A stretch of DNA of 63,093 nucleotides, counting the filler, from Stramenopiles sp. TOSAG23-2 (taxonomy: Eukaryota), in assembly GCA_900128395.1 (NCBI GenBank). It is 6 parts of 6 records of this genome, joined end to end, with 100 filler letters (N's around TTAATTAATTAA, not from the genome) between each part and the next. Parts side by side here need not be neighbours in the genome. Positions count along the whole stretch, not along the records: positions 28,230 to 56,321 come from LT649408.1; 5 more parts are not named here. The stretch is one strand, 5' to 3'. Made by a program: the position numbers and the translations under genes. Below, one piece after another: positions 1-63,093 of the stretch (positions within the stretch are counted from its first letter, which is position 1; every line of letters begins with the position of its first letter). The notes beneath the pieces are model-generated. The model did not search any database. It was not told the origin of the DNA and was given only the letters and a program-made list of their open reading frames with translations.

Positions 1-2143
1 TTATAACATCGTTTATTTAAATACAAACGTAGCATGTGTGTAGTGTATAGGGAATCGATGGAAAGAAAGAAAAAAGAAGGAAAGCGATGTGTGAGATAGT
101 TTTGAATAGTATCAAATATATGTTCTTGTGTTCTATCAGAATTGATTTCATTGATGGTTAGTCTGACATCATTAAAGTATTATTATTATTACTCCTGTAT
201 TTCATTTATATCATCTCATACTACAATCGATGTTTAATTTTTGCCAGTTTGGGTTGTGTTGTTGTGTTGTTGATTCATGTACAAGGAACTTTGAAATATG
301 TACTTGGTAGTATACTATTTTGGAATCTATTAAAAAAACCCTATTAAAGAACATGAAAATAGCACATGAATGATATTTACCAGCAACTTCATCTTTATTG
401 ATCTTATACTTTACTCTGCTGTTATGAACAACAATAGAGTCAATTATTGCAGGAGTACAACATGGCTGATATTCCCATTTTTTGTCCTTATGCTTAAATT
501 GCATGATGTGTGCCCCGGCTACGAATTTGTTCCACCCATAAAAACCTTTGCGTTGATATGGTTTCCCCCATGCCTTGCCTGTTTTGCCATAATCACTAAT
601 CATGTCTTTTAACCATGATGACTTTGTCCACAGCAATTGCTACAGCAATTGCTGTTGACAATGTTTTTTTGGGGTATCCTGTATTTGTTTTAAAATATTA
701 AATGTTTTTTCAATTAATTTGGTTATGTTCGTCTTACGCCTATCCAATTTATAACCTGAGTCCATTTGCTTATTCATATATATATTTAAAAGTCTTTTGC
801 TGAGTGTGAAAGTAACATCTCATTAGATACAATATGCTGTCAGTTTTAAATACCTCATATTAATATCACCCCAAATAGACTGTTTTGCTCTTAATAATTG
901 TTGCAGTAATTGTTCCTTCTTTTGTTTTCTTCACTTCTGTTAGTTGCTCTTTTGCTTCATGTACTTTATTTTTCACATCAGCAATAAATTCATTGTCATT
1001 TTTCTGGGCGTTTCTATACAAAAAAAGTCTTAAATTGTTTGCATATTCTATTGGCATAAGTGTTTTAGATATAGAGATATCAGTTATGAAAGTGCAGGTA
1101 AAAAATGCCATATAGATATGAAAAAAGACATTATAATCATATCTGTGAAATCTGTAGCACTTGAAATGGATTATAATTATAATGGAATCCCAAACCTACT
1201 AGCTGATAATGTAGGATTTATATAGAACTTAAAAACATGTATGTCATTGGAAAGGAAGAAAGATTATTGCCTTGAAGATATATTTTTTTATTTATCAACA
1301 AAGATGAAGAAGAGTGGAAAGAATATAAACGACGCTACTTTGCATTAGATGGCCAATCGGCTATAGTCAGGTCAGGTAGGTGGGTAGATAATGGTGATGG
1401 TGGTAAATCTAAACAAATCATAAAAGATTAGAAAAATAACAATACAAACAACAAAACAAATCAATAAGATATAAACATAAATTTAAAACATACACAACAA
1501 AATGCCTGAGGTAGGAGTCATAATGAAACAGGCAGAACATTTAAATAATGAAATGGTCAAAAATACATTTCATAATACGATATGCATTAAAATGTGCATT
1601 TAAATGTCACAAGGGAACATGATTGTTGTAGGAGATTTGACAATGCGATTTCAATCCCTCTTTCATGTATTTCAAGACGTTATCAAGCAACAATGGTAAT
1701 AAAAAAAAACAAATTTTTTTTCATCTATCACAGGATGGACATACTGACATTTTAAATGATAATCATCTTCTGCACTTCTCAATATGGTTTTTCAATTCAC
1801 AAATGTGGAATGGATTACCAAGTCCTTCATTTCACCTATCAAATGATGATAATTTATACTTGAACTGGAAATAAGAATACTACAAACTATATTATTATGA
1901 ACAAACTTTAATGTACAGGTGTATGTAAATGTAAAATGCTTTTTGATATATATGCTATAAACATACAGAACAACATCTTGAAATACAACAAAATAGATAC
2001 AACAAGATAAAACAAAACAGAAAAAAAACAAAGATGGCGTCCTTCCCACCACCAATGGTGGATAGAAAGCAGAAATCAAAAAACATCTTGAAATACAACA
2101 AAATAGATACAACAAGATAAAACAAAACAGAAAAAAAACAAAG

Positions 2144-3870
2144 ATGGCGTCCTTCCCACCACCAATGGTGGATAGAAAGCAGAAATCAAAATTGAAATCC
2201 ATGATGAGTAGAAAAAGTATTAGTAAAAAAGAAGCGGATGCAATTAAAAACATGATGATGCGTGAAGCAGTGAACTTGCAAGTCGAAGATAAAGTTGTTG
2301 ATAAAGATGATGATAATAATAATAATAATAATATGATGAAGAACATGGAAGGTAAAGATTTGAGACAAATGTTACAACGTAAAAGTTTATCGCCTGAAGA
2401 TGCTCGTATGATTAAAGAAATGATGATTCGAGAAGCACAACAAAATAGTAATAATAATAATAATAACGATAATATAAATAATATTGGCCAACAAGTCCTT
2501 GATACAAATGATAATATTATTAATAATAAACATGATAACTTTGGCATAGCAGTTTCTTCCAACGTAATACGAGCACCACCAATACCAAAAAAAGAAAAAA
2601 AGCGCCGTCCATCCAAAGTTTTATTTGATTATACATCACAGCAAGTTGACGAAGTTGATATATCCGTAGGTGAAGAAGTTGAAATCATTGAAAAACAAAG
2701 TGATGGTTGGTATCGTGTACGTAAAACTTCAAATTTAGAAGAAGGTTTAGTCCCTGGTAATTATTTAAAAGAACATGATGTGATAGCAAATAAAAAAAAG
2801 GATGGAAATATCAGTGTAAATAGTTTATTGAATAAAAAAAGTTTAACAGCAAGTGAATCAGATGATATACGAAGAATGATGACAATGTTGTCTGGCAAAA
2901 GTAGTACAAATAATCAAAGTGCCAATGATCCATTTCCTGATTTTTTAACCCAACAGAATAACAATGCTTCTGTCTCGACGATGGGTAATAGTAATAATAA
3001 TAACAATAATAATTCAAATAAAAGTCAAAACTTCAATAATAATATAAAAAGAAGTGAAAGCAATGATGATGTTGATAAAATTGGTGATGATACTTTATCA
3101 AGACATGCATTAGAATATTGGAATATCACAAAAGGTAATTGGATCACCGTTGATGTAGCATTAGATATAAAAATGGGTGTTGTTTTTGTTCGTATTCCAG
3201 AAGTTGAAAATGTCTTAACTATACAAATTTCAAGTATATCTGCCATTGATGTTGATATTGATCCAGCATCTACGATGAATCTTGCAAATAGTATTGGTAG
3301 TATTAATAATAAATTTTGTTTCCGTATAACAGAACGTGAAGATCAATCATATGTATTTGCTACTGGTAAGTATAATTATGTTATTATTACATCCTGTGTA
3401 TATATATACATCGACTAACAAGCATAATCTTTTATGTAATATATATAGGTAATAATGCCGTGCGAGATACATTCTTTGCAGATATACAAATGATTATTGA
3501 TCGCGAAGTTGAAACAAGACTGGATAATTTAATCATATTTGGCGATGATGATAGTTCAAAGCCTAAAGTAAGCGCATTAAGGCGCGCATCTATTCATGCA
3601 ACAAAAGTGCTTGCTAAAGCAAAAGCGTTATTTCCATCTAAAACAAAAGAGAAAGCAGTTGTTGTAGAGCCATTGGAATCAACTAAATCGCTTGAAGATG
3701 AGGTCGATGATCTAATCAATTTATCTAATGCTAGAGTTGATGATGTAGATGATCTAGACGATGATAATATTATACCACCACCTCCAATTGTTGAGAATGA
3801 TGGTTCCAATACGAATTTCACGCAACGGATGAATGACTTTAATATAAATGACGATGGATTTTTGACATGA
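2144..3870 (+). CDS. SH3-domain protein with a possible PH-like region; two exons (2144..3365, 3449..3870)
   Basis: SH3 motif VLFDY...EVDISVGEEVEII...DGWY...EGLVPGNYL preceded by a PPIPKK motif. Intron 3366..3448 (GTAAGT...ACTAAC...TAG) joins ORF 2144..3418 in frame to ORF 3460..3870. Confidence 0.8.
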
Positions 3871-3897
3871 CTTTATTTTTTTCTAAAATCTAAATAA

Positions 3898-4890
3898 TTA
3901 TAAAAGTTTTTGCGATAGATTCCTTGCATAACTCTTATCTACTGACTTATCATTTGTAACTATTACTTTCGGTGAACTATTACTTATACCTAATTCTTTT
4001 TCGTATTGAACAATATTTGTATTTTGATTGTTTTGTTTACTACCAAGATTAATAACATTATTATTCATTACTTTGTTTCTAGTTAAATTTCGTAATAATA
4101 CATGGGTTTTTGGTTTTGATACATTATTGTTTCCCGTCATCGTCGTCGTTGTTGTTGTAGTCGTTGTTGTTACATTGCCATTAGCATCATTGTTACTATC
4201 GTTTTTTTTAAAAACGATTTTATTTCTGCCATTAGCATTTGTCGCATTACTATTACTATTAGAATTATTTGTATTAATAAATGATGAATTATTCCCATTT
4301 GCTAGCGATGCTTGTCTCATACGTTTTTGATTTTTTACACGTTCTAATGCATCCAAATCAACAAAACCTTGTGGAAAATTCAAAAGATATACGCGTTCAA
4401 ACGTATCAATACAAAACAATATATCATACGTCTTTTTCTCGCTCATTTCGTATACATCATGCGCAGATAGCAATATCGACATGGAATGAACGTCGGCTAC
4501 AAGAAGTAGATCTTTCAATTGTTTCAGTGACGATAAAGTAATATGAGTATCTTGATGAAATTGTTTCAATAATTTAAATAATTGCGCATATTGTTGTCGT
4601 GGAAATGCTTCAACCTCAGTCATTGTCGTTTTGTCTTCACGTCCTCTCACTATCAAACTCTTAGTACGTTTGGATGACGATGAGGATGACGGTTTCTTGC
4701 GTTTATTATTTTTCTTTTCATCTACACATACTGGGCAATGCCACGTACCTTTGGGTACAGTTTTTAATGGAGGTTTCAAACATTTTATATGAAAAACAAG
4801 ATTACAAGTATCGCAACATAATAAATCACCACCTTTTTTACAGTAATAACATACTGAATTATGTTGATCTTCTTCATCTTTTGAAGGCAT
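3898..4890 (-). CDS. PHD finger protein
   Basis: N-terminal CYYCKKGGDLLCCDTCNLVFHIKCLKPPLKTVPKGTWHCPVC is a C4HC3 PHD finger. Low-complexity Asn/Thr-rich tail. Confidence 0.85.
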   Translation of the reverse strand: MPSKDEEDQHNSVCYYCKKGGDLLCCDTCNLVFHIKCLKPPLKTVPKGTWHCPVCVDEKKNNKRKKPSSSSSSKRTKSLIVRGREDKTTMTEVEAFPRQQYAQLFKLLKQFHQDTHITLSSLKQLKDLLLVADVHSMSILLSAHDVYEMSEKKTYDILFCIDTFERVYLLNFPQGFVDLDALERVKNQKRMRQASLANGNNSSFINTNNSNSNSNATNANGRNKIVFKKNDSNNDANGNVTTTTTTTTTTMTGNNNVSKPKTHVLLRNLTRNKVMNNNVINLGSKQNNQNTNIVQYEKELGISNSSPKVIVTNDKSVDKSYARNLSQKLL

Positions 4891-5640
4891 GTTTGTATTC
4901 TATATAAAGGTGTTTCCAATGTTTACTTTGTTTTCTATTGTATTGTAATAATGTTGTTTCGTTCGCTCTATTGTATGTACCTATCTCTAATCTCTCTATG
5001 TTTTTTGTTCCCTCATCTCTCTCCTGCACACATCAGCTCTCATTCCCAGAGCTCAATGTTGTTTCGTTCGCTCTATTGTATGTACCTATCTCTAATCTCT
5101 CTATGTTTTTTGTTCCCTCATCTCTCTCCTGCACTACATGCAATTGATCAGTCATTCATATATGTATTCAGGATATGTACCTCCAAACAATCTAAATCAT
5201 TATTAAAAATAACACTATTTATCATTGTTGTTGTGGTTTTTCATCATCATCACATTTGGATGTTATCACATTGCAAAACCTCTTTATCTTAATCTTTGTT
5301 CTTTGTGAGCTCTGGGAATGAGAGCTGATGTGTGCTGGTGTGTGGTGAGAATGGATCTTATAGGCCGCTACACAACACACAACAACATAATTCATAGGAT
5401 ATATGTTTGTAGTGTTAGTGATTTAAGTACAAAAACAAAAAAAAGAAATGAAGTTATAAAGTAAAAATACTGATAATGCTTTAATAATCTATATATACAC
5501 ACACATTTTAAAAACTTTTTCTATTTTTATTGCCATTGTAAATTTTTATATTTCTCTACAATATTACGTTCTTTCTCTAAGAATTTAATAGCATCATTCA
5601 TTCGGTCCATTCCTAATTTTCTATTTTTTCTCAATGCCGT

Positions 5641-8600
5641 TTATTGCCATTGTAAATTTTTATATTTCTCTACAATATTACGTTCTTTCTCTAAGAATTT
5701 AATAGCATCATTCATTCGGTCCATTCCTAATTTTCTATTTTTTCTCAATGCCGTATCGTGATCTTTCATGGCAATACGGAGTTCACCAGTAATTTTGTCA
5801 TCTCTAGCTGTTTCATATTCCAATAAGGCCTTGTAACCTTTATCATCTGGTCGTGCCACATGCCATCTTTTTGAGCAACCACCAATGCCAAACTCGCTTT
5901 CTTGAACCGAGTCGCAACAGCTCCAACGGCGTTTATAATGGGCGATGCATTTAACAGTATCTGCTTTTTTGCCTCGGAAAGGACAGCTTCGTGGACACAT
6001 AACTGAAAATTGCCCAGGATGAAACTCACATGCTTCTGAATGATTCTGAACTTCTGAATATAATTTACAGCAATGCAGACATTTAGCTTTACGATTTTGA
6101 TGAGTCTTTAATAATGAACGTGGTACATTTGGACGAACAATGCTATCCTCAGGCTCATATAGACCAGCCAATTCTCGTTCCTTACGGCGATGTCTAGCCC
6201 ATGCAGGTTCATTATCTTTACTAAATTCACCACCAAATTCATTGTAGCCAGCAGTACCATGCATTTTCCGCCTTGCTTCTTGGCGCTCCTCATTCGTAAC
6301 TCTACGTAGATCGAACTCATGTTTAACCAATGCGTAACGTAATTGGAATGCTTTACGTTTTCCAACATAGGAGCGTAACCACATGTTCCATGCACTGAAT
6401 GCAAACTCCAACGCTTTCATTTGATATTTGTAGAACATTTCTTTTCCTAACACAGATTTACGCAATCGCAATCTTTCATCTCTATCATGCTGACGGCGCA
6501 ATGCCTTCATTTGAACACGTTTTTTATGGTATATAACTGCATTTGCGCGTATGGCCTCTTGCAACATAATGAGCCTTCGCTCAATGACACACAGTTCGCT
6601 GCGAGTAGCAATTGTTTGAGCCAGTATGTAAAAATATTGATAATGTAGCTCTTTATATAACGTATCCGTTTCGAAACGTTGTGACCGACCATGCAATACG
6701 GTGGTATCCATGAACTTTGTCAACTCTTCTACTTTCCTACGCAGGATCAATAAACGTCGTACTTCCGGTTTTAAATGATTCACCAAAGCTTGTTGTTCTT
6801 TTTCGTAATTCAATGCATCGTCCGCAATTTCACGCTCCTTACGTGCAATGACACGTAGACGCTGTTCCTCTTGATTTCTTTTCCTTGAGTGGAAATTTAT
6901 ACGTTGCATATTTTCTTTTGCCTTTGCTAAACGTCCAAATGCCATGAAAAATTCATTTGAACTTTGCATTAAGCTCAATTCTGCTTTGCAACAATCCATC
7001 ACAGCACGCTGGACAGCAATTGCTAAATCAGCACTTGCTTTTGCAAATTTCAATCGTGATTCTAATTTTGCCCTGTCACTAGCAGATGGCGGTTTCCCCA
7101 AACGCTTTTTTCGCCTCATTTTACGTTTTGTTCGTAGCAATGCCTCTTTATCTTGTTTGCGCCAAGCCTTTGTCTCTGACACTTCATCGGCGAAATGTTG
7201 CATTGATGGAGGTGGTAATTCATCTTCATCCGATGAACTTTCTTGAGAATCATAATCTACACTATCTTCATCCTCTTCATCATCTTCATCGCCATCATCT
7301 TCACCTTCATCTGATGATGAACTGACATCATCAAAAGCCAATTCACTTTTCATTTGTGCTTCTTGCCTTAGACGCATGTCTTCTAATTGCATTGCTTTTC
7401 CCAACTCATCTTCCAACATCATTTGTGCAACTTCACGTTTGATTCTTTGTCTTTCCGCAGTTTTCTTTTTCATTTCAGCACGACGTAATGCTTTTCTACT
7501 TGGCTTTTGCTTTGGTTCAGATCCACCAACATCGTATTTGCTTTTACGACTGTAAAATTCTTCGTCTTGTAAAAACTTCTTCATTTCCCTTTCCGCATTT
7601 GCCATAGCACGCCGTTCAATCAAACAAAGCTTCATCTCTTCCTTGTAAAATGCTTTGCATTCCTTCTCAATTCTTTGCATAGCTTCTCGCTCTGCTTTTT
7701 CTCTAGCACGTTGGGCTTCCAATTTCAAACGACGCTCTTTTTGCTCCTCGGTTTCCTCCGGCTCCTCATCTTGCAGTACAAGTTTCAGTGATTTACCCCA
7801 TTTAGCCAATGCCTGCCGTAACTCCATCATGCGGCCATTTTGTACTCTTAACAATCGCATATATACTGCGTGGTGCATTGGTATATCTTGTCCACGATTA
7901 TTTTTCTTCGAGGGGAAGACGACACCACTATCTGTTTCCGCTCGTTCGCGAGCTTGTATGCTACCATTAAATATCTCACGAGCAACTTCTTCAGCATATT
8001 GATTTACAACATCATCTAAGAAAATCAACCAAGACTGTTCATCTTGGACAAGAGTTTCTTCTTTTTTCCTCCACTTTTCGCGTACCTCATCTTCAGCTTT
8101 CTTCTCTTCCTCTTCTAAAAATTCTTTTTTCAATCGTTTAACCGTATTTCGTTTCAATCTAAATTTTGCAATACGATTTAGTGCAACTGGCTTTTTACCT
8201 TTTCCATCCCATGAATTGGCTTCTTTGAGTTTTTGCACTTCCACTTCGTCTACATATGCCTTTGCTTTGTCTTTAATTTCCGATTGCTTCAACTGCGTGT
8301 TTAATTTTGCAGGGGCAGCCGCGGCTGCTACTTTCTTTGCATCAGACACTTCTGCAGTAATCTCCTTCTCCCATCTCTCCCATCGCACCATGTATGCCGT
8401 ATTGTCATCTTCAATCTTCATTTCTTTACGTTCTCGAATCTCTTGAATACGTTCATGGTCATAAAATTTCTTCATAGCTTCATCTTCGGCTGCCATTGCT
8501 AAATTTTCTGCATTACGAACTGCTTGATAATGTTTGACAACGTTATCAACAGGAAGGTAGATCTTCGTTCCGACTGGCCATCCTCCACCAGGCATTACTA

Positions 8601-11600
8601 CTAATGTTGGTGGCATAGGATCTGCCAAACGTTTAGCACGTTCCTCGCGCTCTCTAGCTTTTTTTTCCTCTGCTTGTGCATCAACAAAAGCTTTTGGCTT
8701 TCCCATACGCCCGCAATCTTTACACTTCTCAGCTTCTGCTGGATTTTCACAATCACATATTGTACATTTCCATCCCGCTTTTACAAGCGCAGCGACACGT
8801 ATTTTTTCCATCATATCACGCTGCCACGCTTCTTCAGCAATCATTTTTTCGTTTTCCTGCTCTTCCTTCCGCTTCTCTAAAAATGCTGTTTCCGCCCTAA
8901 CAACCTTTAACGGTTTCTTTGTATCACACCCACGGCATCTTACATCAATCCTTTTGTTTGTTCGGCCACAAAATTTACACAACCATTTAAATAAAACATC
9001 TGGATTATTTGCTTCCGCTTTTCTGCGTTCCTCCGCCTCTTTCTCCATTTCTGCCAATTTGATTTTTGCAAGTTCTTCCGCATCCGCTGCATTTCGTTTA
9101 TCCTTTGCCGTAGCTTTTCCAATTTCCTCTTCTCCCTCGCCTGGGCGATAGAATAAGACGCGGACACGCCCCCATTTGCGTACAAAAAGCACTTGTCCAC
9201 GCCTACAATAGTGCAACCGCTCTGGTAATTCGCTAACTTTCAGAAGTAATTCTTGAGCCGATTCAAATTTCAGTGTCGAATCTTCAACCTCTTTTTTTGC
9301 CTGTTTCATTTGTTCTACAGCCCATTCTCTCCAACTCAACATTTCTCTCACTTGCAGCTCAACTTCTTTATGCTCCTGCTCACGAAGGACAGCGCCACTT
9401 TCCGTTTGAGCACGTTGCTCGGATGCAATGTATAATTGTTTTGTTGCTTCCTCTAATCCTTCTACAGCTACATTATGTTTATTTTGTGCCTTGTGGCGCC
9501 TTTGTAAAATTTTCTCACACCGGCTATGTTCCTCTTCCACTTCTGCCATACGATCTTCAAACATGACAAGCTCCATGTGACACTGGCCTAAGCGCCTCGT
9601 AAATTGCGCTTTATGCGTTTTCATTAATGCTCTGGCCGCACGTAATTCGTTCACACGAAACATGAAAATATCTAACCGTGCGTAGTACCCCAAAACATCT
9701 CGATGACGTGCGCGTCTTTTTCCAATAAAATCCCGTACCCTCAATGGCACTTGCAACATACCACCCATAAATGTTTCCGCTTGACTGCCTACAATTTGTT
9801 CCAAATTATCAACACCTTCGCTTACAATTTCAGTGTTCATTGCTAATGCAACTTGCTCTGATGCTTTCATATCTTCCGTTCCTGCTAATTTTGCTGCTTC
9901 TACGCGACTAAGTTGCATCGCCAAAGCGTTTGCTGCTTCTTGTATAGAATAGCGATGTCTACCGTACATTTCCTCGACATCTTTTTCAAAACGCAGATCG
10001 TAGAAGCCAGGCTCCGATTCCAAGACTAAACGCTCTTCTTTTTCTGTTCGTCTACGCTCTGCATATATTCGAATTAATTGTGCAGCGTCTTTAAAACGAA
10101 ATGCACCATGTTCTTCGTTCCTATGTCTTTGTATTGCATCTTCCAATTCTGCTGAGATGGTACATAATTGTGAAAGATCTTCATGCGATTTAGTTAACTC
10201 CATATTGCAATCTTTGCACCGAATTCCTTTGCCATACAATGTTGCCCAGTATTTTATATTTACATGTTCGCATCGGGAAACGGGTGGCAACGCTTTTTGA
10301 AAATTCGGTATTTTCAACTTGTTACGCATTAAATCACGTTCCAATGCAACTTGTTGCAGATATTCCATCCTACTTTCTTCCGCTATACGTTCGTCTTCTT
10401 CCCTTCTTAATTCTGCCGCAGCCGCCTCCGCTTCCCTATTCAAGCGCGCTTCTTCCTTTTTTCCAGCCCACACTTCTTCCCATTTTCTACGACAGTTTAA
10501 ACGCGCAACAGCAATTGTTTTTTTTATGTACTTTTCTTTTGCAACGATAACAGCAGCTTCTGGTTCTATAAATTCTGCAAATCCATCCTCCGTGCCTATT
10601 CCTTGCTTAAATTCTTCCATAATTTGCTCGTGTTGCGCCTCAAACTCTGCTTGCATAATAGGAGTTTCTGCCATGTGATATGCAGATGCTTTAGCGTCGG
10701 TAATTGTTTTCTTCATATCCTCTCTCATTTGTTTTCGCAATTCTTCTGCATCTGCCATTCTTTGGTTTTCTGCATCTTGTAAAATTTTCATTTCTCTTTC
10801 AGCAGCTTCTGACCGCGCATTTTTTTCAACCTCGAAACGTATGCGCCGTTTCTCCTCCATAACTGCCCGTCTTGCATCAACACTGGCCATATCTGATTTT
10901 AAAATAACAAATCGACGTTCAGTCAAATTTTCCCATTGCACTGGACTTCCTTCAGCGCCATAATAACAGACAGAATGTAAGACTTGTAAATTCGTTCCTC
11001 CTTGTGTCCATTGAACACGCATTTCAACAACTGATCCAAGTCTCCATCTCTCCTCCTCTTGAAAGTAAAGCTCTAATCGCGAGCCTACAAGCTCCCGTGC
11101 CATTTCCAAATCAACTTGAATTCCCCGGCGTTTACGCATTATAAAAGCCCGCTTCGACTGTTTAATTTTTTTCGCTAATCGTGATTCCTTATACTTCTTT
11201 TGGATTTCGGATACTTTTAGGCGCTTTTTTCTTTCCCTAGCACGCCTCATGTTTTTCAAAGCTTGAACTAAATCAGCCGTTTGTGGGCGCAAATTGTTTT
11301 TCATTTCATTTGACATTTCATCGTCCTCGTAATCATCTACCTCGCTTTCCTTTCTGTCTTCCAAGGAAAATCGATTTCGTTTTTGCTCTAACTCTTCCTC
11401 GCTTTCCTCACCAGGGCGTCTGGGCTTATCCTCATTTGCTGCAAACATATTTGGTTGATCATCAAATGAGCCCATCGACGATTGGTTTGGTTGCTTAAAC
11501 GAAGTACCATCATCTTTTCCTGGTGCACCGGTTATCTGGCGATCAGGCTCTTCGTTTATTGTTCGGTTTGCCGCGTTTGGCGCTTTATGCCCAGCACGTG

Positions 11601-14466
11601 GCCACTTTTTGACTTCTCTCTTTTTCTCACGTTCCTTCGCTTCTATTTCATCTTCACTATCCGAATAAATTTCATCAATTTGTTGTTGATCTATATCTTC
11701 GCCTTGCTCCATTTTTCGCAATTCCGTAATCCTATCTGCTCTCTCTTTTTCTCGCTTTTTAAATTGGTGATCTGCCATTTTGTGATTCTTATCGTTAACT
11801 TTGTCGCTTCGCATTTTTTCCCTCATATCTGCTTCTTGTCTAGCTTGTGCTTCTCTATCCGCAATCTTTCTATCATACCCCATTTGTCTTTTCAATTCAT
11901 CCCTTAAATAGGCTGCTAAATGTTCTTTTTTAAATCGTTGAAAGTGTCCATTTACGATTAAACTATCCCATGTAGTTACTTCATCACCGGCATTTTCTAA
12001 TTTTATTAATTCCTCTAAAAGTACAGCACCACGTGATTTCCCTTGCTTTCGCTCAATTCTTAATTTTTTAACATATGAAGACAGTACACGATTTGTTTTA
12101 GGATCTATAAGCTCCAATGGTTCCGGTTCAATTTGCCGATACCGTCCACGTGTAACAAGCATGTGATCATCTATACTTTCAGTGGAACTAGCCATTTCAA
12201 AACGATACGTTAATTTATTTCCTTGATACTGCCGACTTACTGAATACCTAACTCCAGCTTGACCAGGTGCTCTTACATTATTAAATTTCCCAACTAAGTC
12301 CAATGACATAGCACTACCACCCATGCGGACGGTAATAAAATCATTGGGATCCCCTGCAGCTGGCGCTAGCTCATCAGCTTTTGTTACTAAAAAATCTATT
12401 TGCCATAAACCTACTTTTGGGAATTCAATGCGTCCTTGTATGACACCAAAAGTTGCTTTTCCTAGAATTACATTTTCAACATTCCATTGATCGACACCAG
12501 CTGTTTGTGCCTTGTCTCTACTGCCCCACCAATTTACCCAACCTTCATGTACAATATTTACTTTTCTTAATTTATCATTTTTCCAAAATTTTTTAACAGC
12601 TCCTTGGATATCACCATGAGCCATTTCCCCCATAGTATGTCGTAATCTACCTAATATATTTCCCAATCTAGCTTCTCCTAATTCAACTACTGCCCGTTGT
12701 TCCTGTCGACGATGTTTTGCTTTCCACTCCTCATGATTCAATCGTCGTAAATCTGCTAGGCGCTTGTCTGCTAATTTGGACTCTTCCTTTAATATTTCTA
12801 ATTTACTACCTAACAAGACATCCCTAATTTCACGTTTAGACGCTGCTAATTGATGTCGTAAAGATGGAACTTCTCGAATAGATCGGCCAATTACCATTGG
12901 TAACGATGGAACAAATTCTTGCTCTTTCTCTAAACCAGCTTCTGCTTTTATTTTTTTCTCACGTATTACGGCTAATCTTGGTGCAATTCTTAACTCTTTC
13001 ATAGCTGCTTCATCACGCTCATCTGCTAAATTTTTACATCGAATTTCTAAATCTTTTTTCTCGCGCAACAATTTCATAATTCTTTCTTTGCGCTCATCTA
13101 CAATCACACGCTCAAAGCGATATGCTAAACGTCTACCAACATGCCGTTGTCCTACACCAGCAAGTTCATCTTCAAACTCTTTTTGTTCCAAACGATGCTG
13201 TGCTATATCTTCAGCTACTTTCGTAACCCTTTCTTCCAACGTTAATCGTTCTTCTTCTGCCTCTAGCTGAGCCCGCTTTAGCGTTTCGTATTCCTGTGTT
13301 AATTTACCTTCTTTTTGTTCTAAATCATAATATGCCGTTTTACGCTCCTCAAATGCAGCATCTGTTGGGCCTGTTCCAGCCAATGACATCGATAATGTAT
13401 GATCATCAACACCTGGTACATGGCCAGTTCTAGCATATGATTTTTCATTAAGTGGTTTTCCAAAAATTCCTAATCGTGGAGGACCATCTGATATATCTGG
13501 TATACCTCGTTCTTGTATCTTTAACATCATTTCAACATCATGATCTTCTTGTTGATATGATTTGCCAGATTTTTCATCTTCTTGTTGCGCTTCTAATTCT
13601 TGTCGTTTTAACATTTCGACAACTGCTCTCTCTTCATCAATCGCTAATTTTTTTAATTTTTTTGCCATCACATTACGTTTCTTCTTCAAAGCAAATTGTC
13701 TTCTATTTTCTGCTACTAGTCTACGACGTGCTTCTTCCTTTAATTTTCCTTGTATATATTTTTCTCGCTTTGCTTTAATCATATTATTAAATGCATCTTT
13801 ATCCCGTTGTTTGTACATATCTTCTAGTGCATTTGCCCTTTCTTTTAAAGGTTTTTCATATTCAACCATTGCTCGTCGCTTTTCCTCTTTTTTTATTTCT
13901 TGCAATCGTTCATATCGTCTAATTTTGCGAGCTTTTTCGCGTTCATCGAATAACTTTGTGGCTATAAATATATATAGTAATCAATGTAAGAAAGATGGTT
14001 AGTAAATGTGCATTTATGTGGATATTCGATGATAATAATATAACTTACCTTCTGTCTGTTGTTGATCGATTCGTTCTCTATGTTCCCTAGCTTTTCTAAG
14101 TTTACGTGCAAATGGTGGTTCCACAAATCGAGCACCTTTTGCTGCTAATACTTTTGCTTGCATTCTAGCCTTTTCATATGATTTACCTGCAAACTTAATA
14201 ATTTGATCTGATGTTGGCAATTTTAAAGGTGGTTTCTTGTCAATATCACGTTTACCTCCCAACCTGTCTAATTTTGATTGCAGATCAGAACGATATGGGT
14301 TTACAAAGTTTTTCGCCTCCCGTTCTTCTCGTTCCCATATTAGTTCCATTTTTCGTATACTAAATTCATCTGGATCTAAACCACGATCGATCCATTCGTA
14401 TCGTGCTTCATCTTCCAATTCATCTCGATCGGCACCAAGGCCTTCAAGTCCACCACGTCCAGCCAT
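5641..14466 (-). CDS. Giant (~2900 aa) coiled-coil protein with two RanBP2-type zinc fingers, a Tudor-like segment and a C-terminal Cys/His-rich domain; two exons
   Basis: Intron 13962..14048 (GTAAGT...TATAG on the - strand) joins ORF 14014..14466 in frame to the 2754-aa ORF. Motifs WLCKFCGRTN..CRGC and WKCTICDCEN..CKDC, VGSRLELYF..W, and C-terminal CLHC..CEFHPG..WSCC..GC...WH. Confidence 0.8.
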
Positions 14467-15272
14467 ATTTGAATTTTCGAGTTACAGTTGTAAAAAAAAA
14501 AGTAGCAGCAACAATTGTATATTATGTCGAAAATTATATGACGTATTCTCTTTTCTTGTTATTATTTAATATTATTGGACACAGTTCCCGTTATTTCTAT
14601 TTGTAATATTGATTTTAAGACATTCCCAAGAGTATTATTATTGTTATTAGTATTATTATTATCAAAAATGCTGATTATTATTGTTGTGTGTGTATATATA
14701 TATATATTTATTTATATCTCTGACGTAACACCGTTTCAATTGAATATTGATTTATCTAATCTATTTACAATCTCTCTCTTGTGTATGTTGGGGATGGAAA
14801 TATATAATAAATATGTTGTATGTAAATTAATTTTATTATTAGAGGATATATATATTATTTAAAATAACAGGCGAATACAAGGGCGTGAATTAAATCAACT
14901 TCCGATTCCGTTATTACAATATTTTTTCGCACATCATCATATTTGATAAAATTAAAATACAAAAATATCGAAATAAATATTATTCATATTTTAAATAAAT
15001 ATCCGTCAAATGTACATGTGTAACAATATTATGTGCAATGTTATTTATATATTTTAATTTTCTCTATAAAATCTCGGTATTGACATTAGCTGGAACGCCA
15101 TCAATTCCGGCATTCGGCATTCTAAAAATTATGAATAAGTTCGATGAAGCACACGCCAGATACTGTAATAATAATAGTTGTAGAGATGATCATAAACCAA
15201 CAAAATGAAAACAAACAATATAATATACATACATATATATAAACAGATAAAAGTTATTTATTAAAAAAAAAA

Positions 15273-16007
15273 ATGAGAGTATTAGTAGGAGTAAAACGTG
15301 TCATTGATTATGCTGTAAAAGTAAATGTCATGGCAGATAAAACTGGTGTACAATTACAAAATGTGAAAATGTCTATGAACCCATTTTGTGAAATTGCTGT
15401 GGAAGAAGCTGTACGTTTAAAGGAAAAGAAAGTTGCAACGGAGGTAGTTGTAGTATCTATCGGTGAGAAAAAAGCGCAAGAAACGTTGAGGACGGCATTG
15501 GCTATGGGAGCAGATCGTGGAATACACATTGAAACAGATGCACGTACGGATCAAGAGTTACATCCATTAGCTGTTTCAAAATTATTAAAAGAAGTAGCAT
15601 TAAAAGAAGAACCAAACTTGATTATTACGGGGAAACAATCGATTGACGATGACTCTAACTGTACTGGACAAATGTTATCATATATGTTAGGATGGCCACA
15701 AGCAACGTTTGCTTCGGAAATCGAAGTGGATGGTGATAAAATAAATGTTACCCGTGAAATTGATGGTGGTTTACAACATGTTGAATGTGGATTGCCAGCA
15801 GTTGTCACTGCTGATTTGCGTTTAAACGAACCACGTTATGCAACTCTACCAAACATTATGAAAGCAAAGAAAAAACCAATTGAGACCATGTCACCAGATG
15901 ATTTAGGTGTTGATATTAGCTCCAAATTAAAAGTTGTTCATGTTGATGATCCACCAGTGCGTGAAGCTGGTATTAAAGTTGATGATGTTGATAGTTTAAA
16001 CCTGTGA
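15273..16007 (+). CDS. ETFB: Electron transfer flavoprotein beta subunit (C-terminus slightly short)
   Basis: [34 protein letters not shown] and [22 protein letters not shown] are ETF-beta signatures. Confidence 0.97.
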
Positions 16008-16211
16008 TCGATCAGAAAACAGCACGAGAAATAATGAATAAACAACTGGTTTTATAGACTAATATTATTGTATATACAGAGGCCATTTGGAACACTTAGG
16101 TGTATGTGGAAGGAAACATTAACCAACCAGAGTTACCTATTTTTACTTTGTGTGTGTGTGTGTGTTTGTGTTTATATTCGTGATTTAGATATAGTTATAT
16201 AGTTTTAAATC

Positions 16212-16766
16212 ATGTCGTTATGGAGAGCATTTAAAGATAAGATATTGGCATTTAAGCCTGGTTCCATTAAATTTTACTTAAAAGCAAACGCAAAGTCAGC
16301 TGGACACGGTGGTTCATATCGTTATCCAGCCCCTGGTTCTCAACCACAAGCTTTTGTTCCTGGCCAGGAAAATGATGATTTGTTGTACGATACAAAGTAC
16401 TACACGCGTGATTCAAGACGCCATCCAGAGCCTGCGTTCGTTATCAGTGGACCTAAAACACCAAAACCTTTTATAGCAAATAGTGAACCATTACCGTTGT
16501 TAGGTAGTCCAGGGAATAATAATCCGGATGTATTAAAATATGATCCAACTGGATTACGTTCAGCAATGAGTACAACTAATGATCAACATCGGGAAGCAAT
16601 TCTAAAAGTGCGACCAACGCACTTACCACAACCATCGTGGTTGAAAGACCAAGGAAGTATATTAAAAGATTTAAAAGCAAAGGGATTACCACCTGTACCA
16701 GGTAAACCACACCATTGGGATATGCCGTTTGATACATATACAGATCATCCAGCATCAAGATGGTAA
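16212..16766 (+). CDS. Probable complex I accessory subunit (NDUFA7/B14.5a-like)
   Basis: YRYPAPGSQP and LYDTKYYTRDSRR; YYxRDxRR is typical of NDUFA7-type subunits. Pro-rich and basic. Confidence 0.55.
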   Translation: MSLWRAFKDKILAFKPGSIKFYLKANAKSAGHGGSYRYPAPGSQPQAFVPGQENDDLLYDTKYYTRDSRRHPEPAFVISGPKTPKPFIANSEPLPLLGSPGNNNPDVLKYDPTGLRSAMSTTNDQHREAILKVRPTHLPQPSWLKDQGSILKDLKAKGLPPVPGKPHHWDMPFDTYTDHPASRW

Positions 16767-17081
16767 AAGATCTTTTTTTTTGAAGAGAGAGAGATAGAGA
16801 AAACGCAGGCAGTGCGTAAAATCCTGTCAATATAAACTTGTGTGTGTACGCGTGTGTTCTTTTTGGGTATATTTATATTATTATAATATATATAAAGAGT
16901 ATTTTAAACATAAGAAAAGAGCGTGTAGATAGTGGTGCGTGTTTTATATTTTAAAAAAAATATTAAAATAAATGTAATGTGTGTTCTTTTTCCATATTTT
17001 TTTACATGTCGTGCATCGTAGATATATCATACATGTATCATATTATAAATTTTATCATTCATGCGTGCACGTACTCATCTC

Positions 17082-18947
17082 TCAGTTAAATTTATCTAAA
17101 ATTTTATGCAATAATGATTTTTCATCATTTCTTTTATTACCATAACCACGTTCTAAAATATTTAAATTTCGTGGTGCATCACTATAATCAACATTTCTTT
17201 CATGTTTAAATTCATTCCACATGGAATCATACATATTCTGTTGTTTAAAATTAATTGGTTGAACGCCACTATCTAACATCACTTCATACACTAAGACAGC
17301 ATCCTTTTCTCTTCCAGCTGCGCGTAAACGTGTTAAAAGTTGCTTTCGACGATGTAATAAAGCATGTTCTTTAAAATTTAAATATTTTGTCAATTGCTCA
17401 TCTACTTCAATACCTAATTCTGGTAATTTATTGTATACAAACTCACGCGCTTCTTCTTTTCTGCCTTCAAGCATTAAACTCTCAACGTATGGTATGTAGA
17501 AAATACTATCTGTTTCAATAATATCTTCGTAATATTTTAACTTTTCTAACAATTCTAAGCAAAGATCAGCACTACAAAGTGATCTCATAATGATTGTTAA
17601 ATTGTATTTATTCAATTTTCGGTTATTATAAAATAATTGAAAATATTGCAATGCTTTTGAACCATTCAATTGAGATGTAATGTTCTTTAATTTATAAATG
17701 CGCTTTTTCTTAATGGTTTCTTCCCAATTTTCCATACGAGTCAATTTAAATAAATTCAAAACTTTATGTGCTTTTTCTTGGCCAGTATAACCATCTATTT
17801 CTAGTTGATTAGAAATAATTTGTTTTACATCCTCAACATCAAAACATTCAATCAATAGTTGCTGGGTGAAATATTTATAACACTGTAAATTGACTTTTCC
17901 GACTATATGTTGGTTTTCACGCATCTCGTCAATTAGAAACTTTATATAGTGCGCATCATCACATATTGATAAAATTTGCACGTAATGTTCTGTTCTTGCA
18001 AGCATGTTGGCACGTAATTGATTAAAAAACTCCCATGCTTTTCCAGTTCGCCAATTTTTAATCAAATGCATTATTAAGCTATGGCGATTTTTTGTTAATT
18101 GTACATTATTCATTAAAAATAAATGATTTAATTCTTCCGGTACTTCATCAAATGATCCTGTAAAATGGTGTGTGTGAATAATAGTTAGTATATCGAAGAA
18201 AATTTATATAGAGGGATGATTTGTTTCTATATATATATATATATATAGTGTGTGTGTGTGTGTTTGTGTATACGTACCAACATGTTCTAAATTATGTAAC
18301 ATAAATTCTTTTGCCATATCACGTTTACCTTCATAAATTAATCTAGAAACAATTGTATGTATCATAGTTAAATCTGGTTTAATGTTGGAATTATTCGTAC
18401 TAATAATCTTATTTGTCGCCTCGCCTTGTGAATGAACGTCGTTATTTACATTGCGTACAAGCTTATCAAAAATAAATAATTGTTTCCTTGCCGGTAACAT
18501 TGGTAAAATACTATTGTATTGATGAATGTTTAATTGATTTGCATTTTCTTCCTCTTTAAAACTTTTAATAATTGTTTTATAATCAAATTTTGGTTGATGA
18601 AAAACAATTTCGTTCATATGAAAAGATTTTAACCGAGGGTAAAATGGATGGCCTTTATGAAAGTGAGCCCCTTCCTCTTTGGTTGGTTCAAAAATCATAT
18701 CATAATATCGATATGTATCTTCAACACGTGTATAATTTTTAGATTGCCATGGTGTTTTGTTTATGTTTTTCTGTTTTTTTTCATTATTTTTTTTCAGTTT
18801 ATGTTGTCCGTTCTGATCATTATCACTCACTACATTTGTTGAAAATAAACGACGTGGGTGGTGGTAACGATATGATAGAAATTGTTTGGCGATAGATTTC
18901 ATCTTTTGTTTTAATATTTTGATTTTGTATCTATGTATCTGTTCCAT
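17082..18947 (-). CDS. Helical-repeat (PPR-like) probable mitochondrial protein; two exons
   Basis: Intron 18158..18277 (GTACGT...TTTTACAG on the - strand) joins the two ORFs in frame. Presequence-like RRLFST and degenerate PPR-like repeats (YNSILP, KPDLTMIHTIVSRL, AVLVYEVMLDSGVQP). Confidence 0.6.
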
Positions 18948-19341
18948 CTATACATGTCATCTGTCTATGATAAACCGTTATTCATCTCTTCTTAATATGT
19001 ATTTATATCCATTGGATATATGATGCCTTTCCATTTATGGTTGTTTATACTTAAATGTTAAATGTATACGATGGTTTTCCTATGATATATTCTCAAGCAT
19101 CTACACAGCACCTGAAACGTTGGGTTTAATTTCATCTCTCCAAAAAAGCTTTTTTTTTTACTTTGTTTTGATTGGACATTTGAATTTATAGGTGATAATT
19201 TATATATGTACATATGTTGTGTGTTACATTGTGTTTGGTAGATATTTGAATAGTGTTTCTTTTTTACAAACTTATTTATCATATATTAATTCATTTGATA
19301 CCAGCTGTCTGTATTAAAAATACAATATATTATAACATTGA

Positions 19342-22300
19342 ATGGATATAATAGGCAAGATGTTTCCATTTACACTTGTCAAAAAAAGTCATACAAATAA
19401 ATATAATATTAATAATTTTGTATCATTCCATCGTCCTTTTTATAACGTTTTATTGTTATTATTGTTATTATTCATTTTATTTTTAGATAGTAATAATAAT
19501 CGTTTTGGTCACATTTTTGTATATGCGGATGATCTAAATGGATTACCAAACCCACCACACCGACCGACATTTGTTGCGAAAACGGTAACAGCTACTACAG
19601 CAACTTTAAACTGGGCACCAGTACAAACGGATTCATCACCAGTAGTAGATTCTTTTGAAGTACAATTTAAACCTATATCGGATACGAACTGGCAAACAGC
19701 TTCTAGTACTGTTGGGAAGAGAGATAGTAATAAAGGGTTGAATGAGATTCAAATTATAACAACGCGTGCTGATGTAGGCCAGGATATTAATGATGGTTGG
19801 TTCCGTCTCTCATTGCATCATAAAGGATTAAATGATTTCGACCCGGAATCAGCAACTATGACTGATCGTATGCCATATAACGCCACTGCTTTGGAGGTTG
19901 AATATCAATTAAATATGTTAGCAAATATACAATTTACAGGCACAACAACTCATGTAACTCGTTCGTTACCAGATGCACAAGGTGGTTATCGATGGGCAGT
20001 CTCGTTTGAGCTTGGTGCAAATACCGTTGCACGAGGGGAGCAAAATGCACCATTCGATGGTACCTTACCAGCTGAAGATATACCATTACTTATATTGCAA
20101 CAAGAAAGTATTTCAGCTATATGGTCTGGTGGTGGGCTACAAGTACACCTATCAGAAGTTCGTAAAGGATCAACATTAGGTGGTGCGTGTGAGCAAACGA
20201 CGCCAACGCATGCAGGTGTTACTGGTCCTGATTATGAAAATGTTTTCATGGGTACACCAATTTGTAAATACAAAGTCGCATCGTTGCTAACGAATACACA
20301 TTATCATTTTCGTATACGTGCACATAATTTATTAGGATGGGGTCCATATAGTGGAATTAGTGAGCAAATATTAACCTTACGAGCATTTGCACCATTGACT
20401 CCAGCATCGCCAATGTACAGTTCCGGCAATAGTACCTCGATAACAGTACGTGCAGTGCCATTCGGCAATTTAGCAGACGGTGGGGAACCAATTACAGGAT
20501 GGGATTTTCAATATAGAATTGCAAATTCAGGTATTGCATGGATTCCATTTTCAGGCGGTTCCGCAAAAAGCACTTCCCCATACATGGAAGTTGCACGTGG
20601 TACTTCAGCAACAGTTGTTGGCTTGGAAAGCAATAGACAATATGAATTTCGTGTCCGTGGGCGGAATGTTATTGGGTATGGTCCATGGAGTGCAGGTAGT
20701 GAGCCAATGTCCACCTTAAGTGGTATTTCAATAGCACCATCAACCCCCGTAGTCGTTGAAAAAAGTATTTCTGAAACTACGATGGAATATCAATTTTTAC
20801 CACCAAGTGAAACAAATGGTGATACAATAGAAAAATATGAAATACATAGACGTAGTACATCTACGATAGAGAAAGGTGGGATATGGCATAGAGTTGGATA
20901 TATTGATGCAGAAAGTACAAAAGGTTTAAATGAAATACAATGGGTTCATACACGGGCGGATGTTGGTGAAAGCATTAATGATGGTTACTTTCGTTTGAAA
21001 TTTAATCATGGAGGATTAACAACAGCAGATCCTGAAAAAGGGACGATGACGGAGCGTATAAAATACGATGCAACTGCAAACGAGATGAAGCATGCTATTG
21101 AAAAATTAAAAAATGTACAAAAACTAATACGGGTTGAAAGGCACGGGCCAAATGTACAAGGTGGGTATTCATGGGAAGTCATGTTCGATGGAGAACATGA
21201 GAAAACACATGGTAATTTACCTATGATGCAATTGCATGACGAAGATATTACTGCACTTTGGACCGGTGGTGGTAGACAAGTTTACATCACGGAAGCACAA
21301 CGGGGCAGTACGAGGACCATATTGAACCAAATTACATTTAAATTGACAGGTTTGTTACCATATACTGTATATGAAACTCGTGTCCGATCTATTGGTAAAA
21401 ATGGTGTATCCACTTGGAGCAGTCCTCACAGTATTCCTGTCCGTACTAAACCAAAGTTAATGCAAGTATTGATAAAAGCACCTACCTCTACTAAATCTGT
21501 ATTGTTACTTCAAGGAAGTTTAAAAGATGCACCAAATACAATGGATCATGATTTTGCATCTGGTGCTTCATATGGAGGGGGTCTAGGTCAAAATGGGGGT
21601 AACGGCTTTGTAGTTATTACATCCTATTTGTACAACCAACAAAAGGCACCACAAACACCATTCTTTTACGTATGCCGGGGGCAGCCGTGCGAGGGTTACC
21701 CGCAGACATACACCGTCCCAGAGTCTACTGTTGAGGGAAGTAGCGTTGCTTTTGTTGAAATTAAAGCGTGGGGTGCTGGTGGTGGCGGTGGCTGTGGTAA
21801 TTTCACGCAAGGGGGTGCTGGTGGTTATGCGCAAATGAGAGCAAATGCTAAGTCTGGGGATACTTTCATTATCAGAATAGGAGGTGGTGGTGTTGGTTGC
21901 ACCGGGGAAGAAGGTGGCAATTCTGGCTACAACGGTGGCGGTGTCGGGGGCAAAGGTGATTTTGGTGGTGGCGGCGGTGGTGGAGCGACTGATGTATGGA
22001 AAGGTACTGAAATGGATCAATTGGTTTTAGTCGCTGGTGGCGGTGGTGGTGGTGGAAGTACGGATTATTGTTGTGCACATGGTGGTGCCGGTGGTGGTTA
22101 TGAAGGTGAAATGGGGCGTACTCCTCGAGCAACGCCGAAAGATAATACTGGAATCAATAAGAGAAAAGAATTCAGTACGCCAGGCCGTACGGATCCTAGA
22201 GATGAAATCGGTTTTGCTGCATATCATCAACATGTTGATATGGGTTTTGCCCCTGGAGCAAATTTGACTGAGTTGTCGACATCTGGTACAGGTGGTTCGT

Positions 22301-24921
22301 TAAGACAACTTAAAGGTGGCTTGCCTGGTGCTTCTGGTTCTTGGGAATATTCATTAGCTGGGGAAGTCTACCCATTATCAATAGAAGGAAGGCCTAAAAT
22401 TTCTGAAATCAGAGGTAGTAGCCCAGCTTCCGTAGCAACTGCTGGGCGAAGAGGTCAAGGGGGTAGAGGTCAATCTGGTAAAGAAGCAGGTGGTGGTGGA
22501 GGTGGTGGGTATTTCGGTGGTGGGGGTGGTGGAGCAGGTGTCGATGGGTCCGGTGGTGGTGGTGGCTGTGGATTTGTGAATAAATCTATTGTCTTTGACG
22601 AGGAGCATACATTTAGTTCCAGAGAAGCTTCTACACCAGAAAAGCCTGTAGCACCTCGTATAGATTATATGGATCATCGTTTAATTCGTTTATCTTGGAC
22701 ACCACCAAAATTTGGTTACTTGGCTGGACCAGCTAGTTATATTTTAGAAGTAGCTAGTGGCCCATCAAGTACTGATTTCAAAGAGATATATACCACTACT
22801 GGTCAAGGTACTACTGGTTTCAGAGGTACTATTATGCCAGATACGGATCAAACATCAATCAGCGAAGATGAGGACGAAGATCGCTTACTTTATACGTTCT
22901 TCGTTGAAGATAAATATACGGATGAAGTTGTTTCGGATATGATGCAAAGACCGATTTACCGTTTTCGAGTGCGTGCAACATCGCGTGCTCGTGGGAGTGG
23001 TTTTGTAAGTGAGCCTACCATCGTGGAAGTTCCAGGGTTACCATTGAATGAATGGACGAGGCTTGTGCCACGTCCATTCATGCTTGCCAGTGTTGGTGGT
23101 GGAAGACGTTTACATAATGGCCCAACATCTGAATTTGATCTCTATCCAGCTGCTAGAAGAGGCCACACGGTCGTGATGATAGGTGGATTTATGTATTTAT
23201 TCGGTGGTTGGCAAGAAGGATATCGTTGTGGCACACCATTTCAAAATGAACACAGGGCGGGTTTAGAAAATATTGATCCGGCGTTCCCTACACGGCCTTT
23301 TTGCAGGCGAAAACGGGGAACATCCAATGAATTATGGCGCTACGATCCTATAACCAACACATGGGCACAATTACGGACTCAAGGAACTTTGCCACCACCA
23401 CGTGAAATGCACACTGCCGTGGTGGATACTGCTAATCCTGGCTCGTTATATCATGGGAAGATGATCATATTTGGTGGCCATGGAGGTGGAAATGGCACAA
23501 CCAAGGATGGTGGACCAGGAGGATTGGAATATTTTGATGACATCTGGGAAATGGATCCTGATAGATTAACATATGAAACTACTGATGGGGGAGGAAAAAA
23601 TAAACCAATCCAAGATGGACGAAATTTATTTGTCAGTACATTTGCAAATGTAAGCTCAGATCGATGTTTAGTCGATGTTGATGTCACGGTAAACATAAAG
23701 CATGGATGTACACGTGATCTAATCATCGAGCTCTTAGGACCAAGCCATCGACACCAAGGTGTAAATCATCGAGAATCACAGCAAAGACAGCATGAACGTG
23801 GTCAATTTGATACTGGATCTGAAAGTGCGGCTGATCCACCACAAGCCAGGGACCAACGGACATTATTATTTGATGGTTTCGATGGAACAAGTTCTGGTTG
23901 CGGGGTCAATTTAGAAAACTTACGCTTTGATGATCGTGCAAACCGTACTGTTGAAGAATGCTGCCCAAGTCCATTTAAAGGCTCGTTTAGACCTGTATCC
24001 AAATTAAATGTTTACAATGATTTGCAAGTAAGAGGGGAATGGTCCTTACGAATCTATGATCAACGGGCCAATTCATTGAATGGTTCATTGGTAAACTGGG
24101 AATTGCATTTCACCATGCGTCCATGTGAGGCACGGTACAAATGGACAGATTTAAGTGCGCAAGTTAAAAGCAATAGTAATGGAGCGATCCCAAGCCCTCG
24201 TTATGGACATACTACCGTCGTAATCGATCATCAAATGTTCCTTTGGGGTGGACATGCATGGTCGCGCTATAAAGATTTATGGCGTTTGAATATTACGAGT
24301 AGAACATGGTATAAATTAAATACACGAGAGTACAGAGCACCAGAGCGTTATGGTCGTGCATCTGTCATTAGCCCATGGCAAATTTTGAATTTCGGTGGAT
24401 ATATGCACACTCGTTTTGCACCATTTCTATGGAAATATGATCCAATTAACTTTAAATGGACGCGTTTAGATACGTTCGGCGTTCCGGGTGGCCCAGTGAC
24501 GTATACACACCGTAGTACAGAGGAACCAACGCCGACGCTATATGGGGAAAATATGCCAGTAGCAAGGCAAATGACATCGCTAGTGTTAATTGGATTGAAA
24601 GGTACGCCATCAAGACAACGCGGTATATCACATCCGAAAATTTTGATGTTTGGTGGATATGATGGTATCGCATATATGGATGATTTGTGGCAATTAGATT
24701 TAAAATTGTTAGGAATCGATCATGATATGATTGGTGGTGGTGAAGAAGAAGTTAATTGGCGAAACAATTGTATATGGAGATTAAAAAAAGGATCTACGGA
24801 AGATAATTTATGGAAGAGTACATGTGATAGCCAAGGGAGTCAAACAGCAAATTGTTTAATTGATGATGTGTTGACGAGAGCATATTGTAGAAAGCAATAT
24901 CAAGGAATTATGAATTTTTAA
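19342..24921 (+). CDS. Secreted or membrane-anchored multidomain protein: FN3 repeats, Gly-rich domain, Kelch repeats, proprotein-convertase P domain
   Basis: Hydrophobic N-terminal stretch. FN3 motifs (YHFRIRAHNLLGWGPYS, YEFRVRGRNVIGYGPWS), GGGGG tracts (IKAWGAGGGGG, LVAGGGGGGG), Kelch motifs (RRGHT..MYLFGG, PPREMHT, PRYGHT) and a P domain (VTVNIKH..DL.I.L..P ... GEWSLRIYD...GSLVNWEL). Confidence 0.85.
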   Translation: MDIIGKMFPFTLVKKSHTNKYNINNFVSFHRPFYNVLLLLLLLFILFLDSNNNRFGHIFVYADDLNGLPNPPHRPTFVAKTVTATTATLNWAPVQTDSSPVVDSFEVQFKPISDTNWQTASSTVGKRDSNKGLNEIQIITTRADVGQDINDGWFRLSLHHKGLNDFDPESATMTDRMPYNATALEVEYQLNMLANIQFTGTTTHVTRSLPDAQGGYRWAVSFELGANTVARGEQNAPFDGTLPAEDIPLLILQQESISAIWSGGGLQVHLSEVRKGSTLGGACEQTTPTHAGVTGPDYENVFMGTPICKYKVASLLTNTHYHFRIRAHNLLGWGPYSGISEQILTLRAFAPLTPASPMYSSGNSTSITVRAVPFGNLADGGEPITGWDFQYRIANSGIAWIPFSGGSAKSTSPYMEVARGTSATVVGLESNRQYEFRVRGRNVIGYGPWSAGSEPMSTLSGISIAPSTPVVVEKSISETTMEYQFLPPSETNGDTIEKYEIHRRSTSTIEKGGIWHRVGYIDAESTKGLNEIQWVHTRADVGESINDGYFRLKFNHGGLTTADPEKGTMTERIKYDATANEMKHAIEKLKNVQKLIRVERHGPNVQGGYSWEVMFDGEHEKTHGNLPMMQLHDEDITALWTGGGRQVYITEAQRGSTRTILNQITFKLTGLLPYTVYETRVRSIGKNGVSTWSSPHSIPVRTKPKLMQVLIKAPTSTKSVLLLQGSLKDAPNTMDHDFASGASYGGGLGQNGGNGFVVITSYLYNQQKAPQTPFFYVCRGQPCEGYPQTYTVPESTVEGSSVAFVEIKAWGAGGGGGCGNFTQGGAGGYAQMRANAKSGDTFIIRIGGGGVGCTGEEGGNSGYNGGGVGGKGDFGGGGGGGATDVWKGTEMDQLVLVAGGGGGGGSTDYCCAHGGAGGGYEGEMGRTPRATPKDNTGINKRKEFSTPGRTDPRDEIGFAAYHQHVDMGFAPGANLTELSTSGTGGSLRQLKGGLPGASGSWEYSLAGEVYPLSIEGRPKISEIRGSSPASVATAGRRGQGGRGQSGKEAGGGGGGGYFGGGGGGAGVDGSGGGGGCGFVNKSIVFDEEHTFSSREASTPEKPVAPRIDYMDHRLIRLSWTPPKFGYLAGPASYILEVASGPSSTDFKEIYTTTGQGTTGFRGTIMPDTDQTSISEDEDEDRLLYTFFVEDKYTDEVVSDMMQRPIYRFRVRATSRARGSGFVSEPTIVEVPGLPLNEWTRLVPRPFMLASVGGGRRLHNGPTSEFDLYPAARRGHTVVMIGGFMYLFGGWQEGYRCGTPFQNEHRAGLENIDPAFPTRPFCRRKRGTSNELWRYDPITNTWAQLRTQGTLPPPREMHTAVVDTANPGSLYHGKMIIFGGHGGGNGTTKDGGPGGLEYFDDIWEMDPDRLTYETTDGGGKNKPIQDGRNLFVSTFANVSSDRCLVDVDVTVNIKHGCTRDLIIELLGPSHRHQGVNHRESQQRQHERGQFDTGSESAADPPQARDQRTLLFDGFDGTSSGCGVNLENLRFDDRANRTVEECCPSPFKGSFRPVSKLNVYNDLQVRGEWSLRIYDQRANSLNGSLVNWELHFTMRPCEARYKWTDLSAQVKSNSNGAIPSPRYGHTTVVIDHQMFLWGGHAWSRYKDLWRLNITSRTWYKLNTREYRAPERYGRASVISPWQILNFGGYMHTRFAPFLWKYDPINFKWTRLDTFGVPGGPVTYTHRSTEEPTPTLYGENMPVARQMTSLVLIGLKGTPSRQRGISHPKILMFGGYDGIAYMDDLWQLDLKLLGIDHDMIGGGEEEVNWRNNCIWRLKKGSTEDNLWKSTCDSQGSQTANCLIDDVLTRAYCRKQYQGIMNF

Positions 24922-25077
24922 AAAAGAAAAAAAGGGATAACACCACGAAGTATTTACGGTAAAAAAATATCTTGTTGTTGGTACGATTTCGTAAAAAACG
25001 AGACGCACACACACATAAAGCATGCTTCTTTTTTTTAAAAAAAATATACACATATATAGATTATATATTCGTTTTAT

Positions 25078-25962
25078 TTAACGTCTTCTGTTAAAGTTAC
25101 CTCCTCTTCTTCCTTTTCCTTTACCAAATCTTCCTCTTCCACCTCCTTGTTTTCGATTTTTACTTTGTTTTCTCATTTCGATAGAACGTTCAAAATGTTT
25201 CTTTTCCTCTTCTTCTGGTAGCATTGATACGAAAATTTGTTCGCCATTAATGTCTTTGATATCCTCACATGCTTTTTTAGCATTCTCTACTTCAGAGAAA
25301 CGAACTTCAGCATGATTTTCAAACATTTCTACAAATTCAACTTTACCAGCTGCACCAAATGCTTCTTTGATTTGACTAAAATGAATATCAACACCTTTCT
25401 TTTTAAGATCATCCAACCCATCAACTTTTAATACTGTACCTGGTTTCATTACTGGCGCTTTAAATTTACGCTTGTTGTCTCTTCTGTCAGTACTACGTGG
25501 TGTTTTTTTCCTGGACTGCGTACCAAATACAACATCTAAACATTTTCTGAAAGAAAAATCTTCACATGTGCCATCCGTACGAACAATAAAGAAACACATT
25601 GTACCCGTGTATTCAGGATGCTCGTCATATTTAAAACTTGCAAAGCCACATCCAATTTTTTCCAAATATTTTGGATGTTTCTCTAACAAAGCTTTCAATA
25701 CTGTTGCTGCTTTTCCATCAACGGTTGCACCACGGATTAAACTATCACGCAATGCACGCATGTAACTCCAGCATTCCTCCTTGTTTTGAAAGGTCATTTC
25801 ACCTAATTTACCACCAAATTTAACAGTTTTTACCAAGTTAATTTCTTTTGTGTATAAAATAGCTTTTGAGTTATTTGCTAATTCCCATGATAACTCCAAT
25901 ATACGTACACCATCTTCACGTGTATTTAAATATGTTGCTGGTCCTAATTTCGTATTTTCCAT
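25078..25962 (-). CDS. DUF3223 (DeCL-like) + RRM + RGG-tail protein
   Basis: LLEKHPKYLEKIGCG...HPEY...CFFIVRTDGTCEDFSFRKC matches DUF3223. RRM-like VLKVDGL..IKEAFG..GKVEFV..AEVRF and an RGG/FG tail follow. Start placed at MENTK (25962) because the upstream in-frame sequence is low-complexity. Confidence 0.8.
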   Translation of the reverse strand: MENTKLGPATYLNTREDGVRILELSWELANNSKAILYTKEINLVKTVKFGGKLGEMTFQNKEECWSYMRALRDSLIRGATVDGKAATVLKALLEKHPKYLEKIGCGFASFKYDEHPEYTGTMCFFIVRTDGTCEDFSFRKCLDVVFGTQSRKKTPRSTDRRDNKRKFKAPVMKPGTVLKVDGLDDLKKKGVDIHFSQIKEAFGAAGKVEFVEMFENHAEVRFSEVENAKKACEDIKDINGEQIFVSMLPEEEEKKHFERSIEMRKQSKNRKQGGGRGRFGKGKGRRGGNFNRRR

Positions 25963-26817
25963 GATATTGTTATTTAGTATGATTATATATAAATCTATAT
26001 CTTGTTGTTTTTGTTTTATTTTCTCCTGCTCTTTACTTGTATATAATTCTACACACACACACATATATATATCCATCTCATCTTCACATCATCCAGATAT
26101 ATATATATATTTGATGCATAACATATTCGCGAATCAATGGTTATGGTTGCAATCGGAGGAAGGAGGAAGGAAGGAAAATTGGCCAAATTAAAATACATTT
26201 TACTGCTGCTGTGGCACCAACGGAAATTTATTCGCAAAAAATAATTGATCTCTAATATTAGAAATATAATGTTATTTCTATTTTAATAAGGTAGGTTTAA
26301 GGTATTGGTATAATATTTGATATGTTGTTTTAGTCTGCGTCGTCAAACTCTTTCTTTCTAATCTTGTTTTAGTATTAATTTATAATCTGTTCCAACTATC
26401 CTTTGGTCTTTTGACAATAATTAAACAATACCCTTAATACCCATCATCAAATTTCACCATCCAGAAATTCTCTTCTTTTTTTTTTTTATTTGATATGAAG
26501 CGCCAATACCAACTTAATACAGTCCAGCAGTGTGTATATATATTATGTCTTGGTACATGCAAAAAAGAAATAATATAAAAGTAGTTTAAGTTCAAAACCA
26601 CAGGAATATATATATAGCAAGCCTGAAAAGCAAAAAAAGGTATTCAATATTATATATTAGATAGATAGATAGTCATCTCGTCTACATACAATAGTTTGAT
26701 ATACCAAGGTAAATAATAAATATCAGATATACAAATATATATATAAATTATATATTCCATTTATTATTACTTGAGAAGGTATATATACTTTCATAATCAC
26801 ATATCAGAATAATAATA

Positions 26818-27333
26818 ATGCCGTCATTAAAGAAAAGAAATGTCATCAGAGAAAATAAGAAAAGTGGAATTGAAGATGGTGGGTGGGATGGTGGGTCTAG
26901 GTTTGAAAATGAATTAATTAAAATTGAAGCAAGAAATGATATACTGGCACATAGTTGGAGAAATGTATTAGCAATAATAAGTTTTATTATGATGGGGTTT
27001 TGTTTATACAATGCATGGATAGATCAACATAATAATCAATATCAATCAATATTTGAAATTACTTCTGGTTTAATAAGTGCGTCTGTTGTCCGTTTTGCCA
27101 TGAGCTCGCCAACAAGCGGATTTGAAAGAGCATTGCAAATTGCTGGTATTGTCCAATTTGTTGTATGGGCATTTTTGACAAAGAATGAATATATATACCA
27201 TATCCATTGTTTACCATTAGGTTCAATGAATGCATTACTTGCAACTTCATCTTTTATGTTTCTCCGTTCAATGAAAAAAAAAACACTGAAATCAATTTCT
27301 ACCTTGCGAGAATTGAAAGAAAAAGTAAACTAA
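26818..27333 (+). CDS. Small multi-pass membrane protein of unknown function
   Basis: 171-aa ORF with about four hydrophobic segments, flanked by AT-rich intergenic DNA. Confidence 0.6.
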   Translation: MPSLKKRNVIRENKKSGIEDGGWDGGSRFENELIKIEARNDILAHSWRNVLAIISFIMMGFCLYNAWIDQHNNQYQSIFEITSGLISASVVRFAMSSPTSGFERALQIAGIVQFVVWAFLTKNEYIYHIHCLPLGSMNALLATSSFMFLRSMKKKTLKSISTLRELKEKVN

Positions 27334-27797
27334 TCCTAATATATAAGAAGAAAGGTATATATTTTTAATATATATATACTATTAAAAATAATATTATATT
27401 ATTACATGTGTTTTGATTTTTGGAGTAATAAATTAAATAAAATAATTATCAGATTTTTTAAAAAATACGGAGTCTAATTCCAATTTTTACAATATTTTTA
27501 CAAATTTCCGATTATTCATATATTTACCATCCTATTTATATATATAAAATGAATATAATTTTTAAACTATAGAAATCAACAAAAATCCCATACATGTTTA
27601 TACCTCTAGGGTATACATACATAGTAATACTAATATGTTGTGGCCACAATAATAATAAATTCAATATATTATTAGAGAGATACATTGAATGTGAATATAT
27701 ACAAATATACAAAGAAGAATATATCATATAATATAAATTTCCAACAAACATATAACAGAAAAAAAAGGAGAAGAAGAAACGTTTTAACATACACAAT

Positions 27798-28129
27798 ATG
27801 GCAAGTATAGCTGAACAAGAAAAAACAAAATTAGGTCTAGCTAGATATTTAAAAACACGTGAAGATGGTGTACGTGAATTAGAATTATCTTGGGAATTAG
27901 CAAATAATTCAAAAGCAATATTATATACAAAAAGACAAAATACAAAACGAATCAATGGAAAACAAATATCGATTGCAATTAAAGATGAGGTTGCAAACGG
28001 GGTGAAAGAGTTAAAAGAATCTATCAATGTTGTCCCAGGTCTAGGTACGATATTAGTAGGTCAACGCCAGGATAGTGCTCTATATGTTCGAATGAAAAAT
28101 AAAGCAGCAGATAAAGTAGGTTTCTATCA
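27798..28129 (+). CDS. folD: Methylenetetrahydrofolate dehydrogenase/cyclohydrolase (FolD family), 3' truncated by scaffold end
   Basis: INGKQIS..IKDEV...PGLGTILVGQRQDSALYVRMKNKAADKVG is the FolD N-terminus including YxxxK. Confidence 0.9.
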
Positions 28130-28229
28130 NNNNNNNNNNNNNNNNNNNNNNNNNNNNNNNNNNNNNNNNNNNNTTAATTAATTAANNNNNNNNNNNNNNN
28201 NNNNNNNNNNNNNNNNNNNNNNNNNNNNN
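28130..28229. other. Artificial scaffold linker
   Basis: 44 N + TTAATTAATTAA (stops in all six frames) + 44 N. Confidence 0.98.
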
Positions 28230-29022
28230 GTAAAGTTAAAAAAAGAAGTGGTGGTGCAGTGGTGATGACATCACCATCATCATAGGATGGATTTCCTGGA
28301 TTCTTGTTGCTCTTAGTGTTGTGGTAGTGCTATTCGTCTTCCAGGAAAGAGGTTGACCAAATGATGCAAAAAATCCCCTCGATTCCTTGGATCATAAGAT
28401 GTCATATTATATTATATATATATATTGTTTCGTGTTATATATTTGTATGTATTATTTGTATCTACATTACAGCTGTATATATATGTAGTATATTTTATTC
28501 AAATTATATATATGCACGCACCTTCGTTTTGTAAAGTTAAAAAAAGAAGTGGTGGTGCAGTGGTGATGACATCACCATCATCATAGGATGGATTTCCTGG
28601 ATTCTTGTTAGATTACATTACTGTCTTAGTGTTGTGGTAGTGCTATTCGTCTTCCAGGAAAGAGGTTGACCAAATGATGCTCTGTCCAGCTGTTATAGCA
28701 TGCCAGGCATGCAAAAAATCAAAAAATTCAAAAGTGGTAGAGCTACCCTACTCAGAACATGAAAGTTAACTTTGTTATAGTACAATGATCCTATAATAGC
28801 ATGCAATGCTGTAAGTAGTAAATATTATCCACTCGTTACAGCACAGGAACAATATCCACCAATATGGGACCTAGATAGAAATCAATTTGAATACTTACAT
28901 GATATGATGAACTTAAAATGATTGCATTAAACTTCTTTGAAAATTTTGGAATACATTTACTGAACAAAACTAAATAATAAAATATAAATGATGCATAATT
29001 AAAATTATGAGATCTATGCTAT

Positions 29023-29053
29023 GAAATCCTGGAACATCATGTTCCAGGATTTC
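29023..29053. repeat. Palindrome with perfect 15-bp arms
   Basis: GAAATCCTGGAACAT-C-ATGTTCCAGGATTTC. Confidence 0.9.
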
Positions 29054-29290
29054 CAGATTTCCTCTAATAACGGCTTCTATGTAATAGCTTATACATGTAC
29101 ACAGACTAGGATATATGTTCACATACATAAATTATATCCATCAATCAAGTATTTAATGTCATTATTATCAAACGATTTCTTTTTGTAAAACCGTTGAGAA
29201 GATATAGAATAACATTTACATATTAAAATTGACCATATATACCGACAATATTTACTAACTGAAAAAAAAAGAATATATATATATATACAT

Positions 29291-30717
29291 ATGGAGAAAC
29301 GACATCGGTTGGATCATTTTTTGCAAAATCATCATGATTCACCATCATCGAAACTAATAGAAGATGAAGAAAAGAAAATGTCATCATCACCAAAAAGTAG
29401 TAATTCAAAAAAGAAAAAGAAAAACAAAGGCTCGCCTACATCACCTTTATCTCCAAGTGCTAATGATAAAATACGAAATCAACCAAAATGGGCATGGCAT
29501 CAAAAAAAGAAAGAAGAAAGAAGTCATAGGAAGCAATTATTTTTATATGAAGGCCCCGAGGATGGTCCTGTAAATTTGCACAACGATGGAGCAGGAGGTA
29601 ACATGGCATATAGAAGAGAGAAACGAAAAATAAGACGTTTAAAATTACATCGAAATCGAAGGCGCTCTTCACCATATTCAAAACATATATCAGAGCAAGA
29701 TGAAAACCAACAACGAGAATGATGACGAAGAAGATGATGTCGACATCGTACAAAAAAGTGGCATTACTGGTGGCATTACTGAAAGCAGAGAAGCTGCTAT
29801 AACAAAACGCCAACACGAGGCACGAGAATGATGACGAAGAAGATGATGTCGACATCGTACAAAAAAGTGGCATTACTGGTGGCATTACTGAAAGCAGAGA
29901 AGCTGCTATAACAAAACGCCAACACGAGGCAGACTTAAGACGACAACGAAAACAACGTTTGATGTCAAGGCTGACAGGTGTACCTGGATTCGATGGAAGA
30001 ATCGGAATTGAAGGCGCTAGGGCGGTGAAAGATATGCTAACTATGAACAATACATTGACTGAACTAGATATAAGTCACAATGTCATTGGTAATGCAGGCA
30101 TTAAATTAGTCTGTGAGGGATTGAAAGATAATACTGGCTTAGTAGGAATTGATTTAAGCGATTCTAATATAAACGAACAGTGTGGAAGGCATGTCAGTAA
30201 AATGTTGAAAGGCCGAGCTGATTTGAATATGTCGTTACGATACATGGTCTTTTGGGGTGCTGAAATTGGCCAGACACAAATAAATTTAATTCAAGCTGCA
30301 TCTGCTAGGCAATGGATAACAATATGGGCATATGATGATAATCCGTTGTTTTACATGCCTGATCGTGATGATGATCCAGAAAAAGATGTACGTGAAGTGG
30401 AAGAAAAAATAAAAGAAAGACAAGAAGTATTGAAAGGTATGTCAAGGTATTTAATGTATCATGAAGATTTTCCATATTGTTGCCGTCAATGTGGTTTAAA
30501 TGATAATTTTGAAAAGATTGAAAATGTTACAATAAGAACAGAATTGCAAGAAGCAGTTGCAAGTGGAAACCAAAAATTGTTAGACAAATTGTTAGATCGT
30601 GTAACAGCTGAAAATCATATAGCAAAAGCAGAAGAGCAGAAGGAGGAGATAAGGGATAAAAGGTCGAAAGGTATTATTGGAGATGATGAATTACCAAATA
30701 ACATCAAGAAGAAGTGA
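29291..30717 (+). CDS. RNI-like leucine-rich-repeat protein, frame disrupted near a 109-bp duplication
   Basis: IGIEGARAVKDMLTMNNTLTELDISHNVIGNAGIKLVCEGLKDNTGLVGIDLSDSNI is an RI-type LRR. The upstream ORF 29291..29722 is probably the same gene. Confidence 0.7.
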
Positions 30718-31384
30718 GAAAAGAGAGAGTGGAGACCACATTAGACAGAATGTGCATGCTTTGCATTTATTTATAAGTATTATAATGAGGTGGTATTTAA
30801 GGTATTATTGGAGATGATGAATTACCAAATAACATCAAGAAGAAGTGAGAAAAAAATTTGTGGTGTGCGTGCGTAAAGTGTATCTTTGAAAAGGGGAAAG
30901 AAGAGAACCCTGCAATTTATAAAATAAATAAAAATAGATGTACGAACTTCGTGTTGTACGTACTTCTCTCGTTAATGAAAAACCGCTGCGGGGGGCGTCT
31001 TTTTTAAAAAATTGTGAAAAAAATAAAAATTTAACGTAATAGACTAGATATATATTATATATATATATTATTTTTTATCATGCATATCATACGAACGTCG
31101 TATCAGGGAGAAACCTGATCATATGTGTGATATATTTTTATAAGTAAAAAGAAATGATAAAGATGCACGAAAAAATTCAACCTCCGCCCTTTTTTTTATT
31201 TAAAAAACTCCCATCAAAATATAATATTATATATATTTATTACGTATTACTTCATTCTTTTCATAAAAAGAAATGATAAAGATGCACGAAAAAATTCAAC
31301 CTCCGCCCTTTTTTTTATTTAAAAAACTCCCATCAAAATATAATATTATATATATTTATTACGTATTACTTCATTCTTTTCATT

Positions 31385-31999
31385 TTAACGATATAAATGT
31401 TCAGAAGCTAAATTTGCTGCAATCAATGGTTCCCATCGGTCACCATTTGCAATCAATTTTTCTTTATCGTACAACAATTCTTCATGCGTTTCTGTTGAAA
31501 ACTCATAATTTGGTCCTTCAACAATAGCATCAACTGGGCATGCTTCTGCACAAAAACCACAGTAAATACATTTCGTCATATCAATATCATATTTCGTTGT
31601 CCTTCTACTGCCATCAGCGCGCGCCTCTGCCTCAATGGTAATTGCTTGTGCTGGACATATTGCCTCACACAATTTACAAGCAATGCACCGTTCCTCACCA
31701 GATGGATATCTTCTTAAAGCATGTTCACCACGGAAACGAGGGGATAATGGACCTTTTTCATGTGGATAGTTAATCGTTGCCTTGTTATCAAAGAAAGCTT
31801 CAGTACAAATGACTAAACCTTTAAAAATTTCATTCATAAACAATACACGACCGAGCCTATCAGCAATCGCATACGCCGAGTTATCCTTTGGCGCAGCATC
31901 ACATGTTGGTGCAGTTGGTTTAAACGTACTCAACGCACGAGTAACAGGTGTTGGGTTCTTTCTAACAACTTGACTAATAACACGACGTCCTAATAACAT
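31385..31999 (-). CDS. NDUFS8: NADH dehydrogenase Fe-S protein 8 (TYKY/NuoI), mitochondrial precursor
   Basis: [29 protein letters not shown] and [16 protein letters not shown]. Presequence MLLGRR...RALST; start placed at 31999. Confidence 0.98.
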
Positions 32000-33285
32000 G
32001 GTGTTCAACTTTACACTATATATATATCTATATATCAATATACAAATATTATTTCCTACTGAATATAATGTTTCTTTTGCACTTTATATATACCTAATAT
32101 CTGTATCTACAATATGTCTATATATATGAAACAAACAAATGTATAGTTGTATAATTGTATTGGTATATTACTACAACTACATACATTTATAAGGATATTT
32201 AACGATCATTACTATATACTGTATATAAAACCAACACACACGTGCCCTATTTATTCATTTTTTTATTCTTCATCATATATTACTACAACTACATACATTT
32301 ATAAGGATATTTAACGATCATTACTATATATAAAACCAACACACGTGCCCTATTTATTCATTTTTTTATTATTATTCTTCATCATCATCTGGCCATCATC
32401 ATCATTTTTTATAGCCTTTCAGACAGTGTCGAAAATTGGTGATTGGGAAGGTGATAATGCTATTTTCATATACTATTGGCCAAGGATTCCAAAAACCATC
32501 AACTCAAATTGACTGCACCCAAGAACTGCTGCAGCAACTGCACACACACATAATCTAATTAGACGACTAATAAAAACAAGCTTATTCGTATAGTATTAGA
32601 TATAGTACTTGTTATATACTAATACCAACCAAACTCCTACCATATGATGATATCTCCATTCTAATAACCAATTCGGATTGTAATTGTTAATTGTATCTCA
32701 ATGCTTATTATAAGAAAATGAATGAACCATCATTTTTTATATTTTTATTCTTATACCAAGTAAGGCAAGTACCATCATTTTTACATGATTAGTAGTTTTA
32801 TTTCATAATAAACTAACAACAAAAAAACATTGCAGGTAGAGGAAAAGTGGAGTAAGGCAAGTACCATCATTTTTACATGATTAGTAGTTTTATTTCATAA
32901 TAAACTAACAACAAAAAAACATTGCAGGTAGAGGAAAAGTGGAGTAGACATTATTATATAATATAGAAGATATATATATATATATATTGATTTTCACTGA
33001 AGAACTTATATATATTTACATATAGTTATTAAAAAAAGAGAAGATTTAGATAACGTCAAGATAGAAAATAATATTGTAGATATATATTGTTTATTATTAT
33101 TGGAATTATTATAATAAGTAGTTAAATAATAATAAATAGTTTTAGTATATTATTTATCATATTAGGTATTTGTTAGGTTTTATATTTAGCTTTAATAGTT
33201 TTCATTTTTGATTATTCCGTCTTTTTTTCTTCATAGTTAGACGCATATATACGTATATATTAGTTTTTTATTATAGTAGTTAGTG

Positions 33286-35178
33286 ATGTATGGAAATCAG
33301 AGACAAGGTAACTTTGCAGGCAATGGTGGTTATGCGCAACCGCCTGTAAATTATCAACAACCAAACGGTGGATATATGATGCAACAGCAAGCAATGCCAC
33401 CAGGTATGAATGGCATGAATATGGGAATGCAACAAAATCGTTATGCTGGAAATAATATGAGACCGGGACAACCATCTTACCAACAGATGGATCCATCCGG
33501 TATTAGACCGGGCATGGGTGGCAATGGCGGTTATGGTAGAGGTCCAATGGATGGCCAACATCAAATGCAACAAATGGGTGGTGCTATGAATAATATGCAT
33601 GGACAGCCAAATGGTTATATGAATCCAGGCATGGGACAAAATAATTATCAAAACACTAGAGGATATTACAATGACGGCGGACAGCGCAACAATATGATGG
33701 GCGGCAGTGGAAACCCACGGAATCCAATGCAAGGCAATATTATGGGAAAAGGAAATTTAGGCGGTGGGAGAATGGGAAACGGAGGTATAAATGGTTTTAA
33801 TAATGGTGGAATGGATGGCGGGTTTAACAACTCGGATTTTCCAGCGATAGGTGGCGGGATGATGAATCAAAATGGTGGCATGGGTGTAAATTCATACCAA
33901 AACGCATTGCAACATATGCCAGCACCGCAACCACCAAAACCAGAGTTCAATATGGACGACGAAGATTTTCCAACGTTAGGCGGACCAGCAAAAAAAAAAG
34001 GAGGAGGAGTAGGCGGTGGCGATACTAGTAGTTCAAAAGATGGCGATAGTGGTGTACCACAGCAACAACAAAATAATTCAGATAATATGAATGAAACGAA
34101 GCAAGATGTACAGCGAATGCGGCATAGGCGTCAAGACCAACCAAATCAACAGCAATACCAGCAACAAGGAATGCCATCAGTGTCACATCAACAACGCCAA
34201 CCAAATAATCAGCAGCAGCAGCAACGTATGACAAACCAGACACAGCAGCGACAGCAGCAAATGTCACAACAACAACGTCAAGTACAACAGCAACAACGTA
34301 TGCAACAACAACAGGTAGGCAATAGGCAAGGTGTAAATCAAGCCCCAATTCAATCCAGGCAACAACAACCACCGGCACCGCAGCAACAGGCACCGGGAGT
34401 ACAGCAAAATTCGTTTAATTCTATACGACAGCAGCAACCAATTCAGCAACCTCTTTCCAATGCTAATAATCACAATCAACAGCAGATGAACGATACATTA
34501 GCAAGTGGGCAAACAACACAGGGTCAAGCAGCTCAAGCACAGCAAATGAATGCATTGAAAAATACGTTGATTGATATTGGCAGAGGTTCGCGTGCAGTTG
34601 AAAAGAAAGGTTTGAAAGAAAATCGATATGGAATATTAGGTTTGTTAGACATTATACAAGGAGGCGATCCCAGTATTAGCATATTATCGCTAGGCTTAGA
34701 TTTGAAAGAAATATCCCCACAAGCTGGGGCTAATAGTGGGAAAATGTATGCTCAATTTTCATCCCCATGGTCGAACGAACCGTCAACAAAAGCACCACCA
34801 TATTTTACACCGTCTTGTTACATGATACCACCACCAGCTTTAAAAGCGGGACATTTAAAAAAATTCAATATACAATCATTATTTTACGTATTTTACGCAA
34901 TGCCACGTGATATCTTGGCAATTTATGTAAGCAAGGAATTATATCGTCGAAAATGGATGTATAATAAAAAAGCAATGTCGTGGTTTATTCAGGAAGATGG
35001 GAAGATGTTACAGTATTTCGATACAAAATCATGGAATGTAAAACCTTATAATGGTGGAAACATTTCATTGGACGTTTTAATGGCAAGTATGATGCCAATA
35101 AACGAATTACAAATGCAGGAACGACAACAACAACAGCAGCAGCAGCAACAACAACAACAAGGTCAACCTCAAAAATGA
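33286..35178 (+). CDS. CNOT2: CCR4-NOT subunit 2
   Basis: Q/N/G/M-rich N-terminus with DFP(A/T)(I/L)GG motifs. YGILGLL..LSLGLDL..FSSPW..PSCY..LFYVFYAMPRD..ELYRRKWMY is the NOT2 NAR/NOT-box. Confidence 0.9.
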   Translation: MYGNQRQGNFAGNGGYAQPPVNYQQPNGGYMMQQQAMPPGMNGMNMGMQQNRYAGNNMRPGQPSYQQMDPSGIRPGMGGNGGYGRGPMDGQHQMQQMGGAMNNMHGQPNGYMNPGMGQNNYQNTRGYYNDGGQRNNMMGGSGNPRNPMQGNIMGKGNLGGGRMGNGGINGFNNGGMDGGFNNSDFPAIGGGMMNQNGGMGVNSYQNALQHMPAPQPPKPEFNMDDEDFPTLGGPAKKKGGGVGGGDTSSSKDGDSGVPQQQQNNSDNMNETKQDVQRMRHRRQDQPNQQQYQQQGMPSVSHQQRQPNNQQQQQRMTNQTQQRQQQMSQQQRQVQQQQRMQQQQVGNRQGVNQAPIQSRQQQPPAPQQQAPGVQQNSFNSIRQQQPIQQPLSNANNHNQQQMNDTLASGQTTQGQAAQAQQMNALKNTLIDIGRGSRAVEKKGLKENRYGILGLLDIIQGGDPSISILSLGLDLKEISPQAGANSGKMYAQFSSPWSNEPSTKAPPYFTPSCYMIPPPALKAGHLKKFNIQSLFYVFYAMPRDILAIYVSKELYRRKWMYNKKAMSWFIQEDGKMLQYFDTKSWNVKPYNGGNISLDVLMASMMPINELQMQERQQQQQQQQQQQQGQPQK

Positions 35179-36006
35179 TACATGTTACAGATATGATATT
35201 TGAAATGTATATTACTAATATATGATTATATATTTTAGTATACATCAACAAATATTATACCAAAATGGAAAAACATATCATATATATATATTTTTTAATG
35301 TAATAATTAGAAAGTTTTATTTAGAATTAAATGGATGAGGTGGTATTAATTATAATATGAAAAACGTGTTGTTTGTTTGATGTTATTAATTGCTGTTTGC
35401 AATTGAAATATAATTTTATTTCTGCGTGTAGGTATTGAAAGTAACTACTTGTGATTAGTGTGTGAATGAATGTCATATATAATGCATTAATAGGATGCAT
35501 CTAACAAAAATGTACAGTTTTTAGTTTTTATAAAAACATCATAATTAATAGTTTAATAGAGTGGAAGGCGAGAGTATAGCGAGAATAGACGCACACGCGA
35601 AAAGTTTTTAGATATCATAGGACTTTTTTTTAAAAAAGATTCAAAATAAATATTTTATGTTTTTTTTAAAACACAAACTGTTTGTTATAAAAATTTATTT
35701 TTTATACGACGGTCCCACATATATTTTGACCGACACACACAAAAAATTAAAACTCTCTCTTTCAGTTCAACATTTTTTTAATACGAATTCGTAAGCTAGC
35801 AGTAGTATAAAAAAAAATTGAGCACGCATCCATCATGACTGAAATGACGAACCAACCCATATTCAACAAAAAAAAAAATAGAAGAGTAGCAAAAAACCAT
35901 AGAAGCAACATTCAAAAGATATGTAAAGAACAAACAATAAAGAATATCTTACCATATCAACATAACAGCAACTCAATATTTTGAACACGACAAGAACAAA
36001 TTCACA

Positions 36007-39000
36007 ATGTTAACTATTATATCTTCGTCAGTGAAAAAAAATGTTTTCAAACAACATGTTCATTTTAAAAAAATCAATAATAACAAAAATGTAATAATAA
36101 CAACACGTCGTACTATGGCGACAATGAAAAAATGGAGAGATTATATTAAAGAAAATCCATACTCATATGAACGTGGAGGGGAAGGATATAAGAAGATAGA
36201 GGAGATTATAAATAATTTAAGTCATTCGGAATTGCAAATTTTCGTTAATTTAAGTGGTGCTGCAAAATCATTTGGTTCATTGAGTAAAGAAGCATGGTCC
36301 GTAGAACATTTAGGTTTTAATATTGCAAGAGAAGTTGTCGGTAGACGATTAGGTGTCTCAATGGAAGAAGCACCAGGTCCAAGGTCAAATTCTGGGGAAG
36401 GTGGACAGCTAATGGATGATCCAAATTCAAAAGCATCCATTGTGCAAGTCGCTAGTGGACGTTGGATGGGTGATTCGCCATTGAAATATCTAGCCGATGC
36501 AGAAGAGATTGATATCAAAATTGCACAAGGTGTTAAACCAGGCGACGGTGGACATTTGCCGGGAACAAAAGCTACGCCATTAATTGCGCGTGTGCGCGGT
36601 GCAAGGCCTGGAAGAGATTTATATTCACCACCACCACACCACGACATTTACTCCGTAGAAGATTTAGCACAACTTATACATGATTTGAGGCAAGTCAATC
36701 CTCAGGTAAGAAAAATATGGGTGAAATTAGCATCACGTAGTGGTGTTGGACCGATTTCATTAGTAGTAGCCAAAGCAGGTGCTGGCGTTGAAGTGACTGG
36801 ATTTGGTGGTACTGGTGCTGCAAAAGCAGAGAGCAAACATTTTTATGTAAGAGACAATACACCTGGAATTTTGGAGGTGCGAAATAGTTTAATATCAGAA
36901 GGTTTATGGCCAATAGATTTAGCAGCCAGTGGCCGTATACAAACAGCAGAAGATATCGCACGTGTCGTTTTCATGGGTGCGAATCGTATCAATATGGGCA
37001 CACCACTCATGCTTGCGAATGGATGCGTGAAAGCAGATTCTTGTCAAAATGATGATTGTCCAGTAGGTATTGCGACGCAACAAGAGCATTTAATAGAAAA
37101 ATTCCCAGGAAGGCCAGAAAATGCAATACGTTTCCTTTCTTTTCTATCAAAGCAAACCCAACGAATATTTGATCAATATGGATTAGATTTTCATAGTGCA
37201 CGAGGCCGTGCTGATTTGTTACAAGTTGAAATGAATGAGTCAATACGTACAGGATTGCCTGAATTTTTGAAGCTGCCGGAGCCTCCAGCATGGGCAGCAT
37301 CACTATCAAAAACGCAACGTGTACCGCATGATTTGTTCGATAAAACAACGGAGCAAAAATTAATTGCAAATATTGCATTGTTACCAGATTCCTTAAACGA
37401 AAAAATTGTTTTGAATGAATCTATAACAAACAAGCATAGAACGTTTGGTGCATTGCTTTCGAATCATATCGTTCGAAACAAAGATTTTGAAGAGAAAATT
37501 AATAAAAATGGATTAAGGATTAATTGTGACGGTGTTGGCGGGCTAAGTTTTGGCACTGGATTACCAAAAAACGTTGAATTAGTTGTAGATGGACCGGTTA
37601 ACCATGGTGTAGGCAAAGCATTAAGTGGCGGAACAATCATAGCGCAAGTGATGGGCGATCAAGCTGGATATGGTGCTGGAAACGGTACATTGATCACCCG
37701 CTCAATCGGCGATCGTGCTGCAATTCGGAGTTATGAATTAGATGTCTTAGTCGAGACGACTGGTGATATGAGCTCTTGTTACCGTACTGGTGGCCATTTT
37801 TTCGTTCTAGGGCATCCATCACATTACAATAGCAGTAGTACATTTAAAGTTGGTAATTATAAAAGTATGGATCTATGGTCAAATAACCATGCAATGGGTC
37901 CAGGTATCGGTGGCGGTATGGGTGGTGGCGTAATTGTCCTACCACGTCAATTGCATGAGGAGAATGTATCAAATATGAGATATGCACCATCATTACAAAA
38001 TGTTTTGCCCCGTGATATGAAACCAGAAGAGACGCAGTTGCTTGTAAATTTATTGACTCAAGCAAATGGTGCTTTAAAAGATTGCCAGCTGATGGAAGCA
38101 CTATTAAATGAAGGCGAAACGTTTTTAAATAAACATATGGTTGTCCTTGATCCAGTTGCTGCCCAACCAATTGCCAAAGGAAAACATCATCCAAATGTTA
38201 CATGGAAAAAGCACGAATCAGAGAATTCCGTATTAGCAATCGATTGGGAAAAAGGAAACGAACGTTCAATGAGTGCCTTGAATATTGCGCAAAGTAAAGG
38301 ATTTTTCGATGTATTTCAAGAATTAAGCGGGACAAGTCTTAAAAGAGAAGAATCCAGCGCTTGTGGTGTGCATTTTTTAGGTGCAAAACAAGGATCATCG
38401 AAAGAGGTAGTTGACCGGTTGTTACATAGCTTACATTTAATGGCTCATCGTGCCGGTTATGCTGATCCAAAATCATGTGATGGCGCTGGCATAAATTTAA
38501 AAATTGACGCTGAATTCTGGAAAAACAAGTTCCCAAATTTTAAAGATGTTTTTGAGGACAATAATTATGCCATCGTTGCATCGTTTATTCCAGAGGAAGC
38601 AAAAGCGGGGGAGAAATATATCGCGCGTTTTGAAAAACATTTAATAAATGAAGGTTTGACATTAAGTGCAAAGCGTGAAGTTCCGATGAATAGAGAGCAT
38701 TTTGGTGTTGTTGCCACTACACAGCAATTACCTATCATGCAATTTTTAGTACTGCGTCCAACTGATATGCCCAGTGCTAAATTTGAGGCGGCATTGTTAC
38801 GATTTCAAACACGCATGGATTATGAAACATTAAAATCAACGTGGGACCTAGAGAAAAAACCTTCTATCATATCAGCAGAGCCGGATGGTAATGTTATTTA
38901 CAAAGGTTTAATGGCTCCAAGCGATTTAGCAAATGCATTTCCAGATTTAAAAGATCCATTATGTAAAGCATCTCGCGGTTTAGTTCATGATAGATTTTGT

Positions 39001-42000
39001 ACAAATGCACCAAAAGGTTTAGATAAAATCCAGCCACTATCCATTATAGCTAATAATGGGGAAATGAATAGTCTATCATCATTATACCAATTTATGACAA
39101 ACGATAGTAGCTTTTTAGATTTTCTGGGCCTTGAAGAGAGTGCCAAGTTATGGGACGAAACGTTGGAAGGGGAAGTTCCATTGAGCGATTCGTACATGTT
39201 GAGTGTCTATTTAAGATACTTATTAGCAACGCAGCCGGAAAAATCATTTGTGGATCATATTGCCTCGTTGATACCGAATGTTGTAAATAAGCAAGAAGAT
39301 CCTGAGCGTTACTTATCGACATTTTTAGCCGCTGTAAATTATGTCGGTCCTTTAGCCGGCGTATTTTCATGGTCTGGTAAAGTAGTAGTTGGTGTTGATC
39401 CAAATGGTTTCCGCCCATTATGTGCTACTGAATTTACAAATGAAGAAGGTACAGAGTTTTTGCAATTTAGTTCAGAATGGATAACGGATATTGACGGAGC
39501 AAAGTATTCCGTCGTACATCCAGGCCAAGTATTAGAATTAGATGCTACAAATGGTAATATTATCCCAGCAAATATGGGCGAACCGTGGAATGAGCATCCG
39601 GCAAATAGCAACAGCAAAGGGACGAAAAAGAAAAAAAGTGAGGGGACTTTTGGAATATATTTTTATCCTCCAAAGAGCAAGAACGATGTTTCACCAATAC
39701 AGGATTTAAATACTGAAATTCTTCATGCATTAAAACCAATGGTTGGATGGAATCAGGATAATGATAAATATGTCAAAGATCTTTGCCGTGGTAAACTGTC
39801 GATTGAATCCATGGGCCATGCAGGGCCAACTGCTAGTGAAGTTCGTGGCAATGTTGCGCCAAATAGTTTTGATTTGCTAAATCATAGTTTTGCGCAAGTT
39901 AGTAACCCTCCATTGGCGTGGAGAGAGGAAGGTGATTATATGTCCTTGGATACGCGTGTTGGTCCATATCTATTGCCGTCCCCTTTTCTATCTAATGCAA
40001 TGATAAATTCGTTGCAAGAAAAACTAGAGTCAAAAGTAGTATCCACCACATTTCCAGTGCATACAATGGCACCAGGAATGAGGGTGTGTCTTCAACGCAT
40101 CGTAAATGACGTTGTAGAAGCAGTTGAAGAAGGAAAACGATTTATAGTCTTATCAGAACTTGATATTAGTCCTAGCAACGGACCATGCCCATTAAATCTA
40201 GTCGTTGGTTCTGTTCATCAATCCTTGCTTAAATTAGGTTTGAGAAAGGATGTACACTTGTGCGTGCAGAGCATTTCCGCTTTGCGTCCAGGTCATTTTT
40301 CACAATTATTAGCAATGGGTGCTGATACAATTCACCCAGTATTACTGCTAGATCCTCGCGTAAATGCATCATTGGAGGAAACTAATACCGATGAAGATTC
40401 TGTAAATATTTCTATGGAAGAACACTCTGCGAATGTTTTATCTGGCTGTGACGAAGGTTTGAAGCATTATATGTCAACGGTTGGTTTAGGAACTATCAGT
40501 TCATATCGTGGCGGATCTCACATTTGGCAAGCAGAAACATTGAATACTGAAGTTGCGGATTTAATGGGTTTGCAACCACCAAGATTTTCCGGTATTGGCT
40601 TTGGAAGATTAGCGAAATGGCTGTATACCACTTGGTTTTTCCCATCTAAAGAAGGACCAGGGTTGTACCAATACAACGGACAACGTGCAACTGTTCCTGT
40701 TTGGTCAGCTGAATACACTCGTGCAGTAAGACGTATGGCAGCAGATGAAAAAGAAGATGAAACCATGATCCAAGATATGGAAGTTGCTTGCGACAATGTC
40801 AATGTAATTAAACGTAGTGCTTGGAGTATGTCCCGTATACCATCAAAAATGTGGGGGCCTGAAAATCCAATGAATATATGCGTAGTAGGTGGTGGCGCAG
40901 CAGGGTATTTTGTAACTAACGAATTGCTTGAAGCGGATATCCCAGCCAATGTCACCATGGTAGAAAAAAATTTAATCAATGGTGGTGGTGTTGTATATCG
41001 TGGCCTTTCTCCATTGCATCATTCAACGAAACGAAATACGTTGAAAAGGCTATTAAATATTCATAAAAGTGGAATAGAAAAAGGCGCCTTAAGCTATGCT
41101 GGTGGTGTTCAAATAAATAAAGGAGATTTAAAAAAGTTATTATCCACCTTTAGTGTAGTCATTGATGCATCTGGATCATCAACGGCAAATCACTTGAGTT
41201 GTCCAGGTCATCAACATGCAACCGAAGCGGCAGAAATTTACAGCAGATACAATCAAATCATGGATCCAACCTCAATAAAAAGTAGTGTCGACTCCCATTG
41301 GCATGGTTCTTTAAATCGCTTTAATCGCGCTACGGTAGTTGTTGGAGGTGGAAATGTTGCATTTGATATTTTATCTGTATTGACATTGAGTAAACATTTA
41401 TTCGAACCACATACAATTAATCAAAAATTTATCGAAGCGCGAGATGAATATGGCTCTACACATGTTGTGTCATTAATACGCAAGCAACCGTGGGATTTAG
41501 CCAGTGACGTCCATGTTTTGAAAGAATTTTTTTCATTAATGCAAAAATCAAATGTCAAGATTCAAGTTAGTGGTGTTAGTAAATTGGAGCCTACAGATGA
41601 CATGACAGAGCAAGAACGGGCAAAATTAGAATTATTTTTAGAATATGTAGATAAAGAAGATAAATTGAATGAAGAATTTTGGCCTGAAGCAAGAGATGGT
41701 CGTAGTGTCCATTTCCGCTTCGGACAAGAAGTGTCGAATATTGAACGTTTAAAAGGTGGTTTAAAAGTTACCATTGGCCAAAATGGACAATACGTGAAAG
41801 AATTTCAAGCATACCAAGTGATTGAAGCTATGGGTTATGTTGGTGAGGATAAATTTGAAATATTTGGGGAAAACAACGGTGCATTAGAAAGCTTATCAGC
41901 GGAAGAAAAAAAGCAAATATATCAAGCCGGGTGGGCATTTAAACCTGGGAATTTAGCATCTGCTGAAGGTTCTGCGAAGAAAATTGTTGGAGAAATCACA

Positions 42001-42570
42001 CGAAATTATCACATGGGAGTTTTCCATGGATTGGGCAAAAGCTCTATTCAAGGTGCACAAATTGAACCGCTACTTGCCTCTGCACCAGTTGATACAAGTA
42101 CACAAGAAAATATTTTTAATTATTTACTTGAAGTTGGTCGTATCGAGGAGGCGGAAGATTATTTCAATGCAAGATCATTTGTTAGTATGGAAATGGCAGC
42201 AAATTTTGAAAGGTCTTTGTCAAATATACACACGCCACCAGCAGTTGATAGCGTTGATGATGTATTGGTTGGCGCAGTATCGAATGTTCGTGATGGCTTT
42301 TTCGGCTTTACGGATGATGGTGGTGATTTTATTGAATATGCAGCAAATGATGCACGTTTAGATGAAGTTATTGGATGTACTGGTAGTTGCGATGGTGCAA
42401 AAACTTGTTTGGATTGTGTTGTTGATGTAATTGGAAAAGAGGTAGATGCAGATGCATCAGAAACTAGATTATTGGCTCAAATTGGGATGTTTAAACCAAA
42501 TAGAATTTTGAGTTGTTGTCATACGGCAAAGGAGGTTGAAAAATCAACTGTTAAGTCAGTTGAGGCTTGA
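36007..42570 (+). CDS. Circularly permuted glutamate synthase-like protein fused to an adrenodoxin-reductase-like domain and a 2Fe-2S ferredoxin
   Basis: Motifs in order: SFGSLS/SNSGEGG/QVASGR/IKIAQGVKPGDGGHLPG/PPPHHDIYSVEDL/GGTGA/CX5CX4CPVGIATQ (FMN + 3Fe-4S); GLSFG/GKALSGG (GXGXG); SACGV/HR/DGAG/HDRFCTN/NNGE/SDS/NGFRP (GATase type 2); SMG/FAQVSNPP/ISSYRG (central); VVGGGAAG and GGGNVAFD (pyridine nucleotide oxidoreductase); CX5CX2C...RILSC (2Fe-2S). Confidence 0.92.
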   Translation: MLTIISSSVKKNVFKQHVHFKKINNNKNVIITTRRTMATMKKWRDYIKENPYSYERGGEGYKKIEEIINNLSHSELQIFVNLSGAAKSFGSLSKEAWSVEHLGFNIAREVVGRRLGVSMEEAPGPRSNSGEGGQLMDDPNSKASIVQVASGRWMGDSPLKYLADAEEIDIKIAQGVKPGDGGHLPGTKATPLIARVRGARPGRDLYSPPPHHDIYSVEDLAQLIHDLRQVNPQVRKIWVKLASRSGVGPISLVVAKAGAGVEVTGFGGTGAAKAESKHFYVRDNTPGILEVRNSLISEGLWPIDLAASGRIQTAEDIARVVFMGANRINMGTPLMLANGCVKADSCQNDDCPVGIATQQEHLIEKFPGRPENAIRFLSFLSKQTQRIFDQYGLDFHSARGRADLLQVEMNESIRTGLPEFLKLPEPPAWAASLSKTQRVPHDLFDKTTEQKLIANIALLPDSLNEKIVLNESITNKHRTFGALLSNHIVRNKDFEEKINKNGLRINCDGVGGLSFGTGLPKNVELVVDGPVNHGVGKALSGGTIIAQVMGDQAGYGAGNGTLITRSIGDRAAIRSYELDVLVETTGDMSSCYRTGGHFFVLGHPSHYNSSSTFKVGNYKSMDLWSNNHAMGPGIGGGMGGGVIVLPRQLHEENVSNMRYAPSLQNVLPRDMKPEETQLLVNLLTQANGALKDCQLMEALLNEGETFLNKHMVVLDPVAAQPIAKGKHHPNVTWKKHESENSVLAIDWEKGNERSMSALNIAQSKGFFDVFQELSGTSLKREESSACGVHFLGAKQGSSKEVVDRLLHSLHLMAHRAGYADPKSCDGAGINLKIDAEFWKNKFPNFKDVFEDNNYAIVASFIPEEAKAGEKYIARFEKHLINEGLTLSAKREVPMNREHFGVVATTQQLPIMQFLVLRPTDMPSAKFEAALLRFQTRMDYETLKSTWDLEKKPSIISAEPDGNVIYKGLMAPSDLANAFPDLKDPLCKASRGLVHDRFCTNAPKGLDKIQPLSIIANNGEMNSLSSLYQFMTNDSSFLDFLGLEESAKLWDETLEGEVPLSDSYMLSVYLRYLLATQPEKSFVDHIASLIPNVVNKQEDPERYLSTFLAAVNYVGPLAGVFSWSGKVVVGVDPNGFRPLCATEFTNEEGTEFLQFSSEWITDIDGAKYSVVHPGQVLELDATNGNIIPANMGEPWNEHPANSNSKGTKKKKSEGTFGIYFYPPKSKNDVSPIQDLNTEILHALKPMVGWNQDNDKYVKDLCRGKLSIESMGHAGPTASEVRGNVAPNSFDLLNHSFAQVSNPPLAWREEGDYMSLDTRVGPYLLPSPFLSNAMINSLQEKLESKVVSTTFPVHTMAPGMRVCLQRIVNDVVEAVEEGKRFIVLSELDISPSNGPCPLNLVVGSVHQSLLKLGLRKDVHLCVQSISALRPGHFSQLLAMGADTIHPVLLLDPRVNASLEETNTDEDSVNISMEEHSANVLSGCDEGLKHYMSTVGLGTISSYRGGSHIWQAETLNTEVADLMGLQPPRFSGIGFGRLAKWLYTTWFFPSKEGPGLYQYNGQRATVPVWSAEYTRAVRRMAADEKEDETMIQDMEVACDNVNVIKRSAWSMSRIPSKMWGPENPMNICVVGGGAAGYFVTNELLEADIPANVTMVEKNLINGGGVVYRGLSPLHHSTKRNTLKRLLNIHKSGIEKGALSYAGGVQINKGDLKKLLSTFSVVIDASGSSTANHLSCPGHQHATEAAEIYSRYNQIMDPTSIKSSVDSHWHGSLNRFNRATVVVGGGNVAFDILSVLTLSKHLFEPHTINQKFIEARDEYGSTHVVSLIRKQPWDLASDVHVLKEFFSLMQKSNVKIQVSGVSKLEPTDDMTEQERAKLELFLEYVDKEDKLNEEFWPEARDGRSVHFRFGQEVSNIERLKGGLKVTIGQNGQYVKEFQAYQVIEAMGYVGEDKFEIFGENNGALESLSAEEKKQIYQAGWAFKPGNLASAEGSAKKIVGEITRNYHMGVFHGLGKSSIQGAQIEPLLASAPVDTSTQENIFNYLLEVGRIEEAEDYFNARSFVSMEMAANFERSLSNIHTPPAVDSVDDVLVGAVSNVRDGFFGFTDDGGDFIEYAANDARLDEVIGCTGSCDGAKTCLDCVVDVIGKEVDADASETRLLAQIGMFKPNRILSCCHTAKEVEKSTVKSVEA

Positions 42571-43434
42571 GATTTTATCATATTTTTATATTATAATATT
42601 ATATATATTTTTAGAAAAGTATAGGAATTATTTCAATTATCATGAGTAAATTAAAAAATAAAATTTTAACTGCGTAAAACTAATATAATATTATTTTTAT
42701 ATATCTTGAAGAGTAGGAATTATCATGAGTAAATTAAAAATAAATTATGCGTAAATTAAATTATTATAAAAGATAAAAAAAAAATAAAAAATATACTTTT
42801 GTATTTAAATTTATAATATTAATAGGATATCTGGTTATATTTTATAAAAATGAAAAACTTTTTATGATCCTTTTTTCTTCTTGTTGTCTCTAATATCAAT
42901 TTTCTGAGACGCGATTACAAAATACTTTTTTTGACAAATATTGTGTGTGTTTTGGAAAAAAAAAAATAAAACACTTTGCCCATGTATTCCCCATTTTCTC
43001 TAAATTTTGATTTTTTTATGATCCTTTTTTCTTCTTGTTGTCTCTAATATCAATTTTCTGAGACGCGAACAATAATACGTTTTTTCATTAAAACATATTT
43101 TTTGGTACAGTAGAGGGAGAGAGAGGTTTTTTTATTGTTCAAAATACTTTTTTTGACAAATATTGTGTGTGTTTTGGAAAAAAAAAAAAAAACACTTTGC
43201 CCATGTATTCCCCATTTTCTCTAAATTTTGATTTTGTTATTTTTAATATTATATATAATATACTACGTGTGTATAAAAATATACTTCCTATGTTTGAATT
43301 AATCAGTTTGTTCCTCTTCAGTTGAAAACACTTTGCCCATGTATTCCCCATTTTCTCTAAATTTTGATTTTGTTATTTTTAATATTATATATAATATACT
43401 ACGTGTGTATAAAAATATACTTCCTATGTTTGAA

Positions 43435-44571
43435 TTAATCAGTTTGTTCCTCTTCAGTTGATGATGTACGTTCCCTCCTAACTAATGGAACATCATTACC
43501 AGTCGGTACGAAACCTTTCCAATTAGCTTGCCAAAAGCTAGGTGGACTTTGCATTTCACCTCTTAACGCTTTCATTACCCTATCATTAGGTACATTACCA
43601 TCGACATCTGTAAAGCCAAATTCAGCACCTAATTCATGTGACATAACTACTTTGCCACTTTTTTCCATTGTACGTCTACCATTTTCATCAGCTGATAAAA
43701 AAACAACCGCTCTACCTACAAATTCTGGACTTTCTGGAGCTTTTGATTTACTAATACGATCGCCTCTCGGACCCATTAATAATCTTTCAGTTTTGATTAA
43801 CCCTGGCCACATCGAGACCATTGCAATACGATGTGGTTTTAAATCCTCAGCGCAATCGCGAGTAAATCTATCTGTAGACGATTTAGCAATACCATAAGGG
43901 ACACTTGTATAACGTTTCATACCGCCGAAACTAGAGATGTTTACAATCAAACCATTCAATGGTCCATCGTTACTATTATTACTTCTTTTCTTTGCTTTTG
44001 CCCTTTCTACCATGGCTTTGGAGGCTAACATAGCACAGAAATAGTGAGATCGTAACCCAACGCGAGTATGATTATCAAAATGTTCCATAGTATCACGTTC
44101 CCACCATGATTCGCCATTTTGATTAATTCCACTACCAGCATCGCATGCATTATTTACAAGAATATCAAGGCATCCATGGTTGTCTCTTAAAAGTTGATTA
44201 AAAACATTATTTGTATCTTCATCATTTGCGTGGTCACAATACATTCCTACACAAGACCCACCAAGACCAGCAGCTTCAGCAGCTGCATTAATAGCTTCTG
44301 TTGCTTCATCAATGGAACCTGGTAATTTGGATGTGCCAACTTTGGTACGACCTGTGATGTAAACCTTACATCCAGCTTTTGCCAATGCTAATGCACAACC
44401 ACGGCCTATACCTCTGGTTGCACCTGTTACTAATGCTACTTTCCCTGTTAAAGGTGGGATAGCTTGTTCATTACTACCGGTAAAATGTTTAAATATTGCA
44501 TTTAAACGTCTATTTGCTGCTTTATTTATTACTGGTGTAATATCATTATGTGGTATTCTTGGACATTCCAT
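43435..44571 (-). CDS. Short-chain dehydrogenase/reductase (DHRS1-like)
   Basis: ALVTGATRGIGRG, LDILVNNA, NISS, YGIAK (YxxxK), SMWPG. Confidence 0.93.
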   Translation of the reverse strand: MECPRIPHNDITPVINKAANRRLNAIFKHFTGSNEQAIPPLTGKVALVTGATRGIGRGCALALAKAGCKVYITGRTKVGTSKLPGSIDEATEAINAAAEAAGLGGSCVGMYCDHANDEDTNNVFNQLLRDNHGCLDILVNNACDAGSGINQNGESWWERDTMEHFDNHTRVGLRSHYFCAMLASKAMVERAKAKKRSNNSNDGPLNGLIVNISSFGGMKRYTSVPYGIAKSSTDRFTRDCAEDLKPHRIAMVSMWPGLIKTERLLMGPRGDRISKSKAPESPEFVGRAVVFLSADENGRRTMEKSGKVVMSHELGAEFGFTDVDGNVPNDRVMKALRGEMQSPPSFWQANWKGFVPTGNDVPLVRRERTSSTEEEQTD

Positions 44572-45725
44572 TTTTTTTTGTTACGTTTGCATTTAAACGT
44601 CTATTTGCTGCTTTATTTATTACTGGTGTAATATCATTATGTGGTATTCTTGGACATTCCATTTTTTTGTTACGTTTGTTAATTAATCTACATGTATATG
44701 ACATCATCTAACTACACATATATATATTCCTGTGTGGAGTTGAAGCTGTTATAAATTTAAATTAATGGCTCTGATGGATCGTTGTTGAAAAATAATGGGT
44801 AGACGCAAAAAGAAGAAGAAGAAGAAGATTCACACCCCTCCGGATGATCACAATGCTATCCTCATGTTAAATGAATGATGAGTTTTACTGATCGTTATAA
44901 TCATTGCACTCATTGTGAACAACTTTATTTGATTTTCTGGTCTGGGAGCTCCAGGAGCTCACTCTCTCACTCAGTGCCTCAGATCAGTCAGGGAGATAGA
45001 GAGATATGCCTGTTGAAATGTGAAAGCTGTACTTAAACAACTATATATAATACGCCATATATACCTATATCACGGGTATAGTCCTGCTGTGTCCTTACTG
45101 CTGTGGTGTGTTCCTCCTGTGATGTCCTGTGGCTGGATGTCCTATCCGCCTGTGTCTGTTTGCGACGTCGTGGTCCAGTGAATAACTTTCTGGTGCCTAT
45201 TTCCCTGCTATTTTACACGTGATGGGCACACATTATAGACGACCTACCATTAACAATGGCTAGCCAGTGGCTAGAAATGCATCAAAAATGGAGAGAGAGA
45301 GAGAAACATACACACATTGTTGAACATCAACATATGGTCAAAACAAACAAACTAACAAAAAAATAAATACAACAAATCTTAGCTATTTAAACGTATATAT
45401 TATTTATTATTTAACACAAATACATAATATATAAACAAAAAAGATAAAAAAAAAAACAGAAAAAAAAAAGAGTAAAACAAATCTTAGCTATTTAAACGTA
45501 TATATTATTTATTATTTAACACAAATACATAATATATAAACAAAAAAGATAAAAAAAAAAACAGAAAAAAAAAAGAGTAAGTTGATCATTGTCATATAAT
45601 AACTTTACTTAAATTATTTCTATAATTTATTTTTGTACGCAACAAAACCTTTCATACTAACACCCTTTTAATATATATATATATATTTATACAACAGAAA
45701 AATTAAAAAAAATATCAAAACAAAT

Positions 45726-47558
45726 ATGCAAACTCAATCAACACCACAAGTTAATGCACAACAACAAGCAGCAGCACAAGCAGCTTTCTTGCAACAACAA
45801 CAACAACAGCAAGGTGCACAAGCAAATTTACAACCTGGTTTTACCCAAAACAACGCATCGTTATATGTTGGTGACTTGGCACCTGCTGTAAACGAGGCAA
45901 AACTTTTCGAAGTTTTCAATGCAGTTGGCCCTGTAGCAAGTATCCGCATTTGTCGTGATGCTGTCACAAGGCGCTCCCGTGGTTATGGCTATGTTAATTT
46001 CCACAACCCAGCAGATGCAGAACGTGCACTTGATACTATGAATTATCAAAATATCGATGGACGTCCATGCCGTTTGATGTGGAAACAATCCGACAAAAAT
46101 TTACGTATTTCTGGTGCTGGAAATATTTTCGTGAAAAATTTGGATGAAAGTATCGACAACAAACAATTGTACGACACCTTCAGTTTGTTTGGTAACATCT
46201 TGAGCTGTAAAGTTGCTACTGACCGTGAAAGTGGCAAAAGCAAAGGTTATGGTTTTGTTCATTATGAACGTACCGAATCTGCAGAGAAAGCAACTAAATC
46301 GGTAAATGGTATGACAATTGCAGGGAAAGAAGTTGTGGTGACTAAATTCAAACCAAGAAATCAAAGACAAACTTTAGTTGCATGGACAAATATTTACATG
46401 AAAAATATCCCAAACGACTGGAAAGAGGAAAACTTAACCAAAATGTTCGATGGTTTAGGTGAAATCACATCGTTGAAACTTGCAGAAGCAGCAGAAGGCA
46501 AACCAACAACATTTGCATTTGTCAACTTGGCCTCCCATGAGGAAGCAAAAAAAGCAGTTGAGCAATTGAATGGTTTCAAAGTTGGTGAAAAAGAGGACGG
46601 CGGTGAACTTTTACTTGAAGTAACAAGAGCACAAAAGAAATCAGAAAGACAAAAGATCTTGTCCCAGCAATTTGCTAAACAAAAAATGGATCGTATTAAC
46701 AAGTACCAAGGATTGAACTTGTATGTAAAAAATATCGATGATTCCATCGATGATGCTAAATTGAACCAACATTTCCAACGTTTTGGTACAATTACGTCTG
46801 CACGTGTTATGCAAACCGAAAGTGGTGAAAGCCGTGGATTTGGTTTCGTATGCTTCAACGATGCAGCAGAAGCAACCAAAGCTGTTACCGAAATGAACGG
46901 TAAAATGTTAGCCGGCAAACCATTATACGTTGCTTTAGCACAACGCAAAGAAACACGCCAGCAGCAATTGGCCCAAGCACACAATGCACGTGGAATGGGC
47001 CGTGGCGGTCCAATGATGTTCCCAGGCATGATGCCAGGAATGATGATGATGCAACCTGGTGGAGCAAGACCAATGTTCCCAATGGGTATGCAAGGCGGAC
47101 CAATGTCTATGTACCCTCGTCCTATGTTCAACCAAATGCAACAGCAACGTGTTGCAAGAGGCCCACGCGGTCCACAACAACAACGTGTAAAATTCAACCA
47201 AAACGCTCGCAACATGGCAAATGCCCCACGTGCACCACAAAGCAACGGAGGTCCACAACCACCTCAACAATCCATGCAACAACCACAACAACCACCACCA
47301 TTGACCGCCTCCGCATTAGCTGATGCCCCAGCTGAAAGAAGAAAAAATATGATCGGAGAAAGAATTTATCCTTTGATCCATCAATTGCAACCACAACTTG
47401 CTGGTAAAATTACTGGTATGCTTTTGGAATTCGAAAACAGTGAATTATTAAATTTATTGGAAAGTCCACCTGACTTAAAGAAACGTGTGAACGAAGCTAT
47501 TGAAGTATTAAATGCTCATCAAAAAAGTGGAAAATCACAAGCAGCTATTCCACGTTAA
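45726..47558 (+). CDS. PABPC: Cytoplasmic poly(A)-binding protein
   Basis: Four RRMs (SLYVGDL, GNIFVKNL, TNIYMKN, NLYVKN) and an MLLE domain (AGKITGMLLE). Confidence 0.98.
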   Translation: MQTQSTPQVNAQQQAAAQAAFLQQQQQQQGAQANLQPGFTQNNASLYVGDLAPAVNEAKLFEVFNAVGPVASIRICRDAVTRRSRGYGYVNFHNPADAERALDTMNYQNIDGRPCRLMWKQSDKNLRISGAGNIFVKNLDESIDNKQLYDTFSLFGNILSCKVATDRESGKSKGYGFVHYERTESAEKATKSVNGMTIAGKEVVVTKFKPRNQRQTLVAWTNIYMKNIPNDWKEENLTKMFDGLGEITSLKLAEAAEGKPTTFAFVNLASHEEAKKAVEQLNGFKVGEKEDGGELLLEVTRAQKKSERQKILSQQFAKQKMDRINKYQGLNLYVKNIDDSIDDAKLNQHFQRFGTITSARVMQTESGESRGFGFVCFNDAAEATKAVTEMNGKMLAGKPLYVALAQRKETRQQQLAQAHNARGMGRGGPMMFPGMMPGMMMMQPGGARPMFPMGMQGGPMSMYPRPMFNQMQQQRVARGPRGPQQQRVKFNQNARNMANAPRAPQSNGGPQPPQQSMQQPQQPPPLTASALADAPAERRKNMIGERIYPLIHQLQPQLAGKITGMLLEFENSELLNLLESPPDLKKRVNEAIEVLNAHQKSGKSQAAIPR

Positions 47559-47797
47559 AAAGAGAAGAGGGACAAGTGAGAAAAAGGCACATTATTTTTA
47601 AAATAATTACACGCGTATAACTTTTTAGATTTTTTATTTTTGTAAAAAATATAATGTATACGAAGTACTCGTATATTTTATATATATTATTTTAAAAATA
47701 CTTCCTTTGTGGTACACGTAAACATAATGCATGTAATTTCTTACACTTACACACACACACATACTCGTATATATCTATGTCCAGGTTGTACGAAATA

Positions 47798-48709
47798 TCA
47801 CACGTATTTTCTATCAAATCTGCTCTTTAATACACCAAAAATATTCGATATAAATTTAATAAAACGTAGTGTAGATTTTTCTTCTGAATCACTTCTTTCT
47901 TCTTCTTCCTCGAGTATCTTACCCTCCAATTCTAACAATAATTTATAGATGTCTCTACTATTATTTTTCGCTCGGTTTTTTAGAGATACATACTGTTGTT
48001 TTTTACTTTCATTTGCAACAATTTGATCTTCTTCTTCTTGATTTTTTTTTTTAGAAAGGCAATAAAATGATTTGATTTGATTGTAACAATTATCGATTAA
48101 AAATTTGACAGCTTCAATATTATTGTTCAGTACTGCTTTATATAATATCGTTCTACAATGTCTTATATTTCCATGTGCAATATTTACATCTGCACCATGC
48201 TCTAACAGTAATTTCATAACTTCAATACGTGATTCATCACATGCATACCACATTGGGGTATATCCACATTGATCTATGCTATTTACTTTAATATTTTTAT
48301 GGTTTAAAAGAAGCTTAACAGTTGGTAAATGTCCACAATACGAGGCAGAAGCTAATGGATGAAATTTTTTTTTAAAATTGACATCAAACATACCAGAGAA
48401 AAAATCATTATTTTGCTCTGCATCAATCATAATCTTTGCATCGTTCCATCTACCTCGTAAGACAGCCTCCCCCAATGCCTCCTCACAACAATATTTTTCA
48501 TATCTAAAATATCTTAACATACATATGTTTAATGCTTTCCTACAGAGTTTATAATTATATTTATTTGTAATTGAGAACATATACAAGGATTTCACATCAT
48601 TTTTTTGTATGAGGCTTTTAGTAACGTCATTGTAAAGCGTACATGATATGAAATGTATAATAATTAAATTTAAATCATGTGGTAAGGTATCAAGGTAGGG
48701 AGTTGTCAT
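47798..48709 (-). CDS. Ankyrin-repeat protein with an F-box-like N-terminus
   Basis: PLASASYCGHLPTVKLLL, GYTPMWYAC..VMKLLLEHGADVN and TILYKAV..AVKFLI. N-terminal LDTLPHDL..II..F is F-box-like. Confidence 0.8.
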   Translation of the reverse strand: MTTPYLDTLPHDLNLIIIHFISCTLYNDVTKSLIQKNDVKSLYMFSITNKYNYKLCRKALNICMLRYFRYEKYCCEEALGEAVLRGRWNDAKIMIDAEQNNDFFSGMFDVNFKKKFHPLASASYCGHLPTVKLLLNHKNIKVNSIDQCGYTPMWYACDESRIEVMKLLLEHGADVNIAHGNIRHCRTILYKAVLNNNIEAVKFLIDNCYNQIKSFYCLSKKKNQEEEDQIVANESKKQQYVSLKNRAKNNSRDIYKLLLELEGKILEEEEERSDSEEKSTLRFIKFISNIFGVLKSRFDRKYV

Positions 48710-49123
48710 TTTCGTTGTTGCAGTTGTCTTCTTTCTATTTTACACATTGTTACTCTTTTTATTTCATTTATCTTGAATCTATATTTTTGTAGTAGAAGTA
48801 GAGGTATGAGTATATAGAGTATTATAAGACGGTCCCAGACGACCAGATCTCAGAGGTCTTTTTTCAACAAAAGTTTTTTTTTTGTTTTATTATTTAATTC
48901 TTATATACACTAGTATGTAGTAGTCTTTTATAACCCTATGTGCCTATCATGAGCATAAAGGGGGTTAATATTTTATAAAGGAGAACAAATCAAATATTTA
49001 CACGTGAGAAAAGTGATGCAGTCTCTATACAAATTATATATATGTATATACCATCACTTGATCTATGTCTGTGTGATGTATGAACGTATTAAAAAAAGAA
49101 TATATATACATACATATATATAT

Positions 49124-49624
49124 TTACAATCTCCCACCTTCCCATAATTGATGTTTAGAACAAGTAGGATCAATGGAACGTGGTATAAACAAGACATCCG
49201 TAGTAAATGTTCTTGGCAATACAATATCACAATAACCAATTGATAATCTCCCACCTTCCCATAATTGATGTTTAGAACAAGTAGGATCAATGGAACGTGG
49301 TATAAACAAGACATCCGTAGTAAATGTTCTTGGCAATACAATATCACAATAACCAATTGATACTAATTCACGATATGTCTTCGTATTTGCTTCTGCTTGT
49401 GGATGCCTTTCGATACCCCAACCAACTTCGACAATGAAAATTGGTAATATTTTCTTTTCTAATGAAATTTGACGCAACCAAGGTAATGCACCTCGAATTA
49501 CCATCCCTTCAAACCCTTCTACATCTATTTTAATCACTGATACATCATTTGAAAATTTCTGGTTTAATGAATGAAATACTGATGATAAAGAACAGCACAA
49601 GTAATGTTTTCTGTAGTATGTCAA
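49124..49624 (-). pseudogene. FkbM-family methyltransferase, C-terminal fragment
   Basis: IKIDVEGFEGMVIRGA...P.FIVE. No N-terminal DxGAN motif seen. The last 39 aa are duplicated in frame. Confidence 0.6.
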
Positions 49625-50154
49625 AATATTGCATCTAATTATTCTGATGCATACTATTCATATGCAATAACATCAAACTATGTAGATATTGAAGCGGTAA
49701 CTTTAGGAAATGTTACAACAATAACAAAAATTATGAAGGACACATGCAGAAAGTTTATTGATATGCAAACTACAAATTCTACCTAAATTAAATTATATTT
49801 TTTTTAACAAAGATGTGTTTGAGGCCTGTGGTACATATAAGATTTGAGGCATTTGGCACATGTGATATACAAACTTCCCTTTAATAATATACGAATAATT
49901 TGTACTTAAATATTAGATAGTAAAATGACCCTTTCTTAGCATACTAATATTTATACTTATTGAAAACATATAATACTATGTTAGTAGGGGACATATTGGG
50001 ATATATTATTGAAAAGTTAAGAATGCATCTCTTGGCACGCACACATTTTTTTACACAATGTTCAACTTTCCAGACATAACGACACATGCATGCCCAGAAA
50101 TATACACTTTTATTGAAAAGTTAAGAATGCATCTCTTGGCACGCACACATTTTT

Positions 50155-51105
50155 TTACACAATGTTCAACTTTCCAGACATAACGACACATGCATGCCCA
50201 GAAATATACACTTTATTATCGTTATCATTTAATGTCAATGATAAATCACCTCCACGTTTCGAACATTGTCTAGCTACGAAATTTTTTTGGCCATTGAATT
50301 TTGTGCTCCAATATGGTGTTAAAACAGTATGCGCACTTCCTGTTACAGGATCTTCTGGTATTCCAACCCATGGTGCAAAATAACGAGATAGAAAATCATA
50401 TTTTATGGATGTATTATCATCATCATCTTGTTGATTATTTGTCTCATCTATTTTAAATGTTATTATAACACCTTTTACATTATTTCCTGAAGCAATTTCA
50501 TTAGTTTGATCAATCTGGGTTAAGCCATCAATATTTGGTTTCAATGCTTCCAATTTTGTTCTATTAAAATTGTTTAAACATATTAATAATTTTTTCGTAG
50601 TAATTGAATATGCTAATTCTTGAAAATCGTCCAAATTAAAGTTCATACATTGAAATATTTGTTTATGGATAGCACTAGGATTCGAAACTATTACTGGTGG
50701 ATTATTTGGTAGTGTCATTTTAATTTTACCAGTGTTTAAATTTTTTTCAGCTATTAAAATACCAGATAATGTATGAAATAATATTGAATTTCCTACTTTA
50801 TCGCCATATTCTTGAAAAATGATAGCAGCTGCTGAAAGGGTACCATGCCCGCATAAATTAACCTCAACAGTCGGAGTCATCCATCTTAACTCCCATACAT
50901 TTGTTAACGTACGTTCATGGAAAGTTATAAAAGATGTTTCTGAAATATTCATTTCCGTAGCAATATTTTGCATTTGTTTATCTGATAAACTCCATTTCCT
51001 ATTATTATTACTATCATCATCTGCTCGTGGTACTATGCATACACCGGCTGGATTGCCACTAAATGGCGTTTCCGTGAATGCATCTACTGTGAATATTGAT
51101 ACCAT
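50155..51105 (-). CDS. PhzF/PBLD-family epimerase
   Basis: VDAFTETPFSGNPAGV, EMNISETSF, EVNLCGHGT, RYFAPWVGIPEDPVTGSAH. Confidence 0.95.
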   Translation of the reverse strand: MVSIFTVDAFTETPFSGNPAGVCIVPRADDDSNNNRKWSLSDKQMQNIATEMNISETSFITFHERTLTNVWELRWMTPTVEVNLCGHGTLSAAAIIFQEYGDKVGNSILFHTLSGILIAEKNLNTGKIKMTLPNNPPVIVSNPSAIHKQIFQCMNFNLDDFQELAYSITTKKLLICLNNFNRTKLEALKPNIDGLTQIDQTNEIASGNNVKGVIITFKIDETNNQQDDDDNTSIKYDFLSRYFAPWVGIPEDPVTGSAHTVLTPYWSTKFNGQKNFVARQCSKRGGDLSLTLNDNDNKVYISGHACVVMSGKLNIV

Positions 51106-51443
51106 CTTCAATCAAATATATATACGTATACTATTTACCTTTTTTTTTATATATACATATATATCATCATCCATACAACAACCTACATTGTATCTATCTA
51201 TTTCATAAATTCAATAATAAATTAAAAACAACAAAAAAACATATCTTTTCTTATTTTTATTTATTATGTTTTTGTTGTGTATACGTTGCTCAAAATATGG
51301 AGAAAAAGAGAGTAAAAAAAGGTGCTATTCCCGTGTTAATATACTCTATGAAAAGGATAATAAAATCGTATAGTAATACTCATACTAATACGAGGATTTC
51401 TTGAGTTCGAACTCGTCGAATCGTCGAACTCGAATGTACTCTA

Positions 51444-52996
51444 TGAAAAGGATAATAAAATCGTATAGTAATACTCATACTAATACGAGGATTTCTTGAG
51501 TTCGAACTCGTCGAATCGTCGAACTCGAATGAGAATTTTGAAGATGAGAATTTTGACATAATAATGGCAAATTTATCCTAACCGACGATTTTGGTACATG
51601 GCAATATTTTGATAAATTTGGCTAGTTCCCTTAATTATACTGTAATGCTATGTACCTATAGATATATATAATATAGACACAGCACTAATGCCATTGAACC
51701 AACTATTAATCTATTCCAAAATGAGAAACTCAATCTAAGAAGTTTCTAGCTTAAGTTTGAACGCTCCTCACACGATTCATCTTTTTAGGAAATTTAGTAG
51801 AACTGGTACTGGTAATGTAGGATCGGCTATTAAAGGTATGCTGATTTTATCCATAATACTTTTGGCTGGAATAGGAAATTGCTTTTGCAAAAGATCTGGC
51901 ACACCTTCTGTACTTGAGCTATTATTATTGCTACTATTGCAACTACATTGATCATTATGTTCAACATGATTTGTCAGCACATATCCAGGTATATCTTTTA
52001 CTTTGAATATTGTATATCCTGTCTTAGCTTCACATGTTTTATAATTTTCACACCGATATAACGTTCTTTTGTTGAGAACTAATCCATGCATGTAAGCCAT
52101 ATCATGTTTTAGCATTATCAAATCAATATAGACACTTTCAACTGGTAGTTTATATTGCAATCTTATATCATCGGCCTTTGCTTTAGCATTTTCAAATACC
52201 TTTCGTTGATATTTACGCCTCCGAACTACGTTTCGTTTTGCATCCATATTTTTTGATGGGCTGGTTTGACTGTATACATCTTCAACATTAGAATCATTAA
52301 TTTCACTATTGTGTTGATATTTACGCCTCCGAACTACGTTTCGTTTTGCATCCATATTTTTTGATGGGCTGGTTTGACTGTATACATCTTCAACATTAGA
52401 ATCATTAATTTCACTATTGTCATTGAAATTGACCCCCTCATAATTATCATCGCCATTGTCATCATTGTTGGCATTATCAACATTGTTATTATTGTATGCT
52501 GATACATCAATAATATTTTCATACACACCAATATTGTAATCACGTTCTATTGTCTTTAGGATTTCAGCTGAAATCTCCACTTCAGGTATATTTGTTGTTT
52601 TTCTTTTAGACATTTTGTATTGCAAATATAGAAATTTATATGCATTGTATATGCAATATATAACATGTGCAATAGAGTATGATATGATATGAAATAAAAT
52701 ACTTGTACATATATATATTTATTAAAAATACATTTATTCATTAGATATTATTACAAGTCTTGAATGACAACATTTAGTTGATAATATCTAAAAATAACTA
52801 ATTTTTTAAGGACTTTATCAAATTTTACATCAAATATGCCATGTACCAAAATCGTCGGTTAGGATAAATTTGCCATTATTATGTCAAAATTCTCATCTTC
52901 AAAATTCTCATTCGAGTTCGACGATTCGACGAGTTCGAACTCAAGAAATCCTCGTATTAGTATGAGTATTACTATACGATTTTATTATCCTTTTCA
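51444..52996. mobile_element. Non-autonomous or deleted Mutator-like (MULE) DNA transposon with 160-bp TIRs
   Basis: 51444..51603 and 52837..52996 are reverse complements and bracket a zinc-finger ORF. The outer ends are obscured by local duplications and no TSD is visible. Confidence 0.7.
51777..52625 (-). CDS. WRKY/FAR1-like zinc-finger protein (truncated MULE-transposase-like N-terminus)
   Basis: LYRCENYKTCEAK...HVEHNDQC resembles the WRKY/GCM1-type finger of MULE transposases. No DDE domain seen; contains a 36-aa in-frame duplication. Confidence 0.55.
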   Translation of the reverse strand: MQYKMSKRKTTNIPEVEISAEILKTIERDYNIGVYENIIDVSAYNNNNVDNANNDDNGDDNYEGVNFNDNSEINDSNVEDVYSQTSPSKNMDAKRNVVRRRKYQHNSEINDSNVEDVYSQTSPSKNMDAKRNVVRRRKYQRKVFENAKAKADDIRLQYKLPVESVYIDLIMLKHDMAYMHGLVLNKRTLYRCENYKTCEAKTGYTIFKVKDIPGYVLTNHVEHNDQCSCNSSNNNSSSTEGVPDLLQKQFPIPAKSIMDKISIPLIADPTLPVPVLLNFLKR

Positions 52997-53245
52997 AATT
53001 TTACATCAAATATGCCATGTACCAAAATCGTCGGTTAGGATAAATTTGCCATCGCGGCACACTTTTACAAAAAGATATGTATCTTTTTTGTGTATTAAGA
53101 GATAGATATCTCGCTATATTCATTTGCTACGACGGATTGTGAAAAGATCAAAACAACTACGTGAATAGAAAGATCGTTGTGGTAGATATTTAGAAATAAA
53201 TAGTGAAAACACTATATATACATATATAACAAAGTGAAATATACC

Positions 53246-54508
53246 ATGTCTGTATTAAAAATAATATTATTATTGATAGTATCAACATCATGTTTTATAA
53301 CAGTTTTGTCAAGGGGTAGGCATGTAAAAATTGAACACGTATCAAAGGATAAACGTCAATTGCATGTTAAGTTATTTTACACAGCAGCTGCTGGTCAACA
53401 ATATGCTGTAAGAAATGCAAATACAGCAACTGGAGATGGAACTTTCTCGGTTGCTAATGGTGGCTGCGGTGGAGCTAATACATTTGGATCCAATGGTGTC
53501 ACAGAAGTGGCAGATGGAGCAAAGGTAACTTTACGAATTGCTTATAATGGTGGACACGCGTCTCAAGCCAATCAATTTAAAATGTATTATGGTTGTGGTG
53601 CGCAAAACACTGGACCAACGGTCGAAGTACCAGCTGCAAATTGCGATCAGCCATATCCTGCCACTGCACCGCAAGGTTCTGGTAGTGGGCCTCAAACAAT
53701 CTCATGCACATTACCTCCTGCACCAGCTGGTCAAACGGATTGTGCTGTATCTTTACAAGACCAACGTAACTGGGGTGGTTGTGCAGATTTGAAAATAACT
53801 CCGAATGCGGCGCCTGGAAATCCACCTCCTGGTGGGGCTGATAATACACCACCACCATCTTCTGGTGCGGACGGTGACGTCATCAAACCATCTGGTAATC
53901 AAGAGGACTGTTGTAGTTTATCAAAAGCAAATATTAAAGTGAAAAAAATATCTGATGATAAATTTGAATTTAGCGGTACCGCTAGTGGAACATGTACCGC
54001 TCAAAGTTTTGACACGATAACTTTAGCACAAGTTACAGCAACTATGGTTTTAGATAAGGGTGGTACAACATATCGTACGCAAAAAGATAATACTGGTAAA
54101 AATATTATTATTACATATAGTGGTGGAGAAGAGCCATTTGAAATATCGTTAAATGAAAATGTATTGCAATTTACCAACATGGGATTGACTACACCAAAAA
54201 TATGCGATGGAAAAATAGTTCTTGAAAAAGGTAATGATGCGGATATTGTTTTAATTGTTGTAATAATAATTGTTGTACTCGTTATTTGTTGTGCTGCATA
54301 TATTTTTATCGTTATGCGAAGAACAAGGGAATATAAAGATGAAGGGAATCCAACATCAAATCCAGCCGTTGCGACAAAGGCTGCTGGTGGTGGTGGTGGT
54401 GGTGCATTACCAAGTGGTTGGGATGCAGTTGTTGATAAGGAGTCTGGTGATACATATTATCATAACAAAAAGACAGGAGAAACAACTTGGGATAAACCAA
54501 CAGCATAA
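53246..54508 (+). CDS. Type I membrane protein: Cys-rich LPMO-like ectodomain, TM helix, cytosolic WW domain
   Basis: Signal peptide MSVLKIILLLIVS, TM helix IVLIVVIIIVVLVICCAAYIFIVM-RR, and WW domain LPSGWDAVVDKESGDTYYHNKKTGETTWDKP. The ectodomain has GCGG, GGH and C...WGGCADL. Confidence 0.8.
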   Translation: MSVLKIILLLIVSTSCFITVLSRGRHVKIEHVSKDKRQLHVKLFYTAAAGQQYAVRNANTATGDGTFSVANGGCGGANTFGSNGVTEVADGAKVTLRIAYNGGHASQANQFKMYYGCGAQNTGPTVEVPAANCDQPYPATAPQGSGSGPQTISCTLPPAPAGQTDCAVSLQDQRNWGGCADLKITPNAAPGNPPPGGADNTPPPSSGADGDVIKPSGNQEDCCSLSKANIKVKKISDDKFEFSGTASGTCTAQSFDTITLAQVTATMVLDKGGTTYRTQKDNTGKNIIITYSGGEEPFEISLNENVLQFTNMGLTTPKICDGKIVLEKGNDADIVLIVVIIIVVLVICCAAYIFIVMRRTREYKDEGNPTSNPAVATKAAGGGGGGALPSGWDAVVDKESGDTYYHNKKTGETTWDKPTA

Positions 54509-54666
54509 AAAAAGAAAAAGAGTGTTTGTGTGTGTAATTATTCCAATATTAAATATTTTTATTAAAATTTAAATGTTTTTGCGGAGAGAGAATTTTAAAA
54601 AAGCCTTTTTTTTAATATTTTACCACACACTAACTCTACCACGGAAAACTTGAAAACATATTTTTT

Positions 54667-55869
54667 TTACCAACCAGATAATGCACCACTATTCACATCA
54701 TGCGCTAAGCCTCCATCAATATTTGGAAAGACATTCTTACCATTATTCGTTGATCTTCTCTTGCTTTCATAACTTCTACCACGAGATTTCTTACCAAACC
54801 CTCTAATAGTAAATTCAGAATGATCTGCTGTATTTTTCTTTTGTAAATGATGATTATCGTCACGAAAATTTTTTTCAACAATTTTAACTACTGTGGGATG
54901 GTTATTATCATTAGTAGTAATAATACCAACATTATTATTATTACTACTATCATTACTACTAGTAATATTAGCGGCAAGTTGGCTGTTGGTAATTCCTCGT
55001 ATTAGACTGGAAGATGATGTATTAAATGAATTTTTCTTCAAACTATATTTTTCATATTGCTGTTGTGGACTTGGACGAGTATTTGATATATTCGACGATA
55101 ATTGAGAATTCTTCTTATTATTATATAGTCTTGATGAAGATAGATTATTCAAGAATTCATATTGCCTAAAAGCTTTCTTTCTATTTTCAGCTAACTTGCT
55201 AGAAATCACATCGTTGTTCTCCAAAACCGTATCATGAACTGGGGCAGTATTTGGTCTTGCCTGTTGTAAAGCATGTAAAGCGTTGTTATCAAATCTAACA
55301 TTATTTTGATTGCCGTTATTATTATTATTATTCATATTTCCACTACTACTATTATTAGTATTTATAGGTGATCCAGGGAGTGTTCCAGACAATGATGATT
55401 GGCGAGATTTAGTTGCAGTAGATGGTCTTTGTTGTCGAATGCCTGGTGTAAAACTACCTAGACGGCGTTGTTGGTTTTGTTGCATTTTCGATCGGGAATG
55501 ATGATTATCATATGCAGATGAATTTTCAAAATCTCGTGCAGCTGGTTTTGCCTTTGCAATACTCAAACCTAAATGAGTAGCATCTACACTAACTTTCTTC
55601 GATTTGGAATTATATTCATTTATACGAAAATCTATTGTTGCATTTAAATATGAGACATATTCTAACATTGCTGATATTTGTGGTTTCATTTTGTGACTCC
55701 TCCATGCATCCCACTTTCTTCTTTCGCGATAATCGTTTTTAAATGGTGTTCCAAAACGTGAAGCAGGGCCTTCCGTTGATTGCATCCATAACCCATAAAA
55801 TTCTAATGCTTCTTCAGATGTAAATAATGTACGATGCTGATGGACATAATTGGAAGCTACATCCAGTGA
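54667..55869 (-). CDS. Acyl-CoA-binding (ACBP) domain protein with a long disordered tail; 5' exon unresolved
   Basis: The frame stays open upstream of 55785, giving ALEFYGLWMQSTEGPA...RRKWDAW...AMLEYV, the ACBP signature. Confidence 0.75.
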   Translation of the reverse strand, partial: SLDVASNYVHQHRTLFTSEEALEFYGLWMQSTEGPASRFGTPFKNDYRERRKWDAWRSHKMKPQISAMLEYVSYLNATIDFRINEYNSKSKKVSVDATHLGLSIAKAKPAARDFENSSAYDNHHSRSKMQQNQQRRLGSFTPGIRQQRPSTATKSRQSSLSGTLPGSPINTNNSSSGNMNNNNNNGNQNNVRFDNNALHALQQARPNTAPVHDTVLENNDVISSKLAENRKKAFRQYEFLNNLSSSRLYNNKKNSQLSSNISNTRPSPQQQYEKYSLKKNSFNTSSSSLIRGITNSQLAANITSSNDSSNNNNVGIITTNDNNHPTVVKIVEKNFRDDNHHLQKKNTADHSEFTIRGFGKKSRGRSYESKRRSTNNGKNVFPNIDGGLAHDVNSGALSGW

Positions 55870-56321
55870 TAAAACATATTAATGACAATGTATCGTTTAC
55901 AAATGATCATCTCCCTGTGTATGTAAATAAACAAAAAGAAATCAATTGGGATCAAAAACGTTTATTTCCTTCCTCCGGTGATTTATTTTCGTCTCTTGGT
56001 TTATCAGAGAAAAACAAAAAACAATCATCTTTGTTTGCTGAAAGTGGTGAGCTGGCAAAATCGTTGCGAATCGGTAAAATAAAATAGCCCTTTTTTACGT
56101 ATGAAATATGAAATATGAAATATATTTATCCTCTCTCAAGTACAAAAAATACCTAATCTGGCCTATCAAATATATCAAAGACTACAAATCTACTTAGTAT
56201 ATGAAAAGGACGATATTAAGTACAAATATGATAGGAAATGAAAAACAGAAAACATGGCAGAAAAACATAATTTTCACACGTAAAATGTTGAAAGGCCTGT
56301 GTCCATGCTAATTTCTAAATG

Positions 56322-56421
56322 NNNNNNNNNNNNNNNNNNNNNNNNNNNNNNNNNNNNNNNNNNNNTTAATTAATTAANNNNNNNNNNNNNNNNNNNNNNN
56401 NNNNNNNNNNNNNNNNNNNNN
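56322..56421. other. Artificial scaffold linker
   Basis: 44 N + TTAATTAATTAA + 44 N. Confidence 0.98.
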
Positions 56422-58015
56422 GAACAAGAACAAATGGCTGCGGAGGAACGTGAAACTAGGCGTTTATTGCAAGAGAAACAGAAAATACTTGATGCCAAAA
56501 TAAAAGCAGAAAAATTACGTTTGAAAAAAATTGCAGATGAAGAAAGAAGGGTAGAAATGGAACGAAAAAGGCAAGAACAAGAGCGTATAAATGCAGAAAA
56601 GAAAGCATTACGAATAAAAAAGATGGAAGAGGAAATACAAGCGCGAAAAATTAAACAGCAGCAATTACGAGAGGCAGCCTTGCGAAAAGCAGCTGTTCGT
56701 CGTCAACAGCAGAAGCAACAACAGCAAGCACAATCATCGTTTCATCCCATGTCGCCATTAAATGTTTCTTTAAATACTCAATATAATGCAAATGGCAGCA
56801 ACGGAAGCAGCAATAGGAATAACAATAACAATCGTAATAATGGCAATAATAATACAATGCGTCTACGCGGGGAAAATACTTTGCATGCATTGATCATGCA
56901 ACAACAACGTCAGCGACAACAAGGTTTGCGTGTTGGTCCTATCAGCCCTATATATACCGGTAACCTTGATAAAACGTTTATGAAACGGAGAGGGCCTGGT
57001 AGACCAAGTCAATTTCATGGTAATCAATATACTACTGGACGTAGAGGCAGGCCACAGAGGCAACCGGCCCCAGAACCAGAAATTATTGAAGAAATAGAAT
57101 CAGATGAAGATTTAGATTTGCCGGAAGGTGTTCCGCAAGTCGTAGCCACCGTATATCGTAAATTAGATAAGAATGGAAAACCAATTGAAGGTGAGCCGGA
57201 ATTTCGTACTGCACTTTCATATCCAAATGGTGAAATTTACGAAGGTCAATTTTTAAATGGCATGCGCCATGGACTTGGTACTTGTATTTATGTAAATGGT
57301 GATATGTACGAAGGGGAATGGTCCGAAGGGCTGTGTCATGGTGAAGGCTTGATATCAAATGATAAAGGGAAATTGGTTTGCCAAGGTGAATTTTTAGAGG
57401 GTCGCTTGAATGGCAATGCCGTTTTTAAGCACGAAGATGGTTCACAATATACCGGTGAATGGAAAGAATCACGTCGTCATGGCCGTGGTAAATATGTTGA
57501 TAAAGATGGAAACAAATATGAAGGCGAGTGGAAAGACAATGTTCGTCAAGGTCATGGTATTCATGTCGGTATTAACGGTTCATATTTTGACGGTGAATGG
57601 GCACGCGACGTGCGCAATGGATTTGGATATTTAAAATTAGCAAATGGTACGGAATACGAAGGTACGTGGAAATCGAATAGAATGGAAGGTCGTGGTGTGA
57701 TTAAATATCCGGATGGTGGACGATATGAAGGTAATGTTCGTCTTGGTAAAAAAGACGGGCGTGGAAAATACGTTTTTCCGTCAGGGGCAGAATATGAAGG
57801 ACGTTTCCGTGATGATAAAATAGACGGGATGGGTACTTTACGTATGGATGGTGGTGTTAGCAGCGTGAAAAAGAAGAAAAACGATGATGAAGAAGATTAC
57901 AAAGAGGAAGAAAAAAAGCAAAAAGAAGAAAAAGATTGCGGTAATAGTAGTAGCGGTGATAGTGATGATGATGATAAAGGTTCTAAAGAAATTTTAAGTA
58001 AAGAAGATATTGAAC
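56422..58015 (+). CDS. MORN-repeat protein with N-terminal coiled coil, partial at both ends
   Basis: About nine YEGEW..G.RHG.G-type MORN repeats. Confidence 0.9.
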
Positions 58016-58115
58016 NNNNNNNNNNNNNNNNNNNNNNNNNNNNNNNNNNNNNNNNNNNNTTAATTAATTAANNNNNNNNNNNNNNNNNNNNNNNNNNNNN
58101 NNNNNNNNNNNNNNN
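58016..58115. other. Artificial scaffold linker
   Basis: 44 N + TTAATTAATTAA + 44 N. Confidence 0.98.
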
Positions 58116-58760
58116 CGTAAATCCGGAGCAGAAGCTCTACGTCTCATTCTAGGAAACTTGTTGGAGCTACGAGCTGTGGGGGATGGAGTTGCTACCGATG
58201 TTATTTCTAATATTTTTGCATTATTGCTAGAATGGTCGAAGCTTGGTCTTCTATTTAACTTGTTCGGAATGTTTAATTTTGAGGTTGAAGAGCGTATGCA
58301 TACCATACTGGAACGACGTCCTATTCTTTTTGGCATTGTGAGATACGGGTATATGATATAGCAAGATAAGTGTTATAATATAAATGAAGAAGAAACTGGT
58401 TGAAAGAATAAGATCTGGATTATTGTTGTGTTGTATGGTTTGGAGAATGAACAAGATGTAAAACACTGAAGAAAACAGCTAAATTATAATAAAAAGTCTG
58501 TTGTCGTGTCTATAGGTACAAGGTATTACCGCAGTCCAGGCAGTATAATAAGTAAGAAGAGTTATAGAGTTGTTGTAGTTTGTTTTCTTTTATTGTGTTG
58601 GAGTTAATGGATAGCATTGACACAGCATTATTATATTGATGATAGGATAAGATCTGTAAAACATTATATACTTGTAGTACGGTGTAGTATAAAATAAAAA
58701 CCGATTTTTTTTGGAGAAACCCAAACACAAAAGCGCAAAACACAACAACCCCAACTAAAA

Positions 58761-59708
58761 TCAACCACTCCTACCTGGACATCCGCCCGCAATGCCCAAT
58801 GCTGTACAAAATAAATCTTGATTTTTCAATACGACCCATCCCATTAAATTTGCCAATAAATTACTTTGCGCATCGTTTAATTGTAAATCAAATGTTGGAT
58901 AATGAGGAAAGGTAGGATATTTTGATTTTGTCGAAGGCAAATTTGTTGGATCTTGTGGTCCACCTGGCACAACATCGCTTTTTAACCATGATGGAAGTTG
59001 CGCCTCCCAATTATATACGCGTGATGTCATGTACCATGTCACATTTACAGAACGTCCACCTTGGATACCCCAATATTTATTTTCCACTACATTCAATTCC
59101 ATTAATACTACGCCACCATTACCATTTGCAATTGCTTTTTGCATTGCAACACAGAAAGGAACGAATTGTGATGAGTCAAATACTTGATTCCTACTATAAT
59201 CCCACGAAGCATCTGGTTTATCTACTTTGATACCAAAATAATTTGGTATTGTATCATCCATTTCATTCGTGGTTGGAGCACGTTTTGTTGGATCCCATTT
59301 ATTTATACCACTCATGGGCACGTCCGTATTTGTCACTAAAATGAAACCTTTTAAATCAGTACGGCGTAGTAAAGATATTAAATGAATATTTTCAGTAATT
59401 CCTGCATCACCCATAGCAAATAGTTGTCCAGACTCGGCAATTCTCTGGTCTGGTGGTGTACTGGTGGAAAAATAATTGGAATCTAAACCAAATAAATCAT
59501 TTGCTATAGGTCCTACAGGTCCTAATTGTGAGCTTATTTCATCTGCTGCAGCCCAACCGCCAGCTGCTGTAGCATGGGAAACAGTAAATACTTCATATGG
59601 CATTGAAACATCCGTTAATATACCATTATTTTCAGTTACATTTAAACGTTGATTACTATTTGATGTGCCAGTAAATGCAAAAGACTCAATCATACCACCA
59701 ACAATAGC
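58761..59708 (-). CDS. C-terminal part of a lysophospholipase/patatin-fold-like protein, 5' truncated
   Basis: MGDAGITENIHLISLLRR resembles the DxG..N...LL.R catalytic Asp motif of cPLA2/PLB-type enzymes; FPHYPTF near the end. Confidence 0.45.
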   Translation of the reverse strand, partial: AIVGGMIESFAFTGTSNSNQRLNVTENNGILTDVSMPYEVFTVSHATAAGGWAAADEISSQLGPVGPIANDLFGLDSNYFSTSTPPDQRIAESGQLFAMGDAGITENIHLISLLRRTDLKGFILVTNTDVPMSGINKWDPTKRAPTTNEMDDTIPNYFGIKVDKPDASWDYSRNQVFDSSQFVPFCVAMQKAIANGNGGVVLMELNVVENKYWGIQGGRSVNVTWYMTSRVYNWEAQLPSWLKSDVVPGGPQDPTNLPSTKSKYPTFPHYPTFDLQLNDAQSNLLANLMGWVVLKNQDLFCTALGIAGGCPGRSG

Positions 59709-59808
59709 NNNNNNNNNNNNNNNNNNNNNNNNNNNNNNNNNNNNNNNNNNNNTTAATTAATTAANNNNNNNNNNNNNNNNNNNNNNNNNNNNNNNNNNNN
59801 NNNNNNNN
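59709..59808. other. Artificial scaffold linker
   Basis: 44 N + TTAATTAATTAA + 44 N. Confidence 0.98.
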
Positions 59809-61401
59809 TACCAGCTGCTAGCGCATTAGACATTCCAGCTCCATATTGGAAAGTTTGCGTTAAATTACCTACATTTAAAATTACATTTTTTGGAACACCT
59901 TTGGCAGCTAATGGCGCAACCAGAGGCTTAACATTTTTCCATGCCATACTCAAAATAGTCCATGAATTGCCAATAGTAGTATAATCGTCATCATTGAATG
60001 GGTTTGCTTTTGAGTCTGGTTTNNNNNNNNNNNNNNNNNNNNNNNNNNNNNNNNNNNNNNNNNNNNNNNNNNNNNNNNNNNNNNNNNNNNNNNNNNNNNN
60101 NNNNNNNNNNNNNNNNNNNNNNNNNNNNNNNNNNNNNNNNNNNNNNNNNNNNNNNNNNNNNNNNNNNNNNNNNNNNNNNNNNNNNNNNNNNNNNNNNNNN
60201 NNNNNNACAAATCTAAATAATCTTGTCGTTTTTGCTTGATCCCAACTTCGTATATTTGCAGCGGTTAACGTTCTACCAATTGCTTTTGCTGGTACGCCAA
60301 TTGCAGCATCAGTATTAGCTTTTTTAAGGAAACAAGATAATTCTATTTCTGGATAAGCTGTATTAACCATTTGTAAATATGGTAAAATAGAAGACCCGGT
60401 AGGACACTCTGCTTTATCCTCTGTCGCATTGTAATAACCTTTGCCTACTACGGAATTTTTTGCCCATTGATTTGGCATAACATTGCCAGCTGAGTAAGAA
60501 GTACCTTCTGTTATAGTCGAGTAAAGTTCAAACACTTTTTTTGTAATTGCGCATCGAACTTCTTTAGATGCACCGCCGGCATAAGCTAATAATGCTGAAT
60601 TACCATCTCCAGCACCTGCAGTCATATTACAAACTCCTTTGTTCATAGTAGGTGCACCAGCACCAACTGCTTCCGCCATCCAGAACCCAATCCCTGTTGC
60701 TGATTTAAGGCTAATGTCAATGCCTGTAGGTGCAACTATACCATCTGATCCTGCAGCAGGAAAAAGTTTTGCATAAGCACCTGCACTTAAGTAAGTTGTG
60801 TTTGCATTTACGTCAAGCTTTAATAAGTCGAAATTGCCTTGTTTCGCTGATGTTGGTGGATTAGCATTTGCAGTTGCTCGCACAGATGAAAAAGCACTTA
60901 AGTAAGCGGAGCTAGATCTAAATAAAGTTTCAAAGTTTNNNNNNNNNNNNNNNNNNNNNNNNNNNNNNNNNNNNNNNNNNNNNNNNNNNNNNNNNNNNNN
61001 NNNNNNNNNNNNNNNNNNNNNCTGAAGTCACTCCTCCTAGACTAGAAGCATGACCAGCTATTAAATTGGCTGCAGTAGAACCAAACATTGATTGTATAGC
61101 GGTTTCATCAACCATTCCAATTGGCGGCATGACGTCTAAAGCATTTAGCAATCCAAGATATCCATTGTTTATCGCGGTAATAGTATTATAAGCCTTGTTG
61201 CCATCGTCATGTGCAATTTTTCCATAAACACATTGTGTAGGTGTTTTCGTTTTTGTTGCTTTAGGCCATGAAGCGCATAATCTATCAGTGGCGCATTTTG
61301 GGCATAGTTTCTTCGTTGCTGCATCATCAATCAATTTAAAACTCCTGCCAGTGCGTTCTACGGTGTCCCGGCTTTTGTGATGTGTCATGGTGTAAGATCG
61401 G
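59809..61401 (-). CDS. Fragments of a large Ala/Gly/Cys-rich, probably extracellular protein of unknown function
   Basis: Long open frames on the - strand, interrupted by N gaps. Confidence 0.5.
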
Positions 61402-61501
61402 NNNNNNNNNNNNNNNNNNNNNNNNNNNNNNNNNNNNNNNNNNNNTTAATTAATTAANNNNNNNNNNNNNNNNNNNNNNNNNNNNNNNNNNNNNNNNNNN
61501 N
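61402..61501. other. Artificial scaffold linker
   Basis: 44 N + TTAATTAATTAA + 44 N. Confidence 0.98.
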
Positions 61502-62016
61502 TCGTAATACTATTTCCATTCTAAACGGAGAAAAAATTGGGAGAATACCAACGTTTATTTCAAAATCGCACTGGAACTACTCCAGGGAGAGGCGAAAGTC
61601 CAAGTTTTTTTCGCCAAGATTCTATTGCGAATATTGATGATTTTGCTACAATAGCTTCTGCTAATGACCGCATTCAGGAAAGAAGTAGAAAAAGAAAACA
61701 AAATGATGATGATGATGAAAGCAGTAGCAGTAGCAGTGATGATGACGACAACAGTGATATTGACGACGAAGAATTCACCCAATCATCAAAGAAAAAGCAA
61801 AAGAAAAATGGTGATTTTGGTTTAAGTTCTCCTTCTGCAAACCCTCAAACAGTTGAAAGCAATCCTGCAAGTGACCCCTCCGCATTAACTCATATTACCG
61901 ATGTTATTAGTCCAAGCAGTGGTGGTGATAGTAATTTTTATGTATCCAAGAAACATAAAAGCCTCAAAAAAAAGAGAAAAAAAAACAAACATAGCAAAAA
62001 TAGAAACGTCGCCTGA
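61502..62016 (+). CDS. C-terminal fragment of a low-complexity acidic/basic (nuclear-type) protein
   Basis: Open frame with D/S tracts and an NLS-like KKKRKK. Confidence 0.45.
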
Positions 62017-62228
62017 CTACAAGACAGTCCAGATAAAGTAAATGATATTCATTTTATTCATAAAGAAGGTTCGTTGCTAAATTATAATATCAAGAAAAAA
62101 TTAACGTATGAAAATTATCAAATATATTCGCAGGGTGATAATCTGATTAGTTTTCACATATAATTTGAAAAAGTAAAAAACAACAAAAACAAAGAAAAAA
62201 TAAAATTAAGTTAAAAATAAATTAAAAA

Positions 62229-62951
62229 TTAAAACATTGTTTTAGTAAAAATATAATAATCATTTTGATTTCTATCAAATTCCACCCACACATATCTACC
62301 ATACCACCTTCTATCGGCACAGACGTGTTGTTTTTTTATGTACCAACCCATTTTATTCATTAATTCAAGACGACGTGGTGTGAACATATTCATGGAACTA
62401 ACATTGATCAACCAATATATTTTTCTTCTTGCTAATTTCATAGCCTTTAAATGAAATTTCCAGAACAATTTGCGAGGAACAAATGGAGGATTGCTTAATA
62501 TTACATCAACTTTGGTGTTATAAGTTAAAAAATCTCTACCTTTGGTGATTTCACACCATAATTTTTTTACATTATTAGGAAGATTATTGTAAAATGCACC
62601 ATGTCCTAAACATGGTTCTAACACAGATTCACCATCGATAAAGTCACAATGATTAGTCAATAAGTGTTTCGCCATATTTGGATTAGTCATAATTACGTGT
62701 TGTTTGTCTGCACTTAATAATTGTGACTGAAACCAATTTGGTTTGTTTGGATAAAAATTTGGAGTAGTTAAGCAGGCCAGATACGTTTTTACTTATTGTA
62801 TTGTTTCAATGTCTTTCACAACATCATGCACTTGTAAGTTTTCCATCTCAGGATTTAATAAACGCACTTCATATGTATCCAACAATTGTTTTATTTCTTT
62901 AAATTTTCTCTCTTTTACAATATCTTCTACATACGAAGTTAATAAATTCAT
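62229..62951 (-). CDS. Small N6-adenine DNA methyltransferase-like protein (virus-type) with one in-frame TAA at 62793..62795
   Basis: Motif I VLEPCLGHGAF, GRDFL, and motif IV ILSNPPF. The frame continues upstream to an ATG at 62951 with a single stop. Confidence 0.8.
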
Positions 62952-63093
62952 TTTTTTTTATGTTTTTGTTTTGATTTTTTAGTTTTTATTTTTTAGTTTT
63001 TATTTTTACTATTTATTTTTACTATTTTTTTTACTTTTTCATGATATTTATTGATAAAAGCGAATATATATATATGTTTGATATTATCAAAAG

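Follow-up and report, generated by a model that had tools for sequence, protein, structure and literature searches.

Two neighbouring genes of Stramenopiles sp. TOSAG23-2 are unrelated and divergently oriented, and both begin with closely similar peptides. One encodes a protein with a DUF3223 (DeCL) domain and an RRM_3 domain, and the other encodes FolD. This raises the question of what the shared peptide is and how it came to stand at the start of both genes. The window analysed here is the whole stretch of 63,093 nucleotides in which the two genes lie. The features of the locus are as follows.

25078 to 25962, minus strand: DUF3223(DeCL)-RRM_3 gene (Pfam), the probable source of the unit; 294 aa counted from MEN; tail rich in K, R and G
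25846 to 25959, minus strand: N-terminal unit copy of the DUF3223-RRM gene, codons 2-39 (ENTKLG...AILYTK); inverted repeat arm; family HMM 60.8 bits
26818 to 27333, plus strand: 171-aa ORF between the arms, without a Pfam match
27798 to 28129, plus strand: first 110 codons of the FolD gene, interrupted by an assembly gap; Pfam match to THF_DHG_CYH starting at residue 52
27819 to 27932, plus strand: N-terminal unit copy of the FolD gene, codons 8-45 (EKTKLG...AILYTK); inverted repeat arm; family HMM 65.0 bits
28130 to 28229, no strand: assembly gap and linker that truncate FolD; N runs flanking TTAATTAATTAA

The inverted repeat and the two genes

The first-pass annotation had reported the same 36-residue N-terminal module on both genes. 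This is confirmed, with the core lying exactly at 25846-25953 and 27825-27932, and the repeat extends two codons beyond the core on the 5' side. I1 in the repeat search is the inverted pair made up of the arms 25846-25959 and 27819-27932, each 114 nt long; they are 86% complementary and enclose a spacer of 1859 nt. The other real inverted pairs in the window reach at most 34 nt and 74%. With one copy as a tblastn query, the other copy is found at E 4.5e-18, and the next match in the 63-kb window has an E value of 0.48. The 100-nt flanks of the arms have ungapped identities of 30% and 21%, which is the chance level for AT-rich DNA.

A recount of the 36 core codons agrees with the earlier figures of 10 synonymous changes and four amino-acid-changing codons; the latter contain five nucleotide changes. 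Over the 38 shared codons, 16 of 114 nt differ (Sd 10, Nd 6, the six being non-synonymous). The two window paralogues have a dS of 0.58, a dN of 0.07 and a dN/dS of 0.12, and the excess of changes at synonymous sites has a Fisher p of 1.6e-4. The proposal of selection on the peptide is supported by this ratio and by a dN/dS of 0.08 for the FolD unit between the window and L002, a contig of a related genome.

In the DUF3223-RRM protein (window:25078-25962:-), DUF3223 spans residues 82-142 and RRM_3 spans residues 175-276 in Pfam. DUF3223 (PF11523) scores 78.5 bits against a cut-off of 21. Among PDB sequences, the protein matches 2k0m_A (E 3.5e-9) and the DeCL region of the largest subunits of Pol IV and Pol V (E 1.6e-9 for Pol V). 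Like alveolate La proteins with DUF3223 (Tetrahymena Mlp1), it has a La-type RRM (RRM_3) and a basic tail in addition to DUF3223. Unlike them, it is without a La motif, and the unit, predicted to be a barrel, occupies the N-terminal place that the La motif has in alveolate proteins. According to PMC7928011, the alveolate form of La consists of a La motif plus DUF3223; PMC9705548 shows that tRNA-mediated suppression requires the DUF3223 region of Mlp1.

FolD is cut after codon 110, and residues 111-343 lie outside the window. The part within the window covers only the first 57 positions of the THF_DHG_CYH model. The full 343-aa FolD P0005, with 99% identity to the window protein over 110 residues, scores 126.5 bits for THF_DHG_CYH and 215.3 bits for THF_DHG_CYH_C, both above cut-off. 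With the domains as Pfam defines them, the module is foreign to FolD and to DUF3223, as had been proposed. After the unit, FolD has no in-frame Met before residue 98, and its translation must therefore include the unit.

Distribution of the unit

Sequence comparison and modelling together indicate that the shared peptide is a small folded domain of a large unnamed family, carried by many unrelated marine-protist proteins. A search for further carriers, which the first-pass annotation had suggested for this genome and its relatives, was run on 1.84 billion representative proteins. A 45-column profile built from six unit sequences matches 109 proteins at E<=1e-3 and 23 at E<=1e-10, and the peptide is thus not private to the two genes; the library is clustered at 50%, which may hide unit-bearing FolD proteins. 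A local HMM finds 251 units in the 109 proteins, with one to ten per protein: one unit in 47 proteins, two in 29, three in 12, four in 11, five in six, eight in two and ten in two.

The consensus of the unit is vGd.V.T.yG.G.v.e.R.DGv.vVeL.sWkLAngskp.lYl. A 95-row alignment shows no variation at the W or the first G, and conservation of 90% or more at R, D, L and A. In a six-frame scan of the 63-kb window and L002, the family HMM reaches 65.0 bits in the FolD frame (positions 4-53) and 60.8 bits in the DeCL frame (positions 10-52), and every other frame of the window scores at most 5 bits. Both window copies contain the R, DG, W, LA and Y. They differ from the consensus in having G-x-A for G-x-G (GLA and GPA), as does P0011, and the DeCL copy is without vGd.V and begins at the first strand.

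The unit is N-terminal in P0038, P0066, P0089 and P0102, C-terminal in P0057, P0063 and P0078, and internal in P0067, P0082 and P0094. A partner-domain scan of 105 of the 106 new matches gives at least 14 kinds of partner domain above Pfam cut-offs. These include TBCC, Carn_acyltransf with AMP-binding, APP1_cat, AMPK1_CBM, DUF3223, MFS_1 (two proteins), TauE, Sterol-sensing with PAE, FPL with CLEC16A_C, GRASP55_65, zf-rbx1 (RING), C2 and TPR. The unit-bearing proteins are currently labelled "hypothetical", and the named organisms among those looked up are Triparma species only.

The first-pass annotation had held that a match to a known domain would count against its reading. The peptide does belong to a large domain family, but this family is without any Pfam model. 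In a Pfam scan of 95 units, none reaches any cut-off, and the commonest weak family matches three of the 95. PcrA_UvrD_tudor, PTM_DIR17_Tudor and Chromo_SEND1 each match one of the 95 below cut-off (E 0.036-0.15). No Tudor, KOW or SH3 domain is found above the Pfam cut-off in the whole multi-unit proteins. The literature search returned no account of the unit or of a unit-extended FolD, which is a weak absence because the unit has no name by which to search. A model of this family, with its 251 units in 109 representatives, would improve the annotation of marine protist genomes and metatranscriptomes, and would also offer a handle on the role of its lipid-motif-bearing repeat proteins.

Predicted structure

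The unit is predicted to be an all-beta barrel of the SH3/Tudor/KOW-like kind. With the 95-row alignment, the AF2 model of FolD residues 1-55 has a pLDDT of 80.8 and strands at E7-10, E13-20, E25-34 and E38-45. In the AF2 model of the whole DUF3223-RRM protein, the strands of the unit are at E2-4, E7-14, E20-27 and E33-38, and the linker from the unit to DUF3223 (residues 41-50) has low confidence, with a pLDDT of 33. The unit model contains four long strands and a short bridge; an SH3-like barrel is defined by five strands in about 50-60 residues.

The best Foldseek rows are Tudor, SH3, Agenet and KOW, with a best E of 0.18 and none at or below 1e-3. The top VIA-align rows are all SH3-like barrels with Z of 5.0-6.5, and below a Z of 8 the tool cautions that a match may mean a shared arrangement only. 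The structural neighbours, all weak matches, are the PcrA/UvrD Tudor (5dma), SGF29, PHF20, the SMN Tudor, the Spt5 and NusG KOW, and PsaE. Like the SH3-like barrels (the Tudor/Agenet/chromo "royal family", KOW, SH3 and PsaE/NdhS), the unit has about 50 residues, is modelled as all-beta and is often found in tandem. Unlike the known SH3-like barrels, it is without a sequence-level match to Pfam families, and its signature, G-x-G...R-x-DG...W-x-LA...Y, presumably differs from the KOW and SH3 motifs.

The Atlas model of P0034 adjoins the SPT5-KOW, Agenet and SH3_3 clusters, and an Atlas feature search with P0034 gives no usable match. A Tudor cluster scores 0.77 in a feature search with residues 1680-1800 of P0057, and this counts as no more than a lead. 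A complex prediction for two copies of the unit, run without an alignment and with an uncertain partner fold, scores 0.00 and is evidence for neither side.

Origin of the FolD copy

The account that we consider probable is that this barrel-like domain was copied from the DUF3223-RRM gene to FolD by an inverted partial duplication and has been kept by purifying selection, and that its role may be one of docking. Before the copy, the unit would already have been the N-terminal module of a DUF3223-RRM RNA-binding protein in this lineage. The 5' coding end of that gene would then have been duplicated in inverted orientation over about 2 kb, placing a copy ahead of FolD, which would have gained a new start (MASIAEQ) with it. 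The capture would predate the split of the window species and the L002 species.

Judged from its distribution, the unit is older and more widespread on the DUF3223-RRM gene than on FolD. The unit and DUF3223 occur together in the distant orthologue P0015 (44% identity), in P0011, which begins in a similar way to the window protein, with MESTKLG, and in P0060. A word-based search, which may miss distant FolD carriers, finds the combination of unit and FolD in two forms only, that of the window and P0007. The clade (DeCL_P0011,(DeCL_win,(FolD_win,FolD_P0007))) has an SH-aLRT of 98 in a unit tree of 55 columns, which leaves 57 of its 92 inner branches open. FolD most likely copied its unit from the adjoining RNA-binding gene. 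The earlier proposal of a local inverted duplication is supported, as each copy has the other as its closest relative and they form a local inverted pair.

The gene order in L002 is the same as in the window (FolD, ORF171, DUF3223-RRM, FN3 giant); both units are present, and the 171-aa ORF has 73% identity in the same position. Between the two genomes, the dN/dS of the FolD body is 0.06 and that of the DeCL unit 0.17. By these ratios, the FolD unit and the enzyme body are equally constrained. The locus would represent a recent, well-bounded domain capture, in which a housekeeping enzyme gained the folded module of its neighbour's first exon and this module came to be selected as tightly as the catalytic body.

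It is unlikely that FolD and DUF3223-RRM gained the unit independently and anciently, with gene conversion between the arms later mimicking recent paralogy. Gene conversion acts readily on inverted repeats that lie 2 kb apart. The synonymous distances lean towards this reading: paralogues within a genome have a dS of 0.60 and 0.83 and across genomes of 1.09 and 1.09 (about 24 synonymous sites), and the dS of the unit (0.6-0.8) is lower than that of the body (1.45-1.95). Against it, the FolD units of both species share the derived states ARYL and RELEL, absent from the DeCL units, and group together in the tree, so any conversion has been neither recent nor complete. Independent gains are further opposed by the searches, word-based and by profile, in which no FolD with a divergent unit was found.

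Within the favoured account of a copy from DUF3223-RRM to FolD, the route is less plain. The DeCL unit of L002 contains a 123-nt GT..AG intron, located after codon 13, which is present in neither FolD copy. Because it is missing from the FolD copies, plain DNA duplication is not the sole route to consider. The intron may be widespread, since the gene calls P0010, P0012 and P0013 of other relatives begin just beyond this point. A spliced DUF3223-RRM transcript, or part of one, could have been reverse-transcribed and inserted upstream of FolD, and we regard this as quite improbable. The window DeCL gene is also without the intron, so intron loss or late gain fits the pattern equally well, and the distance of 2 kb between copy and source favours a local DNA rearrangement. 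A poly-A trace or target-site duplication would not be recognisable at a dS of 0.6.

The locus resembles domain or exon shuffling by local segmental duplication in that a coding 5' segment is inverted onto a neighbour 2 kb away, the edges of the copy are the edges of the domain and the fusion is kept in the sister species. It differs from a textbook segmental duplication in that the original extent, the breakpoints and the DNA or RNA mechanism are no longer readable, because at a dS of about 0.6 only the part under selection is still recognisable.

Function of the unit

The unit appears to be a promiscuous domain of about 50 residues in marine protists, whose carriers would be either tandem arrays with lipid motifs or unrelated enzymes, transporters and adaptors with single or double appendages. 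Its role may be that of a folded docking or ligand-binding module which links its carriers to a shared partner or location, rather than that of a cleavable targeting peptide. CaaX-like ends or MGxxxS starts are the putative lipid motifs of multi-unit proteins. A doubtful extension is an undescribed, stramenopile-centred adaptor family, in which lipid-anchored multi-unit proteins and unit-tagged transporters mark a cytosolic membrane platform that recruits soluble clients through the barrel. If so, the clients would be FolD, the La-like RNA chaperone, the TBCC protein and the acyl-CoA synthetase-carnitine acyltransferase, and the 2-kb inverted exon copy would have co-localised one-carbon metabolism with RNA handling.

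The first-pass annotation had described the peptide as a portable leader. The unit is portable, and it is very unlikely to be a leader that acts as an N-terminal signal or is cleaved off, be it a targeting peptide, a degron or a processing tag. Eukaryotic folate enzymes may carry N-terminal mitochondrial or plastid presequences, and the FolD extension is like these in preceding a complete FolD body, which begins at residue 52. The unit is N-terminal on both window genes and, as noted above, on several other carriers. The leader reading is unsupported because the unit is elsewhere internal, C-terminal or in arrays of up to ten, and because it is predicted to be folded beta structure. Cleavable targeting peptides occur at N-termini only, lack a fold and contain few acidic residues; the unit is acidic (seven D/E within FolD residues 5-33) and without a hydrophobic core. 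Unlike folate-enzyme presequences, the FolD extension is predicted to be folded, is acidic, is constrained at the dN/dS of 0.08 and is homologous to internal and C-terminal units.

Transcription and assembly

Both copies would be transcribed in frame with their genes and kept by purifying selection. Across both junctions between unit and gene, the RNA-library contigs follow the genome colinearly, with no joint there. The DeCL junction is bridged in four of four runs, and the FolD junction in two of four (X15 record 6 and X18 record 29). The contigs cover 25071-26042, over the DUF3223-RRM gene, colinearly, and also 26822-27233, over the 171-aa ORF; uncovered stretches between genes are not counted as evidence. 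The transcript-derived P0003 spans the 5' UTR, unit and FolD continuously. A spliced leader or trans-spliced 5' exon is ruled out: in the window and in L002 alike, each unit is contiguous with its gene, and the RNA contigs are colinear with the genome.

That the repeat is an artefact of assembly or annotation, or the FolD copy an untranslated or neutral passenger, is hardly credible: the window is a scaffold with linker-filled gaps and several unit carriers in the databases are chimeric contigs (P0006, P0008 and P0016), but the arms differ at 16 of 114 nt, the independent genomic contig L002 contains both copies, RNA-library contigs bridge both junctions, and FolD has no alternative in-frame start before residue 98 and a unit under clear constraint.

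The singleton 600-nt contig behind P0006, which joins the unit to an unrelated 69-aa tail, was considered as a third carrier, but the most fitting interpretation is a chimera formed at the shared ILYT. The tail is that of a family of 125-129 aa whose proteins have their own N-terminal start, hydrophobic and seemingly signal-like; within this family, P0017 counts 178 member sequences, and P0018 has the sequence ..LILYT followed by LTEEW.. at the join. The chimeric reading follows from this separate start and from the ILYT that P0018 shares. P0008 and P0016 are similar singleton chimeras, with tails absent from the window.

A joint from 26583 to 27929 in one X16 contig (side 22) was set aside as unreliable. 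Contigs of X16 (861 nt) and X17 (251 nt) match 27890-27932 only, with four letters differing. By hand translation, their flanks read ..PDGVDVIELS and AKGFRAIDGT and resemble the second unit of the TBCC protein P0038, so these contigs would derive from another unit-bearing transcript and not from FolD. A promoter and terminator scan of 25900-27900 with bacterial models, irrelevant to a eukaryote, detects no terminators and 19 promoter-like sites where 19.7 are expected. The window organism is present in marine metagenomes and polyA metatranscriptomes.

Inverted pair and host genes

The DUF3223-RRM and FolD genes share a unit of about 36–38 residues, and the two copies form an inverted pair in the repeat search (arms at 25846-25959 and 27819-27932). 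Each arm spans 114 nt, with 86% complementarity and 1859 nt of spacing between the two. Between 24900 and 28300, all other real inverted pairs stay within 34 nt and 74%, and the arm flanks are unrelated (30% and 21% ungapped identity).

25846-25959, minus strand: unit of the DUF3223-RRM gene, residues 2-39 of the 294-aa protein
27819-27932, plus strand: unit of the FolD gene, residues 8-45 of FolD
25078-25962, minus strand: DUF3223-RRM gene, 294 aa, with DUF3223 at 82-142, RRM_3 at 175-276 and a basic tail

The first-pass annotation counted 10 synonymous changes and 4 amino-acid-changing codons over the 36-codon core, and these counts are correct; its observation of one module on both genes is confirmed. 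Over 38 codons, the pair has a dS of 0.58, a dN of 0.07 and a dN/dS of 0.12 (Fisher p 1.6e-4). A tBLASTn search for further carriers, as proposed there, returns two unit copies and no further one in the 63-kb window.

The window is AT-rich (GC 27-45%), and its long ORFs are eukaryote-like, encoding FN3, Kelch, LRR and RRM domains. In five gaps (28130-28229, 56322-56421, 58016-58115, 59709-59808 and 61402-61501) a TTAATTAATTAA linker lies between two N-runs, and plain N runs occur at 60023-60206 and 60939-61021. Because of the linker-bearing gaps, the window is read as a scaffold of joined contigs, and sequence past 28229 need not adjoin FolD. One such assembly gap, with its TTAATTAATTAA linker, cuts the window FolD after codon 110. 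The Pfam catalytic domain of FolD starts at residue 52. Past the unit, the FolD frame contains no Met before residue 98, so an intact enzyme requires the unit to be translated.

The DUF3223-RRM protein is similar to alveolate La proteins in its DUF3223, RRM_3 and basic tail, but it lacks the La motif, and the barrel unit occupies that place. La proteins of alveolates are described as bearing the DUF3223 architecture (PMC7928011), and tRNA-mediated suppression by Mlp1 is shown to need its DUF3223 region (PMC9705548). By its domain composition, the DUF3223-RRM protein is a possible La-like RNA chaperone, though differently built.

Expression of the fusions

Both unit fusions are real and expressed. 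Three database proteins from short, transcript-like contigs carry them. P0005 (343 aa, 33 member sequences) contains the unit and a complete FolD, and P0003 spans the 5' UTR, unit and FolD in one read-through. P0009 matches the window DUF3223-RRM protein with 100% BLASTP identity and one residue different.

RNA contigs from four libraries of four studies (polyA or cDNA metatranscriptomes) were compared with 25000-28129, over which they are colinear with the genome. Transcript evidence had been proposed as a check on the two fusions. The unit/body junction is bridged without a joint in 4/4 runs for DUF3223-RRM and in 2/4 runs for FolD (X15 record 6 and X18 record 29); the contigs are assembled and show contiguity, not starts or expression levels.

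Unit family

Six unit sequences were used to build a profile of 45 columns (A3), which was searched against 1.84 billion representatives. At E<=1e-3, 109 proteins are retrieved, many with several matched stretches, and a local HMM places 251 units in them (one unit in 47 proteins, two in 29, three in 12, four in 11, five in 6, eight in 2 and ten in 2). The consensus of 189 units is vGd.V.T.yG.G.v.e.R.DGv.vVeL.sWkLAngskp.lYl. No Pfam family covers the unit in the 105 of 106 new hits scanned (P0087, 38 aa, was left out). When 95 single units are compared with Pfam, none scores above the cut-off, and the commonest weak family matches 3 of the 95.

Partner domains in the 105 new hits include TBCC, AMP-binding with carnitine acyltransferase, MFS_1, TauE, sterol-sensing with PAE, FPL with CLEC16A_C, APP1, GRASP55_65, AMPK1_CBM, RING (zf-rbx1), C2, TPR and DUF3223. 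The only organism names from two cluster look-ups are Triparma strigata and T. verrucosa, as 'hypothetical protein' entries. The unit belongs to a large and promiscuous family of domains for which Pfam has no model. It is a conserved, translated, autonomous module common to many unrelated proteins, and in this respect the first-pass description of it as portable is borne out. The further reading as a leader or tag is not supported, since units in the 109 proteins are C-terminal and internal as well as N-terminal.

The FolD unit was modelled with AlphaFold2 from FolD residues 1-55 and a 95-row alignment with one unit per protein (A4). The model has a mean pLDDT of 80.8 and strands at 7-10, 13-20, 25-34 and 38-45. 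Foldseek finds no PDB match at E<=1e-3; its best rows, all above this threshold, are the PcrA/UvrD Tudor domain, SGF29 and PHF20 Tudor, SH3, Agenet, KOW and PsaE. In VIA-align, 35 of 48,161 chains have Z>=5 and 0 have Z>=8, and the top rows, all at Z<8, are SH3-like barrels (KOW, Tudor, PsaE/NdhS, SH3, chromo and PWWP). Two Atlas look-ups agree with an SH3-like barrel, as leads only. The predicted fold class is, with moderate confidence, an SH3-like barrel placed in no named family. The AlphaFold2 model of the full-length DUF3223-RRM protein (mean pLDDT 69.3 with a 9-row alignment) has four parts: the unit (1-40), separated by a linker with a pLDDT of 33 from DUF3223 (51-148), then the RRM (177-268) and a basic tail that is disordered. 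In this arrangement the unit appears to stand as a module of its own.

Origin of the FolD copy

The unit occurs widely with DUF3223: it is found in P0011 (69% identity), P0015 (44% identity) and P0060. In P0015 the first strand of the unit is complete (KGDTYKT), and P0047 appears to be a fragment with this architecture. The unit with FolD is seen only in the window form and P0007.

A tree of 95 units groups the four relevant ones in a single clade (SH-aLRT 98) with the topology (DeCL_P0011,(DeCL_win,(FolD_win,FolD_P0007))), where DeCL is the DUF3223 gene. All other units are at path distances >1.1 from this clade. The tree has 55 columns only, and most forks are open. The clade and the inverted pair 1859 nt apart uphold the local inverted duplication proposed at first pass. 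As a clear domain capture, involving a domain family that Pfam does not model, the finding is of interest for work on protist genomes and protein domains and is not a new kind of biology.

L002, a metagenome locus of a relative, encodes P0007 exactly, and its DUF3223-RRM protein is 75% identical to that of the window. The order FolD, ORF171 (a 171-aa ORF), DUF3223-RRM, FN3 giant is kept, with both units present and divergent. The capture therefore predates the split of the window and L002 species. Two features are found in L002:

L002:1695-4844, plus strand: 1049-aa ORF between FolD and ORF171, no Pfam family
L002:7513-7635: 123-nt intron (GTATGT..ACAG) in the DeCL unit after codon 13

The window lacks the 1049-aa ORF, and its FolD begins 465 nt after ORF171; on comparison of the two loci, either one lineage gained the ORF by insertion or the other lost it by deletion. 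The FN3 giant of the window (19342-24921, plus strand) is an 1859-aa protein with FN3, an ALK/LTK glycine-rich domain, Kelch repeats and a proprotein-convertase P-domain. Its last 600 residues are 92% conserved in L002.

Neither the window DeCL gene nor either FolD copy has the codon-13 intron. The gene calls for P0010, P0012 and P0013 begin just beyond the intron point, and relatives may therefore often carry it. Its gain or loss may postdate the copying of the unit, or the FolD copy may have been made from spliced RNA.

When the window is compared with L002, dN/dS is 0.08 for the FolD unit (dS 0.79), about equal to that of FolD codons 52-110 (0.06). For DeCL, dN/dS is 0.17 in the unit and 0.04 in the body. 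P0005 and P0007 are identical at 31/36 residues of the FolD unit and 270/292 of the FolD body. The low dN/dS and the protein identity indicate that the unit is constrained on FolD in its own right. Paralogue dS is lower when both copies come from one genome (0.60 and 0.83) than when they come from different genomes (1.09 and 1.09). Over about 24 synonymous sites only, this difference may point to a degree of gene conversion involving the two arms.

Possible function

The company of the unit is largely membrane-proximal (lipid-motif-bearing repeat proteins, cytosolic transporter ends, and GRASP, C2 and APP1 domains). A CaaX-like C-terminal end is present in 8/109 proteins and an MGxxxS/T start in about 8/109, mostly multi-unit proteins (P0033, P0034, P0043, P0064, P0071, P0098, P0101 and P0130, and also P0044, P0045, P0048, P0054, P0076 and P0103, have one or the other). 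We take these to be putative prenylation and myristoylation signals, and the motifs suggest that such arrays are lipid-anchored. Given its fold class, tandem arrays and company, the unit would be a docking or ligand-binding barrel.

Additional contigs

P0006, a singleton 600-nt contig with the unit and an unrelated tail, was considered as a third carrier and is treated as a chimera. A search with its tail retrieves a family of 125-129-aa proteins (P0017-P0032), none in the window, with large clusters (178 member sequences for P0017, and 145). These proteins appear to start with an N-terminal, hydrophobic, signal-like stretch. P0018 has no Pfam match and reads ..LILYT followed by LTEEW.. exactly where P0006 switches after ..AILYT. 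P0008 and P0016 are likewise singletons and are also treated as chimeric.

The X16 (861 nt) and X17 (251 nt) RNA-library contigs match just 27890-27932, the final 43 nt of the FolD unit, with other sequence on both sides. Their hand translation resembles the two-unit TBCC protein P0038. If P0038-like, they would represent a further unit-bearing transcript from the same waters.

What the first reader, a model, noticed from the sequence alone, without database searches (positions are those of the whole stretch)
38341..38400. Internal Ntn catalytic cysteine (Cys786) implies self-splitting into two chains
Established: class II amidotransferases need the catalytic Cys as a free N-terminus, released by propeptide removal. 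Seen: EESSA|CGVHFL (Cys codon 38362) mimics the canonical E.(D/S)A|CGVGF processing site. HR, R..TN, NGE and SDS glutamine-site motifs are kept downstream. Inference: the whole ~785-aa synthase half acts as the 'propeptide'. Cleavage would give a heterodimer of [FMN+GXGXG] and [GATase+central+reductase+ferredoxin] from one polyprotein.
Basis: partly seen in the sequence, partly recalled or inferred. Interest (0 to 1): 0.8.

Follow-up and report, generated by a model that had tools for sequence, protein, structure and literature searches.

The report
Circularly permuted glutamate synthase, internal cysteine
This marine eukaryote gene encodes a glutamate synthase whose two halves are swapped, so its catalytic cysteine sits in mid-chain and the protein probably has to cut itself in two to work.

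Summary
ORF 36007-42570 (+) encodes 2187 aa in the order FMN domain, GXGXG, GATase_2, central domain, adrenodoxin-reductase-like domain, 2Fe-2S ferredoxin-like tail. Cys786 (tgt 38362-38364) aligns with position 1 of the Pfam GATase_2 profile.

It is not a one-off. I collected 29 related sequences from eukaryotes and bacteria. All 29 have Cys-Gly at this position. Most have an E-x-D-A motif just before it, the same motif that precedes Cys1 in 103 canonical GltB propeptides. Glutamine-site, FMN-site and 3Fe-4S residues are conserved. The 68-residue stretch before Cys786 is variable and mostly low-confidence in AlphaFold2.

One bacterial record encodes the two predicted chains as separate overlapping genes. 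One database protein fuses them in the opposite order.

Cleavage at Ala785|Cys786, most likely autocatalytic, is therefore the best-supported reading (about 0.55), but no protein-level evidence exists.

The permuted family with its fused reductase-ferredoxin module was not found in five literature searches. I rate it a new variant of a known kind, interest about 0.65.

The parts
36007..42570 (+). Single intronless ORF of 2187 aa encoding the permuted glutamate synthase (P0001)
   Evidence: RNA contigs cover it with no internal joints. X3 contig 35964-36401 spans the ATG, and X2 contig 37701-42578 spans the junction.
36007..36138 (+). N-terminal 44 residues, basic and rich in hydroxylated residues, with no acidic residue. 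Possible mitochondrial presequence (inference only).
   Evidence: Sequence. No targeting predictor was run.
36070..37185 (+). FMN / 2-oxoglutarate (synthase) domain, residues 22-393
   Evidence: Pfam Glu_synthase E 3.2e-74. Over FMN and GXGXG together, 123 of 182 canonical near-invariant columns are the same in P0001.
37021..37062 (+). GCVKADSCQNDDCP, the 3Fe-4S ligand motif (C340, C346, C351)
   Evidence: All three Cys are conserved in 21 of 21 family rows and align with canonical near-invariant Cys columns.
37423..37935 (+). GXGXG beta-helix domain, residues 473-643
   Evidence: Pfam GXGXG E 2.8e-19. AlphaFold2 blocks over this domain are mostly above pLDDT 80.
38140..38154 (+). VVLDP (residues 712-716), which aligns with the F(I/V)K(V/L)xP motif near the C-terminus of canonical GltB. 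It marks the natural end of module A.
   Evidence: Alignment. P0149 ends 8 residues after this motif. Motif scan.
38158..38361 (+). Linker of 68 residues (718-785), made of the old C-terminal tail plus the old propeptide
   Evidence: AlphaFold2 pLDDT is below 50 for residues 723-747 and 757-784. No Pfam hit for residues 641-785. Across the family the distance from the motif to the Cys was 21-106 residues (19 of 29 had a motif hit; the 21 for P0134 looks like a spurious match), and the sequence is not conserved.
38350..38364 (+). Proposed scissile site E782-S-S-A785 | C786
   Evidence: Family (n=29): position -4 is E in 19, -2 is D in 20, -1 is A in 23, and Cys and Gly are in 29. Canonical GltB (n=103): -4 is E in 100, -2 is D in 90, -1 is A in 61, S in 27, N in 15.
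38362..39567 (+). Class II (Ntn) glutamine amidotransferase domain, residues 786-1187
   Evidence: Pfam GATase_2 E 5.6e-41 starting at profile position 1. 46 of 77 canonical near-invariant columns are the same in P0001. C786, G787, R815, D825, G826, G828, R890, H994, R996 and T999 are in 23 of 23 rows. Foldseek's best matches are glutamate synthases, 1ofe at E 7.9e-25.
39787..40518 (+). Glutamate synthase central domain, residues 1261-1504
   Evidence: Pfam Glu_syn_central E 2.1e-34.
40873..41448 (+). N-terminal part of an adrenodoxin-reductase/FprA-like FAD/NADPH reductase (GGGAAGY at 1626-1634). The domain probably extends to about residue 2050.
   Evidence: Pfam Pyr_redox_2. PDB 1cjc E 7.3e-7 for the window protein. 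Family profile: 1cjc 9.6e-42, FprA 4.6e-37, GltD only 2.6e-7.
42388..42522 (+). Adrenodoxin-type 2Fe-2S ligand pattern, C-x5-C-x2-C ... C (CDGAKTCLDC ... LSCCH)
   Evidence: Pattern seen in the sequence. Fer2 E 0.04 for the window protein. Fer2 E 2.3e-6 to 7.5e-5 in P0128, P0131 and L002. Family profile hits adrenodoxin, putidaredoxin and Etp1 at profile positions 1972-2069.

Best explanation
The gene encodes a circularly permuted, self-contained glutamate synthase. Module A (FMN/3Fe-4S synthase domain plus GXGXG beta-helix) comes first. Module B follows: Ntn glutaminase, central domain, adrenodoxin-reductase-like flavoprotein and a 2Fe-2S ferredoxin.

The join between them is the old C-terminal tail fused to the old N-terminal propeptide. 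After folding, Cys786 attacks the Ala785-Cys786 peptide bond in cis, as class II amidotransferase precursors are reported to do. This frees its alpha-amino group and yields chain A (residues 1-785, less any presequence) and chain B (786-2187). The two chains stay packed as in canonical GltB.

Glutamine is hydrolysed at Cys786, and ammonia tunnels to the FMN site. Electrons run NAD(P)H to FAD to 2Fe-2S to 3Fe-4S to FMN.

Shown here: the domain order, residue conservation, the low-confidence linker, the site motif, and the natural split and reversed forms. Inferred: the cleavage, its autocatalytic nature, continued association of the chains, and the electron path.
For: 1. Cys786 is GATase_2 profile position 1. 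Cys-Gly is present in 29 of 29 family sequences.

2. The glutaminase site is conserved through a very divergent family. In 23 of 23 rows: C786, G787, R815, D825, G826, G828, R890, H994, R996, T999. In 22 of 23: N1000, N1017, G1018, S1060, D1061, R1136, P1137, S1156, E1157. A dead domain would not be expected to keep these residues.

3. The synthase site and 3Fe-4S cysteines are conserved.

4. The residues before the Cys keep the canonical propeptide motif. The family has E(-4) in 19, D(-2) in 20 and A(-1) in 23 of 29. Canonical GltB has 100, 90 and 61 of 103. Several members keep (L/M)Y.P further upstream.

5. The linker is variable in length and sequence, and AlphaFold2 gives pLDDT below 50 for residues 723-747 and 757-784. 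The flanking domains are confident (mean pLDDT 80.6, pTM 0.82).

6. L002 encodes the two predicted chains as separate genes. B is 1441 aa (GATase, central, Pyr_redox_2, Fer2) and A is 700 aa (Glu_synthase, GXGXG). They overlap at TAATG, with GGAGG 9 nt upstream of the second ATG.

7. P0149 fuses B then A, with the Cys at residue 100 after a presequence-like head.

8. The same A-B fusion is found as single ORFs of 2092-2123 aa in four bacterial records among bacterial housekeeping genes. A mitochondrial peptidase therefore cannot be the general mechanism.

9. Two reviews state that class II amidotransferase (MEROPS C44) precursors are cleaved autocatalytically, in cis (PMC9140057 and PMC3207474, passages read).

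10. One RNA contig bridges the site, so both halves are encoded on one message.
Against: There is no protein-level evidence of any kind.

Predicted canonical propeptides are 12-59 residues in the 103 GltB sequences examined. I know of no class II amidotransferase shown to release a folded module of about 700 residues.

I found no paper showing that glutamate synthase propeptide removal is autocatalytic.

The window protein and P0003 form the most divergent clade. Their site reads ESSA|CGVH and ESDA|CGVH, with His in place of a Gly that is present in 100 of 103 canonical sequences.

The split form is a single record. It was not found in 30 relatives of that genome, which carry canonical GltB. 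In a quick, unfinished tree the split and reversed forms are nested among A-B forms with weak support, so they say nothing about ancestry.

Two pairs among the 29 are near-duplicates (P0130 with L004, P0135 with L081).
Confidence: 0.55

Rival explanations
1. The chain is cut at or near Ala785|Cys786, but by a separate protease. In this eukaryote that could be the mitochondrial processing peptidase, which splits tandem precursors such as Arg5,6. The glutaminase domain itself would not do the cutting.
For: MPP cleaves internal sites in mitochondrial polyproteins (PMC8734313, passages read). The N-terminus of the window protein and of P0149 looks like a presequence (inference only).
Against: The same fusion exists in bacterial records with no mitochondria. 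In the window the nearest Arg is at -6, not at -2 or -3. The conserved motif before the Cys is the GltB propeptide motif, not an MPP motif. An exact cut at -1 is needed to free the Cys.
Confidence: 0.12
2. The protein stays in one piece and the amidotransferase domain is catalytically silent. It would be a scaffold for the ammonia-dependent synthase reaction or for regulation.
For: The domains score far below canonical ones (GATase_2 141 bits against 544-587 bits in canonical GltB). 31 of 77 canonical near-invariant columns differ in P0001.
Against: The residues that differ are not the catalytic ones. The Cys, Arg, Asn-Gly and Asp positions of the glutamine site are kept in 22-23 of 23 members over long branches. 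The propeptide motif is also kept.
Confidence: 0.13
3. The protein stays in one piece and Cys786 works as an internal nucleophile, with another group replacing the free alpha-amine as the general base.
For: His789 replaces a near-invariant Gly three residues after the Cys in the window protein and P0003.
Against: That His occurs in only 2 of 29 family members. The Ntn mechanism requires a free N-terminus according to the reviews read (the abstract of PMC9140057 in the listing). I know of no precedent.
Confidence: 0.1
4. Assembly or gene-model artefact. On this view two genes, or two copies of one gene, were wrongly joined.
For: None found.
Against: The frame is uninterrupted for 2187 codons. 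An RNA contig from an independent run bridges the join. Independent eukaryotic and bacterial records have the same order.
Confidence: 0.02

Closest known systems
Bacterial NADPH-glutamate synthase alpha subunit (GltB; PDB 1ea0, 2vdc, 6s6s, 7mfm) and ferredoxin-glutamate synthase (1ofd, 1ofe, 1llw)
   Same: It has the same four domains. The family profile matches these chains at E 1e-285 to 1e-250, and Foldseek's top matches are these entries. The glutamine site, FMN site, 3Fe-4S cysteines and propeptide motif are shared.
   Different: The order is FMN-GXGXG-GATase-central instead of GATase-central-FMN-GXGXG, so Cys1 becomes residue 786. Identity is only about 30%, and the family forms a separate long-branch clade.
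Eukaryotic NADH-GOGAT (GltB-GltD fusion, for example P0181)
   Same: One polypeptide of about 2100-2200 aa carries both the synthase and its own pyridine-nucleotide reductase.
   Different: NADH-GOGAT keeps the canonical order, with Cys46 near the N-terminus in P0181, and it carries the GltD module with the Fer4_20 4Fe-4S domain. The window protein has no Fer4_20 hit. It has an adrenodoxin-reductase-like domain plus a 2Fe-2S ferredoxin-like tail instead.
Two-chain Ntn hydrolases made from one precursor (penicillin G acylase, gamma-glutamyltranspeptidase, glycosylasparaginase)
   Same: These have an internal nucleophile that becomes the N-terminus of the second chain by cleavage in cis, and both chains stay in the enzyme (PMC3207474 and PMC9140057, passages read).
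   Different: They belong to other Ntn families with Ser or Thr nucleophiles. In those enzymes the first chain is part of the same catalytic fold. Here it would be a separate redox-catalytic module. Cleavage is not demonstrated here.
Mitochondrial tandem precursors cut by MPP (Arg5,6, Atp25, Etp1)
   Same: One precursor yields two functional polypeptides that then assemble (PMC8734313).
   Different: Those are cut by a separate peptidase at an internal presequence-like site. The present family also occurs in bacteria, and its site carries the GltB propeptide motif.
Archaeal glutamate synthase encoded as separate domain ORFs
   Same: They show that glutamate synthase domains can function as separate polypeptides (PMC8097209, passage read).
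   Different: Those are single-domain ORFs of the canonical lineage. Here the split is into two multi-domain modules, and module B carries its own reductase and ferredoxin.

Membership tests
Class II (Ntn, purF-type) glutamine amidotransferase domain | Nucleophilic Cys at the first position of the domain | tested here: met
   Cys786 matches GATase_2 profile position 1 and is present in 29 of 29 family sequences.
Class II (Ntn, purF-type) glutamine amidotransferase domain | That Cys is the free N-terminus of the mature chain | not testable with these tools
   It is encoded as residue 786 of 2187, and only protein chemistry can tell. RNA contig data show a single message across the site.
Class II (Ntn, purF-type) glutamine amidotransferase domain | Conserved glutamine-binding and oxyanion residues. 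The functional labels for the motifs are recalled; their conservation was tested here. | tested here: met
   R815, R996, T999, N1000, N1017, G1018, S1060 and D1061 align with columns identical in at least 29 of 30 canonical sequences, and are kept in 22-23 of 23 family rows.
Class II (Ntn, purF-type) glutamine amidotransferase domain | Ntn fold | tested here: met
   The AlphaFold2 model is confident from residue 786 onward. Foldseek matches glutamate synthase, PurF, GFAT and EgtC Ntn domains.
Glutamate synthase (GOGAT) large subunit | All four domains present: amidotransferase, central, FMN, GXGXG | tested here: met
   All four exceed the Pfam cut-offs.
Glutamate synthase (GOGAT) large subunit | Canonical order GATase-central-FMN-GXGXG | tested here: not met
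   The order is FMN-GXGXG-GATase-central. The NCBIfam GltB equivalog scores 500 bits against a cut-off of 1047.
Glutamate synthase (GOGAT) large subunit | 3Fe-4S ligand cysteines and conserved FMN-domain residues | tested here: met
   C340, C346 and C351 are in 21 of 21 rows. 123 of 182 canonical near-invariant columns (FMN plus GXGXG) are the same in P0001.
Glutamate synthase (GOGAT) large subunit | Catalyses glutamine plus 2-oxoglutarate to two glutamate | not testable with these tools
   Inferred from residue conservation only. In G001-G003 the permuted gene is the only strong PF01645 match in the genome.
NAD(P)H-GOGAT small subunit (GltD) type electron input | GltD-type reductase with the N-terminal 2x[4Fe-4S] domain (Fer4_20) | tested here: not met
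   No Fer4_20 hit. The best PDB relative is adrenodoxin reductase, with GltD much weaker.
Self-cleaving two-chain Ntn precursors | Nucleophile internal to the translated chain, with both flanking parts retained in the enzyme | tested here: met
   Both flanks are conserved catalytic modules.
Self-cleaving two-chain Ntn precursors | Autocatalytic cleavage at the bond before the nucleophile | not testable with these tools
   There is only indirect support: the site motif, the low-confidence linker, and the natural split form.

The most novel reading that the evidence does not exclude
This is the first class II (Ntn) amidotransferase whose 'propeptide' is an entire folded catalytic module. On this reading a permuted glutamate synthase autoproteolyses at Ala785|Cys786 into a two-chain enzyme. 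Its family would be a fourth kind of GOGAT, powered by a fused adrenodoxin-reductase and adrenodoxin-type chain rather than by GltD or free ferredoxin. The family is shared between marine protists and Legionellales-like bacteria.
Probability: 0.5. Interest if true: 0.75.

Novelty: new variant of a known kind. Interest (0 to 1): 0.65.

Why it matters
Glutamate synthase is a central enzyme of nitrogen assimilation, and its classes (NADPH-, NADH- and ferredoxin-dependent, plus archaeal split forms) are considered settled.

This family adds a permuted architecture with a different built-in electron supply. The stretch around the join was held by 15 runs on record as RNA, within 20 holding runs from 12 studies; the four runs laid were all marine or seawater metatranscriptomes. 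The family also occurs in Legionellales-type bacteria.

It gives a direct test of whether class II amidotransferases can self-activate from deep inside a polypeptide. The fused, reversed and split forms occurring in nature serve as built-in controls.

The family is also an annotation trap. Domain-content rules call it ordinary GOGAT and miss both the permutation and the different reductase.

Tried and rejected
**Calls that gave nothing**
- No whole genome is held for the window. I could not check for other GOGAT or GS genes in the organism.

**Literature**
- Five searches for a described permuted or rearranged glutamate synthase, or an adrenodoxin-reductase fusion, found nothing relevant.
- Four searches on GltS propeptide processing gave only class-level statements. 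PMC7795015 was opened and was irrelevant.
- Subscription-journal enzymology of GltS is not in the library. Absence there is weak evidence.

**Searches of sequence collections**
I repeated it with the closer alignment A2.
- The metagenome scan used motifs shared with canonical GltB. By match span, it returned mostly canonical-looking genes and one evident family member, L081. The other 79 loci were not checked individually.
- The ESM Atlas gave only generic glutamate synthase clusters, with scores of 0.89 or lower.

**RNA contig breaks near the join**
- Contigs of three runs end close to the join: X1 at 38337 and 38358, X4 at 38368 and 38383, X3 at 38074 and 38406.
- The X2 contig bridges the site. 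Contig ends cannot show RNA ends, so I draw nothing from this.

**Other points**
- An internal Met start for module B was rejected. The nearest Met in the window is 31 residues upstream, and P0003 has none in the 60 residues printed before its Cys.
- The tree is a quick IQ-TREE run and the careful search did not finish. I use it only for family monophyly (support 100) and near-duplicates.
- Foldseek aligned only the GATase part (about 420 columns) of the two-domain model, as expected for a sequence-order aligner on a permutant. I could not check whether the two domains pack as in GltB, because no coordinates are returned.
- Complex prediction was not used. Halves of a known enzyme would pass by likeness to solved structures.
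Full report
**The observation**

Window 38341-38400 encodes KREESSACGVHFLGAKQGSS. The tgt codon at 38362-38364 is residue 786 of an uninterrupted 2187-codon ORF, 36007-42570 on the + strand.

Pfam finds these domains, in order:
- Glu_synthase (FMN domain), residues 22-393
- GXGXG, 473-643
- GATase_2, 786-1187
- Glu_syn_central, 1261-1504
- Pyr_redox_2, 1623-1814

The GATase_2 match starts at profile position 1 on Cys786. The NCBIfam GltB equivalog matches only in part, 500 bits against a cut-off of 1047.

The canonical order is GATase-central-FMN-GXGXG, as in P0006 and P0097. The gene is therefore a circular permutant, and its Ntn cysteine lies in mid-chain.

**Where it comes from, and whether it is real**

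The neighbouring ORFs carry eukaryotic domains: NOT2/3/5, a four-RRM poly(A)-binding protein with MLLE, Kelch, ankyrin, WW, SH3 and PHD. No genome is held for the window.

The stretch around the join was held by 20 public runs from 12 studies, 15 of them on record as RNA. I laid four of these, all marine or seawater metatranscriptomes.
- Their contigs show no joints inside the ORF.
- One 5008-nt contig (X2) covers 37701-42578 without gaps.
- An X3 contig covers 35964-36401, across the ATG.

The two halves are on one message, and no intron was seen in the laid contigs.

**A family, not a singleton**

A word-indexed search gave an identical record and four relatives with the same order: P0003 at 63% identity, and P0004, P0005 and P0008 at about 30%.

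An exhaustive HMMER search with residues 441-1240 found 1457 hits, of which the best 150 were listed. I Pfam-scanned 19 of these.
- 17 had the A-B order (P0125-P0139, P0146, P0151). Three of them are truncated.
- One was a canonical NADH-GOGAT (P0181).
- One, P0149 (2187 aa), belongs to the divergent family but runs GATase(100)-central-reductase-ferredoxin-FMN-GXGXG. That is module B followed by module A.

P0151 is labelled Paulinella micropora in EukProt.

A scan of prokaryotic genomes found the A-B fusion as single ORFs of 2092-2123 aa in two Gammaproteobacteria records, one Legionellales record and one Legionella sp. record. A partial copy lies in a Coxiellaceae record. Flanks of L001 and L004, the two scanned, hold ordinary bacterial genes such as PEP synthase, purB, truA, argG, argH and argS. 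In three of those genomes it is the only strong FMN-domain match.

In a quick, unfinished tree, the 27 family rows form one clade apart from 7 canonical rows (support 100). The window protein and P0003 sit on a long branch.

**Is the glutaminase live?**

I took columns identical in at least 29 of 30 sampled canonical GltB sequences (30 sampled at random from 103).
- GATase domain: 77 such columns, 46 the same in the window protein.
- Kept in 23 of 23 family rows: C786, G787, R815, D825, G826, G828, R890, H994, R996, T999.
- Kept in 22 of 23: N1000, N1017, G1018, S1060, D1061, R1136, P1137, S1156, E1157.
- FMN plus GXGXG: 182 such columns, 123 the same.
- The three 3Fe-4S cysteines (C340, C346, C351) are in 21 of 21 rows.

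Both active sites look maintained by selection. That argues against a decayed glutaminase.

**The join**

The canonical C-terminal motif F(I/V)K(V/L)xP aligns with the family's FIKLDP, which is VVLDP at 712-716 in the window. Canonical proteins and P0149 end shortly after it.

From that motif to the Cys, the family has 21-106 non-conserved residues (68 after VVLDP in the window). A motif hit was found in 19 of 29, and the 21 for P0134 looks spurious.

The last few residues before the Cys are conserved, and they match canonical propeptides.

| Position | Family (n=29) | Canonical GltB (n=103) |
|---|---|---|
| -4 | E in 19 | E in 100 |
| -2 | D in 20 | D in 90 |
| -1 | A in 23, S in 4 | A in 61, S in 27, N in 15 |
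| Cys, Gly | 29 | 103 |

The canonical propeptides are 12-59 residues long. Several family members also keep (L/M)Y.P further upstream.

The join is thus the old C-terminal tail fused to the old propeptide. This is what a tandem duplication followed by trimming would leave.

AlphaFold2 on residues 441-1240, with a 22-row alignment, gave mean pLDDT 80.6 and pTM 0.82. Residues 723-747 and 757-784 fall below 50, and confidence returns at Cys786. Foldseek's best matches are glutamate synthases.

**Natural controls**

L002 is a contig of a Candidatus Marinamargulisbacteria single-cell assembly. It carries two genes.
- Gene 1, 1441 aa as the longest frame: GATase_2 from Cys97, central, Pyr_redox_2, Fer2.
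- Gene 2, 700 aa: Glu_synthase and GXGXG.
- The stop of gene 1 overlaps the ATG of gene 2 (TAATG). GGAGG lies 9 nt upstream of that ATG, and a stop in the second frame lies two codons upstream.

Together with P0149, this shows that the covalent A-to-B link is dispensable and that module B works with its Cys near an N-terminus.

Caveats: this is one record. The 30 relatives searched carry canonical GltB instead. Both gene heads look presequence-like, so transfer or contamination is possible.

**Electron supply**

The window's C-terminal 627 residues match adrenodoxin reductase best (1cjc, E 7.3e-7) and GltD weakly.

The family profile gives 1cjc at 9.6e-42, FprA at 4.6e-37 and GltD at 2.6e-7. 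Adrenodoxin, putidaredoxin and Etp1-type ferredoxins match at profile positions 1972-2069.

The window has the C-x5-C-x2-C...C pattern at 2128-2171, but only a weak Fer2 hit, E 0.04. There is no Fer4_20 domain.

**Mechanism and rivals**

Two reviews state that class II amidotransferases (MEROPS C44) are made with residues before the Cys that are removed autocatalytically, in cis (PMC9140057 and PMC3207474, passages read).

Given a live glutamine site, a retained propeptide motif, a floppy tether, the bacterial members and the split form, I put self-cleavage at A785|C786 at about 0.55.

The rivals are:
- Cleavage by another protease such as MPP (PMC8734313), about 0.12. The bacterial members and the lack of an R-2 or R-3 motif count against it.
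- An uncleaved protein with a silent glutaminase, about 0.13.
- An uncleaved protein with an active internal Cys, about 0.10.
- An artefact, about 0.02.

Nothing here is protein-level evidence.

**Novelty**

Five full-text searches found no description of a permuted glutamate synthase or of this reductase-ferredoxin fusion. One source labels members 'glutamate synthase domain-containing protein 2/.../1'. The library lacks most subscription journals, and no supplementary files were consulted.

I rate it a new variant of a known kind. It is interesting to enzymologists and for nitrogen-cycle annotation.

Noticed in passing
L002:5722-12149: A natural two-gene (B then A) form of the permuted glutamate synthase. 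The genes overlap at TAATG, and a GGAGG lies before the second gene. It sits in a contig titled Candidatus Marinamargulisbacteria. The form was not found in 30 relatives of that genome, which carry canonical GltB.
   Followed up: yes
P0149 (database protein, no locus): A 2187-aa member fused in the opposite order: GATase from Cys100, central, reductase, ferredoxin, FMN, GXGXG. Its 99-residue head looks like a presequence. Its DNA could not be fetched, so the gene model is unchecked.
   Followed up: partly
L001:5866-12207, L003:5935-12303, L005:2100-8375: The Gammaproteobacteria, Legionellales and Legionella copies begin with basic, Ser/Thr-rich extensions that resemble mitochondrial presequences. 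This hints that the gene moved from a eukaryote into these bacteria. No targeting predictor or rooted test was run.
   Followed up: no
window 38371-38373 (His789): The Gly three residues after the catalytic Cys (CGVGF) is present in 100 of 103 canonical sequences. It is His in the window protein and P0003 only, 2 of 29 family members.
   Followed up: partly
window 42706-42790: Just downstream of the ORF, run X1 shows very high word depth (106 for the bin, up to about 550 locally), with several contigs ending in unrelated sequence. This looks like a short repeated or very abundant element.
   Followed up: no
window 5641-13905 (-): A 2754-aa ORF with no Pfam family at E 0.001 or better, in a stretch with strong GC and AT skew and higher G+C (about 0.41) than its surroundings.
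   Followed up: no
window 19342-24921 (+): An 1859-aa ORF that combines fibronectin type III, an ALK/LTK glycine-rich domain, a proprotein-convertase P-domain hit and Kelch propellers. This looks like an unusual mix for a protist protein.
   Followed up: no
G005:C1:19920-20873 (-): The Legionella sp. genome also holds a 555-aa frame with a stand-alone Glu_synthase FMN domain (266 bits), besides the permuted gene.
   Followed up: no

What the first reader, a model, noticed from the sequence alone, without database searches (positions are those of the whole stretch)
36007..42570. Circularly permuted glutamate synthase (GOGAT)
Established: GltB, Fd-GOGAT and NADH-GOGAT run GATase - central - FMN barrel - GXGXG. 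Seen here: one uninterrupted ORF ordered FMN/3Fe-4S (~36200-37230), GXGXG (~37330-38150), GATase (from 38362), central (~39720-40830). The break falls at the central/FMN junction. The central domain ends GPGLYQY...WS, which canonically leads into the SFGxLS segment; that segment is instead found at the N-terminus here. All four modules are present once, so this is a clean permutation, not a fragment. I know of no described GOGAT with this order, but novelty needs a database check.
Basis: partly seen in the sequence, partly recalled or inferred. Interest (0 to 1): 0.93.

Follow-up and report, generated by a model that had tools for sequence, protein, structure and literature searches.

The report
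Permuted glutamate synthase with fused reductase
A marine microbial eukaryote carries an expressed gene for a glutamate-synthase-like enzyme whose halves sit in swapped order and which is fused to its own NADPH reductase and ferredoxin, a form of this nitrogen-assimilation enzyme that I could not find described in print.

Summary
Window 36007-42570(+) is one uninterrupted 2187-aa ORF. Its Pfam order is Glu_synthase, GXGXG, GATase_2, Glu_syn_central, against the canonical GATase, central, FMN, GXGXG.

It is not a misjoin. RNA contigs from independent metatranscriptomes and an independent DNA metagenome run collinearly across the GXGXG/GATase junction with no joints.

These are an adrenodoxin-reductase/FprA-type flavoprotein plus an adrenodoxin-type [2Fe-2S] ferredoxin. 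They take the place of the usual GltD-type reductase.

The gene belongs to a deep, monophyletic family that occurs in three forms:
- permuted;
- canonical order with the reductase/ferredoxin module inserted between central and FMN;
- two adjacent genes.

Glutaminase residues, synthase residues and Fe-S ligands are conserved, including the Ntn cysteine, which here is internal (Cys786).

Best reading: a self-sufficient NADPH-dependent glutamate synthase, made as a precursor and cut before Cys786 into two chains. The cleavage, the activity and the electron path are inferred, not shown.

Eight literature searches found no description. Verdict: a new variant of a known kind.

The parts
36007..42570 (+). 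Whole ORF, 2187 aa plus stop. Single exon over at least 36286-42578.
   Evidence: RNA contigs are collinear and show no joints.
36007..36114 (+). Residues 1-36: basic, Ser/Thr-rich N-terminal extension, possibly an organelle presequence. An alternative start is Met37.
   Evidence: Sequence. The EukProt cluster member P0123 is 2151 aa, 36 aa shorter, with the GATase start 36 residues earlier. Targeting is inference only.
36070..37185 (+). FMN/synthase domain (Pfam Glu_synthase, residues 22-393).
   Evidence: Q174, K177, R197 and E218 align to Q969, K972, R992 and E1013 of Fd-GltS 1llw_A.
37024..37059 (+). 3Fe-4S ligand motif C340-x5-C346-x4-C351-P.
   Evidence: Invariant in 20 of 20 rows of alignment A4.
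37423..38172 (+). GXGXG beta-helix (residues 473-643) plus the helical tail homologous to the canonical GltB C-terminus (to ~722).
   Evidence: AF2 model m06ec4e4f0f66 is confident up to residue ~722. The split-form protein P0395 ends at the equivalent point.
38173..38361 (+). Spacer, residues 723-785. Predicted disordered. Its last part resembles the pre-Cys leader of canonical GltB.
   Evidence: pLDDT ~30 over model residues 284-345. Leader alignment.
38362..38364 (+). Codon of Cys786, the Ntn-type catalytic cysteine, here internal. Proposed cleavage site just before it.
   Evidence: Aligned to the catalytic Cys of GltB. Invariant in A1 (15 rows) and A4 (20 rows).
38362..39567 (+). Class-II (Ntn) glutamine amidotransferase domain, residues 786-1187.
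   Evidence: Foldseek of the model against GltS structures gives E 1e-24. R815, N1017-G1018 and S1060-D1061 are conserved.
39787..40518 (+). Glutamate synthase central domain, residues 1261-1504.
40861..42228 (+). Adrenodoxin-reductase/FprA-like FAD/NADPH flavoprotein, residues ~1619-2074.
   Evidence: phmmer to 1cjc_A gives E 3.8e-7. Family profile to 1cjc gives 1.4e-49 and to FprA 7e-47, against 1e-12 to 3e-8 for GltS small chains. Foldseek gives FprA 1.3e-22 and AdR 9.2e-22, TMt 0.69-0.76.
42259..42567 (+). Adrenodoxin/putidaredoxin-type [2Fe-2S] ferredoxin-like domain, residues ~2085-2187. Ligand candidates are C2128, C2134, C2137 and C2170.
   Evidence: Four Cys invariant in 21 of 21 rows of A2. 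The family profile matches whole Adx-type ferredoxins at E 1.8e-7 to 1e-3. Pfam Fer2 hits appear in relatives P0158, P0161 and P0192. P0001 alone gives only E 0.63 to 3lxf.

Best explanation
The gene encodes a working, self-sufficient, pyridine-nucleotide-dependent (probably NADPH) glutamate synthase of a divergent family. The polypeptide runs: FMN/3Fe-4S synthase domain, GXGXG beta-helix, ~60-residue disordered spacer, Ntn glutaminase, central domain, adrenodoxin-reductase-like FAD domain, adrenodoxin-like 2Fe-2S domain.

Proposed mechanism (all steps inferred):
1. The precursor is cut just before Cys786, as the short N-terminal leader of ordinary GltB is. This frees the alpha-amino group that an Ntn amidotransferase needs.
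2. Cleavage gives two chains that stay assembled: ~37-785 (synthase half) and 786-2187 (glutaminase, central, reductase, ferredoxin).
3. Glutamine is hydrolysed at Cys786.
4. Ammonia passes to 2-oxoglutarate at the FMN site.
5. Electrons flow NADPH -> FAD -> 2Fe-2S -> 3Fe-4S -> FMN.

The AdR/Adx pair thus replaces the GltD subunit, with its FAD and two 4Fe-4S clusters, of known NAD(P)H enzymes.

Shown here: the architecture, expression, family conservation, and conservation of catalytic and cluster residues.
For: Architecture and junction.

Conserved chemistry:
- P0001 keeps 130 of 177 columns that are near-invariant (at least 19 of 20) in canonical sequences: 49 of 69 in GATase+central and 81 of 108 in FMN+GXGXG.
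- C786, R815, D825-G826-G828, H994-R996-T999, N1017-G1018 and S1060-D1061 are invariant in the 20-row family alignment. So are the GEGG motif, Q174, K177, R197, E218 and C340/C346/C351.
- These synthase-site residues align with Q969, K972, R992, E1013 and C1137/1143/1148 of Fd-GltS.

The catalytic Cys of GltS is N-terminal, and a C1A mutant lacks glutamate synthase activity (passage read in bioRxiv 10.1101/2021.04.12.439528).

The stretch before Cys786 aligns with the pre-Cys leader of canonical proteins. It follows a spacer of pLDDT ~30, and the first strand of the GATase fold starts at 787.

Two-chain forms exist:
- P0395 (700 aa, FMN-GXGXG) ends at the canonical C-terminal tail. P0192 (1439 aa, GATase-central-AdR-Fer2) is its neighbour. 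They carry consecutive locus tags on one 19,565-bp contig.
- P0225/P0515 start with Met plus a ~70-aa leader before the Cys.

Reductase module.
Ferredoxin module.

No 4Fe-4S Cys clusters or Fer4_20 domain were found between the central and FAD domains. The canonical NADH-GOGAT P0197 does have Fer4_20.

The cyclic order GATase-central-AdR-Adx-FMN-GXGXG is the same in the permuted and non-permuted family members. This places the ferredoxin next to the synthase domain in both.
Against: - No experiment or proteomic datum shows cleavage, activity, cofactors or nucleotide preference.
- The protein is very divergent. GATase_2 scores 141 bits against ~587 in a canonical GltB.
- 47 of 177 canonical near-invariant positions differ in P0001.
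- The canonical invariant Glu of the KPGEGG motif (E975 in Fd-GltS numbering) is never Glu in the family; it is D, Q, K, V, L, I or T. Substrate or mechanism details may therefore differ.
- P0001's own ferredoxin-like domain fails Pfam at E<=10 and gives only E 0.63 to a solved ferredoxin. Its N-terminal half is poorly modelled.
- The split gene pair could be a sequencing error, an intron or a pseudogene rather than a true two-gene form. I could not see its DNA.
- I could not check whether this organism also has a canonical GOGAT, because no genome is held.
Confidence: 0.6

Rival explanations
1. It has the same enzyme activity but is never cleaved. The internal Cys786 acts as nucleophile with another group as base, and the 60-residue spacer simply loops from the beta-helix to the glutaminase site.
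For: A long disordered spacer could span the distance. The fused permuted form dominates the family: 17 of the 19 picked proteins. This shows that covalent linkage is tolerated or favoured.
Against: In this enzyme class the catalytic Cys is the N-terminal residue. That its free amino group acts as the base is recalled knowledge. Family members with GATase first still carry a 70-100-aa leader before the Cys, as canonical GltB does, which implies processing. Apparent two-chain forms exist.
Confidence: 0.15
2. It is a related but different enzyme: another amide donor or 2-oxoacid, a mainly catabolic direction, or a glutaminase domain kept only as a structural or regulatory part with ammonia as the real substrate.
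For: The family forms a long-branched clade outside all 20 canonical sequences used (SH-aLRT 100). Several canonical invariants are replaced family-wide: E975, T of NGEINT, K1487-equivalent. The NCBIfam GltB equivalog scores 500 against a cut-off of 1047.
Against: The residues aligned with the 2-oxoglutarate/FMN site (Q969, K972, R992), the loop-4 Glu (E1013), the oxyanion-hole Asn-Gly, the Cys nucleophile and the SDS motif are invariant across members that share about 25-35% identity. This argues for purifying selection on both half-reactions.
Confidence: 0.15
3. It is an assembly or annotation artefact: two genes, or tandem truncated copies, joined in silico.
For: None found.
Against: RNA contigs (X13, X17) and an independent DNA contig (X3) cross the junction collinearly, with no joints. 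Identical 2187-aa proteins come from several contigs and sources.
Confidence: 0.01

Closest known systems
Bacterial NADPH-glutamate synthase (GltB alpha + GltD beta; e.g. A. brasilense 6s6s/1ea0, B. subtilis 7mfm)
   Same: It has all four alpha-subunit domains, the Ntn Cys, the synthase-site residues and the 3Fe-4S motif. These are the best solved relatives (E 3e-117 for P0001 alone, E 0 for the family profile).
   Different: The domain order is FMN-GXGXG-GATase-central instead of GATase-central-FMN-GXGXG (order from PMC8097209). There is no GltD: no Fer4_20 or two-4Fe-4S region. The reductase is AdR/FprA-type with a 2Fe-2S domain.
Eukaryotic single-chain NADH-GOGAT
   Same: One ~2100-2200-aa polypeptide carries both the synthase and its pyridine-nucleotide reductase, with the reductase after the alpha-type domains.
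   Different: P0197 runs GATase, central, FMN, GXGXG, Fer4_20, Pyr_redox_2. The window protein is permuted and its reductase is of another subfamily. It falls outside the clade that holds P0197.
Ferredoxin-dependent glutamate synthase (Synechocystis 1llw/1ofd; plants)
   Same: Electrons would reach the 3Fe-4S/FMN pair from a 2Fe-2S ferredoxin. Active-site residues align one to one.
   Different: The ferredoxin here is adrenodoxin-type and covalently fused, and it comes with its own NADPH reductase. In the alignment, the stretch before residue 934 of Fd-GltS has no counterpart in P0001. That this stretch is the Fd-GltS-specific insertion is recalled.
Adrenodoxin reductase / adrenodoxin and FprA electron-transfer pairs (1cjc, 1e6e, 1lqt)
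   Same: The C-terminal ~570 residues match this reductase fold best, followed by an Adx-type Cys pattern C-x5-C-x2-C...C.
   Different: In known systems the two are separate proteins that serve P450s or Fe-S assembly (recalled). Here they are fused to each other and to a glutamate synthase.
Archaeal-type split glutamate synthases (domains as separate polypeptides; recalled, not examined here)
   Same: They show that GltS domains need not be on one chain, as the split pair P0395/P0192 suggests for this family.
   Different: Archaeal forms lack the central domain (recalled). This family keeps it.

Membership tests
Glutamate synthase large-subunit (GltB/GltS alpha) superfamily | All four domains present (Ntn GATase, central, FMN synthase, GXGXG beta-helix) | tested here: met
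   All four Pfam models score above their gathering cut-offs.
Glutamate synthase large-subunit (GltB/GltS alpha) superfamily | Canonical order GATase-central-FMN-GXGXG on one chain | tested here: not met
   The order is FMN-GXGXG-GATase-central. The canonical order is taken from PMC8097209 and from P0006.
Glutamate synthase large-subunit (GltB/GltS alpha) superfamily | Catalytic Cys is the first residue of the mature chain | not testable with these tools
   The Cys is conserved but lies at residue 786 of the ORF. Whether it becomes N-terminal needs protein chemistry.
Glutamate synthase large-subunit (GltB/GltS alpha) superfamily | 3Fe-4S ligands and synthase-site residues | tested here: met
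   C340/C346/C351, Q174, K177, R197 and E218 align to the Fd-GltS residues and are invariant in the family.
Glutamate synthase large-subunit (GltB/GltS alpha) superfamily | Scores as an equivalog of GltB (NCBIfam NF008730) | tested here: not met
   500 bits against a cut-off of 1047, with a partial match.
Glutamate synthase large-subunit (GltB/GltS alpha) superfamily | Gln + 2-oxoglutarate + reductant -> 2 Glu activity | not testable with these tools
GltD-like reductase (beta subunit of NAD(P)H-GltS) | N-terminal region with ligands for two 4Fe-4S clusters (Fer4_20) before the FAD/NADPH domains | tested here: not met
   No Fer4_20 hit at E<=10 in residues 1505-2187, and no Cys cluster in 1505-1620. 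P0197 has it.
Adrenodoxin reductase / FprA family | Two-dinucleotide-binding fold closest to AdR/FprA, with FAD and NADPH glycine motifs | tested here: met
   Foldseek top 7 hits are all FprA/AdR, E 1e-22 to 1e-20, with the next group at 6e-13. Profile E is 1.4e-49 against 1e-12 for GltS beta. G1628/G1630/A1631 are at least 90% conserved. The GxGNV NADPH motif is invariant in A1 and A2.
Adrenodoxin/putidaredoxin-type [2Fe-2S] ferredoxins | Four Cys ligands in the pattern C-x5-C-x2-C-x(30-37)-C within a ~100-aa ferredoxin fold | tested here: inconclusive
   The pattern is present and invariant. The family profile matches whole Adx-type ferredoxins at E 2e-7 to 1e-3. But P0001 alone gives E 0.63 and no Pfam hit, and the model of its first half has low confidence.
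Circular permutation (relative to homologues) | Same domains in the same cyclic order, with different termini, in homologous proteins | tested here: met
   P0170 and P0307 run GATase-central-AdR-Adx-FMN-GXGXG. P0001 and at least 17 others run FMN-GXGXG-GATase-central-AdR-Adx. BLASTP of P0170 against P0158 gives two collinear blocks in swapped order.

The most novel reading that the evidence does not exclude
This would be a third class of pyridine-nucleotide glutamate synthase, found in eukaryotic microbes and perhaps some bacteria, with three unusual properties. (a) The mitochondrial-type adrenodoxin reductase/adrenodoxin pair has replaced GltD as electron input. (b) The gene is circularly permuted, so the whole synthase half acts as a 785-residue 'propeptide' of the Ntn glutaminase. 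(c) Ntn self-processing is used to make a two-subunit enzyme from one precursor. The fused, re-permuted and split gene forms would record repeated fission and fusion at the two flexible linkers.
Probability: 0.45. Interest if true: 0.8.

Novelty: new variant of a known kind. Interest (0 to 1): 0.72.

Why it matters
Glutamate synthase is one of the two enzymes through which most fixed nitrogen enters biomass, and its classes are treated as settled: Fd-, NADPH- and NADH-dependent, plus archaeal forms.

This family adds a form with a different electron-input module and a different chain topology. It is transcribed in marine plankton: RNA from several metatranscriptome studies holds it.

It offers a natural test of three questions:
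- whether the Ntn cysteine must be a true N-terminus;
- how the glutaminase and synthase sites stay coupled when the chain is cut elsewhere;
- how multi-domain enzymes are re-wired by fission and fusion.

For annotation, such genes are currently unnamed or carry only generic names ('hypothetical protein', 'glutamate synthase domain-containing protein 2/1'). They could be missed or mis-split in nitrogen-metabolism surveys of protists.

Tried and rejected
- **Misassembly:** rejected.
- **Own genome:** none is held. Whether a canonical GOGAT coexists in this organism stays open.
- **ESM Atlas:** it returned only generic GltS clusters with no taxa, so it was uninformative.
- **Metagenome locus scans with P0170 and P0161:** no confirmed locus. 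I therefore could not inspect the DNA or the neighbours of relatives, nor confirm the B-type at DNA level. The B-type rests on two proteins that are 55% identical, P0170 and P0307, from different sources.
- **Genome-contig scan with the family alignment:**
  - Of 5 confirmed loci, the 2 examined were canonical GltB.
  - The other 3 matched only the FMN region and were not examined.
  - This is a weak negative for prokaryotes.
- **Cyanobacterial phylum:** 401 genomes of the phylum of a cyanobacterial MAG were searched with P0192. 157 had hits, and every listed hit covered only the GATase+central part; 66 hits were not listed. No family member was found among those searched.
- **Records labelled bacterial:** two NCBI records in the family carry bacterial labels, a Ca. 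Marinamargulisbacteria single-cell genome and an 'uncultured bacterium' MAG. I could not test whether those contigs are bacterial. The S/R-rich presequence-like N-termini of P0395 and P0192 make a eukaryotic origin plausible, but this is inference.
- **Direction of the permutation:**
  - Both trees nest the non-permuted form inside the permuted forms.
  - Holding all permuted rows as one clade costs 31 lnL units and is not rejected (p-AU 0.135, with the group named after seeing the tree).
  - The direction is unresolved.
- **Complex prediction (synthase half with the ferredoxin-like domain):** the job was never accepted because the queue was full. No result exists.
- **Rfam on 35000-44000:** nothing found.
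- **Literature:**
  - Eight full-text searches found no description of a permuted or AdR/Adx-fused glutamate synthase.
  - In five papers I read only passages found by term.
  - Subscription-only reviews on GltS and all supplements were not seen and may bear on the novelty claim.

Full report
**1. The observation**

Window 36007-42570(+) is one ORF of 2187 codons without a stop.

Pfam places the domains as follows:

| Domain | Residues | E-value |
|---|---|---|
| Glu_synthase (FMN/synthase) | 22-393 | 3e-74 |
| GXGXG | 473-643 | 3e-19 |
| GATase_2 | 786-1187 | 6e-41 |
| Glu_syn_central | 1261-1504 | 2e-34 |
| Pyr_redox_2 | 1623-1814 | 2e-8 |

A canonical GltB found in the same session (P0006) runs GATase 20-440, central 468-751, Glu_synthase 821-1188, GXGXG 1270-1455. 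The Vanoni 2021 review gives the same order for the A. brasilense alpha subunit (PMC8097209, passages read).

phmmer against all PDB chains matches GltB in two blocks in swapped order: query 780-1537 to chain 31-792, and query 115-604 to chain 907-1415. Its 'GATase from 38362' is exactly the codon of Cys786.

**2. It is not an artefact**

The window is eukaryotic and gene-dense, with AT-rich spacers. It carries PABP, NOT2/3/5, SH3, PHD, Kelch/fn3 and MORN genes, and no tRNAs.

The 1-kb stretch across the GXGXG/GATase junction is held by 20 of 24 listed runs from 14 studies, all marine or seawater. Six of these are RNA libraries, mostly polyA.

I laid four runs on 35500-43000. These contigs bridge the 38150-38400 junction:
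- X13 (RNA): 37800-38840.
- X17 (RNA): 37701-42578, a collinear span of 4878 nt.
- X3 (independent DNA): 37553-39084.

A contig from X19 (RNA) covers 37592-38368, so it crosses the GXGXG end but stops short of 38400. No joint was reported anywhere, so there is neither a misjoin nor an intron in the covered part.

The identical 2187-aa protein occurs on several contigs from ENA and NCBI. A version 36 residues shorter, starting at Met37, is in EukProt.

**3.

Residues ~1505-2187 are not a GltD-type beta subunit. No Fer4_20 or 4Fe-4S region is found, whereas the canonical single-chain NADH-GOGAT P0197 has Fer4_20 followed by Pyr_redox_2.

The reductase part is of the adrenodoxin reductase / FprA type:
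- The segment alone hits bovine adrenodoxin reductase best (E 3.8e-7), ahead of the GltS small chain (2.4e-3).
- An AF2 model of 1540-2187 (mean pLDDT 75, pTM 0.73) finds M. tuberculosis FprA and adrenodoxin reductase as its seven best PDB matches (E 1e-22 to 1e-20, TMt 0.69-0.76). Nfn/GltD-like proteins follow only from 6e-13.
- A profile of 21 family sequences gives adrenodoxin reductase 1.4e-49 and FprA 7e-47, against GltS small chains at 1e-12 to 3e-8.

The same profile matches whole adrenodoxin/putidaredoxin/terpredoxin-type [2Fe-2S] ferredoxins with its last ~100 positions (E 1.8e-7 to 1e-3).

The four cysteines C2128, C2134, C2137 and C2170 are invariant in all 21 rows. Pfam Fer2 is found at the same place in relatives P0158, P0161 and P0192.

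For P0001 alone the ferredoxin assignment is weak:
- E 0.63 to 3lxf.
- No Pfam hit.
- Low model confidence for the first half of the domain.

**4. A family, in three gene forms**

A full HMMER scan of 1.84 billion representatives with residues 400-1560 gave 148 proteins at E<=1e-30. I ran Pfam on 19 long, high-scoring picks:
- 17 have the permuted order (A-type). Three of these are truncated.
- One, P0170, has GATase-central-[~750 aa]-FMN-GXGXG (B-type).
- One is a canonical NADH-GOGAT.

Evidence that the B-type is a circular permutation of the A-type:
- BLASTP of P0170 against the A-type P0158 gives two collinear blocks in swapped order: 30% identity over 1364 columns and 38% over 710.
- P0170's insert contains the AdR-like domain and the Adx-type Cys motif.
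- A second B-type protein, P0307 (2205 aa), is 55% identical to P0170 over 98% of its length and comes from another source. It shows GATase, central, Pyr_redox_2, Glu_synthase, GXGXG.

So the cyclic order GATase-central-AdR-Adx-FMN-GXGXG is shared, and only the position of the chain ends differs.

A third form (C-type) is GATase-central-AdR-Fer2 alone:
- P0192 is 1439 aa. P0225, P0515 and P0516 are ~1426 aa.
- P0192 (RAP32559.1, DID75_04685) lies next to P0395 (RAP32558.1, DID75_04680) on one 19,565-bp contig. P0395 is a 700-aa FMN-GXGXG protein and by far the best short hit to the family profile (882 bits, next 676).
- P0395 ends at the point that corresponds to the canonical GltB C-terminus.

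**5. Phylogeny**

I cut 42 proteins into a GATase+central segment and an FMN+GXGXG segment, aligned each set and joined them (1247 of 2316 columns kept).

Results:
- The 22 family rows form one clade and the 20 canonical rows the other. SH-aLRT is 100 under both LG+G4 and the LG+C20 PMSF model.
- With the root on the canonical branch, the first split separates the window's group (P0001, P0003, P0004, P0005, all A-type) from the rest.
- The B-types plus C-type P0225 form a clade (99-100) inside the rest.
- This favours A-type as ancestral within the family and B-type as a later re-permutation, possibly through a split intermediate.
- The direction remains open. Holding all A-types together is not rejected (delta lnL 31, p-AU 0.135), and the trees are 'quick' searches.

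**6. Is the chemistry intact?**

Of 177 alignment columns that are near-invariant in the canonical set (at least 19 of 20), P0001 keeps 130: 49 of 69 in GATase+central and 81 of 108 in FMN+GXGXG.

These residues are invariant in the 20-row family alignment A4:
- Glutaminase side: C786-G787, R815, D825-G826-G828, H994-R996-T999, N1017-G1018, S1060-D1061, R1136-P1137.
- Synthase side: GEGG 130-133, Q174, K177, R197, E218.
- Cluster ligands: C340, C346, C351.

The alignment to Synechocystis Fd-GltS (1llw_A) maps these residues as follows:

| P0001 | Fd-GltS |
|---|---|
| Q174 | Q969 |
| K177 | K972 |
| R197 | R992 |
| E218 | E1013 |
| C340 / C346 / C351 | C1137 / C1143 / C1148 |

The roles of these residues (2-oxoglutarate/FMN site, loop-4 coupling Glu, 3Fe-4S ligands) are recalled from the GltS literature. 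The numbering is confirmed by the alignment.

Some positions differ family-wide. The canonical invariant Glu of KPGEGG (E975) is never Glu in the family, and several other canonical invariants are replaced. Both half-reactions therefore look to be under selection, but details may differ.

**7. The junction and the Ntn problem**

In GltS the catalytic cysteine is the N-terminal residue, and a C1A mutant is inactive (passage in bioRxiv 10.1101/2021.04.12.439528; Cys1 also in PMC8097209). Here that cysteine is residue 786.

The AF2 model of 440-1250 (pLDDT 78.8, pTM 0.80) shows:
- It is confident through the beta-helix and the helical tail, up to ~722.
- It drops to pLDDT ~30 for 723-784.
- It is confident again from 785, with the first strand of the GATase fold at 787-793.

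The tail before the spacer is homologous to the canonical C-terminus, and P0395 ends there. The last residues before the Cys align with the pre-Cys leader of canonical GltB and of the B- and C-type proteins.

The junction therefore looks like a canonical C-terminus joined, through a flexible spacer, to a canonical N-terminal leader.

Family members with GATase first still carry 70-100 residues before the Cys. Processing upstream of the Cys is thus expected in all forms.

The most economical reading is that the A-type precursor is cut before Cys786, giving the same two chains that the split gene pair encodes. This step is inferred. That Ntn amidotransferases need the free alpha-amino group is recalled knowledge.

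**8. Proposed mechanism**

1. NADPH reduces FAD in the AdR-like domain. The preference for NADPH is inferred from kinship with AdR/FprA.
2. Single electrons pass to the fused 2Fe-2S domain, then to the 3Fe-4S cluster and FMN of the synthase domain.
3. Glutamine is hydrolysed at Cys786.
4. Ammonia is channelled to 2-oxoglutarate.
5. The 2-iminoglutarate is reduced to glutamate.

The AdR/Adx pair thus does the job of GltD with its FAD and two 4Fe-4S clusters (PMC8097209).

The N-termini of P0001 and of many relatives are basic, Ser/Thr-rich and free of acidic residues. This suggests organelle targeting, but no predictor was available, so it is inference only.

**9. Range and novelty**

- The family is eukaryotic at least in part: this window, the polyA RNA and the EukProt members P0123 and P0517.
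- Two NCBI records carry bacterial labels. I could not test them.
- No family member was found in the limited prokaryote scans.
- Sources give relatives either no name or only generic ones.
- Eight full-text searches found no paper describing a permuted or AdR/Adx-fused glutamate synthase. Subscription reviews and supplements were not visible.

I class it as a new variant of a known kind: certainly a GltS-superfamily enzyme, with a new topology and a new electron-input module.

**10. Verdict**

- The function as a glutamate synthase is probable.
- Cleavage at Cys786 and the electron path are plausible but untested.
- Interest 0.72.

Noticed in passing
window 5641-13905 (-): A 2754-aa ORF with no Pfam family at E<=1e-3. 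It is a very large protein of unknown kind.
   Followed up: no
window 19342-24921 (+): An 1859-aa ORF that combines fibronectin-III, an ALK/LTK glycine-rich domain, Kelch propeller repeats and a proprotein-convertase P-domain. This is an unusual mix for a protist surface or secreted protein.
   Followed up: no
window ~42622-42660 and ~42713-42750: A ~35-nt AT-rich direct repeat lies in the 3' flank of the gene. In DNA metagenome run X3, word depth there is 375 (bin 42528-42778) and 2516 at 42738, against ~5 within the gene. This is probably a dispersed repeat or low-complexity sequence shared with other organisms.
   Followed up: partly
P0001 residue 180 (window 36544-36546) and relatives: The Glu of the KPGEGG motif is invariant in 20 of 20 canonical sequences (E975 in Fd-GltS numbering). 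It is never Glu in the 20 family rows that cover this column, where it is D, Q, K, V, L, I or T. The consequence is unexplained.
   Followed up: partly
P0395 / P0192 (RAP32558.1 / RAP32559.1), contig of 19,565 bp: A record labelled as a Ca. Marinamargulisbacteria single-cell genome carries the split form of this enzyme. Both proteins have S/R-rich presequence-like N-termini. The contig may be eukaryotic DNA in a bacterial bin, or the family may extend to bacteria.
   Followed up: partly
window 25078-26076 (-): An ORF with DUF3223 plus an RRM_3 domain. I recall DUF3223 as mostly a plant/algal and bacterial domain.
   Followed up: no

Follow-up and report, generated by a model that had tools for sequence, protein, structure and literature searches.

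Sections of a 2021 review (PMC8097209) distinguish three electron-input designs of glutamate synthase plus split archaeal forms, and describe all pyridine-nucleotide-dependent enzymes as using the two-[4Fe-4S] relay of GltD. An open reading frame (ORF) in the window (the whole 63,093-nucleotide stretch of DNA analysed, filler included, from Stramenopiles sp. TOSAG23-2, GCA_900128395.1) raises the question of what could take the place of this relay. A sequence-only reading of the DNA had proposed that a built-in reductase and a 2Fe-2S ferredoxin replace the GltD beta subunit. Our results support this proposal at the level of homology. With a probability of roughly three in four its product is a self-contained glutamate synthase that depends on pyridine nucleotides and whose architecture we did not find described in the literature searched. 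Judging from its domains, the protein is a variant of a known enzyme, in which the GltB-like part is circularly permuted and an adrenodoxin reductase (AdR)/FprA module plus a 2Fe-2S domain replace the GltD beta subunit.

The open reading frame and its transcripts

The frame is open without interruption (Table 1), and the stretch encoding the proposed electron-input modules (nt 40867-42567, codon 1621 being at nt 40867, PMNICVVGGGAAG...) corresponds to its last ~570 residues. The sequence collection contains an identical 2187-aa protein, with 39 member sequences. Source annotations of the gene family read 'hypothetical protein' or give generic domain labels. The ORF was present in 17 RNA runs, polyA metatranscriptomes that came from at least 10 marine studies, and RNA contigs from four studies crossed the domain junctions without a spliced joint. 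This is one uninterrupted ORF, with RNA contigs each bridging a junction. That the fusion is an artefact of assembly or gene modelling uniting separate genes is hardly credible, for we found no point in its favour, whereas the frame is open throughout, the identical protein is in the collection, the same architecture recurs in independent assemblies and every junction examined was crossed by RNA contigs.

Table 1. Features of the ORF and RNA contigs covering it (nucleotide positions are those of the window; residues are those of the encoded protein)
Feature	Residues	Nucleotides	Strand	Remarks
Whole ORF, permuted glutamate synthase + reductase + ferredoxin (predicted)		36007..42570	+	2187 aa + stop, stop codon ending at 42570
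FMN/synthase domain, Pfam Glu_synthase	22-393	36070..37185	+	3.2e-74
3Fe-4S motif CX5CX4C	Cys340/Cys346/Cys351	37024-37059	+	inside FMN/synthase domain
GXGXG beta-helix domain	473-643	37423..37935	+	2.8e-19
Class-II (Ntn) glutamine amidotransferase domain, GATase_2	786-1187	38362..39567	+	5.6e-41
Nucleophile	Cys786	38362-38364	+	internal to chain
Glutamate synthase central domain	1261-1504	39787..40518	+	2.1e-34
Linker	1505-1620	40519..40866	+	single Cys; no GltD-type 4Fe-4S region
AdR/FprA-like FAD + NAD(P)H module	1618-2074	40858..42228	+	sequence, profile, fold
GGGAAG	within 1624-1633	40888-40905	+	FAD motif in ICVVGGGAAG
GGVVYRGLSPLH	1660-1671		+	motif GG.VYRG..P.H of the sequence-only reading
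VVGGGNVAFD	1778-1787	within 41335-41367	+
AGW	1974-1976		+
Tether	2079-2094	42241..42288	+	pLDDT <50 at module residues 481-496; probably flexible
Adrenodoxin-type [2Fe-2S] ferredoxin-like domain	2095-2187	42289..42567	+	family profile, invariant Cys
Candidate ligands	Cys2128, Cys2134, Cys2137, Cys2170	42388-42516	+
RNA contig spans		39713-42455, 39175-41472, 38227-38712, 41586-42671		internal joints: none

The C-terminal reductase and ferredoxin-like domains

The segment in which the 4Fe-4S clusters of GltD would be expected is poor in Cys. Residues 1505-1623 contain one Cys only, and the complete list of Cys beyond residue 1500 is 1595, 1625, 1732, 2124, 2128, 2134, 2137, 2170 and 2171. In the relatives the linker of ~115 residues has 0-1 Cys (17/17). 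Fer4_20, the GltD marker, was detected in none of the 24 family members searched and in none of the 19 nearest standalone matches of the reductase module. The claim that there is no GltD Cys cluster was thus confirmed, and on the sequence evidence the N-terminal two-[4Fe-4S] region of GltD is absent. The FAD motif ICVVGGGAAG is also present, but its placement right after the central domain was not upheld: ~116 residues separate the motif from the end of the Pfam domain, and the alignment to the GltB alpha subunit continues through the first ~35 of them, up to residue 756 of that subunit.

All motifs named in the sequence-only reading were found in the C-terminal stretch (Table 1). The motif set of the AdR/FprA family (GxGxxG, GxGNVAxD, APDH, GW) was taken from our own alignments, and GGGAAG, GGGNVAFD and GW are present in the window module. 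APDH, at least 90% conserved in 70 sequences, is replaced by SPLH in the window clade, where the His is kept, and the family consensus GNVAADLARI reads GNVAFDILSV. An R-K pair of the module aligns with RR of 1cjc; we take these residues to have a role in 2'-phosphate binding.

The relationship to the two candidate reductase types was assessed by sequence, profile and fold. A single-sequence search matched 1cjc with 31.8 bits (6.8e-7) and the GltD chain 2vdc_G with 19.8 bits (0.0028). With the profile of 24 family sequences the values were 168.7 bits (9.6e-49) for 1cjc, 4.9e-47 for FprA (1lqt) and 41.4 bits (2.5e-10) for the best GltD, which is ~127 bits under AdR. TIGR01316, whose cut-off is 471.75 bits, gave no more than 22.6 bits. 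When the AF2 model of the module (pLDDT 84.9) was submitted to Foldseek, ranks 1-7 were occupied by AdR/FprA (E ~1e-23, 1.3e-23; TMt 0.73), and GltD was found with E 1.8e-12 and TMt 0.49. VIA-align gave Z 32.1 for FprA (393 residues, rmsd 2.9) and Z 16.6 and 14.5 for GltD. ESM Atlas feature matches fell in clusters named adrenodoxin-reductase, which we regard as a lead only. The profile and Z scores bear out the assignment of the reductase to AdR/FprA in preference to GltD. The FAD/NADPH part of GltD is itself termed adrenodoxin reductase-like in the cited sections of PMC8097209, so that the two flavoproteins exchanged belong to a single superfamily; the part that truly differs is the Fe-S relay.

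The protein ends in SCDGAKTCLDC...RILSCC (Cys2128, 2134, 2137 and 2170/2171), with CX5CX2C-X32-C spacing as read from the sequence. The four Cys are invariant in all family members (24/24) and in the tail alignment (14/14). A tail-only profile detected 42 distinct PDB sequences at E<=0.01 (best 8.5e-9). Most of these, and all top-ranked ones, were adrenodoxin-type ferredoxins matched over nearly their full length, and the tail Cys were in register with Cys of terpredoxin, putidaredoxin, adrenodoxin, 3hui and ferredoxin VI. The window tail alone scored 15.4 bits with Pfam Fer2, under the cut-off of 21, and a single-sequence search of the PDB gave it only a weak match (E 0.32), in which the Cys were displaced by three residues. 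The assignment of the window tail is based on the family profile. Fer2 scores of 21.3-27.9 bits were obtained for the relatives P0013, P0014 and P0018, and 9 of the 24 family members matched Fer2 at E<=0.01 (best 1.2e-7). The domain has pLDDT of about 65-92 in the AF2 model. These data support the proposed adrenodoxin-type C-terminus, a Fer2 domain predicted to bind a cluster.

Besides the four Cys, G30, G32, G182, G184, V186 and D189 (module numbering) are invariant in 24/24 homologues. Because those outside the window clade share no more than 21-25% identity with the window sequence, this conservation places the motifs beyond chance. The module is 61% identical to P0003, and the full-length close relatives P0162 and P0163 show 65-66% identity overall; the module is therefore not degenerating more quickly than the catalytic part. 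In a quick tree a branch with SH-aLRT 99 had all 24 fused modules on the same side, which indicates that the fusion has one origin within the sampled sequences. In the same tree the branch of the window clade was very long (2.49), and the window lineage may have an altered or reduced function.

It is very improbable that the module is a divergent GltD fused as in the eukaryotic NADH-dependent enzyme (NADH-GOGAT) and followed by a tail without a cluster. The AdR-like character of GltD (PMC8097209) and its weak detection by the module (0.0028 and 2.5e-10 in the single-sequence and profile searches, TIGR01316 at 22.6 bits) could be read in this way. However, AdR/FprA leads by ~127 bits and 15 Z units, Fer4_20 and the Cys cluster are missing, the four invariant tail Cys are in register with ferredoxin ligands, and the domain order is unlike that of NADH-GOGAT. 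An ordinary fused GltD with a clusterless tail was also the case that the sequence-only reading had itself set against its proposal; scores, fold and the missing Cys cluster contradict it.

The permuted catalytic part

The Pfam scan revealed the domain order FMN-GXGXG-GATase-central in the window protein, not the canonical GATase-central-FMN-GXGXG. Of the 16 long relatives scanned, 13 share the permuted order; two are fragments that lack their N-terminal part and otherwise agree with it, and P0136 is ordered otherwise. GltB chains were matched at E 0 to 1e-285. The Cys of the FMN-domain 3Fe-4S motif, a cluster included in the originally proposed chain, are kept, being invariant (16/16). Cys786 aligns with residue 1 (Cys1) of 1llw_A and 1ea0_A and is likewise invariant (16/16). 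Neither the circular permutation nor the internal glutaminase Cys was mentioned in the sequence-only reading. Owing to the permutation the Ntn nucleophile ends up inside the chain, a problematic position for an enzyme of this kind if no cleavage takes place.

A protein with this permuted order, a Glu_synthase score of 250.7 bits (220-354 bits in the relatives) and a score of 500 bits with the NCBIfam GltB equivalog, far under the cut-off of 1047, might have kept the GOGAT fold and catalyse another amidotransferase or reductive reaction. We consider this improbable. The low equivalog score is expected because the permutation splits the match in two stretches, all four GltB domains are there, and the glutaminase Cys, the motifs HR(G/A) and 3Fe-4S and many invariant residues of the synthase domain are shared.

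Proposed electron path and comparison with known systems

Behind the catalytic part the chain would consist of the ~115-residue Cys-poor linker, the AdR/FprA module, a ~16-residue tether and the 2Fe-2S domain. NAD(P)H would reduce FAD, and the electrons would leave FAD one at a time for the tethered 2Fe-2S domain, from which they would pass to the 3Fe-4S cluster (Cys340/346/351) and on to FMN. FMN would then reduce 2-iminoglutarate, formed from 2-oxoglutarate and from ammonia tunnelled from the glutaminase site at Cys786. Cleavage before Cys786, freeing the Ntn amino group, is probable. We infer that the cofactors are bound and in which order electrons move between them, as well as a shuttle-like movement of the ferredoxin, the nucleotide specificity and the cleavage.

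Individual steps of this path resemble those of known systems. In the ferredoxin-dependent glutamate synthase (1llw) a 2Fe-2S ferredoxin feeds electrons one at a time into the 3Fe-4S/FMN side, as the tethered domain would do in our scheme. The ferredoxin of that enzyme is free, plant-type and reduced by photosystem I, whereas that of the window protein is of adrenodoxin type and covalently tethered, with the reductase in cis. In sequence and fold the two C-terminal modules are matched best by the AdR-adrenodoxin pair (1cjc, 1e6e) and FprA (1lqt), and the pair follows the same NADPH -> FAD -> 2Fe-2S logic. AdR, adrenodoxin and FprA are separate proteins serving P450s and Fe-S biogenesis; in the window protein the modules are fused to each other and to the acceptor enzyme. 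An AdR-type reductase fused to a ferredoxin is also seen in 10 of the 19 standalone matches scanned, which have an N-terminal Fer4 ferredoxin followed by an FprA-like part and are thus FprB-like. In these the ferredoxin, of 4Fe-4S/7Fe type, stands at the N-terminus, and they are not fused to an acceptor enzyme.

Among the glutamate synthases, the eukaryotic NADH-dependent enzyme is likewise one chain of ~2100-2200 aa, a GltB-like alpha fused to a GltD-like beta part, with glutaminase, central, FMN/3Fe-4S and GXGXG domains and a C-terminal FAD/NAD(P)H reductase (class as outlined in sections of PMC8097209). The window protein differs in its permuted alpha part, in an AdR/FprA-type reductase instead of GltD, in lacking the two 4Fe-4S clusters and in the added C-terminal 2Fe-2S domain. 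The bacterial NADPH-dependent GltB/GltD (6s6s, 2vdc, 7mfm) has the same catalytic domains and 3Fe-4S motif, but as outlined in the same sections it consists of separate subunits in canonical order, with the path FAD -> 2x[4Fe-4S] -> 3Fe-4S (PMC8097209). The archaeal-type enzyme, with domains as separate ORFs, illustrates that re-ordering or separation is possible (PMC8097209); it is set apart by its separate polypeptides and presumably by having no AdR/adrenodoxin arm.

The alternative that survives best, although we judge it unlikely, is that the modules are correctly identified and yet the arm supplies no electrons to its own 3Fe-4S/FMN. The ferredoxin domain might take electrons from an external partner or give them to one, or the arm might be regulatory, or inactive in the fast-evolving window clade. 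The long branch and the changed consensus motifs of this clade would fit, and the connection from 2Fe-2S to 3Fe-4S is a presumed one. Adrenodoxin-type ferredoxins, moreover, normally serve several acceptors. Against this, the fusion has been kept across 21-25% identity with all ligands retained, and the enzyme needs a donor while the known input device, the GltD region, is absent from the chain.

The self-contained glutamate synthase therefore remains our preferred reading. An extension of it, for and against which we see the odds as even, is that these proteins are an additional glutamate synthase class, occurring in marine eukaryotic plankton and perhaps in certain bacteria, (self-)cut before Cys786 and equipped with an AdR/adrenodoxin arm swinging between FAD and 3Fe-4S. 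A mitochondrial P450-type electron supply would then have been recruited wholesale to nitrogen assimilation.

If the preferred reading is true, the electron-input side of glutamate synthase would be modular, its relay having been swapped in a conserved, expressed family for a tethered 2Fe-2S domain with an AdR-type reductase, and electron transfer between domains could be studied in a single chain provided by nature. It would also pose the question of how an Ntn amidotransferase can function when located within a chain. The finding may matter for the annotation of such genes, and their presence in polyA metatranscriptomes of so many marine studies suggests that the gene may matter for nitrogen assimilation in some marine protists.

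Gene structure and transcription

The protein is encoded by one ORF of 2187 amino acids, in which five domains were assigned by Pfam (see the table). Its G+C content (~0.39) is similar to that of the other coding stretches of the window, the spacers between them having ~0.30, and the neighbouring genes are eukaryotic (PABP with MLLE, NOT2/3/5, PHD, SH3, WW, MORN and PPR). Another ORF of the window, 2754 amino acids long, had no Pfam match at E≤0.001. The first residues of the protein form a K/S/T/R-rich extension preceding the FMN domain. This extension looks like an organelle-targeting presequence; a comparable R/S-rich N-terminal extension is present in the relative P0162.

Coordinates of the ORF, its domains and associated features
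Feature	Residues	Nucleotides	Strand	Source
ORF, 2187 aa		36007-42570	+	
N-terminal extension	1-41	36007-36130		
GltB-like part	1-1504	36007-40518		
Glu_synthase (FMN)	22-393		+	Pfam
GXGXG	473-643		+	Pfam
GATase_2	786-1187		+	Pfam
Glu_syn_central	1261-1504		+	Pfam
Reductase-ferredoxin module, 589 aa	1599-2187			
Pyr_redox_2	1623-1814		+	Pfam
Cys786	786	38362-38364		
GXGXG-glutaminase junction		38227-38712		RNA contig
Central domain-reductase junction		39175-41472; 39713-42455		RNA contigs
Reductase-ferredoxin-3' flank		41586-42671		RNA contig
Direct repeat TATCATGAGTAAATTAAA		42638-42655; 42721-42738		
ORF, 2754 aa		5641-13905	-	

The protein collection contained an entry identical to this protein and comprising 39 member sequences, and the ORF was found in 17 RNA runs from at least ten studies, mostly polyA marine metatranscriptomes. 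RNA contigs from four of these runs were mapped onto the ORF, as evidence of presence and continuity, not of expression level. They spanned the junctions between GXGXG and glutaminase, between central domain and reductase, and from the reductase through the ferredoxin-like tail into the 3' flank; no spliced joints were reported within the ORF by the contigs of the four runs. The ORF is a real gene, transcribed as one unit.

The 3' flank (42620-42760) contains the direct repeat TATCATGAGTAAATTAAA, of which there is no further exact copy within the window. RNA contigs piled up in this flank to a summed depth of 106-273 as compared with 5-17 on the ORF, and many differing loose contig ends were located at 42706-42765. 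Repeat and pile-up could represent a short element common to many transcripts, or a low-complexity artefact.

The permuted catalytic core

The part of the protein related to GltB, the alpha subunit of glutamate synthase, is a circular permutation with the order FMN-GXGXG-GATase-central. The FMN and GXGXG domains correspond to GltB residues ~850-1500, the glutaminase and central domains to residues 1-~756. The domain order was identical in 13 of the 16 long relatives scanned. P0136, a distant relative of 2334 amino acids, has the order Glu_synthase - GXGXG - central - Pyr_redox_2 - GATase_2 and carries a ~75-residue insertion inside its 3Fe-4S motif.

All 16 full-length sequences retain the 3Fe-4S motif (Cys340/Cys346/Cys351) and Cys786 of the glutaminase, in agreement with the 3Fe-4S step that the sequence-only reading had placed in the electron relay. 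Cys786 aligns with residue 1 of the GltS chains deposited in the PDB (1llw_A, 1ea0_A, 2vdc_A) and, because of the circular permutation, it is internal to the chain. Its upstream context, REESSA/CGV, is similar to that of the A. brasilense chain in precursor numbering, EDEHDA/CGV. Ntn amidotransferases make use of a free amino group on Cys1, so processing would be expected before Cys786; we infer that the chain would thereby be divided into parts of about 785 and about 1400 residues. The internal position of this residue would imply either cleavage or an unusual glutaminase mechanism.

The reductase module and its relatives

The motifs quoted by the sequence-only reading between nucleotides 40867 (first codon 1621) and 42570 (stop) were all found at their places in the ORF translation, and its claim that the Cys cluster of GltD, the beta subunit, is missing was borne out. 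In each of 17 full-length relatives, the ~115-residue stretch leading from the central domain to GxGxxG contains at most one Cys, its first ~35 residues still matching GltB alpha as far as residue 756. Fer4_20, the Pfam marker of the GltD cluster region, was detected in none of 24 family members.

Already the 589-aa module alone matched bovine adrenodoxin reductase (AdR; 1cjc) with E 6.8e-7, versus 0.0028 for GltD (2vdc_G). HMMER searches over 1.84 billion representatives returned 219 matches to the module at E≤1e-3, among them about 15 proteins of ~2100 amino acids with 26-30% identity along the whole module. Profile A1, consisting of the module and 23 relatives of this kind, was run against the PDB and gave E 9.6e-49 (168.7 bits) for AdR 1cjc and 4.9e-47 (163.1 bits) for the related reductase FprA (1lqt), compared with 2.5e-10 (41.4 bits) for 7mfm_I, the best GltD chain. 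Single-sequence AF2 modelling of the module reached a pLDDT of 34.4, and a model from a 70-row alignment was used instead, which was confident (pLDDT 84.9, pTM 0.75). Foldseek searches with this model placed AdR/FprA at ranks 1-7 (E about 1e-23, TMt 0.73) and GltD at rank 13 (E 1.8e-12, TMt 0.49). Similarly, VIA-align gave Z 32.1 for FprA over 393 residues (rmsd 2.9), 21.6 for the next entry, and 16.6 and 14.5 for GltD chains. By sequence and by model the reductase is of the AdR/FprA type and not of the GltD type, as had been proposed, and the swap is clear-cut. An R-K pair of the module aligned with the RR pair of AdR, which plays a role in 2'-phosphate binding. A review terms the flavin part of GltD 'adrenodoxin reductase-like' (PMC8097209), so the swap lies within one superfamily.

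None of the 19 standalone nearest matches scanned carried Fer4_20 or was GltD-like. Ten of them (P0045, P0091, P0099, P0103, P0106, P0115, P0122, P0135, P0140 and P0144) have an N-terminal Fer4 (4Fe-4S) domain fused to the AdR-like part and are another natural ferredoxin-reductase fusion. Two other standalone AdR-like matches bear HtaA or hemerythrin domains. A 401-aa standalone oxidoreductase, among the matches listed for the FAD-motif pattern in the genome contigs, was irrelevant.

In a reductase tree obtained by a quick search, with midpoint root and no GltD outgroup, the 24 fused modules were separated from 46 standalone relatives by a branch with SH-aLRT 99, an arrangement compatible with one fusion event. 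A long branch (2.49) led to a clade of the window protein and three close relatives, in which SPLH replaces APDH and GNVAFDILSV replaces GNVAADLARI. The window module is 61% identical to that of P0003, and the full-length close relatives P0162 and P0163 show 65-66% identity overall. One family member, the 1439-aa fragment P0016, is an NCBI hypothetical protein from a Candidatus Marinamargulisbacteria single-cell genome; it may indicate a bacterial reach of the family, or a contaminated record. Metagenome contig searches with P0018 and P0173 gave no match.

The ferredoxin tail and the proposed electron path

The predicted 2Fe-2S ferredoxin at the C-terminus was less evident from the window protein than from its family. 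The window tail scored 15.4 bits against Pfam Fer2, below the cut-off of 21, and its single PDB match was 3lxf (E 0.32), with the Cys three residues out of register. Within the family, Fer2 was detected at E≤0.01 in 9 of 24 members, P0013, P0014 and P0018 exceeding the cut-off, and four Cys (C530/C536/C539/C572 of the module, Cys2128/2134/2137/2170 of the protein) are invariant in all 24. The tail-only profile A4, made from 14 sequences, matched 42 distinct PDB sequences at E≤0.01, the top matches being terpredoxin (8.5e-9), 3hui, ferredoxin VI, putidaredoxin (1.2e-6) and adrenodoxin (1.4e-5). These alignments covered nearly the whole chain each time, with CX5CX2C and the last Cys in register. 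We consider that the family evidence settles the assignment of the tail as a ferredoxin domain despite the weak single-sequence score; cofactor binding by this domain is probable. Whole-module fold searches returned match lists filled by the AdR part, not by the ferredoxin domain. Residues 481-496 of the module, between reductase and ferredoxin, had pLDDT <50 in the AF2 model and are read as a flexible tether, which might permit domain movement.

The most likely path is NAD(P)H > FAD > 2Fe-2S > 3Fe-4S > FMN > 2-iminoglutarate. Electrons would pass from NAD(P)H to the FAD of the reductase module, then to the tethered 2Fe-2S domain and through the 3Fe-4S cluster to FMN, which would reduce 2-iminoglutarate; ammonia would arrive by a tunnel from the glutaminase site.

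The review describes NADPH-, Fd- and NADH-dependent glutamate synthases and split archaeal ORFs (PMC8097209). A permuted or AdR/adrenodoxin-fused glutamate synthase was not found described in full-text searches of the openly available literature, and the family proteins bear only generic names in their source databases. The architecture would be of real interest for specialists in flavoenzymes and nitrogen assimilation.
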